Source of the DNA: an uncultured Enterobacteriaceae bacterium
GTDB taxonomy: Bacteria; Pseudomonadota; Gammaproteobacteria; Burkholderiales; SG8-39
Direction of reading: 5' to 3'
Assembly (NCBI GenBank): GCA_964565875.1
Contig: CAZMGP010000001.1
Location: 123,747 to 187,746 of the forward strand
Length of the DNA stretch: 64,000 bases
Below, one piece after another: positions 1 through 64,000 of the stretch (positions within the stretch are counted from its first letter, which is position 1; each line of letters starts with the position of its first letter). Under the pieces are notes generated by a model that saw only the letters and a program-made list of their open reading frames with translations, was not told where the DNA came from and searched no databases. Made by a program: the position numbers and the translations under genes.

Positions 1-1
1 C

Positions 2-493
2 CAGATACCGCCGATACGGGAACGGCGCGACGACATCCCCGCACTCGCGTTCCATTTCCTCAAGGTGTTCAACGAAGAACTGGGCAAGAAGGTGACCGAA
101 TTCTCCGAGGGCGCGATGAGCGCGCTCGTGCACCACGACTGGCCCGGCAACGTGCGCGAACTGGAGAATACGGTACACCGCGCGGTGATCCTCGCCACCG
201 ATCAGGTGGTGCGTCAGGCGCATTTGACCAATATCGCCGAGGCACAGGCCGATGTCGACGTGCCCAAGACCAGCGACGAGCTGAAGCGGATCAAGAAGGC
301 CGCGCGGGAGAAATCAGTGGAGAACATCGAAAAGCTGTTCGTGCTCGAAGCACTCAAGCGCAATGCCTGGAACGTCACCAAGAGCGCCGAAGAGACCGGC
401 ATGCAGCGTGCAAACTTTCAGGCGCTGATGAAGAAATACGACATCCGCATCCGCGGTACGGAGCCCGACCCTGCCGGGTCGGCCAACGACTAG
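2..493 (+). CDS. sigma-54-dependent enhancer-binding transcriptional activator, C-terminal fragment (5' end outside window)
   Basis: The frame is open from the window edge. The translation carries DWPGNVRELEN, typical of the end of the bacterial EBP AAA+ domain. A Fis-type HTH follows (WNVTKSAEETGMQRANFQALMKKYDI). Confidence 0.9.
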   Translation, partial: QIPPIRERRDDIPALAFHFLKVFNEELGKKVTEFSEGAMSALVHHDWPGNVRELENTVHRAVILATDQVVRQAHLTNIAEAQADVDVPKTSDELKRIKKAAREKSVENIEKLFVLEALKRNAWNVTKSAEETGMQRANFQALMKKYDIRIRGTEPDPAGSAND

Positions 494-1078
494 GCATTAC
501 TCCCCTTACCTGCCCGCATTGCCCGCCGAGAACGCTCGGCGTGCAGCACACCTCCGCAACCTGAACGAGACGCCGTCCGTCGCCTAGAACGGAACGGCGT
601 ACGCGAGTTGCGTCCGCTGGTTTGGCGGCGCGGCGGGAGGCGGTGCGTCACGTATACCCGATAGCAAATCCCTTCTGCTGTCTGACGTGACAATTGTCAA
701 AACCTACTTGACGGCGGCAGATACCCTTACGCGGTAACTGTCGGGAGACGCAATGTCAAGTTGCCAAGAAGAAGACACGACGACAGGAGGAAAACCCCGC
801 GCGGGTGATCCACTCGCGCCGGCCTCGTTTCCCCGGCATTCAGCTTTCTCGTCACCTGCGTTAGGGGCGGAGTACCGACTCTGTGACGATCGCCGCCCCG
901 ACGCGTCGCGCACGCCCACGATCCGATTGCCATATTCGCCTGCTCGAACCGTCACGCAAACGGCATCGCGCCATGGCATTGCGCCACAGGGACAGTGTTG
1001 AATGCAGTCACTCGAGTTTCGCAAGATCCATTGGCCGTCGCGGCTTAAGCAGCGCCCAGTACCCTACGGAGGCACGAA

Positions 1079-2242
1079 ATGGTTTTGTTAATCGTCGTTG
1101 TCACGATCATCGTCTTTGTCCTGGTGGACTTTGCACTACGCGTGTATCTGGAACAAAGGCGCGAATTGAATCTGAGAAAGGAGCGCGAGCAAGCCCTCGA
1201 CATCGGCCTGAAGCTCGATGTCTCCAATGAGGCCAAGTCGCTCAAGCGCGTCGAAGTCAACGACCCGAAAGCGAGGATCCTGGCGGTCGACGACGAACCC
1301 ATCATCCTGGACAGTTTCCGCAAGATTCTCGTCGTCGCCGGCTATAGCATCGATACCGTCGAGCGGGGCAGCGAGGCACTCGGCCTGATCCTCAAGAACG
1401 ACTACGACTTCGTGTTTACCGACTTGAAGATGCCCGAAATGGACGGCTTGGAAGTGACCAAAGCGGTCAAGCACCTGCGTCCGGACATAGACGTGATCGT
1501 CATCACCGGCTATGCCTCGATCGAAACCGCAGTGGAAACGATGAAATTCGGCGCGATGGATTATGTGCAGAAACCGTTTACCGAAGATGAACTGATCGAG
1601 TTCTTCAACAAGTCCCTCATAAAACGCAAGGACCGCATCGAGCGGCAGATGAAGCCGACCGTACGTCTGATCACGCCGAGCATCCAGGAGTCCTCGTCGA
1701 AGCACGAGTTCAACGTGCCGGCGGGTGTCTTCGTCTCGAAAAACCACACCTGGGTCGACATCGAACTGAACGGCACGGCGCGCGTCGGCATCGACGACTT
1801 CGCGCGCAAGATCGTGAAGAAGATCGACCGGCTCGACTTGCCCAAGCCGAACAAGGAAATCAAGAAAGGCGATCCGCTGTTTTCGATTCACAACAATTCG
1901 CAGACGATAGCGGTCGCTTCTCCCATCAGCGGCAAGGTCACCCTGGTGAATACGGAACACATCGAGCATCCGGAATGGATCGTGTCGAAGCCCTTCGAGC
2001 TCTCCTGGATGTGCTGCGTAGAACCGTCCAATCTCGCGGAAGAGTTGCGCTCGCTGAAGATCGGCGTGGATACGATCAACTGGTACAAGGAAGAAATCGA
2101 CAAGTACAGCGAGATCGTGAAAGGCGTGGAGAAGGGCGCGCAGCAGCAGGCAGCGACGGGAAGCGCCGCCGACAAAGCGCAGACGCAAGGGTTGGAACAG
2201 AAAATTCTCGGAGAATTCGCCAATACTTTCCTCGCCAGATAG
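1079..2242 (+). CDS. membrane-anchored response-regulator receiver fused to a GcvH-like (lipoyl-fold) domain
   Basis: A GGAGG lies 7 nt upstream of the ATG. There is an N-terminal TM helix (VLLIVVVTIIVFVLVDFAL). The REC motifs are present (ILAVDDEP, FTDLKMPEMDG, YVQKPF). The C-terminus aligns by eye with glycine cleavage protein H (KNHTWVD..GTARVGIDDFA...SPISGKV). Confidence 0.85.
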   Translation: MVLLIVVVTIIVFVLVDFALRVYLEQRRELNLRKEREQALDIGLKLDVSNEAKSLKRVEVNDPKARILAVDDEPIILDSFRKILVVAGYSIDTVERGSEALGLILKNDYDFVFTDLKMPEMDGLEVTKAVKHLRPDIDVIVITGYASIETAVETMKFGAMDYVQKPFTEDELIEFFNKSLIKRKDRIERQMKPTVRLITPSIQESSSKHEFNVPAGVFVSKNHTWVDIELNGTARVGIDDFARKIVKKIDRLDLPKPNKEIKKGDPLFSIHNNSQTIAVASPISGKVTLVNTEHIEHPEWIVSKPFELSWMCCVEPSNLAEELRSLKIGVDTINWYKEEIDKYSEIVKGVEKGAQQQAATGSAADKAQTQGLEQKILGEFANTFLAR

Positions 2243-2300
2243 CGAACCCCTGGCGGGCGGGCCGCGTGACATTCAATCGCACAAGTGAATAGGGGTGGTC

Positions 2301-2759
2301 ATGCCTAGAAATCTCATCGTCGTGGCAGCAGCGCTGGTGTGGCTCGCCCTGGGCGTGCCCACGGTAGCGAGCGCAGTCGAGGTGCCGATCGATATCACGA
2401 TCCCCTCGTCGGTAGGCGAAGTGCTGTTTCGCCATCAAGCCCATATCAAGGATCGCTCCATCAACTGCGTCGAATGCCATCATCAGATTAACGCCAAGCA
2501 GTTGAAGACGCCGCACCCGGATTACTTCAATTCCTCCTGGATCAACTGCAAGACCTGTCACGAAGCGGGGGAAAAGGCCGCGCAGAAAGCCTTTGTCTGT
2601 TCGGAATGCCACCGCGCGACGCCGACCAACATCGCGGACGAAACGCTCAGTGCCAAGGTGGTCGTACACAAGCAATGCTGGAAATGCCATCCAGTGAGCT
2701 CAGGCAAGGACGCAAGCGCCGCCTGCGAGCTGTGCCATTTCGGCAAGAAACGCCTCTGA
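2301..2759 (+). CDS. periplasmic multihaem cytochrome c, c3-like, five CxxCH motifs
   Basis: There is a signal peptide (LIVVAAALVWLALGVPTVASA). The haem motifs are CVECH, CKTCH, CSECH, CWKCH and CELCH. The ORF track starts at GTG 2295; ATG 2301 has a purine-rich SD just upstream. Confidence 0.9.
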   Translation: MPRNLIVVAAALVWLALGVPTVASAVEVPIDITIPSSVGEVLFRHQAHIKDRSINCVECHHQINAKQLKTPHPDYFNSSWINCKTCHEAGEKAAQKAFVCSECHRATPTNIADETLSAKVVVHKQCWKCHPVSSGKDASAACELCHFGKKRL

Positions 2760-2798
2760 GCGATGCAGTCGCTAATCCGTCTTTAGATAGGGCAGATC

Positions 2799-3662
2799 AT
2801 GGACAGAAGACAGTTTCTAACGACATCGGCCGCTGCCGTGATACCGATCAAGGTCGCGAAAGCCGCCGCCAGCGAGGAAAAGAAGGAGTTCATCGGCGTC
2901 CTCGTCGACACCACGCGCTGCATAGGATGCAGATCGTGCGAGGTCGCGTGTTCGGTGGCGAACGGCAATTTCATTCCGGACGTGAAGACCGACGGCGCGC
3001 TGGAAAAAGTCCGGGATACCACCGAAAGGCAATTCACCGTGGTGAACCGATTCAAGACGGACAAAGGCGACGTGTTCGTCAAGCGACAATGCATGCATTG
3101 CTCGCAGCCGGCTTGCGCGGCGATGTGTCTGGTGAATGCGATGGCCAAGACCAAGGACGGGCCGGTCACCTGGGACGGCGACAAGTGCCTGGGATGCAGA
3201 TTCTGCATGGTTTCCTGCCCGTTCGATATTCCCAAAGCCGAGTATCTCTCGTGGAACCCGCGAATCATGAAGTGCAGCATGTGCTACGAGAGGCTGCAGG
3301 AAGGCAAGAAACCCGCGTGCGTGGAGGCCTGTCCGACTGACACCCTGATGTTCGGGCCGAAGCGCCAGCTCATGGAAATCGCGCGCCATCGCGTCTACAG
3401 CCATCCCGACAAGTACGTGCACCAGATCTACGGCGAGCACGAAGCCGGTGGCACCGGCTTTCTCTACTTGTCCGCCGTTCCGTTCAACCAGCTCGGCTTC
3501 AGGACCGATCTCGGCACCACACCCTACCCCGAGTACACCAAGCCGTTTCTGGTATCCGTGCCGCTCATACTTTTCGGCGTGCCCGCGTTGCTGCTCGGCT
3601 TGAGCGAGCTGACGGACAGAAAGAAGGAAGTGGGCGAACGCGAGGGTTGGACAAATGAATAA
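2799..3662 (+). CDS. Tat-exported four-cluster [4Fe-4S] ferredoxin subunit (HybA/NrfC/DmsB-like) with C-terminal TM anchor
   Basis: A twin-arginine leader is present (MDRRQFLTTSAAAV). There are four Cys cluster motifs (CIGCRSCEVAC, CMHCSQPACAAMC, CLGCRFCMVSCP, CSMCYERL..KPACVEACP). The tail is hydrophobic (FLVSVPLILFGVPALLLGL). Confidence 0.9.
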   Translation: MDRRQFLTTSAAAVIPIKVAKAAASEEKKEFIGVLVDTTRCIGCRSCEVACSVANGNFIPDVKTDGALEKVRDTTERQFTVVNRFKTDKGDVFVKRQCMHCSQPACAAMCLVNAMAKTKDGPVTWDGDKCLGCRFCMVSCPFDIPKAEYLSWNPRIMKCSMCYERLQEGKKPACVEACPTDTLMFGPKRQLMEIARHRVYSHPDKYVHQIYGEHEAGGTGFLYLSAVPFNQLGFRTDLGTTPYPEYTKPFLVSVPLILFGVPALLLGLSELTDRKKEVGEREGWTNE

Positions 3663-4851
3663 TTCAGCGGTGGTCAGCGGCGAAGTTAGCAGGCTGTTCA
3701 AGTTCTTCCTGCAGGAGCTGAAACCGAAAGGCAAGTGGCTGACGCCCTTCAACATCATCTCCATTCCGATCATGCTCGCGGGCCTGGTGATCCTGGTGCT
3801 GCGCTTCATCTACGGCATCGGCTCGGTCACCAATCTCAATCAGCAATATCCCCTGGGGATCTGGGTCGGATTCGACGTGGTCACCGGGGTGGCGCTTGCC
3901 GGCGGCTCCTACGTCATCTGCTTCGTCGTCTACGTGATGCGAATGGATAAATATCATTCGATCGCGCGCGCCACCGTCCTGAACGGCCTGTTGGCCTACG
4001 TCTTCTATGCCGGAGCCTTGACGCTCGACCTTGGGCGGCCTTGGCATATGGTCAACCCGATCATCGGCAACTCCTACGGCTACAACTCGGTGCTGTTCCT
4101 GGTCTCGTGGCACTTCTTGCTCTACATGTTCGCCCAGTTCGTGGAGTTCTCCCCGGTCATCGCCGAGTGGGCGCACCTGGAGAAACTGCGCAAGTTCCTG
4201 TCCAGCCTGACCCTCGGCGCAGTGATATTCGGCATCACCCTGTCGCTGCTGCACCAATCCGGCCTGGGCGCGCTGTTCCTGATGGCGAAGCCGAAGATCC
4301 ATCCGTTGTGGTACTCGGAATTCATTCCGATCCTCTTCTTCGTGTCGAGCATCTACGCCGGCTTGGCGATGATCATCTTCGAGGGCACGATCAGCCACAA
4401 GGTATTCAAGGACTTGATCGCCGGCCACGATCACCGTCACTACGAAGAAATCGTGCTCGGTTTGGGCAAAGGGGCGGCGATCACCATGTTCGTCTACTAT
4501 TTCTTCCAGGCCCTGCTGTTCATCCACGAAAAGCGCTGGGCGCTGATTACCGACTTCTGGGGCTACTGGTATCTGTTCGAGGTGATCGGCTTCGTACTCA
4601 TTCCCTGTTTCATGTTCGCTTACGCGACCAGGAACCGGAACCTCGGCATCATGCGCGTCGCCTCCGTCATGGCGCTGCTGGGGATCATTCTTAATCGCCT
4701 GAATGTCACCGTGATCGCCTACCGCTGGTACGACGTGGAGAAATACTATCCGTCGGCAGGCGAGTACATCGTGACCTTGATGGTGGTGTTCACGGAAATC
4801 TGGGTGTTCCGCTGGATAGTCACCAGAATGCCCGTGTTCACCAAAGATTAG
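3655..4851 (+). CDS. NrfD/HybB-type polytopic membrane quinone-interacting subunit
   Basis: The start overlaps the stop of the FeS gene (ATGAATAA). The 398-aa protein has many predicted TM helices. Its position after an HybA-like FeS protein is typical of NrfD-family complexes. Confidence 0.85.
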   Translation: MNNSAVVSGEVSRLFKFFLQELKPKGKWLTPFNIISIPIMLAGLVILVLRFIYGIGSVTNLNQQYPLGIWVGFDVVTGVALAGGSYVICFVVYVMRMDKYHSIARATVLNGLLAYVFYAGALTLDLGRPWHMVNPIIGNSYGYNSVLFLVSWHFLLYMFAQFVEFSPVIAEWAHLEKLRKFLSSLTLGAVIFGITLSLLHQSGLGALFLMAKPKIHPLWYSEFIPILFFVSSIYAGLAMIIFEGTISHKVFKDLIAGHDHRHYEEIVLGLGKGAAITMFVYYFFQALLFIHEKRWALITDFWGYWYLFEVIGFVLIPCFMFAYATRNRNLGIMRVASVMALLGIILNRLNVTVIAYRWYDVEKYYPSAGEYIVTLMVVFTEIWVFRWIVTRMPVFTKD

Positions 4852-4865
4852 CCGGAGGATAGTCA

Positions 4866-4994
4866 ATGGAATACTACAGTTACGTCAACATCTTCGAAAC
4901 CAAGGGCCTGGAATACCTGCTGCTGTTGTCGTTCTTGGTGCTCGGCGGCTTGCTGATCAGATATCTCTCCGCTCCGGAAAAGAAGGACAAGTGA
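4866..4994 (+). CDS. 42-aa single-TM small protein (too short for the ORF track)
   Basis: A GGAGGA lies 7 nt upstream of the ATG and 15 nt after the NrfD-like stop. My translation is MEYYSYVNIFETKGLEYLLLLSFLVLGGLLIRYLSAPEKKDK. It has one hydrophobic helix and a basic tail. Confidence 0.55.
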   Translation: MEYYSYVNIFETKGLEYLLLLSFLVLGGLLIRYLSAPEKKDK

Positions 4995-5052
4995 TTCGGC
5001 AGTTGCCGCACAGCGCCAGGTCGCGGGCGCAGTCCGGGCGCCCGCAAACGAA

Positions 5053-6924
5053 ATGACCTTAGGCGAAACAAAGATCGGCTTGAAGCTGATCGTGGCGGTG
5101 GCGGTTGTCACCATCGTCATCATCGGCGCCTTTTCCTACTTCAGCATCCGTGCGCAAAGCGAGGCCTTGCTGTCGCAGGCGGGCATCCACGCCAACAAGC
5201 TGAGCGACGCGATAAAGAACGCGACCCGCAGCGGCATGCTGGAAAACCGCAAGGAAGAGGTTCATTCCATCATCAAGACCGTTTCGCACGAACCGAGCAT
5301 TACGGAAATCAGGATTTTCAACAAAGAAGGGGTCGTCAGCTTTTCCTCCCGCGAAAACTCGATCGGCAAGATGGTGGATAAGCGTGCCGAAAGCTGCTAC
5401 GCCTGCCACACGGAGAACGCGCCGCTGCAAAAGCTTCCCATCGCCGAACGAATGCGCATTTACAAGATCAGCCAGGATTCGCCGCGCATCCTCGCGGTGA
5501 TCAATCCGATCTACAACGAGCCGTCGTGCTCGCAGGCGAGCTGCCACGCGCACACCAAGGACCAGACCGTGCTGGGCGTGCTCGACATCAAAATGGACTT
5601 GAAGGATGTCGATCGCCAGATCGAGGACAGCAAGTTCCGCTTGATCGTTTTTGCGGCGATCGCCATTCTGGCCTTCAGTTTCTTGCTCGCTTATTTCGTC
5701 AGGAAATGGGTCGGCAAACCGGTCACGGAATTGGTGAAGGCGACCAATCAGGTGAGTTCGGGCAATTTGAGCTACACCATCGACAATCCGGGAAAGGACG
5801 AACTCGGCGCGTTGGCAAGGTCGTTCAACAAGATGACCAAGAGCCTGGCAGAAGCCAAGGCGCAGCTGTTTCAAGCCGACAAAATGGCTTCCCTCGGCAG
5901 ACTCGCCGCGGGCGTCGCGCACGAGATCAACAATCCGCTGACGGGCGTCCTGACCCACAGCAGTTTCCTGCTCAAGCGCACCAAGGACAATCCGGAATTG
6001 CAGGAGAGCCTGGAAGTCATCGTTCGCGAGACCATCCGCAGCAGGGAAATCGTCAAGGGACTGCTCGATTTTTCGCGGCAGTCGGTACCGAAGAAGCACA
6101 GCGCCGACATCAACAAGATCATCAAGAATGCGATCGACGTGGTCGCAACGCAGCTACTGCTCAAGCATATTGCGCTCGACGGCCGTTTCGATGCTTCGCT
6201 GCCGGAAATAACAGTCGACGCAAATCAGATTCAGCAGGTATTCATCAACTTGCTGGTGAATGCGGCGGACGCAATCGGGGATAACGGCGGTGAAATAGCG
6301 ATCGTTCCGTCCTTGATTTCGCTGGCGCCGCACGGTTTGGCGCAGATCAAGGCGGCCGTATGCCCGAAGCACCACGACCTGCTGGATAACGACGTGAGGT
6401 GTTACGGATTGCCGACCGTCAAAGTCAAAGTGCTCGCAAACGGGAACGAAGGCGTCGTCAATCTGGACCCAGTCTACGGCAAACACAGACATCAGTACGG
6501 AATCGAAATTGGCAATGCGAAAGATCAGAAGATTCTATGTCCGCAGTGCAATACCTCGTTGATCGAGGAGGGCGTGAAATGTCCGAAATGCGCGTCCTCG
6601 GTGTATGGTTTCGAAGTGCCGCCGCACGGAATCTTCGAAGGCTGCGCGAACCCGGATTGCGATTGGCAACGCTGGCAAGTGCTGGATGAAGCGGGCCACA
6701 AAGATTACATCGAGGTGAGAGTAAAGGATAACGGGCAAGGTATTCCGCCGGAAGATTTGGCGCGAATATTCGAACCGTTCTACACCACCAAAGGGCAATT
6801 CGGAACCGGCCTCGGGCTTGCGATCACATGGGGAATCATAGATAATCATCACGGCACGATTAATGTAGAAAGTGACGCAGGGAAGGGAACTACATTCATC
6901 GTTCATCTGCCGCTGCAAGCGTGA
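5053..6924 (+). CDS. sensor histidine kinase with periplasmic haem-c motif(s), HAMP domain and a Cys-rich insertion in the ATPase domain
   Basis: Two TM helices flank a ~170-aa periplasmic domain containing CYACH (nt 5395-5409) and CSQASCH. HAMP is present (GNLSYTIDNPGKDELGALARSFNKM), as are the H-box (AAGVAHEINNPL), N-box (INLLVNAADAI), and G1/G2 boxes (DNGQGIP, GTGLGLAI). About 130 extra residues sit between the N and G1 boxes. Confidence 0.9.
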   Translation: MTLGETKIGLKLIVAVAVVTIVIIGAFSYFSIRAQSEALLSQAGIHANKLSDAIKNATRSGMLENRKEEVHSIIKTVSHEPSITEIRIFNKEGVVSFSSRENSIGKMVDKRAESCYACHTENAPLQKLPIAERMRIYKISQDSPRILAVINPIYNEPSCSQASCHAHTKDQTVLGVLDIKMDLKDVDRQIEDSKFRLIVFAAIAILAFSFLLAYFVRKWVGKPVTELVKATNQVSSGNLSYTIDNPGKDELGALARSFNKMTKSLAEAKAQLFQADKMASLGRLAAGVAHEINNPLTGVLTHSSFLLKRTKDNPELQESLEVIVRETIRSREIVKGLLDFSRQSVPKKHSADINKIIKNAIDVVATQLLLKHIALDGRFDASLPEITVDANQIQQVFINLLVNAADAIGDNGGEIAIVPSLISLAPHGLAQIKAAVCPKHHDLLDNDVRCYGLPTVKVKVLANGNEGVVNLDPVYGKHRHQYGIEIGNAKDQKILCPQCNTSLIEEGVKCPKCASSVYGFEVPPHGIFEGCANPDCDWQRWQVLDEAGHKDYIEVRVKDNGQGIPPEDLARIFEPFYTTKGQFGTGLGLAITWGIIDNHHGTINVESDAGKGTTFIVHLPLQA

Positions 6925-7385
6925 TCGCGGCCGCGGCAGAAGAGTCAAGAAGTCGCTAGTGCCCGATGCAGCTAACACAGCTGATCCCTCAAAGATCCCA
7001 ATGGGTCGCATGCTTCCGCAGCCTATCGCAATAATCGCGATGGAGTGCGCGACTCGAGATTTCCTGCCGCCCGCGAAAGCAGGATCCGCCAATTCGGCAG
7101 CACCACGTCCCGCAGCGTTCCCTGCCGGAACCGTCGGACGCGGCTCCATCACCTTGCCCGATTTCGTTCGGCGGGTTCATCTCAACTAAATCACCTCGAG
7201 AGACCGACGCGAGCAAAGCGATGCCGCAGCGCGAGCAGGCAAATTTGAAATGGATAAGCGACAGGGAAAGACCGTATTCCCCGGCAAGGGCAAAGGACGG
7301 AGCTGTTAGCGCTTCGATGCGGACGCTAACCTGGCTGTGGACATCGGATTCACGTTTATACGACATGCAATCATAGAGGGCTGAA

Positions 7386-8711
7386 ATGGCGACTTGGCGC
7401 AGAAGACGCAACGCGATCGGAACGAAGTTTTGCATCAACTCAATCTCGGCCGTGGCGCACGCGTTGGCGGCGGCAGTGCTCGCGCTTGCGAGCCTCACCG
7501 CCGTGGCGGCCGCCGGCCAGATATCCCAAGCCGATCAGCAGTGCCTGGGCTGCCACGGGACCAAAGGCATGGAGACGAAAGCGGCCGATGGCGATACTTT
7601 GTCCTTGTATGTGCAAGCCGACCTGTTCGCGAAATCGGTTCACAGCATGATCGGCTGCGCCGTCTGCCACGGCGACGCCACGCTGGCGAACCACCCTCCG
7701 CTCAAGAAGAAGATCGCGAGCGTCCGCGAGCACTCGCTCGAATTGACGAAGGTCTGCTCGTCTTGCCACGGTGCCATTGCCAAACAGTACCAGGGCAGCA
7801 TCCACGCCACGCTATTGCGTAACGGCGTCTCGGTCGCGCCGGTCTGCAGCGATTGCCACAGCCCGCACGCGGTGATGGCGAAAGCCGCCTACGACGCCGC
7901 GAGCGGGGCGCCCTGCAGCAAGTGCCACGATTCCATCTTCGGCGCCTATAAGGGCAGCGTGCACGGCAAGGCCACGCTTGCCTGCTCGAACTGCCATAAG
8001 TCGCATGACGTGAGCCCCGCGGCGGGCGAGGACAAGCTGAAGAACGCCTGCCTCGGTTGCCATCCGGACGCGTTGACGGCGCACCAGACTTGGCTGCCGA
8101 ATTCCGAGCGGCACTTCGACGCGGTGTCCTGTCCCGCGTGCCACGTGCCGGGAGCGAAGCGCAAGGTCGACCTCAGGCTCTACGACAATGTGGCGCAGCG
8201 GCGCGTCGCCGAAAGAGAGGGCGTGCCGCAATTCGAAAGTCGGGTGCGTTCAGCAGACGCGAAGGGCGTCGGACTGGATGCGATGGCACTGCACAGCCTG
8301 CTGCGCGAATTCGGCCGCGACCGCGGCGACAGCAAAATGACCCTGCGCGGCCGGCTGGAAGTCGCGAACGGCGTCGAGGCGCATCAACTTACGCGCAAGG
8401 ACCAGGCGATTCGCGATTGCACCAAATGCCACCAGCAAGGCGCCGATCCGTTTCAGAGCGTGACCGTTTCCATCGTCGGACCCGACGGCCGGCCGGTGCG
8501 CTACGGTGCGCAAAAAGAAGTGCTGAATTCGATCATATCGGTGGATTCGGTGAGCGGGTTCTACGCCATCGGCGGCACCCGGATCAAGCTGCTGGATGCG
8601 CTGCTCGTCCTCGCGCTGATGGGCGGCTTCGGCGTGCCGATCGGCCATGCGACGGTGAGATGGTTGTTCAAGAAATACGCGAAGAAGATCAGCGGAAAAG
8701 AAGACTCCTGA
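7386..8711 (+). CDS. nine-haem c-type cytochrome with C-terminal membrane anchor
   Basis: There is a signal peptide and nine CxxCH motifs (CLGCH, CAVCH, CSSCH, CSDCH, CSKCH, CSNCH, CLGCH, CPACH, CTKCH). A C-terminal TM helix follows (LLDALLVLALMGGFGVPIG). Confidence 0.9.
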   Translation: MATWRRRRNAIGTKFCINSISAVAHALAAAVLALASLTAVAAAGQISQADQQCLGCHGTKGMETKAADGDTLSLYVQADLFAKSVHSMIGCAVCHGDATLANHPPLKKKIASVREHSLELTKVCSSCHGAIAKQYQGSIHATLLRNGVSVAPVCSDCHSPHAVMAKAAYDAASGAPCSKCHDSIFGAYKGSVHGKATLACSNCHKSHDVSPAAGEDKLKNACLGCHPDALTAHQTWLPNSERHFDAVSCPACHVPGAKRKVDLRLYDNVAQRRVAEREGVPQFESRVRSADAKGVGLDAMALHSLLREFGRDRGDSKMTLRGRLEVANGVEAHQLTRKDQAIRDCTKCHQQGADPFQSVTVSIVGPDGRPVRYGAQKEVLNSIISVDSVSGFYAIGGTRIKLLDALLVLALMGGFGVPIGHATVRWLFKKYAKKISGKEDS

Positions 8712-8774
8712 GGTCGAAGACCCGGATCCTCTCGAGTTGCCACGCCGACCGCACACAGTTAAAGGAACTTCGCA

Positions 8775-9410
8775 ATGGAAAGAATCTACGTTCACCCCTT
8801 ACCCGTCAGGATCTGGCACTGGATCAACGCGCTCGGTTTCCTGACCATGATGCTCACCGGCTTTCAGATCCGCTACATCGGGTTGTTCGACCTGATGTCG
8901 TTCCGCACGGCGGTCGTGGTGCATAACTGGGTGGGTTTCGCCCTCATCGCCAATTTCTTCGTCTGGCTACTGTTTTACCTGTTCTCGGACAAGATCCGCG
9001 TCTACCACCCGGAACTGAGCCCGATGAAGCATTTCCAGGCGAGCTTCCGCCAAGCCATGTATTACGGCTACGGCATATTCAAGGGTGATCCCAACCCGCA
9101 CCATGTCAGCGTCTACCGCAAGTTCAACTCGATGCAGAGCATGAGCTATCAAGTCATCATGCTTCTGCTGGTGCCTATCCAGTTCTATACCGGCGTGCTG
9201 CTGTGGGAGGTGAAGGGCTTCTCCGGCATGATCGACCTGCTTGGCGGGGTGCGCGTGGTGGATACGGCGCATGTGCTCATTTTCATATTCTTTGCCGGCT
9301 TCATTCCGATGCACATCTATCTTGCGCTTCTCGGCCACACCCCCATGGCGCACATCAAATCCATGTTGACCGGCTACGAAGAAGTAGAGGAAGAGCACGG
9401 AGTCAATTGA
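8775..9410 (+). CDS. b-type cytochrome membrane subunit (PhsC/FdnI/HydC-like)
   Basis: AAAGGAA lies upstream of the ATG. The N-terminus (YVHPLPVRIWHWINALGFLTMMLTGFQIRY) is typical of this four-helix di-haem b family. Conserved His residues sit in the helices. Confidence 0.8.
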   Translation: MERIYVHPLPVRIWHWINALGFLTMMLTGFQIRYIGLFDLMSFRTAVVVHNWVGFALIANFFVWLLFYLFSDKIRVYHPELSPMKHFQASFRQAMYYGYGIFKGDPNPHHVSVYRKFNSMQSMSYQVIMLLLVPIQFYTGVLLWEVKGFSGMIDLLGGVRVVDTAHVLIFIFFAGFIPMHIYLALLGHTPMAHIKSMLTGYEEVEEEHGVN

Positions 9411-9464
9411 AGGACGCGGCGAGCCCGCAGCGCCCAACTCGAGCCCGGTCTCGCGCCAATGAAA

Positions 9465-9498
9465 ACGGCCGGGGCGGATTATGGTCCGCCCCGGCCGT
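9465..9498 (-). terminator. candidate intrinsic terminator for the minus-strand receiver operon
   Basis: A 14-bp GC-rich stem (ACGGCCGGGGCGGA / TCCGCCCCGGCCGT) has a 6-nt loop. On the minus strand it is followed by TTTTCATT. Confidence 0.55.
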
Positions 9499-9533
9499 CA
9501 GCTTGAGGGTCGTGCGTCGGGTTTACTTGGAAG

Positions 9534-9636
9534 CCCGTAACAAACGGAGGTTTGTTACGGGCCGATTTAGAGGAGCACGAGGGGAGGCGCCCCGCAGGAA
9601 GTGCCCTTGGGGCATATCCCCTCGTCTTGTCACAAA
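9534..9636. repeat. structured ~100-nt repeat, copy 1 (partner at 25626-25726)
   Basis: It is near-identical to 25626-25726. It has two hairpins: CCGTAACAAA/TTTGTTACGG, and ACGAGGGGA...TCCCCTCGT with an inner GCCCC/GGGGC stem. It lies between the stop of the minus-strand gene 9630-10421 and the terminator at 9465-9498. Confidence 0.8.
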
Positions 9637-10421
9637 CTCTTCGTTTCGCTATTTCCCGCCAGCGCCTTGGCGCCGAGCTTGCTCCAGGCTTGCAGGCCGA
9701 ACCAGAGCAGCATGCCCAGCCCGACAATCGGTCCGATGACGAAGAACGCGAGGCCGATGAACGGGGCCGCCACTAGCATGCCGAACTGTTTCAGCGCGCT
9801 CGGCTTCGCCGGAGCTGCGGCCGGCATGCGCGCGGCTTGTTCCGCTTTCTTCTGTTGCGCTTCGATGGCCATCCACGCGAGCATGCCCAGACCAACGATC
9901 GGGAAGGTCAGGATGTAGGCGAGGCCGACGAAGGGAGCGGCGAAGAATAGCGCCACGTTCTTGACGAAGCGCAGGATGCCGCCCGCAGCTTTGGGTGCCG
10001 GCGCCGCTTCCGCAGCACCTTCGGCAGCGACGGCGGCTGCCGGTGCCGCTGCTTTTTCCGACAGGGCTTTCGCCGCGCTGCCTTCGATCATTTCGGGCGA
10101 CAGCGGCTTGCGCAGGAAAGCCGATACGCCGGCCGCTTCCGCGCGCGCCTCGTTGTCGCTCGAGCCGTAGCCGGTGACGATGACCACCGGCAGCCACGGC
10201 CGCTGCGCTTTGACGCGCTCGGCCATTTCCAGGCCGCTCATGCCGGGCATTTTGATATCGGTGAACACCACGTCGTAATCTTCCGCATCGAGCTTGGCTA
10301 ATGCCTCTTGGCCATTGTTCGCGGTGATCACCGCGTAGCCCTTTCCGGAAAGAACCCGGTCGAAGCTTTTCCCGACCACCGGATCGTCGTCTACCACTAA
10401 AACTTTGCGAATTGCGCTCAT
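9630..10421 (-). CDS. response-regulator receiver fused to a duplicated C-terminal membrane segment
   Basis: The REC motifs are present (VLVVDDDP, FTDIKMPGMSG, FLRKPL). An Ala-rich linker follows, then two similar hydrophobic blocks (ALFFAAPFVGLAYILTFPIVGLGMLAWMA and GMLVAAPFIGLAFFVIGPIVGLGMLLWFG). An AAGGAG SD lies upstream of the ATG. Confidence 0.85.
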   Translation of the reverse strand: MSAIRKVLVVDDDPVVGKSFDRVLSGKGYAVITANNGQEALAKLDAEDYDVVFTDIKMPGMSGLEMAERVKAQRPWLPVVIVTGYGSSDNEARAEAAGVSAFLRKPLSPEMIEGSAAKALSEKAAAPAAAVAAEGAAEAAPAPKAAGGILRFVKNVALFFAAPFVGLAYILTFPIVGLGMLAWMAIEAQQKKAEQAARMPAAAPAKPSALKQFGMLVAAPFIGLAFFVIGPIVGLGMLLWFGLQAWSKLGAKALAGNSETKSL

Positions 10422-10436
10422 GATTTTCTCCTTGTC

Positions 10437-10886
10437 TCAATAGGTAAAGCTGCTGGCATTACGGCCGGAGCCGGATGCCTGAATCTGTCCCGTACCGTCT
10501 TGGCGCATGGCCCATTTCTTCTGCGTCATTGCGCCGTTCGCCACGTTGATCACGTCGTCGGGTCCGACCGGCTTGGCGAGGTAGTCGTAAGCGCCAAGGC
10601 GAACCGCCTCCTTCGCGCTCTCGATGGTCGGATAGCCGGTGACAATCACGACCTCGGTTGCCGGCCATCTTTGCTTGAGCGCCTTCAATACCGCCATGCC
10701 ATCCATGCCGGGCATGCGCAGATCGAGCAGCACCACATCGGCCGCGCGCCGTTCCATCGCCGCGATCGCCTGCTCGCCATCCGCAACCACTTCCACGCTG
10801 CAATGAACGCTCGCGAGGGTGCGGATATGGCTCAAGCGCACCACCTCTTCGTCGTCCACCACCAGGACTCTGGTTTTCTCGCTCAT
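10437..10886 (-). CDS. stand-alone CheY-like response-regulator receiver
   Basis: The motifs are VLVVDDEE, LLDLRMPGMDG and YLAKPV. ATG 10886 has GAGGTGA 6 nt upstream; the ORF track start at 10895 is a GTG. Confidence 0.88.
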   Translation of the reverse strand: MSEKTRVLVVDDEEVVRLSHIRTLASVHCSVEVVADGEQAIAAMERRAADVVLLDLRMPGMDGMAVLKALKQRWPATEVVIVTGYPTIESAKEAVRLGAYDYLAKPVGPDDVINVANGAMTQKKWAMRQDGTGQIQASGSGRNASSFTY

Positions 10887-10922
10887 GTTCGTCACCTCGG
10901 ATCAGTCCTTTCACTCGAGGTA

Positions 10923-10939
10923 ATGCAACGTCCATGCCA
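10923..10939 (-). promoter_or_regulatory. sigma-54 (-24/-12) promoter
   Basis: The minus strand reads CTGGCATGGACGTTGCATTA. This is TGGCAT-N5-TTGCA against the consensus TGGCAC-N5-TTGCW. It lies about 35-50 nt upstream of ATG 10886. Confidence 0.75.
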
Positions 10940-11164
10940 GAGCCCGACGGCTAGGCGATTCTTCTCTAATCGTCAGAGACTTAAGTCGCGAGCGCGGCTA
11001 TCGTGGCGCGGGTGAGGGGCGCGTCGTGCGGGCGCCGAAGTATATTTTTCTTATTCAGCTTGCGGCCGGACGAAGGGAAAAATCAGTCGATTTTCAACTG
11101 CATAGACCTTGCCCGCAGGCGCGCAAAAAAAATATACGCAGCAGAGCGCCACTTCTGGACGACT

Positions 11165-11194
11165 GAAACAAAACGAGGGGACAAGTCCCCTCGT
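11165..11194 (-). terminator. intrinsic terminator downstream of the glutaredoxin-like gene
   Basis: The stem is ACGAGGGGA-CAAG-TCCCCTCGT. On the minus strand it is followed by TTTTGTTT, about 25 nt after the stop at 11220. Confidence 0.75.
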
Positions 11195-11219
11195 TCTGCA
11201 ATTCACACTAAGGAAGAAA

Positions 11220-11696
11220 TCAGGGCGTAGCCGTCTTGGGATAGCCGGCGGTATCGAGCGCCTCGTTCCAGGCTTGCGCTTCGAAATCCTTCTGCACCAC
11301 GGTGCCCACCGTCAGCACCGGCACCCGCGGCGCGCCCGCGAGCTTCGTCAGCTGGTCGATTTCTTCCTGGGTGGAGATGACTTTCTCGGCGTACGGCACG
11401 CCGCGCTTCTTCAGGAAATCCAGACCCTTCTTGCATGGGTCGCCGCAATCCTTGGAGGTGTAGACCGTGACCGGAAAATTCTTCGTCGCCTGCTCGAGCG
11501 CGTAAGGCTTTTGCGGCGCAGCCGCCGGACGCGCCGACTCCTTCTTTTGCACATTCTTTGCGCTCGCCGGCGGCGGCGTGTCGGTGTAGTGCACTGCGCC
11601 GCCGTCGTCGGTCCAGCGATAGAGTTGGGCCGCGGCGCTAGTGGCAAGGGCGAACAGACTAACTGCGATGAGTGCGCGCATGGTGCGTCTCGACAT
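11220..11696 (-). CDS. secreted DUF4124-type N-terminal domain fused to a glutaredoxin-like domain
   Basis: There is a signal peptide. LYRWTDDGGAVHYTDTPP is the DUF4124 signature as I recall it. The sequence VTVYTSKDCGDPCKKGLDFLKKRGVPY..VPVL looks like a glutaredoxin fold with a CxxC motif. Confidence 0.75.
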   Translation of the reverse strand: MSRRTMRALIAVSLFALATSAAAQLYRWTDDGGAVHYTDTPPPASAKNVQKKESARPAAAPQKPYALEQATKNFPVTVYTSKDCGDPCKKGLDFLKKRGVPYAEKVISTQEEIDQLTKLAGAPRVPVLTVGTVVQKDFEAQAWNEALDTAGYPKTATP

Positions 11697-11766
11697 TCAC
11701 CCGGCTTCGGTCATCCGGCTGGAGGCGACGGTGAAATCGAGCGCCTCCATTTTCCGTCACTGCCGT

Positions 11767-13812
<2,046 letters not shown>

Positions 13813-13887
13813 TGAATTGTCGCGAATGTTACGGGGAGTGCCGCCGCGCAGGCTGCGCGACGGAGAGTCGCTGCACCGAGGCGCGGA

Positions 13888-14499
13888 CTAGGCCGGACCT
13901 TTGGTCTTGAGTACCAGCTGCACCAGTTCGGCGACCGAATCGGCTCCCATCTTCTCCATCACGCGGGAACGATGCACCTCGACCGTCTTGATGCTGATGC
14001 GCAGGTCGTCCGCGATCTGCTTGTTCAGCTTGCCGCCGACGATGAGATCGAGCACCTCGCGTTCGCGCTGCGTCAGGCGCTCCAGCCGCTGCGCAAGCGA
14101 GGCGTTTTCCGCCCGCTTGGCGGCGGCGGCCCGGTCCTGGTTCATGCAGGATTCGATCAGGCGCAGCATGTCCTGATCGTTGAACGGTTTCTCGATGAAA
14201 TCCGCCGCGCCCTTCTTCAGCGCCGCCACCGCCATCGGCACGTCGCCGTGGCCGGTGATGAAAATTACCGGCAGGGTGGAAGAGCGCGCCTGCAGTTGCT
14301 CGTACAGGTCGAGGCCGTTCATGCCCGGCATGCGCACGTCGAGCACCAGGCAGCCGCAGAAGCCCGCGTCGAAGGCGCGCAGGAACTCGTCGCCCGAGGC
14401 GTACAGTTCCACGCGCAGGCCGCGCGATTCGAGCAGCCACTTCAGCGAATCGCGCATTGCATCGTCGTCGTCGACGATATGTACTTTGGGATCGGTCAT
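13888..14499 (-). CDS. FixJ/NarL-type response regulator (REC + LuxR HTH)
   Basis: The start is MTDPKVHIVDDDD, with the ATG overlapping the kinase stop (TAATG). The LuxR HTH is LTQREREVLDLIVGGKLNKQIADDLRISIKTVEVHR. Confidence 0.9.
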   Translation of the reverse strand: MTDPKVHIVDDDDAMRDSLKWLLESRGLRVELYASGDEFLRAFDAGFCGCLVLDVRMPGMNGLDLYEQLQARSSTLPVIFITGHGDVPMAVAALKKGAADFIEKPFNDQDMLRLIESCMNQDRAAAAKRAENASLAQRLERLTQREREVLDLIVGGKLNKQIADDLRISIKTVEVHRSRVMEKMGADSVAELVQLVLKTKGPA

Positions 14500-16856
14500 T
14501 ATGGGTTCAATGGTAGCGTGAAGCTGAAGACGCTGCCACCGCCGGCGTTCGGCACCGCCCACAGGCGTCCGTGGTGGAATTCGATGATCGAGCGGCAGAT
14601 GTTAAGCCCCATGCCCATGCCCTCGGGCTTGGTGGTGTAGAACGGCGTGAACAGCTTTTCCGTCTGCTCGATCAGCACGCCGTGGCCGCGATCGGCAACC
14701 CGCACCTCGATGAAATCGGTGCCGTTGGCGCGTGCGCTGATGGAAAGCTCGCGCTCCCGGCGCGGCGTCTCGTGCATCGATTCGATGCCGTTCTTCACCA
14801 GGTTGAGCACCACCTGCTCGATCATGATCTTGTCGGCGTAGGCGGCGGGCAGTCCGCTGGGGACGTTCACGTTGAGGCGCACGCCTGCCTTGCGCGCCTC
14901 GATCTCGGCGAAGCCGATGATCTCGTCGATGACGTCGGCGATCTGGATCGCGCCGCGATTCGGTTCGCTCTTCTTCACGAAGTCGCGCACGCGGCGGATG
15001 ATCTTGCCGGCACGCTCCGCCTGCGCGCTTGCCTTGCGCATCGCCGCGAGCAGCTCATCCGGCCGGTAGTCGTTCGTCTGCAGGCGATTGACGCAGCCCA
15101 TGTTGTAGTTGGCGATCGCGGCGAGCGGCTGATTCAGCTCGTGCGCCAGGCTGGATGCCATCTCGCCCATGGTGATCAGGCGCGAAGTCTGCTGCAGGCG
15201 CTCCAGCTGCTGATTGTTCAGTTCCTGCATGTTCACGCGGTCGGTGATGTCGGTGGCGATTTCCATCCGCACCACGCGCGCATCCACCCATTGAATCGCG
15301 CGCTCGCGCAACTGGTACCAGCGCCCGTTCAGCCCGTTCTGCAGCTCGGTATCGTGCAGTTCGAGCGGTGTCTGATGCGGCGCCAGGCTGCGCGCGCGGT
15401 CCATGAAGCGGGCCGGGTCCGGGTGGCAGGCGCGCGTGACCTGCCAGCAATTGCGCCCCACGGCGTCGTAGCCGTAGATGTTCTTGAACGCCTTGTTCGC
15501 AAACAAGATCTCGTCCGCCTCCAGGTCGGCGACGTAAATTGCCTGGTCCAGGCCTTCGAGCACGGTCATGAAGCGCTGGTGCGAGGCTTCCAGATCGGAG
15601 CGCGCGCGCTGCTGCGCCGTGATGTCGTGGATCGAAGCCATCCACCCTGTCTGCCGGCTGTTGGCGTCGACGAGCGGGGCTTCGTGGATGCGCACATCGA
15701 AGCGCTCGCCGTTCTTGCGGTGAAAGCGCGCTTCGACGCCGCCGCGGGGCGCATCGCCGACGCGCGCGTGCTGCATTGCGCCGCCGTGCGCGAGCGGATC
15801 GTTCTGGTCCCAATAGGGGTAGGGGGCGCCCGCGCCGATCAGCTCTTCCTCGGTGAAGCCGACCATCTTGCACAAGGCGGCGTTCACGTAAGTAATGCGC
15901 CCCTGCATGTCGACCGCGCACATGCCGGTGGGCATGGATTCCTCCATCGCCTTGCGGAAGCTCGATTCGGCGCGCCATGCGTCCTCGGCGCGGATACGCC
16001 GTAAGAGATTATTGCGCAGCGACCACAGGCTCCATACCACCAACAGGGACAGGCCGGCAATGAGCAGGATCGGCAGCGTTTTCGCCAGGCTCGTCTCCGT
16101 GCGGTAGGCGGTCACTTCCATGCGCATGCCGTAACCCGGCGGGTCGAATACGAGGCTGTAGCTCACGCCCTCGTCGCGCGGCCGCACTGCGGAATTTTCC
16201 GCCAGCAGCTGGCCGCCGGCCCCGGTGAAGCTCAGATGGTATTTCTCCGCAAACCAAGCGGGCACCAGATAGCGCAGGAGCGAGGGCACCGGGTAGGCTG
16301 CGGCAACCGCCCCGAGAAAATCGTGGCCATGCTGGATCGGCACGAAAAGCTCGAACGTCGGACTCGTCCCGTCCGTGGCGGTATGCACTTTAGCGTAGGC
16401 CGGGTGGCCGAAGTTACGCGCTGCGGCAAAGGCCCGCCCCTGCTCCTTCTGCGGCAGCGCTTCGCCTGCGTGCCAGGCGTCCCCGCCATGCGCGACGGAA
16501 CTGCGCACGATTTCGCCGGCGCCGATCCAGGCGATTTCGGCAAGGTGCGGATTGATCGCCAGGTACTGGTTCGCGCGCTTCTGGAAGATGGCATCGTCGA
16601 CCTGGCCCTCCGCGGTTTCGCGCGCGAGTTCCTGCAGGAACTCCTGGTCGCTTTGCATGTGCAGCCGCAGCGTCTGCTCCGCCCATTGCACGTCGCGGGT
16701 GAGGGTCGCCGTCTGCTGGTCGAAATCGCGAATCTGCAACAACCAGACGAGCGCGATCATGGACAGGATGAACGCGCCGACGGCGAGATTCGGCATCATC
16801 CAGTGCCAGCGCCGATTGGAGGGAGTGACCGAATTTTCGATTGGGTTGGGCAGCAT
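14499..16856 (-). CDS. PAS-domain sensor histidine kinase (FixL-like architecture)
   Basis: There is an N-terminal TM, a periplasmic region and a second TM. PAS-like repeats follow, then the H-box SLAHELNQPL and the HATPase motifs (NLVKNGIES, DRGHG, GMGMGLNICRSI). The start is uncertain: the track uses TTG 16886, while ATGs occur at 16856 and 16799. Confidence 0.88.
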   Translation of the reverse strand: MLPNPIENSVTPSNRRWHWMMPNLAVGAFILSMIALVWLLQIRDFDQQTATLTRDVQWAEQTLRLHMQSDQEFLQELARETAEGQVDDAIFQKRANQYLAINPHLAEIAWIGAGEIVRSSVAHGGDAWHAGEALPQKEQGRAFAAARNFGHPAYAKVHTATDGTSPTFELFVPIQHGHDFLGAVAAAYPVPSLLRYLVPAWFAEKYHLSFTGAGGQLLAENSAVRPRDEGVSYSLVFDPPGYGMRMEVTAYRTETSLAKTLPILLIAGLSLLVVWSLWSLRNNLLRRIRAEDAWRAESSFRKAMEESMPTGMCAVDMQGRITYVNAALCKMVGFTEEELIGAGAPYPYWDQNDPLAHGGAMQHARVGDAPRGGVEARFHRKNGERFDVRIHEAPLVDANSRQTGWMASIHDITAQQRARSDLEASHQRFMTVLEGLDQAIYVADLEADEILFANKAFKNIYGYDAVGRNCWQVTRACHPDPARFMDRARSLAPHQTPLELHDTELQNGLNGRWYQLRERAIQWVDARVVRMEIATDITDRVNMQELNNQQLERLQQTSRLITMGEMASSLAHELNQPLAAIANYNMGCVNRLQTNDYRPDELLAAMRKASAQAERAGKIIRRVRDFVKKSEPNRGAIQIADVIDEIIGFAEIEARKAGVRLNVNVPSGLPAAYADKIMIEQVVLNLVKNGIESMHETPRRERELSISARANGTDFIEVRVADRGHGVLIEQTEKLFTPFYTTKPEGMGMGLNICRSIIEFHHGRLWAVPNAGGGSVFSFTLPLNP

Positions 16857-17123
16857 GCCTGTGCTGTTGCTCAGGTGCGGCAACAAATCCGCTCATTCGT
16901 TGTTCAACGGACGGACAATCCTAGCACGACCGCCCCGGCATCATGGCGGGATCATGCCAGCAAGCCGAAGTCGGACTAGTAGGGTTTTCCCGTGCGGCAG
17001 CGCGCAGCAACGCTTAGGGTTTGTCCCTATTCCTTGGCGTAGGCCGCCTATCTACACTTCATCGCGGAAGCTGCAACAGGGGTATTCAGGGCTTCTGATT
17101 TGCTCAGCTTGTCTCATCCTTTC

Positions 17124-17152
17124 ACCGGGACCTCGTGTCCCGGTTTCTTTTT
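17124..17152 (+). terminator. orphan intrinsic terminator in the aceE upstream region
   Basis: The stem-loop is ACCGGGAC-CTCGT-GTCCCGGT, followed by TTCTTTTT on the plus strand. There is no plus-strand CDS upstream of it. Confidence 0.6.
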
Positions 17153-17325
17153 CCACGCGCAAATCGCGCGGCGGCGTCGGGACTTGGCTCCCTGTATAAT
17201 TGACCAAGCTCGGATTCAGTCATCCGAAGAAGAAGCGGCTTGCGTGCGGGGCGCACGTCCGTGCAATTTTCCCGCCGCGTCCGATCGCTGGCACGCACTG
17301 CCGCTGCAGCACAGAAGGAGTTGCC

Positions 17326-20028
17326 ATGTCAGCCGTGCCCGAACTGCCCGTAAACGACGATATAGATTCCCTCGAAACCGATGAATGGCTGGACGCGCTC
17401 GAAGCCGTACTGGAGCGCGAAGGCCCGGAGCGCGCGCACTATCTGCTCGAGCGCTTGATCGACAAGGCGCGCCGCTCGGGCGCCTACCTGCCGTACAAGG
17501 CGCAGACCGCCTACATCAACACCATACCGCCGCACATGGAGGAGCGCTCTCCAGGCGACGCGGCGCTCGAGGACCGGATACGCGCCTACTGCCGTTGGAA
17601 TGCCATGGTGATGGTGGCGCGTGCGAACAAGGGCGAAGGCGAACTCGGCGGCCACATCGCGAGCTTCGCCTCGGTCGGAACCCTGTTCGGCATCGGCCAG
17701 AACCACTTCTGGCACGCGCCGAGCGCGCAGCACGGCGGCGACCTGGTCTTCTTTCAAGGCCATTCCGCACCCGGCGTGTACGCGCGCATGCTGCTGGAGG
17801 GAAGGCTTTCCGAGGAACAGCTCCTCAACTTCCGCCGCGACGTCGACGGCAAGGGGGTCACCTCCTATCCCCATCCCTGGCTGATGCCCGAGGTGTGGCA
17901 GTTCCCGACGGTGTCGATGGGCCTCGGCCCGATCCAGGCGATCTATCAGGCGCGTTACCTCAAGTATCTGCACGCGCGCGGCCTGGCGAACACCGAGGGG
18001 CGCAAGGTGTGGGCCTTCCTCGGCGACGGCGAGACCGACGAGCCGGAATCGCTCGGCGCCATTTCCATGGCTTCGCGCGAGAAGCTCGACAACCTGGTAT
18101 TCGTGATCAACTGCAATCTGCAGCGCCTGGACGGCCCGGTGCGCGGCAACGGCAAGATCATCCAGGAACTGGAGGGTGATTTCCGCGGCGCCGACTGGAA
18201 CGTGATCAAGCTGATCTGGGGTTCCTACTGGGATCCGCTGCTCGCCTACGACAACGAAGGCATCCTGCAGCGCGTGATGGAGGAGACGGTCGACGGCGAA
18301 TATCAGAATTGCAAGGCCAACGACGGCGCCTACGTCCGGAAGCACTTCTTCGGCAAGCATCCGAAGCTGCTCGAGATGGTGGCGAAGATGAGCGACGAGG
18401 ACATCTGGCGGCTCAATCGCGGCGGCCACGATCCGCACAAGATCTACGCGGCCTACGCCGCGGCGATGAAGCACAAGGGCCAGCCGACCGTCATTCTCGC
18501 CAAGACCGTGAAGGGTTACGGCATGGGCAAGATCGGCGAAGGCAAGATGGCCACCCACCAGCAGAAGAAGATGGATCTGGCCTCGATCCGCCAGTTCCGC
18601 GACCGCTTCAACATTCCCGTCCCCGACGACAAGCTGGAGGAGCTGCCGTTCTACGTCCCGCCCGCGGATTCGCCGGAGATGAAATACCTGCACGCGCGGC
18701 GCAAGGCCTTGGGCGGCTATCTGCCGAGCCGCAGGCGCAAGGCGGATAGCGTGCCGGAGGTGCCGCCGCTAGCCGCTCTCGATGCGGTGCTCAAACCCAC
18801 CGAGCGCGAAATCTCCACCACCATGGCCTTCGTGCGCATCCTCAGCACGCTGCTGCGCGACAAGAATTTGGGCAAGCACATCGTGCCCATCGTTCCGGAC
18901 GAGGCGCGCACCTTCGGCATGGAGGGCATGTTCCGCCAACTCGGCATCTATTCCCTCGAGGGGCAGAAGTACGTCCCCGTCGATCGCGAGCAGGTGACCT
19001 ACTACCGCGAGGACAAGGCGGGGCAGATACTGGAAGAGGGCATCAACGAGGCCGGCGCTTTCTGCTCCTGGATCGCCGCCGCCACCTCGTACAGCTCGAG
19101 CAATGTCGTCAGCATCCCGTTCTACATCTTCTATTCCATGTTCGGCCTGCAGCGCATCGGCGACCTCGCCTGGGCGGCGGGCGACCAGCGCTGCCGCGGC
19201 TTCCTTCTCGGCGGCACCGCCGGGCGCACCACCCTGAACGGCGAAGGCCTGCAGCACGCCGACGGCCATTCGCACGTGCTCGCCTCGGTGATCCCGAACT
19301 GCGTCTCCTACGATCCGACCTTCGGCTATGAGCTTGCGCTGATCATCCACGACGGCCTGCGGCGCATGGTGACGAACCAGGAGGACGTCTACTACTACAT
19401 CACCGTGATGAACGAGAACTACCCCCATCCGGGACTGCCGCAGGGCGCGGAAGCGGGGATACTCAAGGGGATGTATCTGTTCCAAGCCGGGGCGAAGGGG
19501 AAGGCCAAGGCAGGGGCGGCGGAGCGGCCGCGCGTGCAGCTGCTCGGTTCGGGCACCATCCTGCGCGAAGTCATCGCCGCGGCGGAGCTGCTGGAAAAAG
19601 ACTGGGAGGTCGCCGCCGACATCTGGAGCTGCACCAGCTTCACCGAACTGCGCCGCGACGGCCTGGACTGCGACCGCTGGAACCTGCTGCATCCCACCGA
19701 AGCGCCGCGCCTATCCTGGGTGGGACAATGCCTGAAAGACGCGCCGGGACCGGTGATCGCATCGAGCGACTACATCAAGACTTTCGCCGATCAGATCCGG
19801 CCGTTCATCCCTGCGGGGAAGACCTATCGCGTGCTCGGGACCGACGGCTTCGGCCGCTCCGATACCCGTGACAAGCTGCGCCACTTCTTCGAAGTCGACC
19901 GCCGCTGGGTCACGCTGACGGCGCTGAAGGCGCTCGCCGACGAGGGCGCGATCAAGCCGCAAGTGGTGGCGGCTGCGATCAAGAAATACGACATCGATCC
20001 GAGCAAACCCAATCCGGCAAAGGTGTGA
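17326..20028 (+). CDS. aceE: pyruvate dehydrogenase E1 component (homodimeric type)
   Basis: The start is MSAVPELPVNDDIDSLETDEWLDALE, with GAAGGAG upstream. The ~900-aa E1p sequence is followed by E2. Confidence 0.95.
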   Translation: MSAVPELPVNDDIDSLETDEWLDALEAVLEREGPERAHYLLERLIDKARRSGAYLPYKAQTAYINTIPPHMEERSPGDAALEDRIRAYCRWNAMVMVARANKGEGELGGHIASFASVGTLFGIGQNHFWHAPSAQHGGDLVFFQGHSAPGVYARMLLEGRLSEEQLLNFRRDVDGKGVTSYPHPWLMPEVWQFPTVSMGLGPIQAIYQARYLKYLHARGLANTEGRKVWAFLGDGETDEPESLGAISMASREKLDNLVFVINCNLQRLDGPVRGNGKIIQELEGDFRGADWNVIKLIWGSYWDPLLAYDNEGILQRVMEETVDGEYQNCKANDGAYVRKHFFGKHPKLLEMVAKMSDEDIWRLNRGGHDPHKIYAAYAAAMKHKGQPTVILAKTVKGYGMGKIGEGKMATHQQKKMDLASIRQFRDRFNIPVPDDKLEELPFYVPPADSPEMKYLHARRKALGGYLPSRRRKADSVPEVPPLAALDAVLKPTEREISTTMAFVRILSTLLRDKNLGKHIVPIVPDEARTFGMEGMFRQLGIYSLEGQKYVPVDREQVTYYREDKAGQILEEGINEAGAFCSWIAAATSYSSSNVVSIPFYIFYSMFGLQRIGDLAWAAGDQRCRGFLLGGTAGRTTLNGEGLQHADGHSHVLASVIPNCVSYDPTFGYELALIIHDGLRRMVTNQEDVYYYITVMNENYPHPGLPQGAEAGILKGMYLFQAGAKGKAKAGAAERPRVQLLGSGTILREVIAAAELLEKDWEVAADIWSCTSFTELRRDGLDCDRWNLLHPTEAPRLSWVGQCLKDAPGPVIASSDYIKTFADQIRPFIPAGKTYRVLGTDGFGRSDTRDKLRHFFEVDRRWVTLTALKALADEGAIKPQVVAAAIKKYDIDPSKPNPAKV

Positions 20029-20040
20029 GAGGGGAGAACC

Positions 20041-21372
20041 ATGGCGAGCAGCATCACCGAAATCAAGATTCCCGACATCGGCGACTTCAAGGAAGTCGAT
20101 GTGATCGAAGTGCTGGTCAAGCCCGGCGACCGCGTGGCGAAGGAATCCTCGCTCATCACCGTCGAGTCGGACAAGGCGACGATGGAAATTCCCTCGCCCG
20201 CCGCGGGGGTGGTGAAAGAGCTGATGGTCAAGCTGGGCGACAAGGTGAGCGAAGGCAGCGCGATCCTGCTGCTCGAGGCGAGCAATGACGAGGTGCAGAC
20301 GGCACCTGTGCAAACCCGTAGCGCGCCTGCGGTAGCAGTGCAAGCCGCGCCGACGGCGGCGGCGAGCGTGGTCGCACCGCTGCCGACGCGCAAACTCGCC
20401 CCGGTCGCACCAGAAGCCGAGGCGCAGCTGTTCCGGCCGCACGCGAGTCCCTCGGTGCGCAAGTTCGCGCGCGAGCTCGGCGTCGAGCTCGCGCGGGTGC
20501 AGGGGACCGGCGCCAAGGGGCGCATCACCCAGGAAGACGTGCAGGCCTTCGTCAAGGGCGTGATGACCGCAACGCCGGAAGCCACCGCCGCGGCGGCCAG
20601 TGCACGCGGCGGCATACCCTTCAACTTGCCCGAGTGGCCGCAAGTGGACTTCGCAAAGTTTGGCCCGGTCGAAACCAAGCCGCTGTCGAAAATACGCAAG
20701 CTCTCGGGCGCCAATTTGCACCGGAACTGGATCTCCATTCCGCACGTCACCCAGTTCGACGAGGCCGACATCACTGAGCTCGAGGGTTTCCGCAAAGAGG
20801 CGGGGGCGGCGAGCGAGAAGCAGGGCTTCAAGCTCACGCTGCTCGCCTTCCTGATCAAGGCGAGCGTCACCGCGCTGCGCCAGTTTCCGGAATTCAACGC
20901 TTCGCTCGAGCGCGGCGGCGAAAACCTGGTACTGAAGAAATACTTCCACATCGGCGTCGCAGTCGATACGCCGGACGGCTTGGTCGTGCCGGTGATCCGC
21001 GACGCCGAGCGCAAAGGCGTCTACGAGCTCGCGCGCGAATTGGCCGATGTATCGGCCGCGGCGCGGGAGAGAAAGCTCAAGCCGAGCGACATGCAGGGCG
21101 GCACGTTCAGCATTTCCAGCCTGGGCGGCATAGGCGGCACGGCGTTCACGCCGATCATCAACGCGCCGGAAGTTGCGATCCTCGGCGTGTCGCGCTCGGC
21201 GCAGCGCCCCGTCTGGGTCGCTGGCAAAGACGGCGCAGGCGCGTTCGAGCCGCGGCTGATGCTGCCGCTTGCGCTCTCCTACGATCACCGCGTGATCGAC
21301 GGCGCCGCCGGCGCGCGCTTCCTGAGCTATCTGGCGTCGGTGCTGTCCGACATCCGCCGCTCGCTGCTCTAG
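20041..21372 (+). CDS. aceF: dihydrolipoamide acetyltransferase E2 (single lipoyl domain)
   Basis: The lipoyl motif is [11 protein letters not shown]. The subunit-binding domain is ASPSVRKFARELGVEL. The catalytic tail is LSYDHRVIDGA. Confidence 0.95.
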   Translation: MASSITEIKIPDIGDFKEVDVIEVLVKPGDRVAKESSLITVESDKATMEIPSPAAGVVKELMVKLGDKVSEGSAILLLEASNDEVQTAPVQTRSAPAVAVQAAPTAAASVVAPLPTRKLAPVAPEAEAQLFRPHASPSVRKFARELGVELARVQGTGAKGRITQEDVQAFVKGVMTATPEATAAAASARGGIPFNLPEWPQVDFAKFGPVETKPLSKIRKLSGANLHRNWISIPHVTQFDEADITELEGFRKEAGAASEKQGFKLTLLAFLIKASVTALRQFPEFNASLERGGENLVLKKYFHIGVAVDTPDGLVVPVIRDAERKGVYELARELADVSAAARERKLKPSDMQGGTFSISSLGGIGGTAFTPIINAPEVAILGVSRSAQRPVWVAGKDGAGAFEPRLMLPLALSYDHRVIDGAAGARFLSYLASVLSDIRRSLL

Positions 21373-21461
21373 CTTCCTGGCAGCGTGAGGCAGTTGGTCC
21401 AGATATTGAACCATTTCCGCTCAGGCGAGCGCCCAGCGCCTGTGAGTCCGATTCGGCTTTC

Positions 21462-22040
21462 ATGACCACCATCGTCATCGCCAAGAAAGACGGCCAGGTC
21501 GCCATCGGCGCGGACACACTGACGACTTTCGGCGATACGCGCCTTGCCGATCCGTACAAGCGCGCGCACGATAAGATTCTGCATTTCCACGGCTCCTGGA
21601 TCGCGGTCTGCGGCAGCTCCGCGCATCACCTGGTGCTGGAGAACATCTTCGGCGAAATGAAGACGCTGAAGCTGGGCAGCCGCTCCGAGATATTCGAGAC
21701 CTTCCGCGGCATCCACCCCATCCTCAAGGAAAGATGCTTCCTCAACCCGAAAGAGGAAGACGACGATCCCTACGAATCCTCGCAGATCACGGCGCTGATT
21801 GCCAACCATACGGGCATCTACGGCGTCTATTCCTATCGCGAGGTATTCGACTACGATCGTTTCTGGGCGGCCGGCTCGGGACGCAATTTCGCCCTGGGCG
21901 CGATGTTCGCAAGCTACACGCGGGCAAAGAGCGCAGCCGATGTGGCGCGCATCGGGATCGCGGCGGGCACTGAATTCGACAAGAGCTCGGGCGGGCCCTG
22001 CGAAGTGCACACCATAAAATTGAAGCGAGGGGTCAGATGA
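21462..22040 (+). CDS. HslV/proteasome-beta-like Ntn-hydrolase-fold protein embedded in the pdh operon
   Basis: The N-terminus is MTTIVIAKKDGQVAIGADTLTTFGDT (compare HslV TTIVSVRRNG..GDGQ.T.G.T). A GSG motif follows later (AAGSGRNFALGAM). Its stop overlaps the lpdA start (ATGA). Confidence 0.75.
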   Translation: MTTIVIAKKDGQVAIGADTLTTFGDTRLADPYKRAHDKILHFHGSWIAVCGSSAHHLVLENIFGEMKTLKLGSRSEIFETFRGIHPILKERCFLNPKEEDDDPYESSQITALIANHTGIYGVYSYREVFDYDRFWAAGSGRNFALGAMFASYTRAKSAADVARIGIAAGTEFDKSSGGPCEVHTIKLKRGVR

Positions 22041-23797
22041 CCGACGCAGTCGAGATCAAAGTACCGGACATCGGGGATTTCAAGGACGTCGACGTCATCG
22101 AGGTCCTGGTCAAGCCGGGTGACAGGGTGGAGAAGGAAAGCTCCCTCATCACGGTGGAGTCGGACAAGGCGACGATGGAAATCCCCGCGCCGGAAGCCGG
22201 CGTGGTGAAGAAGGTGATGCTCAAGGTCGGCGACAAGGTTTCCCAGGGCACGCCCGTCCTCTTGCTCGAGCCGACGGCGGACGCGGAGCAGCAGGCGGCC
22301 GTCGCCGCGGCCCCGGCAAAGGCGGAACAGGTCGAGCCGGGCGCCGGAGTGGGCGCGCAAGCGAGCAGAACCTCAGCGGCTACCGGCGCGGACCTGCACG
22401 CGGAAGCCGTGGTCCTCGGCGCGGGACCGGGCGGCTACACCGCCGCGTTTCGCGCCGCCGACCTGGGCAAGAAAGTCGTCCTCACCGAGCGTTATCCGGC
22501 GCTCGGCGGCGTGTGCCTCAACGTCGGCTGCATACCGTCCAAGGCATTGCTGCATGCGGCGAAAGTGCTGACCGACGCCGAGGAAATGGCGCACGCCGGC
22601 ATCGCCTTCGGCAGACCGAAGATCGACGTGGAGAAGCTGCGCGCCTGGAAGGAAGGCGTCGTCGGGCGCTTGACCAAGGGTTTGGCCGCGCTCGCCAAGC
22701 AGCGCAAGGTGACGGTGATCCAAGGCGCGGCGCAGTTCGAATCGCCGCACGCCATCGCGGTCGAGACCGAGGCGGGACCGAAGCGGGTGTCCTTCGATCA
22801 TTGCATCGTCGCGGTCGGCTCGAGCGTGGCGCGCCTGCCCGGCTTTCCATATGAGGATCCACGCCTGATGGATTCCACCGGCGCGCTCGCGCTCGCCGAC
22901 ATTCCGCGGCGGCTGCTGGTGATCGGCGGCGGCATCATCGGCCTGGAGATGGCCTGCGTCTACGATGCTCTCGGCTCCAAGGTGACGGTGGTGGAACTGG
23001 CCGACGGCCTCATCCCCGGGGCAGACCGCGACCTCATCCGGCCGCTCGCCAAGCGCCTGGAGAAGCGCTACGAGGCGATCTACTTGAACGCCAAGGTGAC
23101 TAAGCTCGAGGCAAAAGAAGAAGGCTTGCTCGCGAGTTTCGCCGGCGAGGTGAAGCCGGCGCAGCAGATGTTCAATCGCGTGCTGCTGGCGGTCGGGCGA
23201 AGACCCAACGGCGCGGCAATCGGCGCCGAGCGCGCCGGCGTCGCAGTGGACGAGCGCGGCTTCATCGCCGTCGACAAGCAGCAGCGCACGAACGTGCCGC
23301 ACATCTTTGCCATCGGCGACGTCTGCGGCGAACCGATGCTCGCGCACAAGGCGACGCACGAAGCGAAGGTGGCGGCAGAGGTCATCGCCGGGCACAAGGC
23401 GGCGTTCGACGCGCTCACCATCCCCTCGGTCGCCTACACCGATCCGGAAGTCGCTTGGATGGGCTTGACCGAAACCGAGGCGAAGCAGCGCGGCATCGAT
23501 TACGACAAAGCGAGCTTCCCCTGGGCGGCGAGCGGCCGGGCGCTCTCCATCGGCCGCGACGAAGGCTTGACCAAGTTGCTGTATGACAAGGCGAGCAAGC
23601 GTCTCCTCGGCGCCGGCATCGTCGGGCCCAACGCGGGCGAGTTGATCGCCGAGTTGGTGCTCGCCTTGGAAATGGGCGCCGACATGGAAGACATCGGTCT
23701 CAGCATTCACCCCCACCCGACGCTGTCGGAGACGCCCTATTTCGCCGCCGAGATGGCTCTGGGCAGCATCACCGATCTCTACCTTCCCAAGAAATGA
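22037..23797 (+). CDS. lpdA: dihydrolipoamide dehydrogenase E3 with N-terminal lipoyl domain
   Basis: The N-terminal ~80 aa are a lipoyl domain ([11 protein letters not shown]). The FAD motif GAGPGGY follows, then the redox disulfide [10 protein letters not shown] and the HPTLSE tail. Confidence 0.95.
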
Positions 23798-23822
23798 CGG
23801 CGCGACGCAGGAAAACTTAGCC

Positions 23823-24485
23823 ATGACCCAAGATGAGCTGAAACAGCAAGTCGCCCGCGAGGCGATCAAGTATGTCGTCGAGGACGCGATCGTCGGCGTC
23901 GGCACCGGCTCAACGGCCGACCACTTTATCGACGAACTGGCGAAAATCAAGCACCGGATAGACGGTGCGGTAGCGAGTTCGCAGAAGTCGGCGGACCGGC
24001 TGAAGGCGCACGGCATCCGCGTGGTCGACCTGAATTCGGTCGCCGAGCTGCCGGTCTATGTCGACGGCGCCGACGAAGTGACCGAACATCTGGGGATGAT
24101 CAAGGGCGGCGGCGGCGCGCTCACCCGTGAGAAGATCGTCGGCGCCGTCGCGCAAAGCTTCGTCTGTATCGCCGACGAGTCGAAACTGGTGGGCGTTCTG
24201 GGCAAATTTCCACTGCCAGTGGAAGTGATCCCCATGGCGCGCTCTTACGTCGCGCGAGAGTTGGTGAAGCTCGGCGGCCAGCCCGAATTGCGGCAGGGAT
24301 TCACTACCGACAACGGCAACGTCATACTCGACGTCTTCGGCCTGAAGATCCTCAATCCGGTCGAGCTGGAAGAGGAACTGAATAACATCACTGGCGTGGT
24401 CACCAACGGCTTGTTCGCACGGCGCGGGGCGGACGTCCTGCTGCTCGGAACGCCGGCCGGAGTAAGAACGATGAAGAGGAAATAG
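23823..24485 (+). CDS. rpiA: ribose-5-phosphate isomerase A
   Basis: The motifs [14 protein letters not shown] and [13 protein letters not shown] are present. The 220-aa length fits. Confidence 0.93.
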
Positions 24486-24560
24486 AACCTAGTCAGAAAC
24501 CGCGGTAACCAAACTGTCACAATGCCATGCTAATCTGCGCAGACGGCGGGAGTCGCGAGT

Positions 24561-25247
24561 ATGCCTGAACACATATCGAAACAATTCGACGCGGAGCTGG
24601 AGGCGGTGCGCTCGCGCGTGCTGCAGATGGGCGGACTGGTCGAAGAGCAGATCGTCAAGGCGATCGACGCGCTCGCGAGCGGCGACGTGGCGGTGCTCGA
24701 TGGCGTGATCGAGGATGATCGTCGCGTCAACGCCATGGAAGTCGGCCTGGACGAGAGCTGCAGCCACATCATCGCGCGGCGTCAGCCCGCGGCGAGCGAC
24801 TTGCGCCTGGTGATGGCGATCGTGAAGACCATCACCGATCTGGAGCGCATCGGCGACGAGGCGGAAAAGATCGCGCGCATGGCGAAGCTGATCCACGGCG
24901 CGGAGCGCTTGCACTTGCCCCGCCTTGAACTCAAGCACGTAGCGAACCTTGCGCTCGCCATGCTGCGTCAGGCGCTAGACGCGTTCGCCCGTCTCGACGC
25001 AAATGCGGCGCTGGGCGTGGTGAAGCAGGACCGCAGCGTCGACGACGAGTTCCGCTCCATCCTGCGCCAACTCATCACCTTCATGATGGAAGACCCGCGC
25101 ACCATCACCCGCTGCCTGGAAATCCTGTTCGTGGCGAAGGCGATCGAGCGCATCGGCGATCACGCCAAGAACATGGCCGAATACGTGGTCTACATGGTCG
25201 AAGGCCGCGACGTGCGCCACACCATGGACCAGGCGCAAGCGCAGTAA
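24561..25247 (+). CDS. phoU: phosphate signalling complex protein PhoU
   Basis: The two-repeat PhoU sequence is present (HISKQFDAELE..., DLERIGDEAEKIA, IERIGDHAKNMAEYV). Confidence 0.9.
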   Translation: MPEHISKQFDAELEAVRSRVLQMGGLVEEQIVKAIDALASGDVAVLDGVIEDDRRVNAMEVGLDESCSHIIARRQPAASDLRLVMAIVKTITDLERIGDEAEKIARMAKLIHGAERLHLPRLELKHVANLALAMLRQALDAFARLDANAALGVVKQDRSVDDEFRSILRQLITFMMEDPRTITRCLEILFVAKAIERIGDHAKNMAEYVVYMVEGRDVRHTMDQAQAQ

Positions 25248-25254
25248 GCCCGCG

Positions 25255-25527
25255 CTATTTCTTTGGCGGAACGTAGCCGGCGGCGACGTCCGCCCCATCA
25301 CCGAAGAAATGCTTCTCCAGCTGTTCGGCGAGATACTTCCGTGCCGCGCTGTCGGCCAGGTTGAGTCGGTTCTCGTTGATCAGCATGGTCTGATGCCGCA
25401 GCCACTGCTGCCAGGCTTCCTTGGACACGTTTTCCCAGATGCGCTTGCCCAGTTCGCCGGGGTAGGGCGGAAAATCGAGGCCCTCCGCCTCGCGCCCGAG
25501 CTTCACGCATTTGATCGTTCTCGCCAT
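25255..25527 (-). CDS. yggX: Fe(2+)-trafficking protein YggX
   Basis: The 90-aa protein begins [39 protein letters not shown], which matches the YggX family. Confidence 0.9.
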
Positions 25528-25625
25528 TACCGCAACTCCTATTCGAATAGGGCGCTATTTTAGCGTAATCGGCAGCGCCAAATTCCCACAAACCGCATCC
25601 GGCTTTCGCGATGGAGACTTAGAAC

Positions 25626-25726
25626 CCCGTAACAAAAGTTCTTTGTTACGGACTGATTTAGGGGAGCACGAGGGGAGGCGCCCCGAAGGAAGTGCCCTTG
25701 GGGCATATCCCCTCGTCTTGTTACAG
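25626..25726. repeat. structured ~100-nt repeat, copy 2 (partner at 9534-9636)
   Basis: It has the same two-hairpin element as copy 1. It begins within a few nt of the stop of the minus-strand pirin gene and lies upstream of yggX. Confidence 0.8.
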
Positions 25727-25730
25727 ACCC

Positions 25731-26600
25731 TCAGTCCGCAGGCTGCGTCAGTCGGCCGGACTGGTAGTCGCGGATCGCCTGTTCGATTTCCTCGCGCGTA
25801 TTCATGACGAAGGGGCCATACTGCACCACCGGCTCGCCCAATGGCTTGCCCGCAAGCAGCAGGAAGCGCGCGCCCTCGGCTCCGGCCGTTACCTGCACCG
25901 ACTCACCCGAGCTCAGCACGCCGGCTGCATGGGTGCCGAGGGTTTCGCCGTCGACGCTTGCGCTGCCTTCGAACACATAGATGAAGGCATTGTGTTCGGC
26001 GGGCAAGGACTGGGTGAACGCCGCGGCCGCGGGAAGCGCGACGTCGAGATAGACGGGTTCGGTGCTGAGCCCCTGAATCGGTCCGGCCACGCTACGCCCA
26101 TCCAGCATCAAGTTGCCGGCGATCACTTTGGCGAGTCCCCCGCCCGGAAGCGATGTCGCAGGGATCTCCGTCGGCTGGATGTCGCGGTAGCCCGCCGGCT
26201 TCATCTTTTCGCGCGCCGGCAGATTGATCCAGAGCTGGAAGCCGCGCATGCGCCCGTGTTCCTGCTGCGGCATTTCCGAGTGGATGATGCCGCGGCCGGC
26301 GCTCATCCACTGCACCGCACCGCTTTTCAAGTCGCCGCGATGCCCGAGGTGATCTTCGTGCAGCATATGCCCATCGATCAGGTAGGTGACGGTTTCGAAG
26401 CCACGGTGGGGATGCGACGGAAAGCCCGCGATGTAGTCGTTCGCATCGAACGACGAAAATTCGTCCAGCATCAGGAAGGGATCGAGACGGGTGAACGGCG
26501 ACTGCCCCAGGCTGCGACGCAGCTTTACGCCGGCGCCGTCGGAGGTGGCGACGGATTCGATCACGCGTTGCAGCGTGCGTACTGTCTTCTTCGCGCTCAT
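25731..26600 (-). CDS. pirin family protein
   Basis: The cupin metal motif is HPHRGFETVTYLIDGHMLHED. The start is taken at MSAKKTV, with GGAAAGGAAG upstream. The longer track ORF adds an Arg/Pro-rich extension that looks non-coding. Confidence 0.9.
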   Translation of the reverse strand: MSAKKTVRTLQRVIESVATSDGAGVKLRRSLGQSPFTRLDPFLMLDEFSSFDANDYIAGFPSHPHRGFETVTYLIDGHMLHEDHLGHRGDLKSGAVQWMSAGRGIIHSEMPQQEHGRMRGFQLWINLPAREKMKPAGYRDIQPTEIPATSLPGGGLAKVIAGNLMLDGRSVAGPIQGLSTEPVYLDVALPAAAAFTQSLPAEHNAFIYVFEGSASVDGETLGTHAAGVLSSGESVQVTAGAEGARFLLLAGKPLGEPVVQYGPFVMNTREEIEQAIRDYQSGRLTQPAD

Positions 26601-26880
26601 GCGTCTTCCTTTCCGATTTCCGCCCGTATCCATCCTGGATGCAGGCGCGTTACCTGGATATGGTTCCCGGGCGGACAAAATGCAAGCCTTAGGGTGAGCG
26701 CCGCGCCAGCCACACGAGCTTTGTGCGGTGGCCGGCCGAGTGATCTGCGGCGGAATCCCGCATGCTCTCGCTGGTCGAATTCCTGTCGTCAATGCGCGAC
26801 AGCAGGCGATTCCTGCGGTAGAGTTGCGCGCATTTTAGCCGCTAGTCACGGGAGGAAAAAGTGAATACGACAATAGGGGT

Positions 26881-28335
26881 ATGCGCATGATCGAGGCCAT
26901 TCCCGTCGCTGAACGCGCCGCGCGGCTCGTCGCCGCGGGGCTGGGCGAGGCCAAGGCGCTCGCCTTTCTCGAAGCGCGCGACGCGGCGGCGAGTGAGCTG
27001 GCCGAGGGCGACGCGCAAGCGCTACCCGGCGCCGCAGCGAGACTCGGCGCGGTGTGCCGGCAAGGGCGCGAGTTGCTGGCGCGCCTTCCGCTCAGGTCCA
27101 GGCGCAATCCCGGCGAAAAGGCCGCGGGACATGCGTTGGCGCATTTGCTCGCCGACGCGGTCTGGCGCTTCTTCCGCGCCTATCGCCAGCCGATCTACGC
27201 CGCGCTGACCGCGCACCGCACTCGCTTCCTGCGGGTGGACGATCTCGCCTGGGCGGGTGCTGAGCTTCTGCCCGGCATCCTGCCCAGCAAAGCGGAACTG
27301 GCAGAGGAGAGCCGGCAGTTGCAGATGGACAAGGACGGGCTGGAAATCCATCAGGGCCTGTTCTTCAGCCAGCTCTTGAGCGATCGGGAAATCGGGCTGC
27401 ACCTGTGCACCGCGATGCTGCTGCCGACCGCGTCGGCGCTCACGCGCCTGGACGAGTTCCGCCGGCTCGGCAAGCTCGACCTCGGTGCGGTGCAGTTGGA
27501 GGCGCAAGGCGAGGCCGGCTATCTCTATTTCCATCACCCGCGCTACATCAATGCCGAGGACGACGACACCCTCGCGCCCCAGGAACTCGCCTGCGATCTC
27601 ATCCTGCTGCACCCGGGCTTGCGCATGGGCGTGCTGCGCGGCGCGCCGGTGGATCATCCGAAATATCAGGGACGGCGCATTTTCTCGGCGGGCATCAACC
27701 TGACGCGCATCTATCACGGCAAGCAAAGCTATCTGTTCTATCTCACCCGAGACATGGGATTGCTGAACAAGCTGTTTCGCGGTCTCGCCGCCGCGGACGG
27801 CGCGGGATCTCCGGAAATCCGAGCCAACGAACCCGAGCAGACGCTGGAGAAGCCGTGGCTTGCCGTGGTCGACGGCTTCGCCATCGGCGGCGGTTGCCAA
27901 CTGCTGCTGGTGATGGATTATGTCATCGCCGAATCAGGCGCCTATTTCAACCTGCCGGCGCGCAAGGAGGGCATCATTCCGGGCTGCGCGAACCTGCGGC
28001 TGCCGCGCTTTATGGGCGAGCGCCTCGCGCGCCAAGCCATCATGTTCGACAAGACCTTCCGCGTCGACGAGCCCGAGGCACGCAGCTTGGTGAACGATGT
28101 CGTCGCGCGCGAACGCCTGGACCAAGCGGTCGAGGATTGCGTTGGAAACGCGCTCGGCTCGGGCATGGTGAGCGCCGCGGGCAACCGCAAGGCGATCCGT
28201 ATCCAGACCGAACCGCTCGACACCTTCCGCGCCTACATGGCGACCTACGCCTACGAGCAGGCGTTCTGCCACTTGAGCGAACAATTGGTGCACAACCTCG
28301 AGCGCCACTGGGACGCGAAAAAGCGCAAGCTCTGA
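26881..28335 (+). CDS. crotonase-superfamily protein with long N-terminal extension (DpgC-like, tentative)
   Basis: The enoyl-CoA hydratase-type core is present (FSAGINL, AVVDGFAIGGGCQLLLVMDYVIA, NLPARKEGIIPG). A 484-aa length with an extra N-terminal domain resembles cofactor-independent DpgC-type dioxygenases. That assignment is an inference. Confidence 0.7.
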   Translation: MRMIEAIPVAERAARLVAAGLGEAKALAFLEARDAAASELAEGDAQALPGAAARLGAVCRQGRELLARLPLRSRRNPGEKAAGHALAHLLADAVWRFFRAYRQPIYAALTAHRTRFLRVDDLAWAGAELLPGILPSKAELAEESRQLQMDKDGLEIHQGLFFSQLLSDREIGLHLCTAMLLPTASALTRLDEFRRLGKLDLGAVQLEAQGEAGYLYFHHPRYINAEDDDTLAPQELACDLILLHPGLRMGVLRGAPVDHPKYQGRRIFSAGINLTRIYHGKQSYLFYLTRDMGLLNKLFRGLAAADGAGSPEIRANEPEQTLEKPWLAVVDGFAIGGGCQLLLVMDYVIAESGAYFNLPARKEGIIPGCANLRLPRFMGERLARQAIMFDKTFRVDEPEARSLVNDVVARERLDQAVEDCVGNALGSGMVSAAGNRKAIRIQTEPLDTFRAYMATYAYEQAFCHLSEQLVHNLERHWDAKKRKL

Positions 28336-28433
28336 GCGCATCGCTGGCCGCGAGCGCGGAAACATTTTGTTACAGCGGAGCGGGGGTCCATTTGCTATGC
28401 TGAAACCAGGTGAGGTTTCTGTAGGCGGTGGCC

Positions 28434-28787
28434 ATGAAACCGAAGAAAGCAGTACTCGGTGCGATCGCGCTGCTCGTGGCGCTGGGCGCAAGCGATGCGG
28501 CGCTCGCCTGGGGGCGGCATGGACACGCGCACTTCGGCGTGGCGGTAGGTGGGCCGCTCTGGTGGGGGCCACCGTATCCCTACTATTACCCGCCCTCCTA
28601 CTACTATCCGCCCGTCTATTACCCTGTGGCACCCGCAGCACCGCCGGTCTACGTCGAGCAGGGCGCGGCGCCGCCCGCTGCGCGCGAGAATTATTGGTAT
28701 TACTGCGCCGAGGCGAAGGGCTATTACCCTTACGTCAAGGAATGTCCCGGCGGCTGGCAGCGCGTGTCGCCCCAGCCACTTAACTGA
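28434..28787 (+). CDS. secreted Pro/Tyr-rich small protein with conserved Cys-pair C-terminus
   Basis: There is a signal peptide (AVLGAIALLVALGASDAALA). The core is PYPYYYPPSYYYPPVYYP. The tail is NYWYYCAEAKGYYPYVKECPGGWQRV. Confidence 0.6.
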   Translation: MKPKKAVLGAIALLVALGASDAALAWGRHGHAHFGVAVGGPLWWGPPYPYYYPPSYYYPPVYYPVAPAAPPVYVEQGAAPPAARENYWYYCAEAKGYYPYVKECPGGWQRVSPQPLN

Positions 28788-28805
28788 CACGGATCTCCGC
28801 CCAGT

Positions 28806-29309
28806 ATGAAGCTGAAGCGCGGCGCTCACGTCGTCCTGCTTGCAGTCGCGCTGCTCGCCGGCTGCGTGAGCGTGCCTAGCGGCCCGAGCGTCCTGGTGCT
28901 GCCGGGGACGGGGAAGAATTTCGACCAGTTCCGCGCCGACGACTTCGAATGCAGGCAATACGCGAGCAGCCAGGTCGGTGGAACGAACCCGAACGAGATT
29001 GCCGGCGAAAGCGTGGCGAAGAGCGCCGCGCTCGGCACGGTGGTCGGCGCGGCGGCCGGCGCCGCCGTCGGCGGGCAACGCGGCGCGAGCGTGGGTGCGG
29101 GCACGGGGCTCGCCGCCGGCACGATCGCCGGGACGAGCGCCGGCAGCAGCTCGAGCTACGCCCTGCAGCAACGCTACGATTACGCGTTCGAGCAGTGCAT
29201 GTATGCCAAGGGTCACAAGATTCCCGTGGCCGGAGGCTTCGAGTCCGTACCTTCCCCGCCACGGGGAACTTATCCGCCACCGCCGCCCCCTCCTCCGCCT
29301 GCGCGCTAG
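28806..29309 (+). CDS. glycine-zipper lipoprotein
   Basis: A lipobox is present (LLAGC). Gly/Ala zipper repeats follow (GTVVGAAAGAAVGGQRGASVGAGTGLAAGTIAG). The tail is Pro-rich. Confidence 0.7.
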   Translation: MKLKRGAHVVLLAVALLAGCVSVPSGPSVLVLPGTGKNFDQFRADDFECRQYASSQVGGTNPNEIAGESVAKSAALGTVVGAAAGAAVGGQRGASVGAGTGLAAGTIAGTSAGSSSSYALQQRYDYAFEQCMYAKGHKIPVAGGFESVPSPPRGTYPPPPPPPPPAR

Positions 29310-29394
29310 GTCGCCGCGCCGGCGGGCGGACCCCCGCCCCGGATGCTATGCTCCGCGGCGAGTCTTCCACTTTCACACTCACGCCGGAGGCACC

Positions 29395-29604
29395 ATGAGA
29401 GCCGTCGCCATTGCCATCTTTGCCGCCATGCTCGCAGCCTGCGGCGTCGACAGCGCGAGCACTGCCGCGACAGTCGCCGCGGCCAAGAAACAGGAGCTCG
29501 AGCAAGGCAAGAAGACCATGGAGCAGATGCAGCAGAGCGTGGGGCAGGCGGCGGAGCAGGCCGAGCAGCGCGCGAAGCAATTGGACGAAGCCGCGGCGAA
29601 ATGA
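29395..29604 (+). CDS. small coiled-coil lipoprotein (69 aa)
   Basis: A GGAGG lies 5 nt upstream of the ATG. The lipobox is AAMLAAC. The remainder is rich in Ala, Gln, Glu and Lys. In the track it is embedded in a longer, implausible ORF (28978-29604). Confidence 0.5.
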   Translation: MRAVAIAIFAAMLAACGVDSASTAATVAAAKKQELEQGKKTMEQMQQSVGQAAEQAEQRAKQLDEAAAK

Positions 29605-29629
29605 GCGTTGCGCGTCCGTCGCGAAATCT

Positions 29630-29643
29630 TTGATGTCCCTCAA
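29630..29643 (+). promoter_or_regulatory. FNR/Dnr-type box (TTGA-N6-TCAA) upstream of the hemerythrin operon
   Basis: The box is TTGATGTCCCTCAA, within the perfect outer dyad CTTTGA-N6-TCAAAG. A TAACAT hexamer lies about 30 nt downstream, which is class II geometry. ATG 29705 follows. Confidence 0.55.
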
Positions 29644-29704
29644 AGCCGCGGCGCGCGGCGACTTGCTAACATCGGCCGCCAACTATACTGACGGAGCATC
29701 GCCC

Positions 29705-30157
29705 ATGAGCCTGCCAACCCAAGTCCTGCCCGATCACCACAAGCATTGCGACGATCTTTTCGTCGCCGCGGAAGACGCAGTCGAGCGCGGCGACTGGGCG
29801 GCGGCCGCGGCTGCGTTCGCACGCTTTCAGACGCAGATGCAGGCGCACTTCGCCGCCGAAGAGGACCTGCTGTTCCCGGCGTTCGAATCCGCCACCGGCA
29901 TGAGAGCCGGCCCGACGCAGATGATGCGGCACGAGCACGAACAAATGCGCTCACTGCTGTCCCAGCTCGAAGAGGCCTGCGCCGCGCGCGATCGCGACGC
30001 CTATTCGGGTAGCGCCGAGACGCTGCTGATGTTGATGCAGCAGCACAACATGAAAGAGGAGAACATCCTCTATCCCATGTGCGACCGCGCGCTGGGCGCG
30101 CAGGCAGCGGCACTGGGCGATCAAATGAGCGGCATGCTCGAAGCGGGGCATGGCTGA
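29705..30157 (+). CDS. hemerythrin-like di-iron domain protein
   Basis: The His/Glu pattern is DHHKHCDDLF...HFAAEEDLLFP...MRHEHEQM...HNMKEENILYP. Confidence 0.8.
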   Translation: MSLPTQVLPDHHKHCDDLFVAAEDAVERGDWAAAAAAFARFQTQMQAHFAAEEDLLFPAFESATGMRAGPTQMMRHEHEQMRSLLSQLEEACAARDRDAYSGSAETLLMLMQQHNMKEENILYPMCDRALGAQAAALGDQMSGMLEAGHG

Positions 30158-30371
30158 GCCACACGTCATCGATGGCCGTGGCATGCAGCCGCCGGAGCCG
30201 CTGGAACTGGCGATGGCAGCGCTGCCCAAGCTCGGAGAAGGCGAGGAGTTGGTGATGCTGCTGCACTGCGAGCCGCTGCCCCTGTATTCGATTCTCGAGC
30301 GCAACGGCTACGGCTATCGCTCCGTGCGCCACGCCGACGGCACCAACGAAATTCATATTCGAAAGCTCTGA
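30150..30371 (+). CDS. DUF2249-type small protein (TusA/SirA-like fold)
   Basis: The 73-aa protein overlaps the hemerythrin gene stop. IDGRGMQPPEPLELAM..L is the pattern I recall for DUF2249, which commonly accompanies hemerythrin-like proteins. Confidence 0.75.
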   Translation: MAEPHVIDGRGMQPPEPLELAMAALPKLGEGEELVMLLHCEPLPLYSILERNGYGYRSVRHADGTNEIHIRKL

Positions 30372-30489
30372 ACCAAGCCGATAGCCGGCGCCAAGGCGAT
30401 AGCCGGCGCTTTGTGCGCCCGCCCGGCACGCGTCGCGGTGCACTGCGCCGGCGCAGGTCAAAACGATACTTAGCAGCCGAACCGAAGCC

Positions 30490-31839
30490 GTGAATTCCTC
30501 GCAGTCGAGCCTGTCCTTCGAGCAGGCACCGCCGATCTCGGTGCCTTATCGCTTCTTTCTCACCGCGCCGCTGTTCGGCGCCTTGGCCGGTCTCGTCCTG
30601 GTGTGGCTCGGCCCGGAAGCGCTCGAATCGCGCTGGGCGCCGGGCGCTTTGGCGATGACGCATCTGATCGTGGTCGATTTCATGCTGCAGACCATGTGCG
30701 GATCGCTGCTGCAATTCGTCGCCGTGGTGGCGGGCGCGAACATCTGGCGACCGCGCCTGGTCGCAGCGATCGTGCATCCCTTGATCACGGCGGGTGCGGT
30801 GTTCCTGGTCGCCGCCTTCCTGCTGGAGGAGCCGCCCCTATTCCTGCTCGCTGCCCTGGTATTCGCCTGCGCGCTGGGCTTGTTTCTCACCGTCATGGCG
30901 CTGGCGCTACTGCGCACACCGGCCCGCGGCATGTCCATCCATGTGCTGCGCATCGCCGTGCTGGGGCTCCTCGTGACGGTCGCGCTCGGCGTCACCCTGG
31001 CGAGCATTCTGGGGCTGCAGGAATTTTGGCGACCAGACTGGCCGCTGCTGCCGCTGATCAACGTCCATCTCGCCTGGGGTCTGGGCGGATGGGCGCTGAT
31101 GCTGGTGGTCGGCGTCTCCTACATGGTGGTGCCGATGTTCCAGCTGACGCCGCCGTATCCGCTCTGGCTGACGCGGCTGCTGCCCGCCGGCCTGTTCGTC
31201 GCGGTGTGCCTATGGTCCTTGCAGCTCTTTACCGCGCGCGGCGAAGCCCAGTCCTGGCACGCAGCCGCGGCGGCGGGGGGAATGCTCATCGCCGGTTTCT
31301 ATGCCGGGGTGACGCTGCGCTTGCAGGCGCAGCGCAAGCGTCGCCAGACCGACGTGACTTTCCTCTTCTGGCGCTGTGCCATGCTGTCGCTCGCGGTACT
31401 CGCTGTTTCCTGGCTCGTGTTCCTGCTCGCGCCGCAGCTTGGAAACCATGCGCGCGCGTCGCTGTGGCTCGGCGCGCTGGCGCTGCCGGGCGCGTTCTTT
31501 TCCGTCATCAACGGCATGCTGTACAAAATCATGCCCTTCCTCAACTGGCTGCACTTGCAGCAGCAGGGCGGATTTACGCGCAATACGCCGAACATGAAGC
31601 AGATGATTCCGGAAGGCGCCATGCGCGGCCAGATGTGGCTGCATTTTGCCGCTTACCTGCTACTGCTTGCGGCTGTGCTGTGGCCTGCGCTCGCGCGCAT
31701 AGCGGGCCTCGCCTTCGCCGCATCCTGCCTATGGCTGGAATGGAATCTGGCCGGCGCGGCGCGTCTCTACGCCCGACTGAGAGCGCAGCTCCCGAGCGCG
31801 CCGCGCGAAGGCGGAGCGGGTGCCGCGCGTTCGCCCTAG
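30490..31839 (+). CDS. polytopic membrane protein, function unknown (possibly NnrS-like)
   Basis: The 449-aa protein has about 12 hydrophobic helices. It has a GTG start with a weak SD. The NnrS resemblance (YRFFLTAPLF, THLIVVDFML..G.LLQF) is only impressionistic. Confidence 0.65.
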   Translation: MNSSQSSLSFEQAPPISVPYRFFLTAPLFGALAGLVLVWLGPEALESRWAPGALAMTHLIVVDFMLQTMCGSLLQFVAVVAGANIWRPRLVAAIVHPLITAGAVFLVAAFLLEEPPLFLLAALVFACALGLFLTVMALALLRTPARGMSIHVLRIAVLGLLVTVALGVTLASILGLQEFWRPDWPLLPLINVHLAWGLGGWALMLVVGVSYMVVPMFQLTPPYPLWLTRLLPAGLFVAVCLWSLQLFTARGEAQSWHAAAAAGGMLIAGFYAGVTLRLQAQRKRRQTDVTFLFWRCAMLSLAVLAVSWLVFLLAPQLGNHARASLWLGALALPGAFFSVINGMLYKIMPFLNWLHLQQQGGFTRNTPNMKQMIPEGAMRGQMWLHFAAYLLLLAAVLWPALARIAGLAFAASCLWLEWNLAGAARLYARLRAQLPSAPREGGAGAARSP

Positions 31840-32963
31840 AAGACGATGATCTGCCGCACCGCCTGGCCTGCGGCCAAGCGGTCGAAGCCCATGTTGATGT
31901 CGTCCAGGCCGATGCGATGGGTGATCAGCTTGTCCACCGGCAGTTTGCCCGCGCGATAGAGTGCGGTGAAGCGCGGAATGTCGCGCGCCGGCACCGCCGA
32001 GCCGAGGAAGCTGCCGCGCAGCGTGCGTTCTTCCAGCACCATATTGACCGCGGGCAGAGGGAAGGTGTGCGTGGGATGGGGCAGGCTCACCGTGACCGTG
32101 GTGCCGCCCCAACGCGTGATCTTATATGCGGTTTCGAGCGCTACGACCGAACTCGCCGCCTCCACCGCCGCGTCCACGCCGCCGCCGGTCGCGGCCTTGA
32201 CCTTCGCTACCAGATCGGGGTCGTCGGCGCGGAAGGTGTGGGTGGCGCCGAGGGAACGCGCGATTTCCAGCTTCGAGTCGAGCTTGTCGATGGCGACGAT
32301 CTGGCGCGCACCGGCCGCGATCGCCCCGAGCATGGCCGATAGGCCGACGCCCCCCAGCCCGACGATGCCGGCGGCGCCGCCGAGCCGCAGCTGCGCCGCA
32401 TTGATCGCTGCGCCGACGCCGGTGAGCACCGCGCAACCGAACACCGCGGCGATGTCGAGCGGGATGTCATTGTCGATCTTGACCAGGCTGCCGCGCGCCA
32501 ACACGGCATATTCTGCGAAGCAGGACACACCCGCCTGATGATTGAGCAGGCTGTTGTTGGTGCGGCGCAGCCGTCGGTGCCCGCCCAGCAGCGTGCCCGC
32601 CACCGCGGCGTGGAATCCCGGCTCGCACAGCGCCGGACGGCCTTCGCGGCAAGGCATGCAGTGGCCGCAATTGGGAGCGAATACCAGGGCGACATGGTCG
32701 CCGCGCTGCAGATCGGTTACGCCCGGCCCGAGCTCTTCAACGATGCCGGCCGCTTCGTGTCCGAGCACGAGTGGCATGGCGCGCGGCCGGTCGCCGTTGA
32801 TGACCGACAGGTCCGAATGGCACAGCCCCGCCGCGCCCATTTTCACCAACACCTCGCCCGCCCCCGGGGAATCGAGTTCTATGGTTTCGACGCTGACCGG
32901 GCGGGACTTCGCATAGGGTTGCGGCTGCTCCATCCGGTCGAGGATGGCGGCACGGATCTTCAT
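31836..32963 (-). CDS. zinc-dependent alcohol dehydrogenase (MDR family)
   Basis: The motifs are GLCHSDLSV, GHEAAGIVEELG and the Rossmann motif GLGGVGLS. Its stop overlaps the convergent upstream gene by 4 nt. Confidence 0.9.
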   Translation of the reverse strand: MKIRAAILDRMEQPQPYAKSRPVSVETIELDSPGAGEVLVKMGAAGLCHSDLSVINGDRPRAMPLVLGHEAAGIVEELGPGVTDLQRGDHVALVFAPNCGHCMPCREGRPALCEPGFHAAVAGTLLGGHRRLRRTNNSLLNHQAGVSCFAEYAVLARGSLVKIDNDIPLDIAAVFGCAVLTGVGAAINAAQLRLGGAAGIVGLGGVGLSAMLGAIAAGARQIVAIDKLDSKLEIARSLGATHTFRADDPDLVAKVKAATGGGVDAAVEAASSVVALETAYKITRWGGTTVTVSLPHPTHTFPLPAVNMVLEERTLRGSFLGSAVPARDIPRFTALYRAGKLPVDKLITHRIGLDDINMGFDRLAAGQAVRQIIVF

Positions 32964-33125
32964 GGGAACGTCTCCAGGGAATGTGGCTGAGCGGGGATGG
33001 ATGCCACCATACCACAGTCGTCGTCGCGCTACCGAGCGCGGCGTTCTTGTCGGCGCAGGCGTATGCCGCTAGACTGTAGTTTTATACAGGAATGGCTGTT
33101 CGGTCACGACCGGCAGGCCAAGGCG

Positions 33126-35183
33126 ATGACACCCGCGTATCTGGAAAGCCTCAACCCGGCGCAACGCGCCGCCGTCACTTGCGGCATCGGCAGCGCCGCT
33201 GTCGCAGCGCCGCTGCTGGTGATTGCCGGCGCCGGATCGGGCAAGACCAAGACGCTCGCCACGCGTGTGGCGCACTTGATCCTGAACGGCGTCGATCCGC
33301 GCCGCATCCTACTCCTCACCTTTGCGCGACGCATGGCGAGCGAAATGCTCCGCCGCGTCGACCAAATCTGCGCCGAGGCACTCAAAGGCAAGAGCACTCA
33401 TGCCGCGCATGCGGTGCAATGGTCGGGCACGTTTCACGCCGTGGGTGCGCGGCTGCTGCGCCTGTACGCCGAGAGCATAGGACTCGACCCGGCCTTCTCC
33501 ATCCTCGATCGCGCCGATGCCGCCGACCTGCTCGATCTGGTGCGCGACGAGCTGCGTTTGTCGGAAGCAAAAGGGCGCTTCCCGAAGAAGGCGACTTGCC
33601 TCGCCATCTATTCCAGCGTGGTCAACGGCCAGCTCTCGCTGCACGATGCGTTGGCGCGCTTCTTCCCCTGGTGCGGCGAATGGGAAGACGACTTGAAGCG
33701 CTTGTTCGCCGCCTATGTCGAGGCGAAGCAGGCGCAATCCGTGCTCGACTTCGACGACCTGCTGCTCTACTGGTCGCAGATGATGGGTGTGGACGAAATC
33801 GCGCGCCAGGTGTCGGCGCGCTTCGATCACGTGCTGGTGGACGAATACCAGGACACCAACGCGCTGCAAGCGGCGATCCTGCTCGGGCTGAAGCCGGACG
33901 GCAGAGGCTTGACGGTAGTCGGCGACGATGCGCAGTCGATCTATTCCTTCCGCGCGGCGCGGGTGGAGAACATCCTGGAATTTCCCGCGCTGTTCAAGCC
34001 GGCGGCGGAACGCGTCACCCTGGAGCAGAACTACCGCTCGAGCCAAGCCATCCTCGCGGCGTGCAACAGGGTGATCGGCCACGCGAGCGCGCGCTTCGCC
34101 AAGAATCTTTATTCCGAGCGTAGCGGCGGCAAGCCGCTGATCGCGATGGTCGCCGACGAAACCGAACAGGTCGATTTCGTGGTGGCGCGCGTGCTCGCGA
34201 ACCGCGAGGCCGGCATGGACCTGCGCGAACAGGCCGTGCTGTTTCGCGCCTCGCAGCACTCGGCGCCGCTGGAACTCGAGCTCTTGCGGCGCGGCATTCC
34301 TTTCGTCAAGTACGGCGGACTGAAGTTCCTCGAAGCGGCGCATGTGAAGGACATGCTTGCCTTGCTGCGCTGGATCGAGAACCCGCGCGACCGCACGGCG
34401 GGCTTGCGCGTGCTCAAGCTCATCCCAGGAATCGGGCCGGCGATCGCGCGTCGCGCATTGGACGGCATCGAGCGCGAGGGGCGTGGGCTCGCGGCGCTCG
34501 CGCGCTTCCGCCCACCTGCCGCCGCCGCGGAAGTGTTTGCGGCCCTGCTCGCGGCGCTGCAGGAGGCCGCGGCCGCCGCACCCTGGCAGGCCCAGATCGA
34601 ACGGCTGCGGCACTGGTACGACGCGCTGCTCGCGCAGAACTACGACAGCGCGCCTACGCGCCTGGGCGACCTCGACCAGCTCGAGCGCATGGCGGCGCAG
34701 CACGCCTCGCGCTCCTCCTTCCTCACCGATCTGACCCTCGATCCGCCTGAAGCGTCAGGGGCCGAGGCCGGCCCGCCGCTGAAAGACGAAGACTGGCTCG
34801 TGCTGTCGACCATCCATTCGGCGAAGGGCCAGGAATGGCGCGCAGTCATGGTGCTCAACGTGGTCGATGGCTGCATCCCGTCCGACATGGCGACCGATAC
34901 GCCGGAAGAGATCGAGGAGGAACGGCGGCTACTCTATGTCGCGATGACGCGCGCACGCGACGATCTGGTGCTGATGCAGCCGCTGCGCTTCTATGTGCAC
35001 GGGCAGGGCTACGGCGGCGATCGCAGCGTGTATGCGCCGCGCAGCCGCTTCGTCGCCGATGCGGATCTCGATGCGTTCGAACTCGTCGGCGTAGCGCCGC
35101 GCGAGCGGCGCTCGAATCAGGCGCCCGCTCCGCTTGCGGCGAGCGTCGACCTCAAACTCGGCATGCGCGAGATGTGGCGCTAG
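33126..35183 (+). CDS. UvrD/Rep-family ATP-dependent DNA helicase
   Basis: The sequence has LNPAQRAAV, Walker A AGAGSGKT, VDEYQDTN, and the later helicase motifs (QNYRS, TIHSAKGQEW, YVAMTRAR). ATG 33126 was chosen over the longer track ORF. Confidence 0.9.
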   Translation: MTPAYLESLNPAQRAAVTCGIGSAAVAAPLLVIAGAGSGKTKTLATRVAHLILNGVDPRRILLLTFARRMASEMLRRVDQICAEALKGKSTHAAHAVQWSGTFHAVGARLLRLYAESIGLDPAFSILDRADAADLLDLVRDELRLSEAKGRFPKKATCLAIYSSVVNGQLSLHDALARFFPWCGEWEDDLKRLFAAYVEAKQAQSVLDFDDLLLYWSQMMGVDEIARQVSARFDHVLVDEYQDTNALQAAILLGLKPDGRGLTVVGDDAQSIYSFRAARVENILEFPALFKPAAERVTLEQNYRSSQAILAACNRVIGHASARFAKNLYSERSGGKPLIAMVADETEQVDFVVARVLANREAGMDLREQAVLFRASQHSAPLELELLRRGIPFVKYGGLKFLEAAHVKDMLALLRWIENPRDRTAGLRVLKLIPGIGPAIARRALDGIEREGRGLAALARFRPPAAAAEVFAALLAALQEAAAAAPWQAQIERLRHWYDALLAQNYDSAPTRLGDLDQLERMAAQHASRSSFLTDLTLDPPEASGAEAGPPLKDEDWLVLSTIHSAKGQEWRAVMVLNVVDGCIPSDMATDTPEEIEEERRLLYVAMTRARDDLVLMQPLRFYVHGQGYGGDRSVYAPRSRFVADADLDAFELVGVAPRERRSNQAPAPLAASVDLKLGMREMWR

Positions 35184-35231
35184 ATACGCAAGCGTCCTAG
35201 TGCCGTACCGTTCGGCCGTCTTCAGGCAGGC

Positions 35232-37007
35232 TCAGTACGCGAAATGCCGCGCGGCCTGGTAGAACAGATAGCTCACCGCCCAGGCAAGCGCTAGCGGCCA
35301 GGCAATCGCCAGTGCGCTGAAGCCGCGGCTCTTGCTTTCGCTGCGGATGGTGGCGATGGTCGACAGGCAAGGCGTATAGACCAAGGTGAACAGCATGAAG
35401 CTGTAGGCCTGCACCCAGTCGATCTGCTGCGCGATGGTGCTCACCAGCGCTGCGCCCTCCCGGCTGTAAATCACGGCGAGAGAGCCGATGACGATTTCCT
35501 TCGCGACGAAGCCGAATATCAGCGCCACGGTCAGCTTCGGATCGATGCCGAGCGGGCTGAGGACGGGATTGAGGGCCGCCCCGATCTGACCGGCCCAAGT
35601 GTCGGTCCCGCCCGGGGTCACGCCTTGCGGAAAGTTGGTCAGCAGCCACACCAGGACGACGCCGGCGACGATGAAGCGCGTTGCACGGCGCAGGAAGTGG
35701 CGCACTTCGCTCCAACCGCGGAAGAACATCTGGCGCGCAGTGGGCAGGCGGTAGGGCGGCATTTCCAGCACGAAGGGATCGTTGTTGACGTAGCGGCGCT
35801 TGAAAAGGAGCGAGGTGAGCATCGCCGTCGCGATGCTCATGACGTAGAGAGAGAACAGCACCACGGGCGCGGTCTTGGCGGAGAACAGCGCCGCGATGAA
35901 GAAGACGAACACCTGCATGCGCGCGGAACAGAGCGAAAACGGAATGACCAGCATGGTGAGCAGGCGCAAGCCGCGCGAGCGGATGACGCGCGTGCCCATG
36001 AGAGCCGGCACGTTGCGGCCGAAGCCCATCAGCACCATGACGAAGCTGCGGCCGTCCAGGCCGAAGCGCGCCATCAGCGCGTCCATCAGGAATGCGGCGC
36101 GCGACAGATAACCCGCGTCCTCGACGATGCCCATGCAGAAGAAGAAGAGCACGATGATGGGGACGAAGCCCGCCACCGTGCCCAGGCCGTTATAGACGCC
36201 ATCGAGCAGGAGTCCACGCAGCAGCGCGGGCAGGGGAGCGAGCAGCGGTTCGAGGGCGTCTGCGCGAACGAGGGTGAACAGCCAGGCGAGGGCGTCCTGC
36301 ATCGGCTTGCCGAGGATGAAGACGATCTCGAACAGGAGGAACATCACACCGAAGAAGATGGGCAGGCCGAGCCAGGGGTGCAGCAGGAGGCGGTCGATCC
36401 GTTCCGTCAGGGCATGCGAGGCCCGCACCGGAACCGACACGCAGGACTTCACCGCGGCCTCGACTTCGTCTGCTTCCAGGGCGGACTCTGCTGCCTCCGC
36501 AGGCGACGCCGCCGTGCGGCGGCGCAGCGCCGCATGCATGGCGGGCTGCAGCCGTTCCACGCCCTGACCGTATTTCGCCGACACCAGGCACACGGGTATG
36601 CCGAGCTTGGCCGCGAGAGCCTCGGCGTCTATGGTGATGCCGAGCGCCGCCGCTTCATCGACCATGTTGAGCACGAGCAGAACCGGTATGCCGAGGCGCA
36701 TCACCTGACTCAAGAGCATCGCCTGGCGCTCGATCTGGGAGGCATTGAGGACGACGAGCGCGAGCTCAACTTCGTTTCCTGCAAGAAACGCGGTGACGAC
36801 CTTCTCGTCCTCGGAATAACCGTGCAAGTCGTAGATGCCGGGCAAGTCGACGAGTTGGACCATCTCGCCGCCGACGAGGAGCCGCGCGCTGAGCAGATCG
36901 ACAGTCAGCCCGGGCCAGTTGCCGACCTGGGCATGCGCGCCGGTGATGCGATTGAACAGCGTGGACTTGCCCGTATTGGGCATGCCCAGCATCGCGATGC
37001 GCTTCAT
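35232..37007 (-). CDS. feoB: ferrous iron transporter FeoB
   Basis: The start is MKRIAMLGMPNTGKSTLFN (the G-domain). A polytopic membrane domain follows. The track ORF extends further upstream in an Arg/Pro-rich stretch that looks non-coding. Confidence 0.92.
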   Translation of the reverse strand: MKRIAMLGMPNTGKSTLFNRITGAHAQVGNWPGLTVDLLSARLLVGGEMVQLVDLPGIYDLHGYSEDEKVVTAFLAGNEVELALVVLNASQIERQAMLLSQVMRLGIPVLLVLNMVDEAAALGITIDAEALAAKLGIPVCLVSAKYGQGVERLQPAMHAALRRRTAASPAEAAESALEADEVEAAVKSCVSVPVRASHALTERIDRLLLHPWLGLPIFFGVMFLLFEIVFILGKPMQDALAWLFTLVRADALEPLLAPLPALLRGLLLDGVYNGLGTVAGFVPIIVLFFFCMGIVEDAGYLSRAAFLMDALMARFGLDGRSFVMVLMGFGRNVPALMGTRVIRSRGLRLLTMLVIPFSLCSARMQVFVFFIAALFSAKTAPVVLFSLYVMSIATAMLTSLLFKRRYVNNDPFVLEMPPYRLPTARQMFFRGWSEVRHFLRRATRFIVAGVVLVWLLTNFPQGVTPGGTDTWAGQIGAALNPVLSPLGIDPKLTVALIFGFVAKEIVIGSLAVIYSREGAALVSTIAQQIDWVQAYSFMLFTLVYTPCLSTIATIRSESKSRGFSALAIAWPLALAWAVSYLFYQAARHFAY

Positions 37008-37012
37008 CGGAA

Positions 37013-37309
37013 CTAGGCGGCGGCCAGGCGCTCGGGCGCGATGCGGACGCAGCGCGCCTCCCGCACGCGCAGCATCAACTCCGTGGTGCCGACGCGGACG
37101 TGCAGCGGGCCGCCGAAACGGGCGCGGCGCAGCAAGCGGACCTCGATGCCGATGCGCAGGCCAAGTGCCACCAAGCGGCGGTAGAGTTCCTCGCCGGTAT
37201 CGAGCGCGAGGATAGTCCCGCATTCCCCGGGACCGAGCCGGTTCAGGGTGGAGCTGTTGGCGCTGGAGTTCATGACTGGAATGGTCAAGTTATTGCGAAT
37301 GGCTCTCAT
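37013..37309 (-). CDS. feoA: ferrous iron transport protein FeoA
   Basis: The SH3-like FeoA core is present (LGPGECGTILALD..LYRRLVALGLRIGIEV). The gene ends 5 nt before feoB. The start is ambiguous among 37336, 37309 (GAGGA SD) and 37273. Confidence 0.8.
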   Translation of the reverse strand: MRAIRNNLTIPVMNSSANSSTLNRLGPGECGTILALDTGEELYRRLVALGLRIGIEVRLLRRARFGGPLHVRVGTTELMLRVREARCVRIAPERLAAA

Positions 37310-37460
37310 TATGTCCTCGCCTGCAGACTGCGTCAAGCCGTATTCGAACTAGAACTCCCGCTGCCGAAAACCCAGTGCCGACGGCGCTGAACCCACGCCG
37401 GCCAGGGCGGCGACGCCTTAAAGGGAGGCGCTCAGGGACTTGCATCGCGGGCGGCTTTAT

Positions 37461-37477
37461 ATGAGAATGGTTCTCAT
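37461..37477. promoter_or_regulatory. iron-box-like palindrome in the feoA / 37505 divergent region
   Basis: The palindrome is ATGAGAA-TGG-TTCTCAT, with perfect 7-bp arms. It is AT-rich in a GC-rich genome. A 14-nt core, GAATGGYTCTCATT, recurs at 37297-37310. Confidence 0.5.
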
Positions 37478-37504
37478 TCGTCAGCGAATTTCAGGGAGTG
37501 GAAC

Positions 37505-38281
37505 ATGCGCATTCATCACCTAGCAATCCGCCTCGCGGCGGCCTTACTTGTCGGCCTTTCAGCCGTGGCTGCTGAAGCGGCGCCGGACGAAATCCAGGTG
37601 TACACGGAGGAAATGGACGATCCCGGCGAATTCGGCCTGGAACTGCACGTGAACCAGGTGCTGCGAGGCGCGACCGCGCCGGAATTCGACGGCGAAATGA
37701 AATCGGAGCACCGGCTGCAGCTCACGCCGGAGTTCTCCTACGGCATCAGTAAGACCCTGGAGGCAGGGCTCTATCTGCCGGCTGCGGTCGGCGCCGACGG
37801 GAATCTGGTCGGCAACGGCATGCGCCTCCGGCTCAAGTACATCGCACCGCGCGAAGAACATGCACGGCTATTTTGGGGACTCAACGGCGAATTAGGTCAT
37901 TTCGCGCGGCGCGTGTCGGAGAGCAGCAGCGGCATGGAGCTGCGCCCGATCGTCGGTTATCGCGACGCAACTTGGCTCGTGAGTTTCAACCCCATCCTTG
38001 ACGCGGATTTGTCGAGCAAGGTGAGCCGCGAACCGAAATTCGAACCAGCGTTGAAGCTCACCCGCAAAGCGGGCGCGCGGGTGAATGCAGGTTTCGAGTA
38101 CTACGGCGAATACGGCCCGATCTTCCATCGCTTGCCCGCTTCCGAGCGCGCGCATTATCTGTTCGCGGTAGCCGATGTCGAGGTCAAGAATTTCGACGTC
38201 AATATCGGTATTGGCCACGGATTGCAGGCGGCCGCAGACAAATGGACCGCGAAGGCGATCATCGCCTTTCCCTTCAAGTAG
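37505..38281 (+). CDS. putative outer-membrane beta-barrel protein
   Basis: There is a signal peptide (LAAALLVGLSAVAAEA). The sequence alternates amphipathic strands and has an aromatic C-terminus (AIIAFPFK). Its function is unknown. Confidence 0.55.
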   Translation: MRIHHLAIRLAAALLVGLSAVAAEAAPDEIQVYTEEMDDPGEFGLELHVNQVLRGATAPEFDGEMKSEHRLQLTPEFSYGISKTLEAGLYLPAAVGADGNLVGNGMRLRLKYIAPREEHARLFWGLNGELGHFARRVSESSSGMELRPIVGYRDATWLVSFNPILDADLSSKVSREPKFEPALKLTRKAGARVNAGFEYYGEYGPIFHRLPASERAHYLFAVADVEVKNFDVNIGIGHGLQAAADKWTAKAIIAFPFK

Positions 38282-38316
38282 CGCGCCATCGGGCGCGCGC
38301 CGCGGCGTCGGTGAAG

Positions 38317-38799
38317 CTAGCGCGTCAGCTGCCGCAACAATAGATCGAGCGCTGCCGCGGTAAAGGCGTACATGTTGTCCAGCCGATCGGCCTCGCCGGT
38401 TTCCAAAGTGATCGCCTCTTCGGCGATGCCGGTGACGGCGATGCAGCTGTGACCAGGCTGGTCGCCATAAGGATTTCCCGTCGGTCCGGCGGCGCCGGTC
38501 TCGGCGATGCCCCAACTCGCGCCAAAGCGCTTCTTCGCCGTACGCGCGAGAAGCAGCGCATAGGGCTCCGAAGCGGAGCGCATGCCCTTGACTGCCTCGC
38601 GCGGCAGATCCATCAGGAGCTCGCGCGCTTGCCTCGTGTACACCACCGCGCCGCCCAGAAAATAGGCAGAAGCGCCGGGAACGGCGAGCAGGGACGCGGA
38701 GAGTAGTCCGCCGGCCGATGACTCTGCCACCGCGACGGTCTCGCGCCGTTCCTTCAGCGCGAGCGCAACGCGTTCGGCGAGTGGCAGGAGCGTTCGCAT
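38317..38799 (-). CDS. pncC: CinA C-terminal-type nicotinamide-nucleotide amidohydrolase
   Basis: The motifs are VAVAESSAGGLL and GGAVVYT. The 160-aa size fits. Confidence 0.85.
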   Translation of the reverse strand: MRTLLPLAERVALALKERRETVAVAESSAGGLLSASLLAVPGASAYFLGGAVVYTRQARELLMDLPREAVKGMRSASEPYALLLARTAKKRFGASWGIAETGAAGPTGNPYGDQPGHSCIAVTGIAEEAITLETGEADRLDNMYAFTAAALDLLLRQLTR

Positions 38800-38809
38800 T
38801 CCGGTCTCC

Positions 38810-40516
38810 CTAGCGCCACTTGTCGATCGACGCAGTCGACGGGCTCGCCATCACCCAGCCCTGCATCATCGCGTTCGCGTCGCCGCCGACCACCGCCACG
38901 CGCACATCGTCCTTCGGGTAGACCGGCACCCGCGCGTCGTCGGGCAGATCGAGGTAGTAGGCCGGCCAGCGGTATTTTTTTCCTCCCATTTCACGGCCTT
39001 TGAGGATGGGGATGATGAAGCGTTGGTAGTAATGGTCATTGCGAAACTCTTTCATGGTGAGTGTCGCGCTCTTCCAGATGCGTTCCTCCACGTCGCGCTT
39101 GCTCAGCCCCTGCTTCGCCAGTTGCTGCGCCGCAGCCGGCGACAGCAGCACCATCATGCCGGTCGGCCATTGGAAGTAGGCGATGTCGCGCGCGAGCCGT
39201 TCGATGTCCTGGTGCAGCATATTGCCGGTATGGCTCCATCCGCCGGAGAAGATGGTGATCGTGCTTTCCTCCTTCTTGTAGCCGCGCGACACGTGCAAGG
39301 GTTCCCAGGGACTCTCCTTCTCGTTCTCGGCAAAAGCGAACGCATAGGCGCCGACGTTGCCCTGCGTGCCCATTAGGTTGACTTCGTTCTGACCGCCGCC
39401 CAAGTTGTAAATGAACAGGCGCAAGGCCCTGCCGATCGCGGCGTTGGCGCGGTTTCCCGGGCCCAGCGCATAGGTGCCCGCGTTCATCCCGATCTCGCGC
39501 GCGATCGGGCCGTTGACGATCTGCATGAAGGAGAAGGAATTGGTCGAGCGCACGGTCGAGGAAAAGCCACCCTTGGAAAACGCCTCCACCGCGGCGAGCA
39601 AGACCGGCATATATTCCGGCTTGCATCCAGCCATGACGGCATTGATCGCGACTTTTTCCACGGTCACCTGCCAGCCCTCGGGCAGCATGCTCTGGGTCAC
39701 GACCTCGGCGGCGGCGTGGTGCGTGCCTTTCAGCATCTGTGCCACGTTCTCCTCCGTCGGCGGCACGATCGGCAAGCCATCGGTCCATTTCTGCTCGTAG
39801 AAATAATCCTGGATCTGCGCCAGAGTGCCCTCGACGGCGAAGCGCGGCGGTTGGTCGAAGCCACGGGTGCCACCCTGCAATTCCGCCGCAGCGAGCGGCA
39901 GGGTGAGCGATTTGACTACCGCCTCAGCAATTGCGGCGATGCGCTCCTCGGCCAGCGCACCGGTACGATCCGGGACGGCGATCAGGCGCAGGGGCGTCCC
40001 GACCTTTGCCGCGGTGGCGCGGGTATTGCTCTCCAGCGCTTCGAAATGCAGCACGGTTCCGGGAAGCCCGCGCTTTTCCAGCCCAGCCGACCAGATGACG
40101 CTCCACATGGTGGTCGCGGCCGAGTCCGCCGGCACGTAGACGAAGGCGTCGGCGTTCTTCTTTGCGTCCGCCCACAGCTCGGGCTCGTCTTCCGAGTACG
40201 CCGACTCCTTGTGCTTGACCACGATCTTCACCTGCGGGAATCGCGCAAGCAATGCCGCCTTCACCGCATCGACCACCGGTTCGAAGCCGGACTGCACATT
40301 GGCCGGCCAGGCGTGGATGATGTAGACGACCTTGCCATTGAGGTCGGCGGGCCGCGGGCTGAGCGGCGTGAGCTTCACCTCGGCCAGGTACCCCCGCGGA
40401 TTGAGCGCACGATAGGTCGGCTCCGCCGCGGATGCGGCGACGCCGATCAATCCCGCCAGCGCGGCGAGCAGCAGCGTAAGCCAACGTGCATAAAGACGCG
40501 GCTGGGTGTGATCCAT
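38810..40516 (-). CDS. exported two-domain protein of unknown function
   Basis: A strong SD (GGAGGAGAG) precedes ATG 40516, and there is a signal peptide. The N-terminal domain resembles the UGSC-type flavodoxin-like fold but has ADSAATT where that family has the redox motif. The C-terminal domain contains WTDGLPIVPPTEENV. It sits 10 nt upstream of pncC. Confidence 0.7.
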   Translation of the reverse strand: MDHTQPRLYARWLTLLLAALAGLIGVAASAAEPTYRALNPRGYLAEVKLTPLSPRPADLNGKVVYIIHAWPANVQSGFEPVVDAVKAALLARFPQVKIVVKHKESAYSEDEPELWADAKKNADAFVYVPADSAATTMWSVIWSAGLEKRGLPGTVLHFEALESNTRATAAKVGTPLRLIAVPDRTGALAEERIAAIAEAVVKSLTLPLAAAELQGGTRGFDQPPRFAVEGTLAQIQDYFYEQKWTDGLPIVPPTEENVAQMLKGTHHAAAEVVTQSMLPEGWQVTVEKVAINAVMAGCKPEYMPVLLAAVEAFSKGGFSSTVRSTNSFSFMQIVNGPIAREIGMNAGTYALGPGNRANAAIGRALRLFIYNLGGGQNEVNLMGTQGNVGAYAFAFAENEKESPWEPLHVSRGYKKEESTITIFSGGWSHTGNMLHQDIERLARDIAYFQWPTGMMVLLSPAAAQQLAKQGLSKRDVEERIWKSATLTMKEFRNDHYYQRFIIPILKGREMGGKKYRWPAYYLDLPDDARVPVYPKDDVRVAVVGGDANAMMQGWVMASPSTASIDKWR

Positions 40517-40623
40517 GTCTCTCTCCTCCAAATTCTGCGCGCGTTGTGAAGGGAAGCGGCTGTCTCTCCGCGCTCCACCCCTTCATGGCCTGCGTCGCGC
40601 GTGCGGCGCAAGGCCAGACGCGA

Positions 40624-40932
40624 TCAGGCCGGTGTCAGAATGTGGATCGTCCTGCTGGCCAGCAGATCCTTGGTCTTGGCTGCATACGCCGCCATATGCG
40701 GCGAGGCCGCATGGGCCTTCAGCGCGTCCATGCTCTCCCATTTTTCGATCACGAGGAAGGTGTCGGCGCCGTATTTGGTCTGGAACTTCGGGCCGTTCTC
40801 CAGATCGACGGCTGCGCCGTATTCGATGCATCCCTGCTCGGCTTTGACTGCCGGGACGTTGGCGCGAAATGCTTGCAGGACGGCTTCGCGCATGCCGGGT
40901 TTGGCGGTGATGACTGCGACGACATTGATCAT
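40624..40932 (-). CDS. ABM-domain (antibiotic biosynthesis monooxygenase / YgiN-like) protein
   Basis: The 102-aa protein has VVAVITAKPG...EQGCIEY...VIEKWESMDALKAH, which fits the ferredoxin-like ABM fold. Confidence 0.85.
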   Translation of the reverse strand: MINVVAVITAKPGMREAVLQAFRANVPAVKAEQGCIEYGAAVDLENGPKFQTKYGADTFLVIEKWESMDALKAHAASPHMAAYAAKTKDLLASRTIHILTPA

Positions 40933-41180
40933 GCTTGCTTGCTCCTGGTTGGGATGTGTGCGACGTAACGCGCGATTGAACGCCTGCCGCGGTCGGCTAA
41001 AGGCCGCGCTTCCGCGGAAGCGCGAGTTTGGAAGGGTTTCTCTCTTGTCGCCGCGTCCGCATTCCGCCGCGGCGTGATTGGCATCAGCGCTAATGTCGAA
41101 TTGCAGCTATGTTAATGCAAGGCGCGACAAAGGCATAGGAGCGAGCGGCAGCATTCGGTCATCGCGCAAATTGTCGAGCG

Positions 41181-41930
41181 CTACTTGAGACGCGATTTCA
41201 GCAGCCATTGCATTGCCAGAGCAAGGATGATCGCGGTGGAGAAGGACATCGCCACGCCCCGATGCGGCAAGACCACCGCGAGCGTGAAACAAAAAGTCGT
41301 GAAGGAATACAGGCCCAAGACCATGGCGCGCAGGAGCAGCGTGGCAAAGGCGGGTCCGGCGAGGCGATGCGAAAACACCGAGAGGACGATGGCGAGCACG
41401 GGAAAGACCGCGAGCATTCCGCTCCATGACGGGCCGATTGCGCTCGCCGCGCCGGTAACCGCGAGCGTGATCGCGGCGCCTGCGATCATGCGCAACAGCA
41501 ATTCGCCGCGGGGCAATCCGACCGCAGCCAACGGTGCGGAGAGGCGCGGAAACAATTTCGGGGCGGCGAGCAGCGAACCTAGCGCGATCGCGAGCGAGGC
41601 GAAATTGCTTAGCGGCAGCCGCGTCACGATCGATGCCGAGAAGCACCAGCTGACGATGCCCGCGGCGAGCGCGGTCCAGGGCGAGGCGCGCACGCAGACG
41701 CGGGCATAGGTGACCATATAGGCGACAGCACCGAGTACGGCGGCCAGAGACACGGTGGCGGCCGCGGCGGTGAACGCAGCGCCGTGCTCCAGCGCGAGCA
41801 AGAACAGGATCGGTCCGGTCAATGCAGGCAAGCCGGCCAACCAGCCGGCGACGCTCGGCCCCCAGCGCTTGCCGGCGAGTGAAATCAGGGCAAGAAATAC
41901 CGGGACGAGGAAAAGTTTGAGCGCGAGCAT
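41181..41930 (-). CDS. polytopic membrane protein, function unknown
   Basis: The 249-aa protein has about 7-8 hydrophobic helices. I recognise no motif. Confidence 0.65.
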   Translation of the reverse strand: MLALKLFLVPVFLALISLAGKRWGPSVAGWLAGLPALTGPILFLLALEHGAAFTAAAATVSLAAVLGAVAYMVTYARVCVRASPWTALAAGIVSWCFSASIVTRLPLSNFASLAIALGSLLAAPKLFPRLSAPLAAVGLPRGELLLRMIAGAAITLAVTGAASAIGPSWSGMLAVFPVLAIVLSVFSHRLAGPAFATLLLRAMVLGLYSFTTFCFTLAVVLPHRGVAMSFSTAIILALAMQWLLKSRLK

Positions 41931-42023
41931 GGGCGAAAAGCGTCTGCGACGAGTGCATTTTCGCCGCTCTTGCGCAATCTGTCTCGACGAGATGCGCGTC
42001 GCAGCCCGACGCGCTGGCGCCGT

Positions 42024-43457
42024 TCAGCCCTTTACGCAGGCCTTCGGCCGCAGATGCGCAACCCGGCGCGCAAGGCCCGCGCGGTCGGTTGCGTCTGCGA
42101 CTGCGTCGACGTCTTTGTATGCGCCCGGCGCCTCTTCCGCCGCGCCGCGCAGCGAGCGCGTGCGGATGAGGATGCCGTCCGCGGCGAGCTGGTGTATCAG
42201 TTCGCGTCCATGCCATTTGCGCAGCGCCTGGTGCCGGCTCATCGCGCGGCCGGCGCCGTGGCTCGCCGAGGCGTAGGCGCCGTTTTGTTCTTGCGGGTTG
42301 CCGGCGAGAATCCAGGAGCCGGTGCCCATGCTGCCGCCGATGATCACCGGCTGTCCCACGTCGAGATAGCGCGCGGGCAGAGCCGGATGTCCGGCGCCGA
42401 AAGCGCGCGTCGCACCCTTGCGATGCACGTGGAGCTGCCGCGGTTTGCCGTCGACGACGTGCGTTTCCACTTTGCAAGTGTTGTGCGACACGTCGTACAG
42501 CGTTTCCAGTTCCGCCTGTGGCAGCACCTGGGCGAAGGCGGCGCGCGCGAGATGGGTGATGATTTGCCGATTGGCGAGGGCGATATTGATCGCGGCGTTC
42601 ATCGCACCGAGGTACTGCCTGCCTTCCGGCGACTTGATCGGCGCACAGGCGAGCTCACGCTCCGGCAGGCGGATGCCGAGGCGCCTCGCCGCCTTGGCGA
42701 GTGTGACCAGATAGTCGGTGCCGACCTGGTGGCCGAGTCCGCGCGAACCGCAGTGGATCGACGCCAGTATCTGTCCCTCGCGCAAGCCATAGGCGGTGGC
42801 CGCTTGTTCATCGACTATGCGCTCCACCACCTGGATTTCGAGGTAGTGATTGCCGGAGCCGAGTGTCCCCATTTCGCCCGACTGACGGCGCTTGGCGAGC
42901 TCGGATACGCAGCCGGGGTCGGCGCCGGCAACGCAGCCGTGCTCCTCGATGTATTCGAGATCCGCCGCCACGCCGTAGCCGCGGTGCAGCGCCCAGCGCG
43001 CGCCGCCGCGCATCACCGCGTCGAGTTCGCCCGGCGACAGCTTGAGCGTCCCTTCCTCGCCGACTCCGGCGGGCACGGCGCGAAACAGCGCATCGGCGAG
43101 GCGCTCCAGGCGCGGCGCGATCGTGGGCAGGTCGAGGTTAGTGCGCAGGCAGCGGATGCCGCAGGAAATGTCGAATCCGACGCCGCCGGCGGAGATGATG
43201 CCGCCTGTTTCGGCGTCGAACGCGGCGACGCCGCCGATGGGAAAACCATAGCCCCAGTGCGCATCGGGCATGGTCATCGCGGCGCCGACCAGCCCGGGCA
43301 GCCGGGCGACGTTGCTGATCTGCTCCAGCACCTTGCTGTCCATGTCCTGCAGCAGCGCCGTGTCGGCATACAAGCGCACCGGCGCCCGCTCTTCATTCGG
43401 CAACAGGGCAAGCTCGTAGCACCAGGGGTTCACTTGGGTGAGGCGGGACAGATCCAT
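42024..43457 (-). CDS. rtcB: RNA 3'-phosphate/5'-OH ligase RtcB
   Basis: The motifs are DAHWGYGFPIGGV, GSGNHYLE, HCGSRGLGHQ and SHGAGR. Confidence 0.95.
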   Translation of the reverse strand: MDLSRLTQVNPWCYELALLPNEERAPVRLYADTALLQDMDSKVLEQISNVARLPGLVGAAMTMPDAHWGYGFPIGGVAAFDAETGGIISAGGVGFDISCGIRCLRTNLDLPTIAPRLERLADALFRAVPAGVGEEGTLKLSPGELDAVMRGGARWALHRGYGVAADLEYIEEHGCVAGADPGCVSELAKRRQSGEMGTLGSGNHYLEIQVVERIVDEQAATAYGLREGQILASIHCGSRGLGHQVGTDYLVTLAKAARRLGIRLPERELACAPIKSPEGRQYLGAMNAAINIALANRQIITHLARAAFAQVLPQAELETLYDVSHNTCKVETHVVDGKPRQLHVHRKGATRAFGAGHPALPARYLDVGQPVIIGGSMGTGSWILAGNPQEQNGAYASASHGAGRAMSRHQALRKWHGRELIHQLAADGILIRTRSLRGAAEEAPGAYKDVDAVADATDRAGLARRVAHLRPKACVKG

Positions 43458-43540
43458 GGCCTTAGTCTACGCTTCGCAAATCGGCCCGATTCGACGCAAG
43501 CAATGTGATTCCCGCGGATCGCAAACTGCTTTCGTCATCT

Positions 43541-43954
43541 CTACAAGTCCACGACGCAGCGCGCTTCCCACTCGCCTTCGCGTTCGGTCACTTCGAGGCA
43601 GGTGAGGGTTGCGCCCTTGACCTCGACTCCGCGCTCCATGGCTTCAGTCCAGGGCGCACCCTCGGCCGATCCCTGCCAGTGGGCTCCATCGTGCCTTAGG
43701 CGGAAGCGGCAAAGCAGGAGCGAGCGGCTGCGCGCCTCGCCCAACAGCAGGTTGAGCCAGGAAACGAGGGCGAGTTCCCTATCCGCTTCCGTGAACTCGA
43801 TCGCCACGCCCGCGCTCGGATGCACGCAGTCGATATCGGACATCAACGCAAACATCGCCCGGGCCGCGTTTTCGAATGCCTCCTCGACGCAAGCGCCGCG
43901 TCCGACCACCCCCATGTCGGCACCGTGTTCGAAGTACGCAACGCGTTCAAGCAT
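43541..43954 (-). CDS. archease (RtcB activator family)
   Basis: The 137-aa protein starts FEHGADMGVVGRG...EAFENAARAM and ends with GATL..LEV. It lies 83 nt upstream of rtcB. Confidence 0.85.
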   Translation of the reverse strand: MLERVAYFEHGADMGVVGRGACVEEAFENAARAMFALMSDIDCVHPSAGVAIEFTEADRELALVSWLNLLLGEARSRSLLLCRFRLRHDGAHWQGSAEGAPWTEAMERGVEVKGATLTCLEVTEREGEWEARCVVDL

Positions 43955-44001
43955 GATGGTGTCAAACCAAGCGCAGCCTACGCCCGCGTCCGGCGAGGCG
44001 T

Positions 44002-44015
44002 TTGACGGTTGTCAA
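44002..44015. promoter_or_regulatory. FNR-type box in the archease / pncA divergent region
   Basis: The box is TTGACGGTTGTCAA (TTGA-N6-TCAA, with a TTGAC/GTCAA dyad). Confidence 0.45.
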
Positions 44016-44092
44016 GACGCCGGGCGCGGCGGCACCGCAAAATACCGATGTAAGTGCTCGAATTCCCTGTCCTTTTCGCAGCGGCGGACCTC

Positions 44093-44689
44093 ATGAGTTC
44101 CAGCCTTTCCATCCATCTGCAAGCCGGGGACAGCTTGCTTGCGGTCGATGTCCAAAAGGATTTTCTTCCCGGCGGCAGCCTCGCCGTCCCCGCGGGCGAT
44201 GCCGTGGTGCCGGTGATCAACCTCTATATTGCGGCATTCGCCGCGCGCGGCTTGGCCGTGTTCGCCACGCGCGATTGGCATCCGCCGAATCACTGCTCGT
44301 TCAAGGCGCAAGGCGGCATCTGGCCGCCCCATTGCGTCGCGGCGAGCCCCGGCGCGGCGTTCGCGCCCGGCCTCGCGCTGCCGGACACAGCGCATATCGT
44401 ATCCAAGGCGACGACTGCCGCGGCCGACGCCTACTCCGGCTTTCAGGGGACCGAGCTCGCTGCGCAGTTGCGCGCATGCGGGAGTCGGCGCCTGTTCGTG
44501 GGTGGGCTTGCGACCGATTACTGCGTGCTCAATACCGTGAAGGACGCGCTCGTCCAAGGATTCGCGGTGCTGCTATTGACCGATGCGATTCGCGCAGTCG
44601 AGGTGCAGCTCGGTGACGGCGCGCGTGCGCTGGCCGAAATGTGCGCCCTCGGGGCACGCGCCATAGCCTACGAGGATATCGTTCCGTGA
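44093..44689 (+). CDS. pncA: nicotinamidase/pyrazinamidase (isochorismatase family)
   Basis: The motifs are LLAVDVQKDF, ATRDWHPPNHCSF and GGLATDYCV. ATG 44093 was preferred to GTG 44054. Confidence 0.88.
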   Translation: MSSSLSIHLQAGDSLLAVDVQKDFLPGGSLAVPAGDAVVPVINLYIAAFAARGLAVFATRDWHPPNHCSFKAQGGIWPPHCVAASPGAAFAPGLALPDTAHIVSKATTAAADAYSGFQGTELAAQLRACGSRRLFVGGLATDYCVLNTVKDALVQGFAVLLLTDAIRAVEVQLGDGARALAEMCALGARAIAYEDIVP

Positions 44690-46026
44690 GCGCGTCGCGC
44701 AGCGCTCTGCTCACCGACCTCTACCAGCTCAGCATGCTGCAGGCCTATTTCGACGAGGGCATGCAGGAGACGGCGGTATTCGAGTTCTTCGTGCGCGCTC
44801 TGCCGCCGGCGCGCAACTTCCTCATCGCAGCCGGCTTGGAGCAGGTGCTCGGCTATCTCGAAAACTTGCAGGTGAGCGAAGCCGAACTGGATTGGCTGCG
44901 CAGGCAGGGCGGCTTTCGCGAGCCGTTTCTCGCCTCGCTTGAGACGCTGCGCTTCACCGGCGATGTGCACGCCATGCCCGAAGGCACGCTGTGCTTCATC
45001 AACGAGCCGCTGCTGCGCATCACCGCGCCCATCGCGCAGGCGCAGCTGGTGGAGAGCCGACTGCTCAGCCTCTTGCACCTGCAAACGCTGATTGCCTCGA
45101 AGGCGGCACGCAGCGTGCTCGCGGCGCCAGGAAAGCCACTGGTCGATTTCGGCATGCGCCGCGCGCACGGCGCGGAGGCCGGGCTGCTCGCGGCACGGGC
45201 CGCCTATCTTGCCGGGTTTTCCGGAACCGCGACCGTGCTCGCGGGTATCGAATTCGGCGTGCCGCTGTTCGGCACCATGGCGCACTCCTACATCGAGGCG
45301 CACGCCGACGAGGTGTCGGCGTTCAAAGCCTTCGCCCGATCCTATCCGTCGAACGTCGTGCTGCTGATCGACACCTACGACACCGAACGCGCGGCGCAGA
45401 AGGTGGCGCGCCTCGCACCGGAACTCGCACGCGAGGGCATCAAGCTGCGCGGGGTGCGCCTGGATAGCGGCGACCTCGCAGCGCATGCGCGCGCCGTGCG
45501 CGCGATTCTCGACGCGGCGGGCTTGCACGAGGTCACGATCTTTTCCAGCGGCAACCTCGATGAATGGAAGTTGCGCGATCTCCTCGCTGCGGGCGCACCC
45601 ATCGACGGCTTCGGCATCGGCACCAGCCTGGACACTTCCAGCGACGCGCCTTTCCTAGACTGCGCCTACAAGCTGCAGGAATACGCCGGGACGCCGCGGC
45701 GCAAGCATTCCGAAGGGAAGGCGACTTGGCCGGGGCGCAAGCAGGTGTACCGTCATTTCGCACCCGACGGGTCGTTCGCACACGATATCGTCAATCTGGA
45801 AGACGCGCTGCAGCGCGGGACGCCTTTGCTCGAGCCGGTAATGCAGGCGGGTAAACGCGTGGCTCCGGTCGAATCGCTCGCCATCGCGCGCGCGCGCGCG
45901 GCGGCGCAAATCGCGCGCCTGCCGCCGCGCCTGTGCGGCCTCGATCAGGCAGCGGAGCCCTACCATGTCGATATTGCGCCGCCGCTACGCGCGCTCGCCG
46001 AGCAGCTCGATCGCCTCGAGCACTAG
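44686..46026 (+). CDS. pncB: nicotinate phosphoribosyltransferase
   Basis: The GTG start overlaps the pncA stop (GTGA). The N-terminus is SALLTDLYQLSMLQAYF. The GTMAHS motif is present. Confidence 0.9.
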   Translation: MSASRSALLTDLYQLSMLQAYFDEGMQETAVFEFFVRALPPARNFLIAAGLEQVLGYLENLQVSEAELDWLRRQGGFREPFLASLETLRFTGDVHAMPEGTLCFINEPLLRITAPIAQAQLVESRLLSLLHLQTLIASKAARSVLAAPGKPLVDFGMRRAHGAEAGLLAARAAYLAGFSGTATVLAGIEFGVPLFGTMAHSYIEAHADEVSAFKAFARSYPSNVVLLIDTYDTERAAQKVARLAPELAREGIKLRGVRLDSGDLAAHARAVRAILDAAGLHEVTIFSSGNLDEWKLRDLLAAGAPIDGFGIGTSLDTSSDAPFLDCAYKLQEYAGTPRRKHSEGKATWPGRKQVYRHFAPDGSFAHDIVNLEDALQRGTPLLEPVMQAGKRVAPVESLAIARARAAAQIARLPPRLCGLDQAAEPYHVDIAPPLRALAEQLDRLEH

Positions 46027-46035
46027 CGCCGCCAC

Positions 46036-47349
46036 CTACAGTTTCTTCATCAGCACCTTGGAACGGCGCTGCCAGTTGTAGAGCGACTTCTTCGGTTCGG
46101 GCAGGGCGCCGATCGGCCTTTCGCTGAAACCGCGCTCGATGAACCAGTGCGCCGTGCGTGTAGTGAGGACGAACAGCTTCTTGAAACCGAGCTGGCGCGC
46201 CTCGACTTCGCCGTGCTCGAGCAGCTTTTCGCCGTAGCCGTGGCCCTGGTATTCGGGCCGCACCGCGACCGCGGCCAGTTCGGCCGACTTGCCGGCGAGG
46301 GGATAGAGGGCGGCGCAGCCGACGATCACCGCGTCGTGCTCGATGACGAAGAAGCTCTTCACTTCGCGCTCGAGCAATTCGCGGCCGCGATAGACCAGAA
46401 CACCCGCGGTCTCGAGCGGCTCGATCAACTGCAGGATGCCGCCGATGTCGTCGATCGTGGCAGGGCGGAGCCGCTCCACCTTGTCCGAAGTGATCATGCT
46501 ACCCGAGCCGCCGTGGGTGAAGAGCTCCAACAGAAGCGCACCATCCACCTTATGCGACACGACGTGGGCGCGGGCGACGCCTGCGCGCACCGCTTCCACC
46601 GCATGGCTGAGATACAGGCGCGTGTCGGCGGTGAGGTGCTTGCCGCGCGCAAGCAGCGCCTCGGCCTCTTGCGCAGAGAGCTCCGGAACCAGGTGCCCGT
46701 GATCGTCTTCGACCGGCGCGTCGCTCAAGAACACCAGCTTTGCCGCGTGCAGGGCGTTCGCCACGGCTACGGCGACGTCCTCCATCGACAGGTTGAACAC
46801 TTCTCCGGTCGGTGAATAGCCGACGCTGGAGACGATGACCAGGTTGTGCGCAGCGAGGCAAGACTCGATCGCGGCCGCGTCGACCTTGCGCACCGTGCCG
46901 GTGTATTGCAGGTCGACGCCGTCCAGTACGCCCATCGGCTGGGCGGTGATGAAATTGCCGGATACGGCATTGATCGCGGCACCTGCCATGGGGGTGTTCG
47001 GCAGTCCCTGCGACAGCAGCGCATCGAGTTCCACGCGCAGGAGCCCGGCGGCTTCTTTCACGCATTCCAGCGCCAGCGCGTCGGTCACACGCACGCCGGC
47101 GTGATAGCGCGAGCGCGCGCGGCGCAACTTCAGCTGCTTCTCGACCTGCGGGCGCGAGCCGTGCACCAGCACCAGGCGAATGCCGGTGCTGCGCAGCAGG
47201 TTGATGTCCTGCGTCAGCACGCCGAACTTGCCGTCCGCTACGACCTCGCCGCCGAAGGCGATGACGAAGGTCTTGCCGCGAAAAGCGTTGAAATACGGTG
47301 CCGCCGAGCGGAACCAGGCAACGAACTGGCTATGCGCGCTGCTGGCCAT
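46036..47349 (-). CDS. argA: amino-acid N-acetyltransferase (N-acetylglutamate synthase)
   Basis: FVAWFRSAAPYFNAFRGKTFVIAFGGE marks an AAK domain. A C-terminal GNAT domain follows (QGHGYGEKLL). The start lies among 47367 (TTG), 47355 and 47349. Confidence 0.9.
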   Translation of the reverse strand: MASSAHSQFVAWFRSAAPYFNAFRGKTFVIAFGGEVVADGKFGVLTQDINLLRSTGIRLVLVHGSRPQVEKQLKLRRARSRYHAGVRVTDALALECVKEAAGLLRVELDALLSQGLPNTPMAGAAINAVSGNFITAQPMGVLDGVDLQYTGTVRKVDAAAIESCLAAHNLVIVSSVGYSPTGEVFNLSMEDVAVAVANALHAAKLVFLSDAPVEDDHGHLVPELSAQEAEALLARGKHLTADTRLYLSHAVEAVRAGVARAHVVSHKVDGALLLELFTHGGSGSMITSDKVERLRPATIDDIGGILQLIEPLETAGVLVYRGRELLEREVKSFFVIEHDAVIVGCAALYPLAGKSAELAAVAVRPEYQGHGYGEKLLEHGEVEARQLGFKKLFVLTTRTAHWFIERGFSERPIGALPEPKKSLYNWQRRSKVLMKKL

Positions 47350-47397
47350 GCGCATCCTGCCAAGCAATGGTCTTAGTGGGCGAGGAAAGGCGCGGAC

Positions 47398-48357
47398 TCA
47401 TTGCGGTTCGATCTTCGCCGTCTTCACGTACTGTCCCCAACGCCCGATCTCCTTCACCAGGAAGGCGCGATATTCTTCCGGGCTGAGCGAGCGCAGTCGC
47501 AATCCCATGCCTTCGAGCTGCTCCTTGAACGCCGCATTCGCCTGCGCATCGCGTAGCGCCTGGTTGAGCTTAGTGACGACCGGCTTGGGCGTGCCCGCGG
47601 GAGCGGAAAGCGACAGGAAGGCCTGGACCTCATAGCCGGGGTAGAACTCGGCGACCGCGGGCACATCGGGCCAGCGCGCAAGGCGCGAAGATTCGCTGAC
47701 CGCGATCGGAACGACCTTGCCGCCGGAGATGTGGGCGAAGGCGGCGACGTAGTCCATGAACATGAGCTGGATCTGGCCGCTGATCAAGTCCGGCACGGCA
47801 TTGGTGATCGACTTGTAGGGCACGCTCTCGATCGGGATGTTGGCGCTTGCCTGCAGCATCGCGCCCGGCACCTGCGAGGAAGTATTGAAGTAGCCGTAGA
47901 ACACCTTGCCGGGATGCGCTTTCGCGTAGCTCGCGAGTTCGGGAATCGATTTGAACGGGCTGTTTGCCGGCACCAGGGCGACCGAGCCGAAGACCCCGAA
48001 CAGGCCGATGGCCTCGAAGTCCTTCACCGGATCGTAGGCGAGTTTCTTGAACAGATGCGGCGCCGCGGCGTGGGTGGAATTGCCCGACGCGACCAGGGTG
48101 TAGCCATCCGCGGGCGAATTCTTCACCGCCTCGGTGCCGATGATGCCGTTCGCCCCGGCGCGGTTCTCAACCACGACCGGCTGTTTCCAGCGCTCCTCCA
48201 GAAATTTTGCGAACAGGCGTGCCGTGATGTCGGTCGATCCGCCCGGACCGAAGGGCACGACGATCTTGATCGGCTTGCTCGGGTAGTCCTGGGCGGACAC
48301 CTGGCCTGCACAAAGCGCCAGCACGGCAGCGCACAGAAGGCAAATAGATCTAGGCAT
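47398..48357 (-). CDS. Bug-family (TctC-like) tripartite tricarboxylate transporter substrate-binding protein
   Basis: There is a signal peptide, then QDYPSKPIKIVVPFGPGGSTD, which is the Bug signature. The long upstream part of the track ORF is non-coding by composition. Confidence 0.9.
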   Translation of the reverse strand: MPRSICLLCAAVLALCAGQVSAQDYPSKPIKIVVPFGPGGSTDITARLFAKFLEERWKQPVVVENRAGANGIIGTEAVKNSPADGYTLVASGNSTHAAAPHLFKKLAYDPVKDFEAIGLFGVFGSVALVPANSPFKSIPELASYAKAHPGKVFYGYFNTSSQVPGAMLQASANIPIESVPYKSITNAVPDLISGQIQLMFMDYVAAFAHISGGKVVPIAVSESSRLARWPDVPAVAEFYPGYEVQAFLSLSAPAGTPKPVVTKLNQALRDAQANAAFKEQLEGMGLRLRSLSPEEYRAFLVKEIGRWGQYVKTAKIEPQ

Positions 48358-48630
48358 GTCGTTCCTTGTTATTGTCCCGCGGCGTTCGAGGCCGCGATAC
48401 GGCTCGCCGCGTCTAGCCGGAGATTGTACCCGGCCGTGCTGCGCCTGGCACCATGGTGCGGGGAGGGCGGTGGCGGCGGCGCGCGCGCATAGTGTCCATA
48501 CGCGCCGGCGAACGCGCAATTGAACTGTGCTTCGGAACCGCGGTCGAAAGCAGGCCGCGCCGCCGGATGTGGCTCGCGCGCAAGTAGATACGAGGCTTGC
48601 GCGCTTGCAGAAAAAGCGGTTAAGCTCCGC

Positions 48631-48644
48631 TTGATCTGGATCAA
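48631..48644. promoter_or_regulatory. consensus FNR box at the left edge of the copper island
   Basis: TTGATCTGGATCAA is an exact match to TTGAT-N4-ATCAA. Confidence 0.6.
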
Positions 48645-48680
48645 AAGAAAACCGGACGCGACAGCTAAACTTCTGGATGT

Positions 48681-49121
48681 ATGACGAGAACCGTTCATTC
48701 CGCGATGCGGCCATTCGGCCTGATTTCCCCCCGCTCGGCAAGGCGCTGGGGGCGGTGGTTCGCGTTTGCCTGGCTTGCTATGTGGCTTGCCACCGCGCTT
48801 TTGCCTTGCTGCGAAGTGGCGACAGCCGCGGCGGTGCAAGAGCGCATTGCGCACCTCGGTTGCGGGCAGGACGAGGGCGGCGCGGCCAATCCCAATGGCG
48901 GCGATCAGCAAGGACACTGTTACGAAATCGCTTCACCCGCCCCTGCTTCGAGCTTTGCAAGTTACCTAGTTGGCGGCAGCAATCCCCTGCCGCATGTTGC
49001 CGTAGTCGCACTGCCATCTTCGCTGTTGTCTCCCTACGCGGGTACCTCGCCTCCGATCGTCTATCGCGCTGCGCCGCCGCCCGAAGCGGTGTTTTCGCGC
49101 AGCCTACGTCTCCTGATTTGA
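48681..49121 (+). CDS. candidate small membrane-anchored protein (CzcI/DUF2946-like, tentative)
   Basis: It has an N-terminal TM (WFAFAWLAMWLATALL), scattered Cys/His residues (CC, HLGC, HCY) and a Pro-rich tail (YRAAPPP). It sits upstream of an RND metal efflux operon, as CzcI does. The SD is weak. Confidence 0.4.
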   Translation: MTRTVHSAMRPFGLISPRSARRWGRWFAFAWLAMWLATALLPCCEVATAAAVQERIAHLGCGQDEGGAANPNGGDQQGHCYEIASPAPASSFASYLVGGSNPLPHVAVVALPSSLLSPYAGTSPPIVYRAAPPPEAVFSRSLRLLI

Positions 49122-49317
49122 TTTCTGCGCGGTTTCGGCACGCGCGTCCGCTGAGCGATGCGCGTTGCCTGCGTCGCTCGCGCTACGGGCGATGCGTGTT
49201 TTTGCGCGTCCCGCGCCGGCGCGGTCGCCCCGAGCGGCCAGTGCGATACCGGGCAGCGACGCGCCCAGGCCGGCTGCGCCGGCACAAACGAAACTTCTTT
49301 TATGAAAGGAATTTGCC

Positions 49318-49653
49318 ATGAATCGTATTTCAGCTTTGGTCCTCATGTCGGCGCTCGGCGCCGTCTACGCCCTGCCCGCCGACGCAGACGCGGGACATCA
49401 GCATTCCGCGGGCGCGGCCGCTCCCGCGGCGGCGAAGGCGAATGCCGAAGTGCGCAAAGTCGATATGGACGCGGGCACCGTCACCATCAAGCACGGTCCC
49501 ATTGTCAACATGGACATGCCGGCGATGACTATGGCCTATCGCGTCAAGGACAAGGCCATGCTCGACGGCTTGAAGCCGGGAGACAAGATTCAGTTCGAGG
49601 CCGGCAACGTCGGCGGCGCATTCACGCTGACGAGCATCGTCAAGGTGAAATGA
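49318..49653 (+). CDS. cusF: periplasmic copper/silver-binding protein CusF
   Basis: There is a signal peptide. The sequence GTVTIKHGPIVNMDMPAMTMAYRV carries the Met-rich site of the CusF OB-fold. Confidence 0.88.
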   Translation: MNRISALVLMSALGAVYALPADADAGHQHSAGAAAPAAAKANAEVRKVDMDAGTVTIKHGPIVNMDMPAMTMAYRVKDKAMLDGLKPGDKIQFEAGNVGGAFTLTSIVKVK

Positions 49654-49693
49654 GCAGCGCGGTTGCGGCCCAGACAACAAGGAGACAGTCATC

Positions 49694-51082
49694 ATGCTGA
49701 ACTCGATCGAGCGTTCGCGGCCCGGAGAAGGTCTGCTGATCTTGCTCGCCGCCGCGGGCATCACGCTCTGCAGTTTGCCTGCCTGGGCGGGCGATGCCGC
49801 CGAGGGCGCGGCAGCGCGATCCGGGGCTGTATCCTTGCGGCCGCAGCTGCTGCTCGCGGCGGCGCCGCAGTTCGCGCCGGCGGAAACGCCTGCCGTGGTC
49901 TCGCTCAAGACGCTCGTCGACGAGGCGCTGCGTAACAACCCGGAGCTGCGCGCAGCCGGCAAGGAAGCCGAAGCGGCCGGCGCGCGCGTACGGCCGGCGG
50001 GCGCGCTGGAGGACCCGATGGTCGAAGCGGGGCTGCTCAACGTGCCGATCCAGCCCTGGCGCCTGAACCGCGAAGACATGACCATGAAGATGCTCGGCCT
50101 GTCGCAGAAGCTGCCTTATCCGGGCAAGCGCAGTCTGCGCGAACAGGTCGCGGCAAAAGACGCGGAGAGCGCCAAGTACGGCCTGCAGGAAACGGGCAAT
50201 CGGGTGGTGCGCGAAGTGAAGCTCGCGTACTACGAATTGGCGCTCGCCGAAGAAACGATTCGTTTGCTGAACAACAATCGCTTGATCCTGGAGCAGTTCC
50301 TGCGCATCGCCGAAAGCCGCTACGGCGTGGGCCAGGCGCCGCAGGCCGACGTGCTCAAGGCGCAGGCGCAGTTGAGCCGCGTGAACGAGGAACTCCTGCG
50401 CATGGAACGCGAGCGTCCGGTGGTGCAGGCCGAACTCGCGCGCCTGCTCGGCCGGCGCGCGGAACCTGCGCCAATCGACGTGGCGCTGCCGGATGTCGGC
50501 GATCAGGCGCTCGATGCGAATACGCTCGCCGAAGCGGCGCTGCGCGAGCGGCCGCAACTGCTCGGCCTGAAAAGCGTGATCGAGCGCAGCACCAAGACGC
50601 TGGAACTCGCGCGCAAGGAAGCGCAGCCCGACTTCGACCTGCGCTTCTCCTACGGCCAGCGCGAAAAGAATCCGCTCGGCGTGCCGCGCGAGGACGTCGT
50701 GAGCCTGACCGTGGCGATGAACCTGCCCGTCTGGCGCAAGGACAAGATCGAGCCGCGCATCGCCGAGGCGGAGGCGATGCGCGAGCAGGCGGAGGAAATG
50801 CAACGCGCGCAGCAGAACGAAGTGACGGCGAAGATGCGCCAGCAGGCGGCGGTGGCCGAACAGAGCCGCAAATCCGTGCGCCTGTACGACAGCAGCATCC
50901 TGCCGCAGGCGCGGCTTGCGGTGGAGGCGGCATTGTCCGCTTACAAGGTGAGCCGGGTGGATGTGCTGACGTTATTGGACAGCCAGATGACGCTCTACAA
51001 CGACCAGATCAGCCGCGCCAAGGAAGCGGTCAACTTCAACAAGGCGCTGGCCGAGATCGACCTGCTCGCCGGCAAGCGCTAA
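49694..51082 (+). CDS. cusC: outer-membrane efflux channel (TolC family)
   Basis: The 462-aa protein has two OEP repeats and precedes the adaptor and RND pump genes. Confidence 0.9.
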   Translation: MLNSIERSRPGEGLLILLAAAGITLCSLPAWAGDAAEGAAARSGAVSLRPQLLLAAAPQFAPAETPAVVSLKTLVDEALRNNPELRAAGKEAEAAGARVRPAGALEDPMVEAGLLNVPIQPWRLNREDMTMKMLGLSQKLPYPGKRSLREQVAAKDAESAKYGLQETGNRVVREVKLAYYELALAEETIRLLNNNRLILEQFLRIAESRYGVGQAPQADVLKAQAQLSRVNEELLRMERERPVVQAELARLLGRRAEPAPIDVALPDVGDQALDANTLAEAALRERPQLLGLKSVIERSTKTLELARKEAQPDFDLRFSYGQREKNPLGVPREDVVSLTVAMNLPVWRKDKIEPRIAEAEAMREQAEEMQRAQQNEVTAKMRQQAAVAEQSRKSVRLYDSSILPQARLAVEAALSAYKVSRVDVLTLLDSQMTLYNDQISRAKEAVNFNKALAEIDLLAGKR

Positions 51083-51115
51083 TTCTTCCACATCGAACTC
51101 GCGGGAAAGACAACC

Positions 51116-52837
51116 ATGAAACCCAGCACCGTATTCGCATCGAGCATCGTTCTGGTGGCGGCTTCGCTCGCCGCCGGCTACTGGTGGGGGGCGCAGCGTG
51201 CAGCGTCCTCGTCAGCGGCGCCGGCAGATTCCAAGGCGGGCGCGAAATCCGAGCGCAAGATTCTCTTCTACCGCAATCCAATGGCACCGACCGATACTTC
51301 GCCAGTGCCGAAGAAGGCCCCGGACGGGATGGACTTCGTCCCGGTGTATGCCGATGATGCGGGGGACGTGGGGGCGGACAAGTCAGAGAAGAAGATTCTC
51401 TACTACCGCAATCCCATGGGCCTGCCCGATACCTCGCCGGTGCCGAAGAAGGACCCGATGGGTATGGACTACATCCCGGTGTACGCCGACGAGAACGAAG
51501 CGGCCACCCCCGGAGCGCCCACGGTCAAGATCAGCCTTGACAAGGTTCAAAAGCTCGGCGTGAAGACCGAAGCGGCCGCGACGCGCGATATCGCGCGCAC
51601 CGTGCGTGCGGTGGCGACGGTGCAGCCGAATGAGCGCCTGCTGCACACCGTCAGCACGAAGTTCGACGGCTGGATCCAAAAGCTCAACGTCAATACCACC
51701 GGACAGGCGGTGCGCCGCGGTGAGCCGCTGATGGACGTCTATAGCCCCGATCTGATCACGGCGCAGCAGGAGTACGTCATCGCCAAGCGCGGCGTCGCCA
51801 TGGTCGCCGGAGCGAGCCCGGAAGTTCGAAGCGAAATGCAGCGCCTGGTGGAGAGCGCGCTGCAGCGCATGCGCAACTGGGACATTTCCGACACCGAATT
51901 GCAGCACTTGGAAAAGGACGGCAAGGGTCGCCAATACCTGACGCTGCGCTCGCCTGTGAACGGCGTGGTGCTCGACAAGCCGGCCATCCAAGGCAAGCGC
52001 TTCATGGCGGGCGAGCCGCTCTACCAGATCGCGGATTTATCCAGCGTCTGGTTGCTCGCGGAGCTGTTCGAACAAGACCTGGCGCAGGTTCGCGTCGGCC
52101 AGTCTGCGCAAATCCGCGTCGACGCCTACCCGGACAAGGTGTTCACGGGCAAGGTCACCTTCGTCTACCCCACGCTCACCACTGAGACGCGCACCGCCAA
52201 GGTGAGGATCGAGCTTGCCAATCCTCAAGGCCTGCTCAAGCCCTCAATGTATGCCCATGCCGAGTTCGCTTCATCGCGCGGCAAGGGTCAGGTGCTCGCA
52301 GTTCCGGAATCGGCGGTGCTCGACACCGGCACGCGGCAGCTCGTGCTGATCGATCGCGGGCAAGGGCGCTTCGAGCCGCGCACGCTGAAGCTCGGCATGC
52401 ACGGCGACGGCTATGTCGAGGTGCTGGAGGGGCTCAAGGCCGGCGAGCAGGTGGTGGTCAGCGCGAATTTCCTCATCGATGCAGAGAGCAATCTCAAAGC
52501 GGCCCTCTCCGGATTCGGCAAGGACGCGCAAGCGAGCGCAGCTCAAAGCGAGGCGGCGCAGAAGCCGGGAGCGGGGCCAACGCATCACGGCGAGGGCAAG
52601 GTGGAGGCGGTGGACGCCGCTCGCTCGAGCGTGACGCTCGCGCACGGCGCGATTGCGAGCCTCAAGTGGCCGGCGATGACCATGGATTTCAAGGTCAAGG
52701 ACGCGGCGCTGCTGCGCGGACTTAAGCCGGGCCAAAGCGTCGGTTTCGACTTGAAGGAGGTGGGCGAAGGCGAGTGGGTCGTCGTCGGCATCGAGCCGGC
52801 GGCGGGCGCGGCCGCCAGCGCGCACCAGGGGCACTGA
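51116..52837 (+). CDS. cusB: RND periplasmic adaptor with duplicated N-terminal metal-binding motif and C-terminal CusF-like domain
   Basis: The HlyD-type core is present. Two tandem copies of KILFYRNPM..DTSPVPKK.P.GMD.VPVYAD occur near the N-terminus. The C-terminus is VTLAHGAIASLKWPAMTMDFKV, which is CusF-like. Confidence 0.9.
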   Translation: MKPSTVFASSIVLVAASLAAGYWWGAQRAASSSAAPADSKAGAKSERKILFYRNPMAPTDTSPVPKKAPDGMDFVPVYADDAGDVGADKSEKKILYYRNPMGLPDTSPVPKKDPMGMDYIPVYADENEAATPGAPTVKISLDKVQKLGVKTEAAATRDIARTVRAVATVQPNERLLHTVSTKFDGWIQKLNVNTTGQAVRRGEPLMDVYSPDLITAQQEYVIAKRGVAMVAGASPEVRSEMQRLVESALQRMRNWDISDTELQHLEKDGKGRQYLTLRSPVNGVVLDKPAIQGKRFMAGEPLYQIADLSSVWLLAELFEQDLAQVRVGQSAQIRVDAYPDKVFTGKVTFVYPTLTTETRTAKVRIELANPQGLLKPSMYAHAEFASSRGKGQVLAVPESAVLDTGTRQLVLIDRGQGRFEPRTLKLGMHGDGYVEVLEGLKAGEQVVVSANFLIDAESNLKAALSGFGKDAQASAAQSEAAQKPGAGPTHHGEGKVEAVDAARSSVTLAHGAIASLKWPAMTMDFKVKDAALLRGLKPGQSVGFDLKEVGEGEWVVVGIEPAAGAAASAHQGH

Positions 52838-52838
52838 C

Positions 52839-55800
52839 ATGCTCGGACGCATCATCGAATGGTCGGTGCGCAACCTGTTTCTGGTGCTGCTGGGAACGAT
52901 CTTCATCGTCGCAGCGGGCGTCTACGCGCTCGCACGCACGCCGCTTGACGCCATTCCGGACCTCTCCGATGTACAGGTGATCATCTATACGGAATATCCG
53001 GGGCAGGCGCCGCAAGTGGTGGAGGACCAGATCACCTACCCCTTGAGCACGGCCATGCTCGCGGTACCGAAGTCGAAAGTCGTGCGCGGGCTGTCGGTGT
53101 TCGGCGCGTCCTTCATCTACGTCATCTTCGAGGACGGTACCGACATCTACTGGGCGCGTTCGCGCGTGCTGGAATATCTCAACTTCGCCTCCGGCCGCAT
53201 GCCGCGAGGCGTGACGCCCTCGCTCGGCCCCGACGCGACCGGCGTCGGCTGGGTGTACGAGTACGCGGTGGTCGCGGCGCAGCGCACGCTCGCCGAGCTG
53301 CGCACCATCCAGGACTGGTTCGTGCGCTATCAGCTCACCAAGGCGCAGGGCGTGGCGGAAGTGGCGAGCATAGGCGGGTTCGTGCAGACCTATCAGGTGA
53401 CGGTGGATCCGCGCAAGCTGCAGGCCTACGGCATTCCGCTTGCGAAAGTGGTCGACGTCATCCGCGCGAGCAACCGCGACGTCGGCGGCCGTGTAATCGA
53501 GATGGCGGAGACCGAATTCGTCGTTCGCGGCCGCGGCTATCTGCGCGGCACCTCCGACATCGGCAACCTGGTGGTGAAGGCGGAGAAGGGCACGCCGGTG
53601 CTGGTGCGCGACGTCGCGCTCGTCGAGCTCGCGCCCGACGAGCGCCGCGGCTTGACCGAATTGAACGGCGAGGGCGAGGTGGTCGCCGGCGTCGCGGTCG
53701 CGCGCTACCGCCAGAATGCGCTCGACGTCATCCACAATCTCAAGGACAAGATCGCCGAGATCTCCTCCGGCCTGCCGCAGGGCGTGTCGCTCGTGTCGGT
53801 CTACGACCGCTCCGACCTGATCCATCGCGCCATCGACAATCTAAAGCACACCCTGATCGAGGAGAGCGCGATCGTGGCGCTGGTGTGCGTGATCTTCCTC
53901 ATGCATGCGCGAAGCGCGCTCGTCGCGATCGTCATGCTGCCGATCGGCGTGCTGATCGCGCTGATCGCCATGCACCTGATGGGGCTCAACTCCAACATCA
54001 TGAGCCTGGGCGGCATTGCCATCGCCATCGGCGCCATGGTCGACGCCGCCATCGTAATGATCGAGAACGCCCACAAGCACCTGGAGCGCGCCCCGCCGGA
54101 CAAGCCGCGGCTGCAAATCATGGTCGATGCCTGCCGCGAGGTGGGGCCGGCGCTGTTCTTCAGCCTGCTGATCATCACCGTATCCTTCCTGCCGGTGTTC
54201 ACGCTGGAAGCGCAGGAAGGGCGGATGTTCGCACCGCTCGCCTATACCAAGACCTACTCCATGGCGGGGGCGGCGTTTCTGTCGATCACGCTGGTACCGG
54301 TGCTGATGCTGCTCTTCATCCGCGGCAAGATCATTGCGGAGAAGAAGAATCCGATCAATCGCTTCCTCATCTGGATCTACCGGCCGATCATCGCCTGGGT
54401 GATGCGCTGGAAGAAGCTTACCATTCTCGCCGCCGTGGCTGCGCTTGTGGTCTCGGCCTATCCGGCGATGCGGCTCGGCACCGAATTCATGCCGGTGCTG
54501 AACGAGGGTTCGCTCCTGTTCATGCCGGCGACGCTGCCCTCGCTCTCCGTGACCAAGTCGGCTGAGCTGCTGCAGACTCAGGACAAGATCCTGAAGAGCT
54601 TCCCCGAAGTGGAGTCGGTGTTCGGCAAGGCGGGGCGCGCCGCCACCGCCACCGATCCCGCTCCTCTGGAAATGTTCGAGACGGTGATCAATCTTAAGCC
54701 CGAGAGCGAATGGCGCAAGGGCATGACCGTGGACAAGCTGATCGACGAAATGGACAAGGCGGTGCAGATGCCGGGGATATCCAACGCCTGGACCATGCCG
54801 ATCAAGGCGCGCACCGACATGCTCGCCACCGGCATCCGCACGCCGATCGGCATCAAGGTGTTCGGGAAAGATCTGTCCGAAATCGAGAAATTGGCCAAAG
54901 CGATCGAGGCGGTGGTGAAGAGCGTTCCCGGCACGACCAGCGCCTACGCCGAGCGCGTCACCGGCGGCTATTACCTCGACATCGAGCCAGACCGCATGGC
55001 GCTCGCCCGCTACGGACTGCCGGTGGGCGATCTGCAGGAGGTGATCGGCACCGCGCTCGGCGGCGAGATGGTCACGACCACGGTGGAAGGGCTGGAGCGC
55101 TTCCGCGTCATCGTGCGCTATCCGCGCGAGCTGCGCCAGGATCCGCAGTTGGTCGCGAGCCAGGTGCTGGTGCCGGTGATGGGCGGCGCGATGGTCCCGC
55201 TCGGCCAACTCGCGCGAGTGCGACTGCTGCAGGGCCCGCCGTCGATCCGCACCGAGAACGCGCTGTTGACTGCCTATATCTACGTCGACATCCGCGATCG
55301 CGACATCGGCGGCTACGTCGCCGACGCGCAGCAGGCGGTGCGGGAAAAGGTCAAGTTCCCGCCGGGCTATTACGCCACCTGGAGCGGGCAGTTCGAGTAC
55401 ATGGAACGCGCCAAGGCGAAGCTCGCGGTGGTCGTGCCGCTCACTTTGCTGATCATCTTCCTGCTGCTTTACCTCAACTTCAAGCGGGTCACCGAAACGC
55501 TGATCGTCATGCTCTCCGTTCCCTTCTCGCTGGTCGGAGGCGTGTGGCTGATGTGGCTCCTGGGCTACAACCTGAGCGTAGCGGTCGCCGTGGGTTTCAT
55601 CGCGCTCGCCGGCGTCGCCGCCGAAACGGGGGTGGTGATGCTGATCTACCTCGACAACGCTTGGGAAGAAGTGCGCGCCGAACGCGCGGCACAAGGCGCG
55701 AAGCCGACAATTGCCGATCTCTATGGCGCGATCATGGAAGGCGCGGTCGAGCGCGTGCGGCCGAAGATGATGACCGTGGTCGCCATCATGGCGGGCCTGC

Positions 55801-55970
55801 TTCCCATCATGTGGGGCAGCGGCACGGGCTCGGAAGTCATGCGCCGCATCGCGGCGCCGATGGTGGGGGGGATGATTTCCTCCACCATCTTGACCCTGAT
55901 CGTGATCCCGGCCATTTACGGTTTGGTGAAGGAATTCGCGCTGGCGCGTAGTACGACCGGTTCCAGCTGA
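52839..55970 (+). CDS. cusA: heavy-metal RND efflux pump
   Basis: The 1043-aa protein has 12-TM RND architecture. The N-terminus is IIEWSVRNLFLVLLGT and the AIGAMVDAAIVMIEN motif is present. Confidence 0.95.
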   Translation: MLGRIIEWSVRNLFLVLLGTIFIVAAGVYALARTPLDAIPDLSDVQVIIYTEYPGQAPQVVEDQITYPLSTAMLAVPKSKVVRGLSVFGASFIYVIFEDGTDIYWARSRVLEYLNFASGRMPRGVTPSLGPDATGVGWVYEYAVVAAQRTLAELRTIQDWFVRYQLTKAQGVAEVASIGGFVQTYQVTVDPRKLQAYGIPLAKVVDVIRASNRDVGGRVIEMAETEFVVRGRGYLRGTSDIGNLVVKAEKGTPVLVRDVALVELAPDERRGLTELNGEGEVVAGVAVARYRQNALDVIHNLKDKIAEISSGLPQGVSLVSVYDRSDLIHRAIDNLKHTLIEESAIVALVCVIFLMHARSALVAIVMLPIGVLIALIAMHLMGLNSNIMSLGGIAIAIGAMVDAAIVMIENAHKHLERAPPDKPRLQIMVDACREVGPALFFSLLIITVSFLPVFTLEAQEGRMFAPLAYTKTYSMAGAAFLSITLVPVLMLLFIRGKIIAEKKNPINRFLIWIYRPIIAWVMRWKKLTILAAVAALVVSAYPAMRLGTEFMPVLNEGSLLFMPATLPSLSVTKSAELLQTQDKILKSFPEVESVFGKAGRAATATDPAPLEMFETVINLKPESEWRKGMTVDKLIDEMDKAVQMPGISNAWTMPIKARTDMLATGIRTPIGIKVFGKDLSEIEKLAKAIEAVVKSVPGTTSAYAERVTGGYYLDIEPDRMALARYGLPVGDLQEVIGTALGGEMVTTTVEGLERFRVIVRYPRELRQDPQLVASQVLVPVMGGAMVPLGQLARVRLLQGPPSIRTENALLTAYIYVDIRDRDIGGYVADAQQAVREKVKFPPGYYATWSGQFEYMERAKAKLAVVVPLTLLIIFLLLYLNFKRVTETLIVMLSVPFSLVGGVWLMWLLGYNLSVAVAVGFIALAGVAAETGVVMLIYLDNAWEEVRAERAAQGAKPTIADLYGAIMEGAVERVRPKMMTVVAIMAGLLPIMWGSGTGSEVMRRIAAPMVGGMISSTILTLIVIPAIYGLVKEFALARSTTGSS

Positions 55971-55997
55971 GATCAATCGAATTCGGGAACATTGACC

Positions 55998-56450
55998 ATG
56001 AGCAGGGCTGCACTCGACGAACAGGATCCCGCGAAAGATCGTGGCTGGACGCCGTTGTTTCTCGCTTGGCTCGCCGCGACGGCGGCCACGCTGGGGGCGT
56101 TGTTCTTCAGTCAGGTGATGGGCATCGCGCCCTGTGTGCTTTGCTGGTACCAACGCATATTCATGTTCCCCTTGGTGGTCATCCTCGCGCTGGGCCTGTT
56201 TCCCTACGATCCCCGCTGCGTGCGCTACGCACTTCCCCTTGCGGCGATCGGCTGGCTGTTCGCCTTGTTTCACGTTCTGGTGGCGGCCGGACTGATACCG
56301 GAAAAGATGCAACCGTGCATGCAGGGCATTCCGTGCAAGGAGCAGCCGATCGAGTGGTTCGGCTTTCTCAACATTCCGGTTCTATCCCTCATCGCTTTTT
56401 CCCTCGTCGGCTTGCTCTTGGCGGCGGCCTATCTAAAGGAATCCAAATGA
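55998..56450 (+). CDS. DsbB/BdbC-family disulfide bond formation membrane protein
   Basis: The protein has four TMs, CVLCWYQR in TM1, and a second Cys pair in the loop (PCMQGIPC). The track start at 55992 is a TTG. Confidence 0.85.
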   Translation: MSRAALDEQDPAKDRGWTPLFLAWLAATAATLGALFFSQVMGIAPCVLCWYQRIFMFPLVVILALGLFPYDPRCVRYALPLAAIGWLFALFHVLVAAGLIPEKMQPCMQGIPCKEQPIEWFGFLNIPVLSLIAFSLVGLLLAAAYLKESK

Positions 56451-57151
56451 ATAAGCACGCTCAATCAAAGAAGCAGAATCAACCGGTGAACAAGTCCGGT
56501 CAAACGAAGAAGACGGTGTTCGTGGTGTCGGCGGTGTTGCTTCTGCTCGCCTTCGTGCTGGGCGCCTATATTTACGACAAGCAGCGGCAGGAACAGGCGG
56601 CAAAGCTCGCCGAGCACAATCTCAGCTATCTCGTGCGCGCCCACGCTCCGAGCGAGGGCACGCCCGAGGCCAAGGTTCACATCGTGGAGTTTTTCGATCC
56701 CGCCTGCGGCACTTGTCGCGAGTTCTATCCGCTGGTGAAGGAATTGATGGCGGCGAACCGCGGCAAGGTGCGGCTGTCGCTGCGCTACGCACCGTTTCAT
56801 CCCGGCTCGGACAACGTGGTGCGCATCCTCGAAGCGGCGCGCAAGCAGGGTAAGTTCTGGGAAACGCTGGAGACCGTTCTAGAGTCCCAACCCTACTGGG
56901 CGCCGAACCATCGGGCCGAGGTCGAGCGCGTTTGGCCGCAATTGACGAAGCTGGGACTGGATATCGGAAGGCTGCAGCGCGACATGTATGTACCGGAGGT
57001 CGACCGAGTCCTCGCTCAGGATACGGAGGACGCCAAGGCGCTCAACGTCACCATGACTCCGGAATACTTCGTCAACGGCCGTCCTCTGCCGGATTTCGGC
57101 TATCCGCAGCTGAAGAAGTTGGTCGAAAGCGCCGTGTCCAGCGCTTACTGA
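56447..57151 (+). CDS. membrane-anchored DsbA-like thiol:disulfide oxidoreductase
   Basis: The start overlaps the dsbB-like stop (ATGA). There is a TM anchor, and the thioredoxin motif is FFDPACGTCREF. Confidence 0.85.
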   Translation: MNKHAQSKKQNQPVNKSGQTKKTVFVVSAVLLLLAFVLGAYIYDKQRQEQAAKLAEHNLSYLVRAHAPSEGTPEAKVHIVEFFDPACGTCREFYPLVKELMAANRGKVRLSLRYAPFHPGSDNVVRILEAARKQGKFWETLETVLESQPYWAPNHRAEVERVWPQLTKLGLDIGRLQRDMYVPEVDRVLAQDTEDAKALNVTMTPEYFVNGRPLPDFGYPQLKKLVESAVSSAY

Positions 57152-57183
57152 GACACTCGGGCGCAGCGAAGAGGAGAGTTCCC

Positions 57184-57678
57184 ATGGCAATCATTCGGGC
57201 AGCCGTCTGCGCGTCTAGCGTGTTAGCCGTCGCGCTGCTGTCGGCAGGCAATACAGCGATCTATGCTCACGACTCGCAGATGAGCCACAGCGCCCACGCG
57301 CACGCGAACGCCGCGGGTGAGCCGGGCGATCCGAAGAAGGTCGCGCGTACGGTTGAAGTCACCATGAGCGACGACATGAAATTCACGCCGGCGCGAATCG
57401 AGGTGAAACGCGGCCAGACCGTCCGCTTCGTGCTCAAGAATGCGGGAAGGCTGACCCACGAGATGATGATCGGGTCGGGCGCCGAGCTGCGCGAACACGC
57501 GGAAATGATGCGCAGCATGCCGGGGATGAAGCACGACGAGCCCAATGCGGCGAGCGTCGCCCCGGGTCGGACGGGAACTCTCATCTGGCGGTTCACGCGC
57601 GGCGGCGTGGTCGACTTTGCCTGCCTGGAGCCCGGGCACTTCGAGGCCGGCATGAAGGGCGAGGTTTCCGTCAAATGA
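57184..57678 (+). CDS. periplasmic cupredoxin-fold copper-binding protein (CopI-like)
   Basis: A GAGGAG SD is present, and there is a signal peptide. A His-rich stretch follows (HDSQMSHSAHAHAN). The cupredoxin ligand pattern is present (H..., C-LEPGH-FEAGM). Confidence 0.8.
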   Translation: MAIIRAAVCASSVLAVALLSAGNTAIYAHDSQMSHSAHAHANAAGEPGDPKKVARTVEVTMSDDMKFTPARIEVKRGQTVRFVLKNAGRLTHEMMIGSGAELREHAEMMRSMPGMKHDEPNAASVAPGRTGTLIWRFTRGGVVDFACLEPGHFEAGMKGEVSVK

Positions 57679-57730
57679 TCGTTCGCGCCGACCGCCGATA
57701 CCGAGTTCGAATCTGCAGGAGAAAATCAAG

Positions 57731-58177
57731 ATGAACAAGTTTCGCCCATTACTTGCGGCAGCGGTGCTAGGCGTCGCGGCACCTGTCGTGGCGAGTGCGG
57801 AGAGTGCCGTGGTCGAGGTCTACAAGAGCCCGGCTTGCGATTGCTGTTCGGACTGGGCGAAACACCTGCAGAAGAACGGTTTCAAGGTCAACACCCATGA
57901 GACCATGAGCGCGTCGGCCAACCGGGCGAAGTTCGGTGTGCCCGATGCGCTCGGCTCCTGTCATACCGCGGTCGTCGGCGGCTACGCGATCGAAGGCCAT
58001 GTGCCGGCGCGCGAGATCAAGCGCCTGCTCGCGGAGCGGCCCAAGGCGCAGGGAATCGCGGTGCCGTCTATGCCGCTGGGTTCGCCTGGAATGGAAGGGC
58101 CGCGCAGCGACCCATACGAAGTCTTGTTGTTTCAGGCAAACGGCAACTATCGTGTCTACCAGAAATACGGACAATGA
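57731..58177 (+). CDS. copG: DUF411 / CopG-type periplasmic metal-binding protein
   Basis: There is a signal peptide. The motifs are YKSPACDCCSDWAKHL and GSCHTAVVGGYAIEGHVP. Confidence 0.85.
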   Translation: MNKFRPLLAAAVLGVAAPVVASAESAVVEVYKSPACDCCSDWAKHLQKNGFKVNTHETMSASANRAKFGVPDALGSCHTAVVGGYAIEGHVPAREIKRLLAERPKAQGIAVPSMPLGSPGMEGPRSDPYEVLLFQANGNYRVYQKYGQ

Positions 58178-58329
58178 ATCTCCGGACCCGACGCCGCCGG
58201 ATTGCGCTTGCGCCCGTAGCCGCGGCCATAGCGAGTTACTTGCGGCTCCGGCTGCCATCGTGAACAGCGGCGATTACCGAGTTTGCGCATTGCACAAAGA
58301 CTGATTACCCACAAGAGAGGAGCTTGACC

Positions 58330-58596
58330 ATGAAAGTGAAGTACACATTGATTCTGGCTGCGTTCGCCTTTGCGCTCAGCGCTGCTCAAGTCGCAAATGC
58401 CGCTCCGGAGGAAAAGCCCGCGAAAGCCGAAAAAGCCGAGAAGGCGAAACCGGCGACGAAGGCAAAAGGCAGCGACCATATGCAAATGCACGATCATGGC
58501 GCGAGCGGGATGACGGGCGACTCGTGCTGCAGAGATCCGAATAAGGCGGCGAAACAAGCGGATCAGGATCATAACCATAGCGAACCGAAGAAGTAG
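58330..58596 (+). CDS. small secreted His/Met-rich protein
   Basis: A GAGGAG SD is present, and there is a signal peptide (LILAAFAFALSAAQVANA). The sequence contains HMQMHDHGASGM, a CC pair and DQDHNH. Confidence 0.6.
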   Translation: MKVKYTLILAAFAFALSAAQVANAAPEEKPAKAEKAEKAKPATKAKGSDHMQMHDHGASGMTGDSCCRDPNKAAKQADQDHNHSEPKK

Positions 58597-58913
58597 CCGA
58601 TGACACGCCCTTAGTGCGCGGCCCGGCGCTGATGCGCCGGAGCGCCCTTTCCTTCGGCACGAACCTCGTCCGGGAGGTTCTGCAGTCGCCGCTCTACACC
58701 ATCGCGGCGAGAGCAAGCCTGCGCGAGCTTGCCTGCGCGGCCAGCATGCCGCTCGTTTTCGGAATAGGATTGACTCCCTTGCTGCAATGGCTGCTGACGC
58801 CGATTGCAGCGCTGCTGCTGTTTCGCGGCATTCGCATCCCAATCCGGCGCAGGGCTGACGGCGACGACTCGCGGGTACGATAGGGACGAACCATCCTCTT
58901 TCGGGGGAACGAA

Positions 58914-61301
58914 ATGGCAGAACCCAATTCAACTCATCCTCACCACACTCCCGCTGCAGGCGCGCAACACGCGCACGGCCACGCGCCGCACGCCCATGCC
59001 GCACCGATAAGCCTGGGCCCGACCGATCCTGTATGCGGCATGACTGTGGAAGTCGCCACGGCCAAGCATAGCCATCGGCACGGTGGCAAGACCTGGTACT
59101 TCTGCAGCGCGCACTGCCGCGACAAATTTGTCGCAGATCCCCAGCGCTACGCTTCGCCGGCGCCTGCGCGGGCATCGGCGCCCGCGGGCGCCATCTATAC
59201 CTGCCCGATGCACCCGGAAATTCGCCAGCCCGCGCCGGGCAATTGCCCGAAATGCGGTATGGCGCTGGAACCTGTGGTCGCCGCCGGAACCGATGAGCCG
59301 AACCCGGAGCTGATCGACATGACGCGTCGCTTCTGGATCGGCCTCGTATTGACCGTTCCCGTATTCGTGTTGACTATGCTCGAGCACGCCCCGGGATTAC
59401 ATATCGAACTGCTCGACCCCGTGGCCTCGGGCTGGGTCCAGCTCGCACTATCCACCCCGGTCGTGCTGTGGGCGGGGTGGCCATTCTTCGTTCGCGGCTG
59501 GAAGTCGCTCATCGCCCGCAGCCTCAACATGTATACCTTGATCGGCCTCGGCGTGGGCGTGGCCTTCGTCTACAGTGCCGTGGCGCTGCTTGCGCCCGGC
59601 ATCTTCCCGCCCGCCTTCCGCGGAGCGTCCGGCCAGGTGGACGTGTACTTCGAAGCGGCCGCGGTGATTGTGGTGCTGGTGCTGCTGGGCGAAGTGCTGC
59701 AATTGCGCGCCCGCGAGAACACCAGCGGCGCGATCCGCGCGCTGCTGAATCTCGCCCCGGCGACTGCGCTGCGCGTGCGCGCCGAAGGCGCCGACGAAGA
59801 AGTGGCGCTCGAGGCCGTGCAAAAGGGAGACCGGCTGCGCGTGCGGCCGGGAGACAAGGTACCGGTCGACGGGTTGGTGCTCGAAGGCGGCTCGAGCGTG
59901 GACGAATCCCTGGTGACGGGCGAGCCGGTTCCGGTGGAAAAGCACGCGGGAGATACGGTCACCGGCGGCACCATCAACGGCGCCGGCTCCTTCGTCATGC
60001 GCGCCGAGCGCGTCGGCGCGGAAACCCTGCTCGCGCAGATCGTGCACATGGTGGCCGAAGCGCAGCGCACGCGCGCCCCCATCCAGAACCTCGCCGACCG
60101 CGTCTCCGGCTGGTTCGTTCCGGCCGTCGTCGCCGTCGCGGTCGCCGCGTTTCTCGTCTGGTCCAACTACGGACCGCCGCCTGCGATGGCCTTCGCGCTC
60201 ATCGCCGCGGTATCGGTGCTGATCATCGCCTGCCCCTGCGCGCTGGGATTGGCGACGCCGATGTCGATCATGGTCGGCACCGGACGCGGCGCGCAGGCGG
60301 GGGTGCTGATTCGAAACGCGGAGGCGCTCGAGCGCATGGAGCGGATCGACACCCTGGTGGTGGACAAGACCGGGACGCTCACCGAAGGCAAACCCAAGCT
60401 CGTTTCGATCGTGCCGGCCGAGTCCATATCCGAGGAGTATCTGCTGCAGCTCGCCGCGAGCCTCGAGCGCGGCAGCGAGCACCCGCTTGCGGCCGCGATT
60501 CTCGCCGGCGCCCAAGCGCGCGGCGTTGCGCCGCGGGCAGTGGAGGATTTCGCCGCCGTCGTCGGCAAAGGCGTGAAGGCGAGACTAGACGGCGTGGAGA
60601 CCGCGCTCGGCAATCTGCGCTATGCCGAGGAGCTGGCCGGGATTCCTCCGGCGATGAAACAAGGCGCGGATGCGCTGAGGCGCAAGGGCGAAACGGTGGT
60701 GTTTCTCATCGAAGGCGGGCGGGCGGTGGGCATGCTCGGCGTCGCCGATCCGATCAAGGAGTCGACGCCTCAGGCGCTGAGCGCGCTCGCCGACGAGGGC
60801 ATACGCGTCGTCATGCTCACCGGCGACAACGAGGTCACGGCAAAGGCGGTCGCGCAGCGCCTGGGCATCGCCGAAGTGCGCGCAGACGTGCTGCCGCAGG
60901 AGAAGGGCGCGGTAGTCAAAGCGCTGCGCCAGGAAGGCCGCCGCGTGGCCATGGCGGGAGACGGCGTCAACGACGCGCCGGCGCTCGTTGAGGCGGAGGT
61001 CGGGATTGCCATGGGCACCGGCGCGGACGTGGCGATCCAGAGTTCCGGCATCACGCTCGTGCGCGGCGATTTGCGCGGCATCGTGCGCGCGCGCCACCTG
61101 TCCCGCGCCACTATGCGCAACATCCGCCAGAACCTGTTCCTCGCCTTCGTCTACAACGCCCTCGGCGTGCCCATCGCCGCCGGCCTGCTCTATCCGTGGC
61201 TCGGCCTGCTCCTCAATCCGATGATCGCGGCCGCCGCGATGAGCGCAAGCTCGGTATCCGTCGTCGTGAATGCCCTGCGGCTGCGCGCTGCGACCATATG
61301 A
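58914..61301 (+). CDS. copA: copper-translocating P1B-type ATPase
   Basis: The CPC motif lies in the TM region. DKTGTLT, TGDN and GDGVNDAP are present. The N-terminus has a YHS/TRASH-like motif (DPVCGM...YFCSAHC) and YTCPMHPE...CPKCGM. Confidence 0.95.
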
Positions 61302-61497
61302 GGTCGGCGGACGCTTGGCATGGCGCGTAGACCGGGTGGGGCCAAGACCAGATGTGGCCTATCGTGGTTCCCGACAATCAAGAACATTGTATGAGTGACC
61401 CATCCGAACAAACGCCGCGCTGACGGCGGTCATCGACCGCTACAAGACGGATCCCGAGTCCGTCTATAACACCTGGTTCGTCGGCGGCGAAGAGCGG

Positions 61498-62682
61498 ATG
61501 AAAGCGTTCCGGGCGATCCGGCGCGGCGTGAAGGATACGGTCGACGCCATCAGTTCGGGCACCTTCGGCAACGACTTTCGCGGCTCGGCTCTCGAGGTGG
61601 TGTTGGCCGCCATCACCGAGCAGAAGCAGGTGTTTGAAGGCGCTGCGCATCCGTTCTACTGGAAACCGAAGCTGCGCATCCCGGATATATACGAAAACGA
61701 GGCGAACAAGCGAAAATTCGGCACCTTCCTCAACGCGTGCCTGAATGCAGCGCGCGAAGATCAATTGCTGACCGAATTGAGCCGGCTGGCCGAGGCTCGC
61801 ATCAAGGGCTTGGGCCCCGCAGTGGCCAGTATCGTGTACTTCCTCCACCCCACCGTGATCCCGCCTTTCAACACAGCCATCGTGAACGGCTATAACGCTC
61901 TGTTTGGCGCGAAGCAGAAACTCGGCTCCTGGGACAGTTACCTCGCCATGCGCGAGACCATCGTCAGCGCGAACGAGGCGCACCGCAAGCTCCTTTCCAA
62001 GGATCTCGGAGCATTTGCGGGACTGCTGTTTGAAATCGGTTCCAATCGGCTCGTCATTTCGGCCAACGCCGATGCGACGCTCAAGGCGGCTGCGGGGCGT
62101 TCAGCCAAGGCCGCCGCCAGGCGCCACCAGGAAATCGTGGCGGATCAACAGGAAGCCTCCGAGCACACGCAGGCCCAGCACATGCTGATCAGGATCGGTC
62201 GCGCGCTCGGCTACGACGTCTTCGTTGCCCGCAACGACCGGCATCGCATATGCCACGGAGAGGATTTCTCTCTGCTAACCGTCGCCGCGCTGCCGGACCT
62301 TGGGTTGGCGCAGGAGGTTCGCGACACCGTGGAGCTGATCGACGTCATCTGGTTCGCCCGCGGCCAACCGCAGATCGTGTGCGCTTTCGAAATCGAGCAC
62401 AGCACGTCGATCTACTCGGGCATTCTGCGCATGAAAGACTTGGCGCTGTCGCTCGCTACGCAGGAGGCGCGGTTCTATCTGGTCGCGCCGGAGAAGCGCG
62501 AACGCGAGGTGCTGGCGCAAATGGCGCGTCCAGCCCTCAACGACGATCGCGAGAAGTTTCTGTTGGCTTACCTGCCCTCAGGCGAACTCAGGCTTCACTG
62601 CGACGCCATCTGCAAGTTTGGCGAAGACCACAGCGTTTTGCTGAAGATCGCTCGCTCGCACGCTCTGCCCGGCAGCAATTAG
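61498..62682 (+). CDS. PD-(D/E)XK nuclease-like protein of unknown function (5' end unclear)
   Basis: The C-terminal region has a D..(IDVIW)...EIEH arrangement, preceded by a helix (HTQAQHMLIRIGRALGY), typical of restriction-endonuclease-like folds. The frame stays open and protein-like upstream to 61399. Confidence 0.55.
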   Translation: MKAFRAIRRGVKDTVDAISSGTFGNDFRGSALEVVLAAITEQKQVFEGAAHPFYWKPKLRIPDIYENEANKRKFGTFLNACLNAAREDQLLTELSRLAEARIKGLGPAVASIVYFLHPTVIPPFNTAIVNGYNALFGAKQKLGSWDSYLAMRETIVSANEAHRKLLSKDLGAFAGLLFEIGSNRLVISANADATLKAAAGRSAKAAARRHQEIVADQQEASEHTQAQHMLIRIGRALGYDVFVARNDRHRICHGEDFSLLTVAALPDLGLAQEVRDTVELIDVIWFARGQPQIVCAFEIEHSTSIYSGILRMKDLALSLATQEARFYLVAPEKREREVLAQMARPALNDDREKFLLAYLPSGELRLHCDAICKFGEDHSVLLKIARSHALPGSN

Positions 62683-62776
62683 CCGCGGCGCCATTGGCCG
62701 ATTGCTTGCAGCATGAAATCGAGTGCCCGAGGCGCGCCGCGGAAAGCCGATAGCCGAAGCGGATTGCGCGGCGCGA

Positions 62777-64000
62777 TTACTGCGCTGGAAATGTGATTAC
62801 GAAGCGGGTAGAGCCGGCATCGGAACTGACTGAAAGCTTTCCGCCGTGCGCATCGACGATCGACTTGGCGATCGCGAGCCCGAGGCCCGTGCCATCGCCG
62901 TTGCGCTGGCGCGAGGCATCGGCGCGGTAGAATCGGTCGAATAGCCGCGGCAGGTGCTCCGCGGGAATCGGCTCACCCGTGTTCTCGACGGCAAGACGCA
63001 CGAGCGCCGGATCGGCGGACGCGATCGACACCACGATCTTGCCTCCCGCCGGCGTGTGCCGCATGGCATTGGACATCAGGTTGCTCACCGCGCGGCGCAA
63101 CATGAGCCTGTCCCCCGAGATCCGACCTTCTCCCTCGCGTGAAAGGGTGATAGCTTTTTCATCCGCCAACGCGCGGTAGAAGTCGATGAGATCGTCGATG
63201 TCCCCGGCAAGCTGGATCTCCTCGCGCCGCGGAATGATCAATCCGTTGTCCGCCTTGGCGATAAAGAGCATGTCGGAAATCATGCGCGTCAACCGCTCGT
63301 ATTCTTCGAGGTTCGAATAGAGCACTTCCCGGTAATCGTCGGCCGTGCGCACTTTGGAGAGCGCCACCTGCGTCTGCGTGGTCAGGTTGCTCACCGGGGT
63401 GCGCAATTCATGGGCGAGGTCGGAGGAGAAATCCGACAGCCGCCCGAAGGAATCGTCAAGGCGCGCGAGCATGTCGTTGAACGCCTGCGCCATATCCGCG
63501 AGTTCCGTCGGTACCTGGTCGAGCGGCAAGCGGTCCCGTAGCTGCTCCGCGGATATGCCTTTGGCGATGCGGGCGATGGCGTGCACCGGCGCAAGGCCGC
63601 GGCGGGCGGCGAACCAGCCGAGCACGCTGGTGAGCAGGATCGCCGCGACCAACGAGGTCCAAAACGTCTCGTAGAATGCTGCCATGAATTCCATGTGCCG
63701 CTCCATGTCCAGTGCCACGGCCACGGTGAACGGCGGCCGAGCCGCGATGCCCGTACGGATCTGCGCCGCAATTCCACGATAGTGGCTATCGCCGCCGCCC
63801 CATTCGATCGGACCCGACGGGCCATCTTCGGTGCTTGACCTGAGAAGTTCCGGCGGGAATTCTGCACCGGTAGTCGCAAATAGCGGTTTTCCGTCTGCGC
63901 CGACGACCGTTACCCACAGTCCGGAGTGGCCGACCAGCGCGTTGCCGAGGCGCCTAGGCACTTCATGCAGGTCGCTTTCATCGCGCGCCTCCGACAGCAG
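62777..64000 (-). CDS. heavy-metal sensor histidine kinase (CusS/CopS type), 5' end outside window
   Basis: The H-box is FSSDLAHELRTPVSNL, the N-box is NLMSNAMRHTP, and the G-boxes are GTGLGLAIAKSIV. The frame is open to nt 64000. Confidence 0.88.
   Translation of the reverse strand: MLSEARDESDLHEVPRRLGNALVGHSGLWVTVVGADGKPLFATTGAEFPPELLRSSTEDGPSGPIEWGGGDSHYRGIAAQIRTGIAARPPFTVAVALDMERHMEFMAAFYETFWTSLVAAILLTSVLGWFAARRGLAPVHAIARIAKGISAEQLRDRLPLDQVPTELADMAQAFNDMLARLDDSFGRLSDFSSDLAHELRTPVSNLTTQTQVALSKVRTADDYREVLYSNLEEYERLTRMISDMLFIAKADNGLIIPRREEIQLAGDIDDLIDFYRALADEKAITLSREGEGRISGDRLMLRRAVSNLMSNAMRHTPAGGKIVVSIASADPALVRLAVENTGEPIPAEHLPRLFDRFYRADASRQRNGDGTGLGLAIAKSIVDAHGGKLSVSSDAGSTRFVITFPAQ

What the first reader, a model, noticed from the sequence alone, without database searches (positions are those of the whole stretch)
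1..10940. Respiratory island: two cytochrome/quinone modules without a catalytic subunit, wired to a sigma-54 multi-receiver circuit
Seen directly, module A is a 5-haem periplasmic cytochrome c, a Tat 4x[4Fe-4S] protein, an NrfD-type membrane subunit and a 42-aa TM peptide (2301-4994). Module B is a membrane-anchored 9-haem cytochrome c plus a b-type cytochrome (7386-9410). No molybdopterin, hydrogenase, sirohaem or other catalytic subunit lies between or beside them in the window. They are interleaved with an EBP tail, a haem-motif kinase and three receiver proteins that have no DNA-binding output. A near-consensus sigma-54 promoter drives two of those receivers. By established analogy, FeS+NrfD+cytochrome trios without a catalytic subunit act as quinol:periplasmic-cytochrome conduits (Desulfovibrio Tmc/Nhc/Qrc-type, Geobacter Cbc-type complexes). 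A nine-haem plus di-haem-b arrangement recalls Geobacter CbcL, but here it is split into two genes. Finding both in an apparently betaproteobacterial background, under such a dense phosphorelay, is unusual. By eye these genes also use more A/T-ending codons than the flanking prlC and aceE genes, which suggests horizontal acquisition. I infer a redox-sensing, sigma-54-controlled periplasmic electron-export or import system.
Basis: partly seen in the sequence, partly recalled or inferred. Interest (0 to 1): 0.8.

Follow-up and report, generated by a model that had tools for sequence, protein, structure and literature searches.

The report
CbcBA-type cytochrome locus with Nhc-like cassette
This stretch of an uncultured Burkholderiales genome encodes two inner-membrane quinone-to-periplasmic-cytochrome electron modules, one a clear relative of the Geobacter CbcBA/BccR system and the other an Nhc/Hmc-like cassette carrying an undescribed receiver-GcvH-like subunit, so it is a real but mostly recognisable respiratory locus.

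Summary
Module A is a 5-haem cytochrome c, a Tat FeS protein, an NrfD protein and a 42-aa TM peptide. Module B is a 9-haem C-terminally anchored cytochrome c plus a cytochrome b. Two haem-sensor kinases, a sigma-54 EBP and three output-less receivers complete the locus. No catalytic subunit lies in the window or in the 5 kb upstream.

Module B and the regulators are homologues of the G. sulfurreducens cbcBA locus:
- CbcB: 42% identity, E 2e-54.
- CbcA (PDB 28pb): E 2e-27, all seven haem motifs aligned, with two extra haems inserted.
- BccR: 53% identity.
- Kinase: 41% identity.

The sigma-54 promoter recurs at the same distance in 56 of 57 related loci. In this genome an inversion has cut it off from the cytochrome genes. 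The cytochrome b probe matched 303 species genomes, and the best 80 are mostly Burkholderiales, so the cluster is common there.

Module A is an Nhc/Hmc-like insert. Five of six distant TM-anchored homologues of its receiver-GcvH-like protein (no lipoyl lysine, conserved Cys) sit beside c3-type cytochrome genes without CbcBA. Four of those loci also show FeS and NrfD genes.

GC3 does not differ from the flanks (p=0.08), so there is no sign of recent transfer. Verdict: new variant of a known kind.

The parts
2..493 (+). C-terminal 163 aa of a BccR-like REC-sigma54 enhancer-binding protein. The full 473-aa gene and a 542-aa haem-sensor kinase lie just upstream of the window.
   Evidence: AAA_lid_14 plus HTH_8 domains. 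The full gene is seen in L001. It is 53% identical over its full length to Geobacter BccR, E 6e-178.
687..700 (.). FNR/Anr-type palindrome GTGACAATTGTCAA, about 380 nt upstream of the REC-GcvH gene
   Evidence: TTGACAATT(G/A)TCAA occurs at the equivalent place in L003, L006, L007, L014, L008 and L017. A strict box is present in 9 of 16 loci, against 0.03 expected per locus. That an FNR-family regulator binds it is an inference.
1079..2242 (+). Membrane-tethered receiver-GcvH-like protein: N-terminal TM helix, a REC domain with intact acidic pocket, and a GcvH fold without the lipoyl lysine but with an invariant Cys-Cys pair
   Evidence: Response_reg and GCV_H domains. TM helix at residues 1-26. 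The lipoyl Lys position is Ser when aligned to pea and E. coli H-protein. The WMCC motif is invariant. Distant homologues sit in c3-FeS-NrfD cassettes.
2295..2759 (+). Periplasmic 5-haem c3/c7-type cytochrome (module A)
   Evidence: 5 CxxCH motifs and a signal peptide. Cytochrome_C7 and CIII domains. Weak similarity to TmcA and to Geobacter CbcC.
2799..3662 (+). Tat-exported 4x[4Fe-4S] protein with a C-terminal TM anchor, of the HmcB/HybA type (module A)
   Evidence: HmcB model 326 bits (cut-off 420); HybA model 211 bits (cut-off 263). RRQFL signal and TM helix at residues 247-272.
3655..4851 (+). NrfD-family quinone-interacting membrane subunit with about 10 TM helices, of the HmcC/NhcC/HybB type (module A)
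   Evidence: PF03916. HmcC model 381 bits (cut-off 550); HybB model 235 bits (cut-off 450).
4866..4994 (+). 42-aa single-TM peptide, in the position of NhcD/HmcD (module A)
   Evidence: 69-88% identical in relatives. A 43-46-aa gene occupies the same position in the stand-alone cassettes L092 and L094.
5053..6924 (+). Sensor kinase paralogue: periplasmic domain with CxxCH and Cx4CH motifs, then HAMP, HisKA and HATPase, with a roughly 115-aa Cys-rich insert in the ATPase domain. Probably the cognate kinase of the REC-GcvH protein.
   Evidence: Domains. 36% identical to the Geobacter kinase next to bccR. The same haem-motif sensor domain occurs in the upstream kinase and in CbcD. In L091 a 50%-identical kinase sits directly before two REC-GcvH genes.
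7386..8711 (+). CbcA-like 9-haem cytochrome c with a C-terminal TM helix carrying a conserved His
   Evidence: E 2e-27 to G. sulfurreducens PCA CbcA. The match is collinear, all 7 CbcA CxxCH motifs align, and 2 extra motifs (residues 200 and 222) are inserted after haem 5.
8775..9410 (+). CbcB-like four-TM b-type cytochrome
   Evidence: 41.6% identity to Geobacter CbcB, E 2e-54, with His15, His50, His166 and His180 aligned. PhsC model 113 bits, below its cut-off of 204.
9630..10421 (-). Receiver fused to two repeated TM hairpins (REC-TM)
   Evidence: Response_reg domain only. TM segments. Conserved next to the small receiver gene in most of the 80 loci.
10437..10895 (-). Stand-alone receiver, the first gene behind the sigma-54 promoter. 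The likely true start is the ATG at 10886.
   Evidence: Response_reg domain. Synteny. Sequence read.
10925..10939 (-). Sigma-54 (-24/-12) promoter TGGCATGGACGTTGC
   Evidence: One mismatch to the consensus. Matches of at least 8/10 occur in 56 of 57 loci, nearly all at the same distance.
11037..11139 (-). Two A/T-rich repeat elements (about 11037-11056 and 11121-11139), 100-200 nt upstream of the -24 box. They are candidate EBP binding sites.
   Evidence: Aligned on the promoter, relatives show TGTACA-N8-TGTACT-like repeats at both places and a YAA-N4-TTGATW IHF-like site between them and the promoter. The window copies are partly degenerate. Binding is inferred.

Best explanation
The region is a composite locus for anaerobic, redox-regulated electron exchange between the quinone pool and periplasmic multihaem carriers. 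It is built from two separable units.

Unit 1, the ancestral core, is a CbcBA-type bc cytochrome. A four-helix b-type cytochrome takes electrons from quinol and hands them to a 9-haem c-type cytochrome anchored beside it. That cytochrome's C-terminal helix probably supplies a haem-b ligand. The unit is controlled by a periplasmic haem-c sensor kinase, a BccR-like sigma-54 activator and a sigma-54 promoter that first transcribes two output-less receivers.

Unit 2, an insert found only in a subclade, is an Nhc/Hmc-like cassette: a soluble 5-haem cytochrome, a Tat FeS protein, a haem-free NrfD quinone subunit and a small TM peptide. It brings a membrane-tethered receiver-GcvH-like protein and a paralogous haem-sensor kinase as its own control pair.

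No terminal reductase is encoded here. The modules feed, or draw from, periplasmic or outer-membrane partners encoded elsewhere.

Shown: gene content, homologies, promoter conservation, the insertion and inversion history, and the co-occurrence of the cassette genes.

Inferred: direction of electron flow, FNR control, kinase-receiver pairing, and physical association of the receiver-GcvH protein with the NrfD complex.
For: - Domains and topology are given.
- Direct comparison with a G. sulfurreducens-type cbcBA locus (L085, whose gene order matches Joshi et al., bioRxiv 10.1101/2021.04.15.440034): CbcB 41.6% identity, E 2e-54; CbcA E 1e-27; BccR 53%, E 6e-178; kinase 41%, E 7e-143.
- PDB 28pb chain A is identical to residues 30-294 of the PCA protein AAR33925.1 and matches the window protein at E 2.4e-24.
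- The cytochrome b probe matched 303 species genomes, and the best 80 loci were fetched. In most of those 80 the order is REC, REC-TM, multihaem c, cytochrome b, with EBP and kinase convergent downstream.
- The sigma-54 promoter is present in 56 of 57 loci.
- Module A lies between REC-TM and the CbcA-like gene in 14 of the 80 loci, and 3 more truncated contigs show its kinase. About 55 loci carry the core only.
- FeS and NrfD score best against HmcB and HmcC. The four-subunit architecture equals NhcABCD as summarised in PMC8076601.
- Stand-alone cassettes with the same five genes in the same order occur in L092 and L094. The order FeS-NrfD-c-X occurs in L088 and L090; L087 and L089 are other contigs carrying that same P0399 gene.
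- FNR-type boxes are enriched 10-fold or more in front of module A, the CbcA-like gene and the kinase/EBP operon.
Against: - No experiment exists for any proteobacterial member.
- CbcA-level identity is only 25%.
- Burkholderiales normally use ubiquinone rather than menaquinone (from my own knowledge), so the low-potential role shown in Geobacter may not carry over.
- No outer-membrane conduit or periplasmic acceptor is encoded within 64 kb.
- In this genome the sigma-54 promoter no longer precedes the cytochrome genes, and the FNR box before the CbcA-like gene is degenerate. How modules A and B are transcribed here is therefore unknown.
- The FeS and NrfD proteins fall below the NCBIfam equivalog cut-offs for HmcB and HmcC.
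- One TM-anchored REC-GcvH homologue (L091) has no cytochrome genes within 9 kb.
Confidence: 0.7

Rival explanations
1. Module A works in the opposite direction, as a periplasmic-cytochrome:quinone reductase like Desulfovibrio Nhc. The island would then be an electron-uptake or redox-loop system, importing electrons from Fe(II), H2, formate or a partner organism through periplasmic cytochromes, rather than an export route. CbcBA and the NrfD module would then cover different directions or potential windows.
For: NhcABCD is described as a TpIc3:quinone oxidoreductase, and HybAB passes electrons to quinone (PMC8076601). FeS and NrfD score best against HmcB/HmcC and next against HybA/HybB. The presence of two different quinone modules in one operon suggests they are not redundant.
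Against: Direction cannot be read from sequence. NrfD modules also work as quinol oxidases, for example Nrf and Psr. No uptake conduit such as Cyc2 or MtoAB, and no hydrogenase, lies in the window.
Confidence: 0.3
2. The two modules are orphaned membrane-anchor subunits of a conventional catalytic enzyme encoded elsewhere in the genome. Candidates are a Hyd-2-type hydrogenase (HybA/HybB-like) or a thiosulfate, polysulfide or tetrathionate reductase (PhsC- or PsrC-like).
For: There are secondary NCBIfam matches to HybA (211 bits), HybB (235 bits) and PhsC (113 bits). Sources annotate the cytochrome b as 'thiosulfate reductase cytochrome b subunit'.
Against: All of those scores are below the curated cut-offs, and the best matches are HmcB/HmcC and CbcB. 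Each module carries its own multihaem cytochrome as the periplasmic partner. No catalytic gene accompanied the modules in the 80 related loci as far as the synteny map and domain listings show, nor in the stand-alone cassettes.
Confidence: 0.08
3. The whole island is a recent horizontal acquisition in this genome.
For: G+C is 0.55-0.59 across 1000-7000, against about 0.64-0.66 in most of the flanking sequence. GC1 and GC2 are significantly lower than in the flanks. Module A is absent from most related loci. A similar cassette occurs in unrelated lineages.
Against: GC3 is not different (p=0.083). The same island lies next to prlC in 9 species-level relatives, and in a tenth (L012) the short contig stops at the intervening DUF4124 gene. 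Their prlC proteins are only 80-83% identical to the window's and their island proteins 47-89%, so the island is old and vertically inherited within this clade. No integrase, tRNA or repeat boundary was noticed, although tRNA and repeat scans were not run.
Confidence: 0.07

Closest known systems
Geobacter sulfurreducens CbcBA with BccR (Cbc5 locus GSU0593-0599; Joshi, Chan and Bond 2021)
   Same: - A b-type cytochrome of the PhsC-like four-helix type directly follows a multihaem c-type cytochrome whose C-terminal TM helix carries a His.
- A REC-sigma54 activator and a kinase with a CxxCH/Cx4CH periplasmic sensor lie adjacent.
- A sigma-54 promoter precedes small receiver or membrane genes at the head of the operon.
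- A second copy of the haem sensor domain lies nearby (CbcD there, the island kinase here).
- Sequence homology holds for all four main proteins.
   Different: - Nine haems instead of seven, through a two-haem insert. Relatives also show 7- and 13-haem forms.
- The leading genes are REC plus REC-TM rather than 80-aa, REC and 77-aa proteins, with no detectable homology between them.
- EBP and kinase are arranged differently.
- In this genome the operon is broken by an inversion.
- The host is a Burkholderiales bacterium, probably using ubiquinone.
- CbcC and CbcE have no counterparts here, whereas an NrfD cassette is inserted.
Desulfovibrio NhcABCD / HmcABC(DEF) cytochrome complexes
   Same: A periplasmic c3-family multihaem cytochrome, a Tat 4x[4Fe-4S] protein with a TM anchor, a 10-helix haem-free NrfD subunit and a small hydrophobic peptide, with no catalytic subunit. 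HmcB and HmcC are the best-scoring curated families. The hmc operon is also followed by a response-regulator gene, rrf1 (from my own knowledge).
   Different: - Five haems rather than nine or sixteen.
- Scores are below the equivalog cut-offs.
- There is no HmcE or HmcF.
- A membrane-tethered receiver-GcvH-like protein is a conserved fifth gene.
- In the 2020 survey of complete genomes, NhcC was not found in Betaproteobacteria (PMC8076601).
Geobacter CbcL (Cbc1)
   Same: Nine c-type haems plus a dihaem b domain, forming an inner-membrane quinol oxidase for extracellular respiration.
   Different: CbcL is a single fused protein with six TM helices. Joshi et al. state that it shares no sequence homology with CbcB. 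The window genes match CbcA and CbcB instead.
Geobacter Cbc4 (CbcSTU) and Shewanella SirCD
   Same: Both are cytochrome-FeS-NrfD quinol dehydrogenases without a catalytic subunit.
   Different: CbcS is a membrane-anchored tetrahaem cytochrome. No receiver-GcvH gene has been reported for these systems. No direct sequence comparison could be made here.
E. coli hydrogenase-2 HybA/HybB
   Same: The same FeS plus 10-helix NrfD pair facing the periplasm. These are the second-best curated matches.
   Different: No hydrogenase subunits are present, and a cytochrome c takes their place.

Membership tests
CbcBA / BccR system (Geobacter) | CbcB: four-TM PhsC-like b-type cytochrome with conserved haem-ligand histidines | tested here: met
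   41.6% identity over 209 residues, E 2e-54. His15, His50, His166 and His180 align with CbcB histidines.
CbcBA / BccR system (Geobacter) | CbcA: periplasmic multihaem cytochrome with a C-terminal TM helix bearing a His, encoded directly before cbcB | tested here: met
   Collinear alignment, E 2e-27. All 7 CxxCH motifs align, with two extra inserted. GHATVRW aligns with IHGTFRF in the TM helix. The gene lies 64 nt upstream of the cytochrome b gene.
CbcBA / BccR system (Geobacter) | Adjacent REC-sigma54 activator (BccR) and neighbouring sensor kinase | tested here: met
   EBP 53% identity, E 6e-178. Kinase 41% identity, E 7e-143, with the same CxxCH/Cx4CH sensor domain.
CbcBA / BccR system (Geobacter) | Cytochrome genes transcribed from a sigma-54 promoter at the head of the operon | tested here: inconclusive
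   The promoter is conserved in 56 of 57 loci and heads the operon in collinear relatives. In the window it faces only the two receiver genes because the cytochrome segment is inverted, and no sigma-54 site precedes module A or B.
CbcBA / BccR system (Geobacter) | Required for respiration of acceptors below about -0.21 V; induced late in Fe(III) reduction | not testable with these tools
   This needs genetics and electrochemistry in a cultured carrier.
NhcABCD / Hmc complexes (Desulfovibrio) | Periplasmic c3-family multihaem cytochrome subunit | tested here: met
   5 CxxCH motifs. Cytochrome_C7/CIII domains. TmcA and HmcA models hit weakly.
NhcABCD / Hmc complexes (Desulfovibrio) | HmcB/NhcB-type FeS and HmcC/NhcC-type NrfD subunits at equivalog level | tested here: not met
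   These are the best families, but scores are below the curated cut-offs: 326 against 420 and 381 against 550. The proteins are related, not orthologous by NCBI's criterion.
NhcABCD / Hmc complexes (Desulfovibrio) | Small hydrophobic fourth subunit (NhcD/HmcD) | tested here: inconclusive
   A conserved 42-aa TM peptide sits in the right position. No model or reference sequence was available to test homology.
NhcABCD / Hmc complexes (Desulfovibrio) | For Hmc only: cytochrome b HmcE and cytoplasmic CCG/FeS protein HmcF | tested here: not met
   No such genes lie in or beside module A. The architecture is therefore Nhc-like, not Hmc.
CbcL (Geobacter) | Single polypeptide fusing a six-TM dihaem b domain to a nine-haem c domain | tested here: not met
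   There are two separate genes, and the cytochrome b has four TM helices and matches CbcB. The CbcL sequence itself was not available for comparison.
Hydrogenase-2 membrane module (HybA/HybB) | HybA and HybB equivalogs encoded with HybO/HybC hydrogenase subunits | tested here: not met
   Scores are below cut-off: 211 against 263 and 235 against 450. No hydrogenase genes lie in the window or in L001.
Thiosulfate reductase PhsABC | PhsC equivalog together with molybdopterin PhsA and FeS PhsB | tested here: not met
   PhsC model 113 bits against a cut-off of 204. No molybdopterin gene is present.
Glycine-cleavage H / lipoyl carrier proteins | Lipoyl-lysine in the ESVKA hairpin | tested here: not met
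   The position is Ser in the window protein and Ser or Ala in 18 close homologues. The fold is kept, but the domain is not a lipoyl carrier.

The most novel reading that the evidence does not exclude
The membrane-tethered receiver-GcvH-like protein may be an undescribed fifth subunit of a widespread Nhc-type cytochrome-FeS-NrfD complex. It would place a quinone-coupled respiratory complex under direct post-translational two-component control. A periplasmic haem-sensor kinase would phosphorylate the receiver, and the non-lipoylated, Cys-bearing GcvH-like domain would then gate or re-route electron or proton flow in the NrfD module. Its fusion into the CbcBA operon would give Burkholderiales-type hosts a redox-potential-switched pair of quinone modules.
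Probability: 0.25. Interest if true: 0.75.

Novelty: new variant of a known kind. Interest (0 to 1): 0.55.

Why it matters
CbcBA is one of three inner-membrane gates that let Geobacter match respiration to the redox potential of extracellular acceptors. [quoted passage not shown] The library searches here found no paper linking it to Burkholderiales or Rhodoferax, although that library covers only part of the literature.

A complete CbcBA/BccR-type cluster is common in uncultured and cultured Burkholderiales (Rhodoferax, Polaromonas, Ideonella, Sterolibacterium) and in Steroidobacteraceae. These groups dominate groundwater and freshwater iron-cycling communities. This gives a concrete and genetically tractable candidate for their inner-membrane step.

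The conserved pairing of an NrfD cassette with a receiver-GcvH-like protein across distant lineages points to a regulatory or structural component of NrfD complexes that reviews of the family do not list. That prediction can be tested by co-purification and phosphotransfer assays.

Tried and rejected
- A sigma-54 search by pattern count alone gave 53 matches against 78 expected, which is uninformative. My first promoter script had an indexing error and found nothing; it was corrected.
- No sigma-54 site lies upstream of the REC-GcvH gene, the 5-haem gene, the island kinase or the CbcA-like gene. The generic sigma-70 and terminator scan showed nothing above chance.
- PDB sequence searches with the NrfD protein and the cytochrome b returned no hits.
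- A profile built from the REC-TM C-terminal repeats did not match the Geobacter 77-aa and 80-aa operon proteins (E 0.4 or worse). The idea that REC-TM is a fusion of those genes is not supported.
- The AlphaFold model of the REC-GcvH protein was poor (mean pLDDT 52), so no fold search was run.
- An Rfam scan of 1-11800 found no credible RNA family (one hit at E 0.73).
- Literature searches linking CbcBA to Rhodoferax, Burkholderiales or Betaproteobacteria, and NrfD to GcvH, found nothing relevant. The ircABCD and PCC3 genes of iron oxidisers came up and were set aside, because IrcA and IrcB are described there as di- and monohaem cytochromes, unlike the proteins here.
- Recent horizontal transfer was rejected on GC3 and synteny.
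- ACIII and Qrc were rejected. QrcC and QrcD score only 64 and 56 bits, and there is no molybdopterin-like subunit.

Full report
**What is in the sequence**

On the plus strand lie:
- 2-493: the last 163 residues of a sigma-54 enhancer-binding protein.
- 1079-2242: a 387-aa protein with an N-terminal TM helix, a receiver domain and a glycine-cleavage-H-like domain.
- 2295-2759: a 154-aa secreted cytochrome with five CxxCH motifs.
- 2799-3662: a Tat-signal four-cluster FeS protein with a C-terminal anchor.
- 3655-4851: a roughly ten-helix NrfD protein.
- 4866-4994: a 42-aa TM peptide.
- 5053-6924: a HAMP-HisKA-HATPase kinase whose periplasmic loop carries CYACH and CSQASCH.
- 7386-8711: a 441-aa cytochrome with nine CxxCH motifs, a signal peptide and a C-terminal TM helix.
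- 8775-9410: a PF01292 cytochrome b.

On the minus strand lie a receiver fused to two TM hairpins (9630-10421) and a stand-alone receiver (10437-10895).

The contig that carries the identical REC-GcvH gene (L001) shows what precedes nt 1. It holds the rest of the EBP (473 aa), a second HAMP kinase (542 aa) and an unrelated Exo_endo_phos gene.

Downstream come a DUF4124/glutaredoxin-like protein, prlC, a PAS kinase, the pyruvate dehydrogenase genes, rpiA, phoU and other housekeeping genes. No other ORF in the 64 kb has more than one CxxCH motif. The claim that no catalytic subunit lies nearby therefore holds.

**Module B and the regulators are a CbcBA/BccR-type system**

A PDB sequence search with the nine-haem protein hit one chain, 28pb_A, at E 2.4e-24. 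I rebuilt that chain from the printed alignment. It is 100% identical to residues 30-294 of G. sulfurreducens PCA protein AAR33925.1. A 2026 review lists a CbcA structure as 'PDB 2BPB', one character away from 28pb (PMC13591261).

The genomic context of a 97%-identical Geobacter protein (L085) reproduces the published cbcBA locus of Joshi et al. (bioRxiv 10.1101/2021.04.15.440034). Its order is kinase, divergent bccR, an 80-aa protein, a receiver, a 77-aa protein, CbcA, CbcB, then CbcC, D and E.

BLASTP of window and L001 proteins against that locus gave:

| Window or L001 protein | Geobacter protein | Identity | E-value |
|---|---|---|---|
| Cytochrome b | CbcB | 41.6% | 2e-54 |
| Nine-haem cytochrome | CbcA | 26% | 1e-27 |
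| Upstream EBP | BccR | 53% | 6e-178 |
| Upstream kinase | Geobacter kinase | 41% | 7e-143 |
| Island kinase | Geobacter kinase | 36% | 3e-92 |

Further points from the alignments:
- All seven CbcA haem motifs align with window motifs.
- The two extra motifs (CSNCH at residue 200 and CLGCH at residue 222) form one insert after haem 5.
- The His in the C-terminal TM helix, which Joshi et al. propose as a haem-b ligand, is conserved.
- The four kinase-type sensor domains (both window kinases, the Geobacter kinase and CbcD) share the CxxCH and Cx4CH motifs.

The better reference is therefore CbcBA, not a split CbcL. Joshi et al. state that CbcL shares no sequence homology with CbcB.

**Distribution and history**

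The cytochrome b has 2,188 relatives at E 1e-5 or better in the protein collection, and the top 120 are at least 74% identical. A pattern scan of one genome per GTDB species matched 303 species. The best 80 loci are nearly all Burkholderiales or 'Betaproteobacteria' MAGs, including Rhodoferax, Polaromonas, Ideonella and Sterolibacterium, plus Steroidobacteraceae, Sulfuricaulis and a few others. Some labels, such as Enterobacteriaceae, Streptomyces and Geobacteraceae, are probably mis-binned contigs.

Mapping the window proteins onto these loci shows three arrangements:
- About 55 loci carry a common core of REC, REC-TM, multihaem c and cytochrome b, followed convergently by EBP and kinase.
- Fourteen loci additionally carry the block REC-GcvH, 5-haem c, FeS, NrfD, 42-aa peptide and kinase between REC-TM and the CbcA-like gene. 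Three more truncated contigs show this block's kinase.
- Eight of the fourteen are collinear on one strand (for example L008, L017 and L061).
- In the window and about ten relatives, the segment from REC-GcvH to cytochrome b is inverted relative to the flanks. This puts EBP and kinase upstream and REC-TM and REC downstream on the other strand. In nine of these relatives prlC follows the island. In a tenth (L012) the contig stops at the intervening DUF4124 gene.

Haem number in the CbcA-like protein varies by blocks. Nine haems occur in 56 loci, seven in 12 and thirteen in 3-4.

**Regulatory signals**

The sigma-54 element at 10925-10939 (minus strand) has one mismatch to TGGCAC-N5-TTGC. Pattern counting alone is uninformative. 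However, an 8/10 or better match is found in 56 of 57 loci, and in nearly all of them it lies 37-56 nt before the orthologous receiver gene.

Anchoring on the promoter reveals two conserved A/T-rich repeats about 100 and 190 nt upstream and an IHF-like site between them and the promoter. This is the classical layout of an EBP-dependent promoter. The window copies (about 11037-11056 and 11121-11139) are partly degenerate.

No sigma-54 site precedes the REC-GcvH gene or the CbcA-like gene. Instead, FNR/Anr-type palindromes (TTGAY-N4-RTCAA) occur there, against 0.02-0.03 expected per locus:
- upstream of the REC-GcvH gene: 9 of 16 loci with a strict box; the window has GTGACAATTGTCAA at 687-700;
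- upstream of the CbcA-like gene: about 9 of 47 loci;
- upstream of the kinase/EBP operon: 18 of 60 loci; L001 has TTGACGTCGGTCAA.

In relatives the box before the CbcA-like gene is followed by a TACCAT -10-like hexamer. In the window that box is degenerate (7031-7044).

My reading is an inference from these conserved sites. Oxygen limitation would switch on the sensor system and module A, and the haem-sensor kinase with the BccR-like activator would then fire the sigma-54 promoter. In this genome the inversion leaves only the two receivers under that promoter.

**Module A**

The FeS and NrfD proteins score best against the curated HmcB (326 bits) and HmcC (381 bits) models and next against HybA and HybB. 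All scores are below the equivalog cut-offs.

The architecture is cytochrome, FeS, ten-helix NrfD and a small peptide, without a cytochrome b or a cytoplasmic CCG protein. That matches NhcABCD as summarised by Calisto and Pereira (PMC8076601). Their survey found NhcC in Deltaproteobacteria, Clostridia and a few other phyla, but not in Betaproteobacteria.

**The receiver-GcvH-like protein**

This is the new element. Its properties are:
- Its receiver has the usual acidic pocket, Thr and Lys.
- The GcvH-like domain aligns with pea and E. coli H-proteins, but the lipoyl lysine is Ser.
- The family is very tightly conserved, with 76-81% identity among the top 120 clusters, and has an invariant WMCC motif.

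An exhaustive search of 50% representatives found full-length TM-REC-GcvH homologues down to 25% identity. Their contexts are as follows:
- P0399 (contigs L087, L088 and L089) and L090 carry FeS, NrfD, a c3-type cytochrome and this protein.
- L092 and L094 carry this protein, a small c3/c7 cytochrome, FeS, NrfD and a 43-46-aa peptide. This is the window's order, with FeS 62% and NrfD 59% identical in L092.
- L095 carries a c3 cytochrome followed by this protein, on a short contig that shows no FeS or NrfD gene.
- None of these loci shows CbcBA, an EBP or a kinase.
- L091 has a kinase 50% identical to the island kinase, including its insert, directly followed by two REC-GcvH genes but no cytochromes.

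The first Cys of the WMCC motif is kept in eight of the nine distant TM-anchored homologues aligned and is absent from soluble REC-GcvH proteins. Some members have degenerate receivers.

Five of six distant TM-anchored homologues thus sit beside c3-type cytochrome genes, and four of those five also show FeS and NrfD genes. I conclude that module A is a self-contained, phylogenetically scattered five-gene cassette. I also conclude that the island kinase and the REC-GcvH protein are probably a cognate pair. Physical association with the NrfD complex, and any gating role, are hypotheses.

**Horizontal transfer**

Mean GC3 is 0.789 for the ten island genes and 0.810 for 35 other genes in the window (p=0.083). 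GC1 (0.580 against 0.669, p=1e-4) and GC2 (p=7e-3) carry the difference in G+C. The 'A/T-ending codon' impression is therefore not borne out.

Conserved placement next to prlC in relatives whose prlC proteins are only 80-83% identical to the window's argues for vertical inheritance within this clade. What the data do support is an older insertion of the cassette into a CbcBA-type operon.

**Literature**

Joshi et al. report cbcBA homologues in other Deltaproteobacteria, Calditrichaeota, Bacteroidetes, Verrucomicrobia and Chloroflexi. Searches of the held library found no paper linking CbcBA to Burkholderiales or Rhodoferax, and none linking NrfD to a GcvH-like protein. The library is incomplete, so this is weak evidence that these links are unpublished.

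**Verdict**

However, most of the island is a recognisable relative of a characterised system that is common in this bacterial order, and the HGT argument fails.

The points of interest are:
- the betaproteobacterial CbcBA/BccR-type cluster itself;
- its nine-haem form;
- the inversion that uncouples it from its sigma-54 promoter;
- above all, the conserved association of an Nhc-like NrfD cassette with a receiver-GcvH-like protein.

I rate it a new variant of a known kind, with interest 0.55.

Noticed in passing
window 6304-6696 (residues ~418-548 of the kinase at 5053-6924): An insert of about 115 aa splits the HATPase domain between the N box and the DxGxG box. It contains CPKHH...C and CPQC...CPKC...C..C motifs, which look zinc-ribbon or rubredoxin-like. 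It is absent from the upstream kinase and the Geobacter kinase, but is kept in relatives and in the 50%-identical kinase of L091. No Pfam match.
   Followed up: partly
window 2009-2017 (WMCC, residues 310-313 of the REC-GcvH protein): An invariant Cys-Cys pair sits in the last strand of the GcvH-like domain, where canonical H-proteins have GW(M/I)(I/F)K. The first Cys is kept in TM-anchored homologues down to 25% identity. It could be a thiol or redox site.
   Followed up: partly
window 9630-10055 (C-terminal half of the REC-TM protein, minus strand): Two tandem copies of a TM-hairpin motif, (A/L)AAPF(V/I)GLA...P(I/V)VGLGML.W, are fused to a receiver. The motif has no Pfam family, is conserved in 56 loci, and is not detectably related to the two small membrane proteins of the Geobacter cbcBA operon.
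   Followed up: partly
window 494-1078 and 9411-9629 (the intergenic regions that must hold the breakpoints): Compared with collinear relatives (L008, L017, L061), the segment from the REC-GcvH gene to the cytochrome b gene is inverted in the window and about ten relatives. The exact breakpoints and any repeats at them were not mapped.
   Followed up: partly
window 7031-7044: The remnant ATAATCGCGATGGA stands where close relatives have an intact FNR-type box (TTGATCAAGATCAA) and a -10-like TACCAT in front of the CbcA-like gene. The window's intergenic region is also about 150-250 nt longer.
   Followed up: partly
window 44002-44015 and 48631-48644: Two perfect FNR-type palindromes occur elsewhere in the window. 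TTGACGGTTGTCAA lies in the divergent intergenic region before an isochorismatase-family gene. TTGATCTGGATCAA lies at the 5' end of a TctC-family receptor ORF.
   Followed up: no
window 11220-11696 (minus strand): A secreted DUF4124 plus glutaredoxin-like protein lies between prlC and the sigma-54 upstream region. It is conserved at this place in L003, L004, L005, L010 and L012. It is unclear whether it belongs to the system.
   Followed up: no
L093:2608-5549: A soluble REC-GcvH protein is followed by a REC-GcvH protein fused to an HdrC-like FeS domain. These sit next to a CCG (HdrB-like) protein, a FAD/2Fe-2S oxidoreductase and a Cache kinase. This is a second, different redox context for the receiver-GcvH architecture.
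   Followed up: no
L028, L043, L045, L068 (13 CxxCH); L023, L027, L031-L034, L038, L042, L057, L063 (7 CxxCH): The CbcA-like cytochrome comes in 7-, 9- and 13-haem versions across proteobacterial loci. This suggests growth by insertion of haem-pair blocks.
   Followed up: partly
L015, L018, L020, L037, L043, L082 (record titles): Loci 71-84% identical to the window's cytochrome b are labelled Enterobacteriaceae, Geobacteraceae, Streptomyces, Flavobacteriales or Chitinophaga. These are probably binning or labelling errors in the MAG records rather than real host range.
   Followed up: no
window 10886-10895 (minus strand): The ORF tool starts the small receiver at the GTG at 10895. An ATG at 10886, preceded by AGGTGA, is the more likely start. 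This would put the -12 element about 40 nt from the start codon.
   Followed up: no

Follow-up and report, generated by a model that had tools for sequence, protein, structure and literature searches.

The window analyzed here, a stretch of 64,000 nucleotides (64 kb) of DNA, carries two near-identical segments at the stop codons of two minus-strand genes, which raises the question of whether they are mobile repeats, RNA elements acting from a 3′-UTR or something else. Three readings were put forward in the preliminary description of this locus (a REP- or MITE-like repeat, an sRNA derived from a 3′-UTR and a protein-binding RNA motif). The MITE-like reading has stood, based on a target-site duplication, imperfect terminal inverted repeats, a pair of filled and empty sites and dispersed copies, whereas a strand-specific structured RNA has not. 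It is highly probable that the copies are non-autonomous transposable elements of a new MITE family, which an IS5-type enzyme would mobilize in trans.

The two stretches proved to be copies of one element, longer than previously noted: a family covariance model (R1) matched 9527–9643 (copy 1; 79.6 bits, E = 3e-17) and 25619–25734 (copy 2; 73.2 bits), and the copies show 92% identity without gaps over 90 nt. A 19-nt core is present twice in the window, compared with 0.08 occurrences expected by chance. From GATTTAG to CTTGT there are exactly two substitutions, as had been reported, namely A/G at 9571/25662 and C/A at 9595/25686. It was also correct that the stem of hairpin 1 is the same in both copies while the loops differ in sequence and length (GGAG within CGGAGG versus AGTTC). 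On both strands, folding is much more stable than that of shuffled sequences (z-scores from -4.6 to -6.3). With filters off, the same model detected a third, decayed copy. The features, with the basis of each in brackets, are as follows.

9466 to 9497, minus strand: GC-rich hairpin of 12 bp outside the element, with TTTTCA after it on this strand (seen in sequence)
9527 to 9529, plus strand: left flanking triplet TTG of copy 1, a degenerate target-site duplication whose partner is TTC at 9640 to 9642
9530 to 9639, plus strand: body of copy 1, from GAAG... to ...ACTC, 110 nt including a 27-nt loop insert (model R1; alignment with copy 2)
9533 to 9562, plus strand: hairpin 1 of copy 1, GCCCGTAACAAAC, loop GGAG, GTTTGTTACGGGC (folds; family covariation)
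9563 to 9577, plus strand: linker CGATT and conserved motif TAGAGGAGCA of copy 1, family consensus TAGGGGAGCA (family comparison)
9577 to 9625, plus strand: hairpin 2 of copy 1, with arms ACGAGGGGA at 9577 to 9585 and TCCCCTCGT at 9617 to 9625 (sequence; folds)
9588 to 9614, plus strand: 27-nt insert in the hairpin-2 loop of copy 1, the whole loop being GG, the insert and TA (sequence)
9626 to 9639, plus strand: tail and right terminal inverted repeat of copy 1, CTTGTCACAAACTC (terminal-repeat pairing)
11144 to 11211, plus strand: third copy, decayed (model R1, 21-23 bits, E ~1e-3, filters off)
25619 to 25621, plus strand: left target-site duplication TTA of copy 2 (family-wide duplication)
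25622 to 25730, plus strand: body of copy 2 (model R1; sequence and fold)
25627 to 25651, plus strand: hairpin 1 of copy 2
25659 to 25668, plus strand: TAGGGGAGCA of copy 2
25668 to 25676 and 25708 to 25716, plus strand: arms of hairpin 2 of copy 2
25679 to 25705, plus strand: 27-nt insert in the hairpin-2 loop of copy 2
25717 to 25730, plus strand: tail of copy 2
25731 to 25733, plus strand: right flanking triplet TCA of copy 2, one base off the left TTA and identical to the stop codon TGA of pirin on the minus strand

All three copies are antisense to the genes that end beside them. Both full copies adjoin minus-strand stop codons, as first noticed: the pirin TGA abuts the right end of copy 2, and the last 10 nt of the receiver-TM gene (9630–10421, minus strand), including its stop codon at 9630–9632, lie inside the tail of copy 1. 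The decayed copy is located 8 nt from the stop of a minus-strand gene (11220–11696); its left end reads GAGCGCC, its hairpin 1 is degenerate and the TAGGGGAGCA motif is missing, but a hairpin-2-like segment ACGAGGGGAcaagTCCCCTCGT at 11173–11194, the tail TCTGCAATTCACAC and a TAA at 11209–11211 are present. The intrinsic terminator placed after copy 1 in the preliminary description is visible as the hairpin at 9466–9497, which is probably the terminator of the receiver-TM transcript, but it was not among the calls of a consensus terminator scan.

A search for further copies and a covariance model, which had been proposed at the outset, yielded 116 copies with R1, and these constitute the family alignment used below. 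A strict hairpin-2 pattern with the inner GCCCC/GGGGC stem found nothing in genome contigs or metagenome contigs because it was too specific to the long variant of the element; a degenerate hairpin-2 pattern matched at least 120 metagenome contigs. Among the 129 matches listed, approximately 105 agree in hairpin 1, linker, tail and flanks, although the pattern demanded none of these. Twelve of the 116 model-detected copies had been missed by the pattern, and single contigs of 6-13 kb carry up to three copies; the nearest genome, a Burkholderiales MAG, has two. RNAalifold on a MAFFT alignment gave hairpin 2 alone, the arms of hairpin 1 being misaligned, and hairpin 1 was recovered by a model built from a consistent subset followed by realignment. 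The hosts are uncultured Burkholderiales-like Betaproteobacteria, a lineage that is common in metagenomes of soil, sediment and groundwater and to which the family is apparently confined. On plasmids, neither copy 1 nor a short-form copy had a blastn match. Viral contigs had no match to the family pattern, and the 26 matches of a 16-mer from the left terminus in these contigs were all chance occurrences within phage coding sequence. The window had no Rfam match at gathering thresholds, and an Rfam search by E-value with the element and six related loci gave only chance-level matches. A literature search by sequence strings and by topic found no description of the element.

Across the family, the element has a constant order of parts. 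One copy of a 3-bp duplication (mostly TAA/TTA) is followed by a GAG... terminus that is at the same time the 5′ arm of hairpin 1, a linker (C-YGA-yt), TAGGGGAGCA, hairpin 2 (AYGAGGGGA-loop-TCCCCTCRT), a tail running to ...CTC and the second copy of the duplication. The length is approximately 90 bp, rising to approximately 117 bp where the loop of hairpin 2 contains a 27-nt insert, as in both window copies; the range is 84-117 nt. Most copies start with GAG or GAA, and in copy 1, too, the left terminal inverted repeat coincides with the 5′ arm of hairpin 1. Inverted similarity between the left terminus and the right (...CTC) is weaker: the two ends pair in 58.7% of alignment cells, compared with 54.0% in shuffled controls and 34-46% when the partner was slid, the terminal GAG/CTC is paired in about half of the copies, and some copies pair at up to 12 of 14 positions. 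Complementarity is far higher in hairpin 1, which is 88.9% paired. Each position of TAGGGGAGCA is 96-100% conserved, its TAG being invariant and preceded by G in 24% of copies, and seven conserved nucleotides (GGGAGCA) stand between this TAG and the foot of hairpin 2. Among very different hairpin-1 types, conservation of TAGGGGAGCA and of the stems of hairpin 2 stays at 96-100%, and hairpin 2 is 99% paired and nearly invariant in sequence; its conservation partly reflects ascertainment, since the search pattern and the model both demand hairpin 2. The best-conserved part (hairpin 2) is internal and the outer repeats are weak, which is the opposite of a textbook MITE. The 27-nt loop module occurs in either orientation, with L093 differing from the other copies. 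The element contains no ORF of its own, and a small ORF from an AUG inside hairpin 2 was rejected since this triplet is ACG in half of the copies. A derivation of the tail from the hairpin-1 arm, as its third copy, was also considered and rejected; the two are significantly but weakly correlated (5.75 within elements versus 5.10 between elements).

The flanks provide evidence of mobility. The triplets on both sides are identical in 30 of the 116 copies, compared with 11.2 +/- 2.9 in shuffled sets, and none of 20000 shuffles reached 30. TAA was paired with TAA in 14 cases and TTA with TTA in 13, whereas TAA/TTA was observed once and TTA/TAA never, indicating that the triplets are direct rather than inverted repeats; an independent parse of the flanks agreed with a 3-bp duplication. 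At one locus (L177), 84 nt of element lie between two CTG triplets, and the corresponding site in L160 is uninterrupted, its homology to L177 covering 310 nt to one side of the site and 47 nt to the opposite side; the orthologous site in the window (31836–31839) is empty too. Near-identical copies are present at unrelated loci, including copies 1 and 2 of the window and the GGCCGTTTCA subfamily members in L098, L105, L176 and L199. In the spacer between pirin and yggX, the window and L001 have members of different subfamilies in opposite orientations; this adjacency is shared by L001 alone among the loci compared, and no empty site for the spacer was found among them. What moves is the whole element, and each insertion duplicates a 3-bp target, most often TAA or TTA in the context C|TWA|G(G). 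Small size, absence of coding sequence, a fixed-length duplication, imperfect terminal inverted repeats and dispersed copies are attributes that the element shares with MITEs.

With regard to the mobilizing enzyme, a TWA duplication is known for PIF/Harbinger and Tourist elements, and GAG termini are known for the IS1031 group (ISfinder family tables). Members of the IS1031 group are described as commonly having an insertion site of three nucleotides (PMC2516522). The element has both the 3-bp TNA duplication and the GAG termini of this group, which point to an IS5-family (IS1031-like) enzyme; such an enzyme acting in trans would be the most likely candidate. The 3-bp duplication is likewise shared with PIF/Harbinger elements, which are eukaryotic relatives of these insertion sequences, and with Tourist MITEs. 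In contrast to IS5-family elements, the inverted repeats are short and imperfect and no parent with these ends was found, and to our knowledge the module of TAGGGGAGCA and hairpin has no known counterpart in IS5-family ends. In the sequences examined, no transposase gene was found beside any copy, nor any full-length IS with matching ends; a search of approximately 2.2 Mb, including the window termini, revealed neither a parent IS nor solo terminal repeats, and GAG...CTC inverted-repeat pairs with matching 3-bp flanks located 0.7-2.6 kb apart were GC-rich chance pairs only. In the mechanism that we propose, a DDE transposase making 3-bp staggered cuts would mobilize the element in trans, and hairpins 1 and 2 would probably be kept for the transposition machinery, either as binding sites or as single-strand hairpins.

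The duplication also bears on the idea that the element is of REP type and moved by a RAYT (HUH/Y1), or is an IS200/IS605-derived PATE, with hairpin 2 and its 5′ TAG motif read as an ssDNA hairpin. Like REP, BIME and REPIN sequences, the family consists of short extragenic palindromes with a 5′ TAG motif (including the G before TAG in some copies), found at gene 3′ ends and within operons, as singletons or clusters, with a conserved hairpin structure. Hairpin-2 units exist without hairpin 1 and in tandem arrays (L166 and L193), as REPs do, and they count against a simple MITE, which does not predict them. Structural constraint together with symmetric G·T and A·C mismatches (see below) would fit recognition at the DNA level. 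However, HUH/Y1 enzymes leave no target-site duplication. In a REP, GTAG stands directly against the hairpin, whereas here the conserved heptamer intervenes, and a REPIN consists of one REP in two inverted copies, unlike the two unrelated hairpins and tail of this element. Moreover, no inverted hairpin-2 pairs surround any gene in the loci examined, and neither a RAYT nor another Y1 transposase was seen near the copies by non-exhaustive inspection by eye. We therefore regard a REP-type origin as very improbable.

Whether the whole unit is a single transposon could also be questioned. Hairpin 2 and its motif might be a separate unit of host or selfish nature (for instance, a leaky terminator or a stabilizer hairpin) that was captured beside a minimal foldback transposon (hairpin 1) and now hitch-hikes by means of a cryptic right end. 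Hairpin 1 alone has the form IRL-loop-IRR with near-perfect arms while the outer right end is weak, the solo hairpin-2 units would fit such an origin, and a module has inserted into the hairpin-2 loop as well, in either orientation. In the sense orientation, the sequence after hairpin 2 is tTtGT, with T found at positions +1 to +3 in 52-77% of the copies, and hairpin 2 with UUUGU resembles a weak intrinsic terminator; the terminator scan found copy 2 of the window terminator-like on the plus strand only. Against this composite origin, the duplication flanks the whole unit, and a search with hairpin-1 halves detected no solo hairpin-1 elements: it led to nine new places, of which seven have hairpin 2 attached and two are truncated. 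The copies without hairpin 1 in L083, L106, L162 and L169 look like deletion derivatives that have kept the linker and the tail, and the genes beside copies of this kind are ordinary housekeeping genes with no transposase evident. A captured unit appears quite unlikely for these reasons, and a MITE moving as one unit is preferred.

The position of the copies had suggested a role in the 3′-UTR, for which another explanation is given here. On the 5′ side, the stop codon of the flanking gene coincides with the duplicated triplet in 24 of 66 cases, and on the 3′ side this holds for 16 of 44, the duplicated triplet often acting as the stop codon. The median distance from the element to a start codon downstream is 11 nt. 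Since TWA targets in a GC-rich genome are mostly stop-codon or stop-codon-Shine-Dalgarno sites, copies accumulate at gene ends on either strand; it is the choice of C|TWA|G targets, not a 3′-UTR function, that explains the location. Once inserted, the element would be co-transcribed with its neighbors, and any consequence for the mRNA, be it in stability, through weak termination or by translational coupling, would probably be secondary. Strand bias relative to genes, another point raised earlier, does exist, although orientation is not fixed: in co-directional gene pairs, 39 copies are sense and 18 antisense (approximately 2:1, p = 0.0075), a modest bias within operons that counts against the MITE reading. 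Four diverged loci have kept a sense copy in the rplR-rpsE spacer, where hairpin 1 shows a compensatory change, and the element is likewise retained in sense orientation between nuoF and nuoG. Such copies within the spc and nuo operons speak against termination being efficient.

Structure was examined in the 116-copy alignment. The preliminary description had taken variation in the loops as a sign of selection on structure, for which the two substitutions between the window copies are too few; the family alignment provides the support for hairpin 1. The covariation score of hairpin 1 is 0.40, compared with 0.127 in shuffled alignments and no more than 0.075 when slid, and all 12 of its 12 pairs have changed on both sides, including changes within the orthologous rplR-rpsE insertion. 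At the family level, hairpin 1 is constrained as structure and not as sequence, and its complementarity and compensatory changes hint at a constraint beyond transposase binding. These data bear on the possibility that the element is a structured cis-acting RNA (a 3′-UTR element, an sRNA or a protein-binding motif) in which TAGGGGAGCA and hairpin 2 form a binding or processing site and mobility is the means of spread. Such an RNA would agree with this strong covariation, with the conservation of TAGGGGAGCA and the hairpin-2 stems over diverse hairpin-1 types, with a repeated C-G/U-A switch at one hairpin-2 pair within a single hairpin-1 type (CATTTC: 13 TA, 11 CG and 1 TG), and with the sense bias and the retention in ribosomal-protein and nuo operons described above. 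However, an RNA made from one strand would tolerate only G·U, and here A·C mismatches are about as frequent as G·T (12 versus 15 in hairpin 1 and 5 versus 9 in hairpin 2, all small counts). The window copies are antisense, the pirin-yggX spacer is occupied in both directions, no Rfam family was matched, no promoter-like site lies near the element, and the conservation of hairpin 2 is in part the ascertainment noted above. Covariation of the arms could also arise via shared transposase specificity or conversion between palindrome arms. Because orientation is not fixed and G·T and A·C are nearly balanced, a strand-specific RNA role is not supported, and we judge the cis-acting RNA unlikely. As for the observations by which the preliminary description proposed to judge a structured RNA, no known repeat or RNA family was matched and compensatory changes exist, and the bias in position and orientation is explained by insertion preference. 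A hammerhead-like core (CUGAUG...) and an rrn boxA-like tail were considered and rejected.

Several known systems may be compared with the preferred reading, a MITE mobilized in trans. Correia elements (NEMIS) of Neisseria and ERIC/IRU sequences of enterobacteria are non-coding MITEs of approximately 100-150 bp with TIRs and a short AT-rich duplication. The present family resembles them in its many dispersed intergenic copies near gene ends, its hairpins, its co-transcription and its occurrence in either orientation. It shares no sequence similarity with them and differs in several respects: they duplicate TA whereas this element duplicates 3 bp (TWA), its termini are weakly conserved while its internal hairpin is invariant, hairpin 1 arises by pairing of the left terminus with an inverted copy next to it inside the element instead of with the right terminus, and its hosts are Burkholderiales-like. 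Integron attC sites are likewise imperfect palindromes (57-141 nt) located after stop codons and before the next gene, with structure conserved over sequence. Nevertheless, an attC site was rejected, as the R''/R' cores (RYYYAAC / GTTRRRY) are absent from most hairpin-1 types (e.g., GGCCATTTC), and the element lies in core operons (rplR-rpsE and nuoF-nuoG) instead of cassette arrays and has a target duplication.

For genome annotation, the family is a previously undescribed group of MITEs that may be recognized by the combination of pattern and covariance model. Copies that land on stop codons can extend or replace the last codons of a gene model, as in the receiver-TM gene of the window, and several contigs end at or beside a copy, copies being a likely cause of assembly breaks. 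The specificity for C|TWA|G steers the transposon to junctions between stop codons and ribosome-binding sites, including those in ribosomal-protein and NADH-dehydrogenase operons, and leaves both genes intact. As a genomic parasite the element is of an ordinary type, apart from the unusually strong conservation of its internal hairpin; a covarying terminal hairpin combined with an invariant internal one is unusual for a MITE and offers a handle for finding the enzyme and for testing effects on operon expression. A more speculative reading, which we hold to be possible but doubtful, is that TAGGGGAGCA and hairpin 2 constitute a functional nucleic-acid motif, spread by the MITE to stop-codon/Shine-Dalgarno junctions and retained by selection at orthologous positions within essential operons (rplR-rpsE and nuoF-nuoG), for example as a protein-binding or RNA-processing/stability site or as an ssDNA recognition hairpin for an uncharacterized mobilization machinery. 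If this were true, TAGGGGAGCA and hairpin 2 would provide an uncultured clade of Betaproteobacteria with a cis-regulatory module that is mobile.

The stretches at 9534-9636 and 25626-25726 represent the same sequence: aligned without gaps over 90 bases, they are 92% identical in a repeat comparison of the window, and comparing them yields exactly the two substitutions claimed in the preliminary description between GATTTAG and CTTGT. The window contains a 19-nt core twice, where chance predicts 0.08 occurrences. The element comprises hairpin 1 at its left end, a linker, a conserved motif, hairpin 2 and a tail, and a third, decayed copy was recovered by a covariance model run with filters off.

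Features of the element and its surroundings in the window
9466-9497, minus strand: GC-rich 12-bp hairpin followed by TTTTCA, seen in the sequence between convergent genes, after copy 1
9527-9643: copy 1, downstream of the receiver-plus-transmembrane gene on the minus strand
9588-9614 and 25679-25705: 27-nt loop insert, CGCCCCGAAGGAAGTCCCCTYGGGGGA in most copies
9630-10421, minus strand: receiver-plus-transmembrane gene
about 11144-11211, plus strand: decayed third copy
25619-25734: copy 2, in the spacer between the pirin stop (25731) and the yggX start (25527), both genes on the minus strand

The receiver-transmembrane reading frame enters the tail of copy 1 and stops after 10 nt of it. In copy 2, the triplet on the right is the pirin stop TGA itself, which reads TCA on the plus strand and differs from the left TTA by one base. 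In the decayed copy, a hairpin-2-like ACGAGGGGAcaagTCCCCTCGT remains at 11173-11194, together with the tail and a flanking TAA; it lacks the TAGGGGAGCA motif, has a degenerate hairpin 1 and ends 8 nt from the stop of a minus-strand gene (11220-11696). Of the terminator previously placed beyond copy 1, the hairpin with its TTTTCA is visible, but a consensus terminator scan of the window made no call for it; in Rfam, the same hairpin aligned weakly, below threshold, to STnc320, a terminator-like hairpin. Elsewhere in the window, a gene for a multi-haem c-type cytochrome (7386-8711), rich in CxxCH motifs, precedes a putative cytochrome-b type membrane protein gene (8775-9410) that lies just upstream of copy 1, and two stretches of 246 nt (20058-20303 and 22051-22296) form a direct repeat with 77% identity and a spacing of 1993 nt, probably paralogous coding sequence.

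A strict pattern matched nothing in genomes and metagenomes, plasmid sequences gave no match, and no description of the element was found in the literature. Among 80 proteobacterial loci fetched around pirin relatives (1.36 Mb), the nearest relative is a Burkholderiales MAG (locus L001; pirin 81% identical), which carries a shorter relative of the element on either side of pirin; both have compensatory changes in the two hairpins, with the conserved linker TAGRRGAGCAYGAGGG in common. A family pattern derived from these and the two window copies matched at least 120 metagenome contigs, and approximately 105 of the 129 matches listed also have features outside the pattern's requirements. A covariance model built from a consistent subset, another of the checks proposed earlier, found 116 copies in 100 sources (12 of them missed by the pattern), with up to three copies per 6-13 kb contig. 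Since L001 alone had copies among the 80 loci, the family appears to be lineage-restricted; several metagenome contigs encode proteins 75-85% identical to those of the window.

Consensus of the element, left to right (short form about 90 nt)
left flank and end: t-C-[TWA], then GAG
hairpin 1: variable 9-13 bp stem with an A-rich loop, ..GAAT..
linker: C-YGA-yt, then TAGGGGAGCA
hairpin 2: AYGAGGGGA-NNNN-TCCCCTCRT
tail: tTyGTWAnnnnCTC, then [TWA]-G

The 27-nt insert splits the hairpin-2 loop between its GG and TA in approximately 15 of the 129 copies listed, both window copies among them. Contig L093 (261-377) has it in the flipped orientation, L103 (6046-6182) has another insertion nested within it, and in the window copies its inner 5-bp hairpin shows a compensatory change (TCCCC/GGGGA to TGCCC/GGGCA).

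Several lines of evidence show that the element is mobile. Flanking triplets are identical in 30 of the 116 copies, compared to 11.2 +/- 2.9 in shuffles, none of 20,000 of which reached 30. Among copies with TAA or TTA on both sides, the flanks agree as direct repeats (TAA/TAA 14, TTA/TTA 13, mixed 1), in agreement with an independent parse of the flanks, and thus represent a target-site duplication rather than part of the inverted repeat. In contig L177 (1124-1207), 84 nt of the element lie between two CTG triplets at overlapping convergent stop codons, whereas the orthologous site in L160 (about 3790) is uninterrupted, the homology extending for 310 nt to one side and for 47 nt to the other; at 31836-31839, the orthologous site in the window likewise has no insertion. 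This filled/empty pair confirms the 3-bp duplication, and its CTG triplet means that the target is not strictly TWA. Near-identical copies occupy unrelated sites (window copies 1 and 2; the GGCCGTTTCA subfamily), and between pirin and yggX the window and L001 carry different subfamily members that point in opposite directions. The ends (GAG... and ...CTC) form imperfect inverted repeats in which 58.7% of cells pair, compared to 54.0% in shuffles and 34-46% when slid, and the terminal hairpin 1 is far more complementary than these outer repeats.

The duplication, the filled/empty pair, the inverted ends and the dispersed copies bear out the suggestion of a MITE-like repeat, and the element is best read as a MITE mobilised in trans by a DDE transposase, which would cut its target with a 3-bp stagger. 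REP/RAYT and IS200/IS605-type mechanisms are disfavoured because they leave no target duplication, but the element has one. Defining features also rule out an attC site, known ribozymes and known RNA families. Members of the IS1031 group have GAG ends, and PIF/Harbinger-Tourist elements duplicate TWA, a related pattern that the element's duplication also fits. A three-nucleotide insertion site is on record for the IS1031 group (PMC2516522). From the fit of the 3-bp TNA-type duplication and GAG termini to this group of the IS5 family, we infer that the transposase belongs to it. No transposase or full-length parent IS was found in approximately 2.2 Mb of sequence examined or in viral contigs.

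The placement next to stop codons is real in both window copies, but the 3'-UTR function proposed for it is not needed, as target choice explains it. The preferred target, C|TWA|G(G), arises in GC-rich genomes mostly from TAA/TAG stops and stop/Shine-Dalgarno junctions (TAAGGAG). The flanking gene's stop codon is the duplicated triplet itself in 24 of 66 cases 5' of the element and in 16 of 44 cases 3' of it, and the start codon of a gene following the element is a median of 11 nt away; the ribosome-binding site is restored by the right-hand target copy. Two operons illustrate such junctions. In two related contigs (L083:1933-2022 and L106:6339-6428), the nuoF-nuoG spacer is filled by a copy that keeps linker, hairpin 2 and tail with hairpin 1 largely deleted, and four diverged loci whose flanks are 88-90% identical have the element between rplR (L18) and rpsE (S5).

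Insertions between rplR and rpsE
L088:11111-11200, sense
L109:2933-3022, sense
L111:6638-6727, sense
L168:2392-2481, sense

These show a compensatory change in hairpin 1, with TAGGGGAGCA and the hairpin-2 stems unchanged. Across the family, hairpin 1 is 88.9% paired, with 12 of 12 pairs changed on both sides and a covariation score of 0.40 (0.127 in shuffles, at most 0.075 when slid), figures that lean towards structure because the alignment was fitted to the covariance model; an alignment-free test agrees, hairpin-1 arms matching their own partner at 9.2 versus 5.6 for partners from other copies. In hairpin 2, pairing reaches 99% and the sequence hardly varies between very different hairpin-1 types, and TAGGGGAGCA is 96-100% conserved per position, although this conservation is partly due to ascertainment. 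One hairpin-2 pair alternates (U-A 62, C-G 50, U-G 2), switching repeatedly inside a single hairpin-1 type. A search seeded with hairpin-1 halves alone reached nine further places, in six of which hairpin 2 had at most two changes; it was much more diverged in one (L137), and the other two places are truncated.

Hairpin-2 units also occur alone and as tandem arrays (L166:~795-944, L193:364-451, L136:~1915-2004; periods 60 nt and 58 nt), which are not accounted for by a simple MITE model; the L166 spacer holds GCTCCCC, the complement of GGGGAGC. At L152:13202-13374, two full elements stand head-to-tail, the second beginning right at the tail of the first, which suggests that one copy was inserted at the end of another.

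A strand-specific structured RNA, whether a 3'-UTR-derived sRNA or a protein-binding motif, had also been proposed, and the evidence is against it. Fold z-scores of copies 1 and 2 are -4.6 to -6.3 relative to shuffled controls on both strands, as expected of palindromic DNA, and so do not point to one strand as functional. G·T and A·C mismatches occur in roughly similar numbers (15 and 12 in hairpin 1, 9 and 5 in hairpin 2), whereas a one-strand RNA would tolerate G·U but not A·C. The strand-bias check did yield a bias between co-directional genes (39 sense, 18 antisense; p = 0.0075), but not a rule, and in the window each of the three copies runs antisense to the gene ending beside it. A scan found no promoter-like sites flanking the window copies, and Rfam has no family matching the window element or short-form copies. 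Read in the sense direction, hairpin 2 and the UUUGU after it look like a weak terminator; given the sense copies within the spc and nuo operons, any such termination is probably leaky. On the other side, the retention of the element at orthologous sites within essential operons, the compensatory change that arose inside the rplR-rpsE insertion, the sense bias and the invariant internal module hint at a role beyond that of passive DNA.

The copies thus make up a MITE family not described before, from a betaproteobacterial lineage that is uncultured, and it is conceivable, if rather unlikely, that the invariant hairpin-2 module is a functional motif carried by transposition to stop-codon/ribosome-binding-site junctions.

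Follow-up and report, generated by a model that had tools for sequence, protein, structure and literature searches.

The analysed stretch of DNA, a fragment of 64,000 nucleotides with a GC content of 64% (hereafter the window), originates from an uncultured betaproteobacterial lineage and carries a pyruvate dehydrogenase (pdh) operon, the genes and features of which are compiled in Table 1. The operon is composed of: (i) aceE, encoding the E1 component; (ii) aceF, encoding an E2 component with one lipoyl domain, an E3-binding domain and a catalytic domain, as distinguished by Pfam; (iii) a gene for a small protein, assigned below to the betaproteobacteria proteasome homologues (BPH); (iv) lpdA, encoding an E3 component with an N-terminal lipoyl domain (Biotin_lipoyl, 7.8e-22, residues 6-75); and (v) rpiA, which starts 25 nt after lpdA and is possibly co-transcribed with it. 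The aceE reading frame opens at position 17200, and its likely start codon, as judged from the ORF translation, is the ATG at the position given in the table (MSAVPELPVN...).

Table 1. Genes and features of the pdh operon and codons of the predicted functional residues of BPH (positions in the window)
Feature	Position	Strand	Basis or remark
aceE, pyruvate dehydrogenase E1	17326..20028	+	PDH_E1_M 4.7e-109 and transketolase domains
aceF, dihydrolipoamide acetyltransferase E2	20041..21372	+	2-oxoacid_dh 1.1e-81, Biotin_lipoyl 7.7e-22, E3_binding 1.4e-16
aceF-BPH spacer, 89 nt	21373..21461	+	without recognisable signal
BPH gene (betaproteobacteria proteasome homologue), 192 aa, without propeptide	21462..22040	+	phmmer, AF2, Foldseek
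Thr2 codon (mature Thr1), predicted N-terminal nucleophile	21465..21467	+	invariant, 81/81
Asp18 codon (mature Asp17)	21513-21515	+	D in 77/81, E in 4/81
Lys38 codon (mature Lys37, equivalent of proteasome Lys33)	21573..21575	+	invariant, 81/81
Gly51 codon (mature Gly50)	21612-21614	+	invariant, 81/81
Acidic pore loop KEEDDDPYESS, residues 97-107	21750..21782	+	highly conserved; aligned with Cm-BPH KEDEDDPYESS
GSG motif, residues 138-140	21873..21881	+	G138 and G140 invariant, 81/81; residue 139 is S in 80, T in 1
ATGA overlap of BPH stop and lpdA start	22037..22040	+	TGA 22038-22040, ATG 22037-22039, direct reading
lpdA, E3 dihydrolipoamide dehydrogenase, 586 aa	22037..23797	+	Pyr_redox_2 4.8e-63, Pyr_redox_dim 2.7e-34
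rpiA, ribose-5-phosphate isomerase A	23823..24485	+	Rib_5-P_isom_A 2.1e-59

The BPH reading frame begins with MTTIVIAKKDG, has no in-frame start codon farther 5' and shows a GC3 of 0.80, similar to that of the adjoining genes. Its exact sequence was found only in two short Logan contigs and in one NCBI record. Given a phmmer match to a solved structure with an E-value of 2e-59 and 3,566 homologous clusters in the protein database, sequence comparison identifies this ORF as a real gene and not a chance reading frame. The first-pass annotation of this DNA had described a 192-aa ORF with the above N-terminus, the landmarks GD..T.G.T and GSG, and an ATGA at which the BPH stop codon overlaps the lpdA start; the ORF translation confirmed the first of these, the two landmarks were found as GADTLTTFGDT at residues 16-26 and as GSG at residues 138-140, and the overlap was read directly from the sequence (Table 1). 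The long reading frame antisense to it (21369-22010) is a shadow ORF of the kind common in high-GC DNA.

The two junctions of the BPH gene differ. At its 3' end, where the ATGA overlap lies, the gene also contains the Shine-Dalgarno sequence of lpdA (GAGGGG), while at its 5' end it is separated from aceF by the 89-nt spacer and no obvious Shine-Dalgarno sequence precedes its ATG. The translational coupling within the pdh operon that had been claimed earlier thus holds for the BPH/lpdA junction and not for the aceF/BPH junction, i.e., it is asymmetric. As the lpdA start overlaps the BPH stop, BPH would be produced whenever the pyruvate dehydrogenase (PDH) complex is produced, though the lack of an obvious Shine-Dalgarno sequence of its own suggests a level probably below those of E2 and E3. 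A regulatory element in the spacer was considered and rejected: the spacer is unconserved among the closest relatives, its predicted RNA fold is no better than that of shuffled sequences (z = +1.48), nothing resembling a promoter or terminator is seen on its + strand, and there is no Rfam match anywhere in the window.

For the assignment of the gene product, its sequence was compared with those of solved structures (phmmer versus PDB). The best matches were 5OVU, the BPH of Cupriavidus metallidurans (Cm-BPH; 204 bits, E = 2e-59, residues 2-188, 53% identity), and 5OVS/5OVT, the BPH of Thiobacillus denitrificans (Td-BPH; 131 bits, E = 3.4e-37, 39% identity), while HslV and the beta chains of 20S proteasomes in PDB reached just about 15 bits. 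The profile collections gave a different picture. The Pfam Proteasome model (PF00227) scored 21.9 bits versus a gathering threshold of 22.4 and matched the C-terminal half of the protein only. No NCBIfam model reached its cut-off: the HslV equivalogs TIGR03692 and NF003964 scored 18.4 and 19.0 bits (cut-offs of 157.75 and 137, respectively), and the archaeal beta equivalog scored 21.8 bits (cut-off of 224). Pfam and NCBIfam therefore cannot classify the window BPH, so that the assignment is based on searches of PDB by sequence and by fold; with the Proteasome model just under its threshold, a Pfam-only test would wrongly speak against a proteasome-type protein. Many close BPH homologues do carry a precomputed PF00227 match, and BPH has been placed in this Pfam family in a survey of proteasome homologues from 2021 (PMC8665760).

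A monomer model generated with AlphaFold2 from 23 homologues (pLDDT 82, pTM 0.82) led to the same result. In Foldseek comparisons it gave TM-scores of 0.84-0.87 with Cm-BPH and 0.82-0.86 with Td-BPH, well ahead of HslV (about 0.6-0.7) and 20S beta subunits. The proteasome/HslV-like Ntn hydrolase of the BPH family proposed in the first-pass annotation, for which a proteasome-fold match had been named as the check, is thus what both approaches return: the best-matching solved structures are the two BPH crystals, and the top Foldseek matches are the BPH structures, followed by HslV and 20S beta. Judged by these sequence matches and by the predicted fold, the gene product is a member of the BPH family.

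Two other names are attached to BPH homologues in databases, and we consider both to be annotation errors. Many homologues are called 'HslVU peptidase subunit' by JGI, which would make the protein the HslV subunit of an ATP-dependent HslVU protease. Apart from this naming, there is a weak N-terminal similarity to HslV models; however, the equivalog scores of 18-19 bits lie far from the 137-158 bits called for, PDB HslV chains reach about 15 bits versus 204 for BPH, the gene is flanked by aceF and lpdA and not by hslU, and HslV has no long acidic pore loop. The second name, 'MFS transporter', was given by NCBI to homologues P0063, P0099, P0106 and P0116. The protein is only 192 aa long, gave no MFS match in Pfam at E<=1, contains no run of hydrophobic or small residues (AVLIFMWGC) longer than 8, and has the predicted fold of a soluble alpha/beta sandwich Ntn hydrolase, all of which contradicts a transporter. 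Both names were rejected, with a negligible probability left for the two of them jointly.

The family was defined and named by Valas and Bourne (2008; PMC3235984), who also noted the conservation of Thr1, Lys33 and Gly47. In BPH the nucleophilic threonine (serine outside Betaproteobacteria) directly follows the initiator methionine, without a propeptide, and the window protein has this arrangement. Conservation of the residues, counted over 81 aligned BPH sequences, is given in Table 1. Every active-site residue of BPH listed by Fuchs et al. (2018; PMC5777263) maps onto the window BPH, i.e., Thr1, Asp17, Lys37, Gly50 and the serine of the GSG motif, and the correspondence with Td-BPH is one to one (Thr1/Asp17/Lys37/Gly50/Ser139); Ser139 aligns with Ser-139 of Td-BPH, which forms a hydrogen bond with Thr1 (PMC5777263). 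The acidic run of the pore loop is shared with Cm-BPH and is more divergent in Td-BPH (EDKEDDLESS). Stretches of at least three residues with pLDDT <50 occurred only at residues 101-107, inside this loop, which is thus predicted to be flexible or disordered; it is likewise unresolved in the apo crystal of Td-BPH (PMC5777263).

As a separate observation, the residue directly before the oxyanion-hole glycine is cysteine in the window BPH and in 72 of 80 sampled relatives, while it is alanine in Cm-BPH and threonine in Td-BPH.

The structures of Td-BPH and Cm-BPH revealed a tetradecamer of two heptameric rings enclosing an acidic cavity; in both proteins the methionine is removed, and epoxomicin and MG132 bind covalently to Thr1 (PMC5777263). 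The purified proteins were nevertheless inactive in vitro on standard peptide substrates and casein (PMC5777263), which raises the question of whether BPH could form catalytically silent rings that serve, for instance, to scaffold or bind other proteins or to cage them in the manner of a chaperone. In a pseudoenzyme, substitutions would be expected to accumulate at the catalytic positions, yet Thr2, Lys38 and Gly51 are present in 81/81 sequences and Ser139 in 80/81, and Thr1 of the orthologues reacts with mechanism-based proteasome inhibitors in just the way known from the 20S proteasome (PMC5777263). The invariance of the catalytic residues makes such a non-catalytic role quite improbable.

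Among known systems, the window BPH is closest to Cm-BPH, with which it shares the fold, the catalytic residues, the acidic run of the pore loop, the absence of a propeptide and the location in a pdh operon; the comparison sets a crystallised protein against one of an uncultured lineage that is read from sequence and a predicted model. Td-BPH shares the fold and the active site and differs in its genomic context, which is arginine biosynthesis (argG) instead of pdh. BPH is thought to be descended from HslV (ClpQ) (PMC3235984, PMC8665760), and the likeness comprises the Ntn-hydrolase fold of the proteasome-beta type, the N-terminal threonine without a propeptide and the homo-oligomer of two rings. 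The window BPH has only about 20% identity with HslV, stays under the HslV equivalog cut-offs and has no adjoining HslU. The pore loop, which is short and basic in HslV, is long and acidic in BPH, and this sets the two apart (PMC5777263); moreover, BPH rings are heptameric versus hexameric in HslV, and BPH has not conserved the residues by which HslV contacts HslU (PMC5777263). With the beta subunits of the 20S proteasome, BPH has in common the fold and a catalytic mechanism of the Thr1/Lys33/Gly47 type, and its orthologues also share the heptameric rings and the morpholino adduct with epoxomicin (PMC5777263), but alpha rings, a propeptide and the S12 strand are missing (PMC8665760).

We propose that the gene encodes a BPH orthologue, that its product is an HslU-independent threonine peptidase ring, and that it is an internal cistron of the pdh operon; this proposal as a whole we regard as very probable. 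BPH would be a descendant of HslV freed from dependence on the HslU unfoldase, and would be expressed from within an aceE-aceF-BPH-lpdA(-rpiA) operon. By analogy with the crystallised orthologues (39-53% identity), the initiator methionine is most likely lost, exposing Thr1, and two heptameric rings of the product most likely stack to form a barrel. As in the Cupriavidus and Thiobacillus proteins, the Thr1/Asp17/Lys37 sites would face an unusually acidic chamber, with entry presumably gated by the long acidic pore loop. The active-site chemistry suggests an ATP-independent, narrowly specific N-terminal-threonine peptidase, which would spare folded proteins and act on peptides or protein tails that are small, unfolded or positively charged. 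A link to PDH-complex quality control or to oxidative or heat stress may be inferred. The inertness of Cm-BPH and Td-BPH on peptides and casein speaks against this proposal, as does their failure to complement E. coli deficient in lon/hslVU/clpPX and the absence of HslU and PDH subunits from BPH pulldowns (PMC5777263).

The absence of a partner ATPase, reported for BPH orthologues (PMC5777263), applies to the window as well. A Pfam scan of 20 genes around BPH (about ±12 kb) revealed no AAA+ unfoldase, as the first-pass annotation had claimed; the single P-loop match near BPH is a UvrD-type SF1 helicase (32997-35183). Divergent from aceE lie genes for a PAS histidine kinase paired with a LuxR-type response regulator. 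The other neighbours identified by Pfam include an M3 oligopeptidase, PhoU, an Fe(2+)-trafficking protein, pirin, an enoyl-CoA hydratase-like protein, a hemerythrin paired with a DUF2249 protein, an alcohol dehydrogenase and FeoB. A second HslV-like sequence was not found elsewhere in the window by tblastn with an approximate E. coli HslV query. With both this search and the 20-gene Pfam scan empty, the idea that the window conceals a protease or unfoldase partner was rejected.

The location of BPH genes in pdh operons is a known feature. It was described for Ralstonia and Polaromonas by Valas and Bourne (2008; PMC3235984), who proposed that BPH might degrade the PDH complex, and the published cases comprise Ralstonia, Cupriavidus and Polaromonas (PMC3235984, PMC5777263). 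For R. eutropha H16, the numbering of pdhB (A1375) and pdhL (A1377) allows for a single gene in between (PMC3734047). These reports bear out the earlier remark that an ORF of unknown function at this position of pdh operons is known. Three contexts of BPH genes, argG, pdh and hsp33, were distinguished by Fuchs et al. (2018; PMC5777263). The only later work found by literature search for functional studies after 2018 was the 2021 survey, which adds no BPH function (PMC8665760). The BPH family, its structure, the missing unfoldase and the placement in pdh operons are thus all published, and in these respects the window adds nothing new.

To place the locus among related genomes, one genome per species was scanned, which yielded BPH relatives in at least 589 genomes. 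Comparison was confined to the best 80 loci (56-89% identity), their context being classified by tblastn with the E1, E2, E3 and RpiA proteins of the window. Among named relatives, Rhodocyclaceae, Sulfuritalea, Denitratisoma and metagenome-assembled genomes (MAGs) of the Burkholderiales type come closest, with a MAG from Lac Pavin as the nearest species genome (89% BPH identity). A survey of how often an ORF sits between aceF and lpdA had been suggested at the outset: the order aceF-BPH-lpdA was found in 64 of these 80 loci, a proportion that describes the best 80 of at least 589 loci, all with 56% identity or more, and not the whole BPH family. Sixty of the 64 have aceF directly upstream and lpdA directly downstream, and in the remaining 4 one pdh neighbour is seen and the contig ends at the other side. 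In related loci aceE is retained upstream of aceF. Overlapping junctions are the rule: a 4-nt overlap joins aceF and BPH in 38 pdh-linked loci (otherwise there are gaps of 2-116 nt), and at the BPH/lpdA junction 35 loci have an overlap of 4 nt and 14 one of 8 nt (49 together).

The 29 loci with all four genes at full length allowed comparison of conservation rates. The median identity to the window proteins was 66% for BPH, 67% for E1, 57% for E2 and 55% for E3, and BPH was more conserved than both E2 and E3 in 29/29 of these loci. Conservation similar to that of E1 and above that of E2 and E3 points to strong purifying selection and, consequently, to a selected, functional cistron.

The remaining 16 of the 80 loci lack pdh genes. 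In at least 9 of them hsp33 and/or the S4-domain gene hsp15 lies directly downstream of BPH, and gluQ is often found upstream, so that gluQ-BPH-hsp33-hsp15 constitutes the second major context. In a neighbour-joining tree without support values, all BPHs from loci without pdh genes except one (L063) formed one clade, to which the pdh-linked majority was paraphyletic. The hsp33-linked BPHs may thus tentatively be viewed as a single derived clade. At L063, which comes from within the pdh-linked clade, BPH adjoins rpiA-phoU and no pdh genes are present.

What this distribution means for the role of BPH can be read in two ways. The first is the proposal of Valas and Bourne, by which BPH is a dedicated regulatory or quality-control protease of the PDH complex that degrades damaged or surplus E1, E2 or E3 or clips their lipoyl domains and linkers, its synthesis being tied to that of its substrate by coupling (PMC3235984). 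The prevalence of aceF-BPH-lpdA among the 80 loci is in line with this, as are the overlaps of 4 or 8 nt that most of them show at both junctions, the persistence of the arrangement over BPH identities from 53% (Cm-BPH, literature) to 89%, and the proneness of PDH complex (PDC) subunits to carbonylation (PMC5777263). On the other hand, pulldowns with tagged Cm-BPH recovered no PDC subunit, even when a crosslinker was used, and Cm-BPH and Td-BPH left the patterns of carbonylated proteins unaltered (PMC5777263). Nor is the link to PDH universal: BPH also occurs beside hsp33/hsp15 and, according to the literature, argG (PMC5777263), the L063 genome has BPH but no pdh genes, and in the window itself BPH is not tightly coupled to aceF. 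We consider a PDH-dedicated protease unlikely.

The second reading, to which we assign slightly less than an even chance, is that the pdh position reflects hitch-hiking on a strongly and constitutively expressed operon, with the overlaps being a product of genome compaction and BPH having a general role in stress or peptide processing unrelated to PDH. The negative pulldowns (PMC5777263) fit this reading, and so do the hsp33/hsp15 neighbourhood in 9 of the 16 loci without pdh genes and the published argG context (PMC5777263). Likewise, rpiA, which is unrelated to PDH, follows closely behind lpdA not only in the window but also, within 300 nt, in 20 of the 51 related loci with enough flanking sequence. 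It is harder to reconcile with hitch-hiking that the gene order is very stable over a large clade, with BPH always at the same internal junction and never at the operon end, and that the paraphyly of the pdh-linked majority (neighbour-joining, no bootstrap) suggests long retention.

A narrower version of a PDH-dedicated function was also formulated. In the large, mostly uncultured clade of Rhodocyclales/Burkholderiales type to which the window belongs, BPH might be gated by the redox state of the cysteine before the oxyanion-hole glycine, with its synthesis tied to that of E2 and E3 through the stop/start overlaps at its two junctions. Its targets might be damaged lipoyl domains or linkers, in E2 or in the lipoyl-carrying E3, which it would shorten or cut away. 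The idea, which is speculative, derives from the presence of this cysteine in the clade and from the redox-linked neighbours (E3 and Hsp33), and the joint reading, PDH-dedicated and redox-gated, is very unlikely in our estimation. If it were true, it might explain why the alanine- and threonine-bearing Cm and Td proteins are inert in vitro, and BPH would be the first protease with a defined substrate built into a bacterial 2-oxoacid dehydrogenase operon. In any case, BPH combines a perfectly conserved proteasome-type active site with overall conservation equal to that of PDH E1 in these genomes, and genes for it occur in at least 589 species genomes. The aceF-BPH-lpdA order in 64 of the 80 closest loci, the overlapping junctions and the gluQ-BPH-hsp33-hsp15 context may serve as guides for experiments.

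Individual loci lacking pdh genes show further arrangements. At two of them (L058 and L069) the order is gluQ, a class-II GATase gene, BPH and an alpha/beta hydrolase gene, with an O-methyltransferase gene additionally placed just before BPH at L058, and at a third (L074) gluQ is present upstream only, after which the contig ends.

The lipoyl domain at the N-terminus of the window's E3 component (LpdA) recurs among the relatives of this locus. In nearly all pdh-linked loci (those with aceF or lpdA beside the betaproteobacteria proteasome homologue, BPH) within the 80-locus sample, which comprises the best 80 of at least 589 genomes, the LpdA alignment starts at query residues 1-6. Within this sample, the lipoyl domain thus goes with BPH-containing pdh operons; two loci, L038 and L040, may depart from the lipoyl-E3 pattern of the other pdh-linked loci.

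The residue at BPH position 50 is a Cys in 72 of the 80 sampled relatives, in pdh-linked loci and in those with hsp33 and/or hsp15 directly downstream alike. In contrast, the two crystallised homologues, both inactive in vitro, carry Ala (Cm-BPH of Cupriavidus metallidurans) and Thr (Td-BPH of Thiobacillus denitrificans) at this position. That Cys50 could be a redox-sensitive site is pure speculation.

Features of the window and of the related locus L063
Feature	Position	Strand	Remarks
Terminator-like hairpin	17124-17144	+	in the stretch that separates aceE from the divergent histidine-kinase gene (aceE 5' leader)
Cys50 codon of BPH	21609-21611	+	directly N-terminal to the oxyanion-hole Gly; motif CGSSAHH
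Lipoyl domain, E3 N-terminus	22037-22270	+	first ~78 codons of lpdA
rpiA	23823-24485		starts only 25 nt after lpdA
phoU	24561-25247		next gene after rpiA
119-aa ORF	28428-28787	+	
449-aa ORF	30490-31839	+	adjoins the hemerythrin and DUF2249/TusA-like pair
BPH gene of L063	1304-1882 (CAJAWW010000288.1)		

At the downstream end, rpiA may be part of the pdh operon in the window's lineage, since 20 of 51 related loci have lpdA and rpiA less than 300 nt apart. At the upstream end, 6 of the 8 base pairs in the stem of the aceE leader hairpin are GC, and TTCTTTTTCC comes after the hairpin, which was matched to no family in an Rfam search; it may be nothing, as 9 terminator-like sites were observed in the scanned region versus 6.5 expected by chance.

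Locus L063 contains BPH without aceF or lpdA, although this BPH falls inside the pdh-linked clade. Its BPH gene is preceded by a 399-aa ORF and followed by a 605-aa ORF and then, as downstream of BPH in the window, by rpiA and phoU. The arrangement in L063 reflects either loss or replacement of the pdh genes with BPH retained, or misassembly of this metagenome-assembled genome (MAG). A different arrangement, gluQ-BPH-hsp33-hsp15(S4), is common to the non-pdh loci L066, L068, L076, L077, L080 and L082 (around positions 5900-9600), where gluQ encodes glutamyl-Q tRNA(Asp) synthetase. The available portions of Valas and Bourne (2008; PMC3235984) and Fuchs et al. (2018; PMC5777263) make no mention of gluQ as a BPH neighbour.

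In L022, from a Roseateles-labelled MAG, aceE and aceF occur a second time just downstream of BPH, together with a 5' portion of lpdA, all inverted on the opposite strand (7815-12749); an error of assembly or a recent inverted duplication is the probable cause. Elsewhere in the window, the 449-aa and 119-aa ORFs had no Pfam match at E ≤ 1e-5.

No NCBIfam model reached its cut-off in a search with the window BPH, and wrong names of BPH homologues are therefore likely to continue to spread in databases: several (P0063, P0099, P0106 and P0116, clusters from the protein database search) are named "MFS transporter" by NCBI, and many are named "HslVU peptidase subunit" by JGI.
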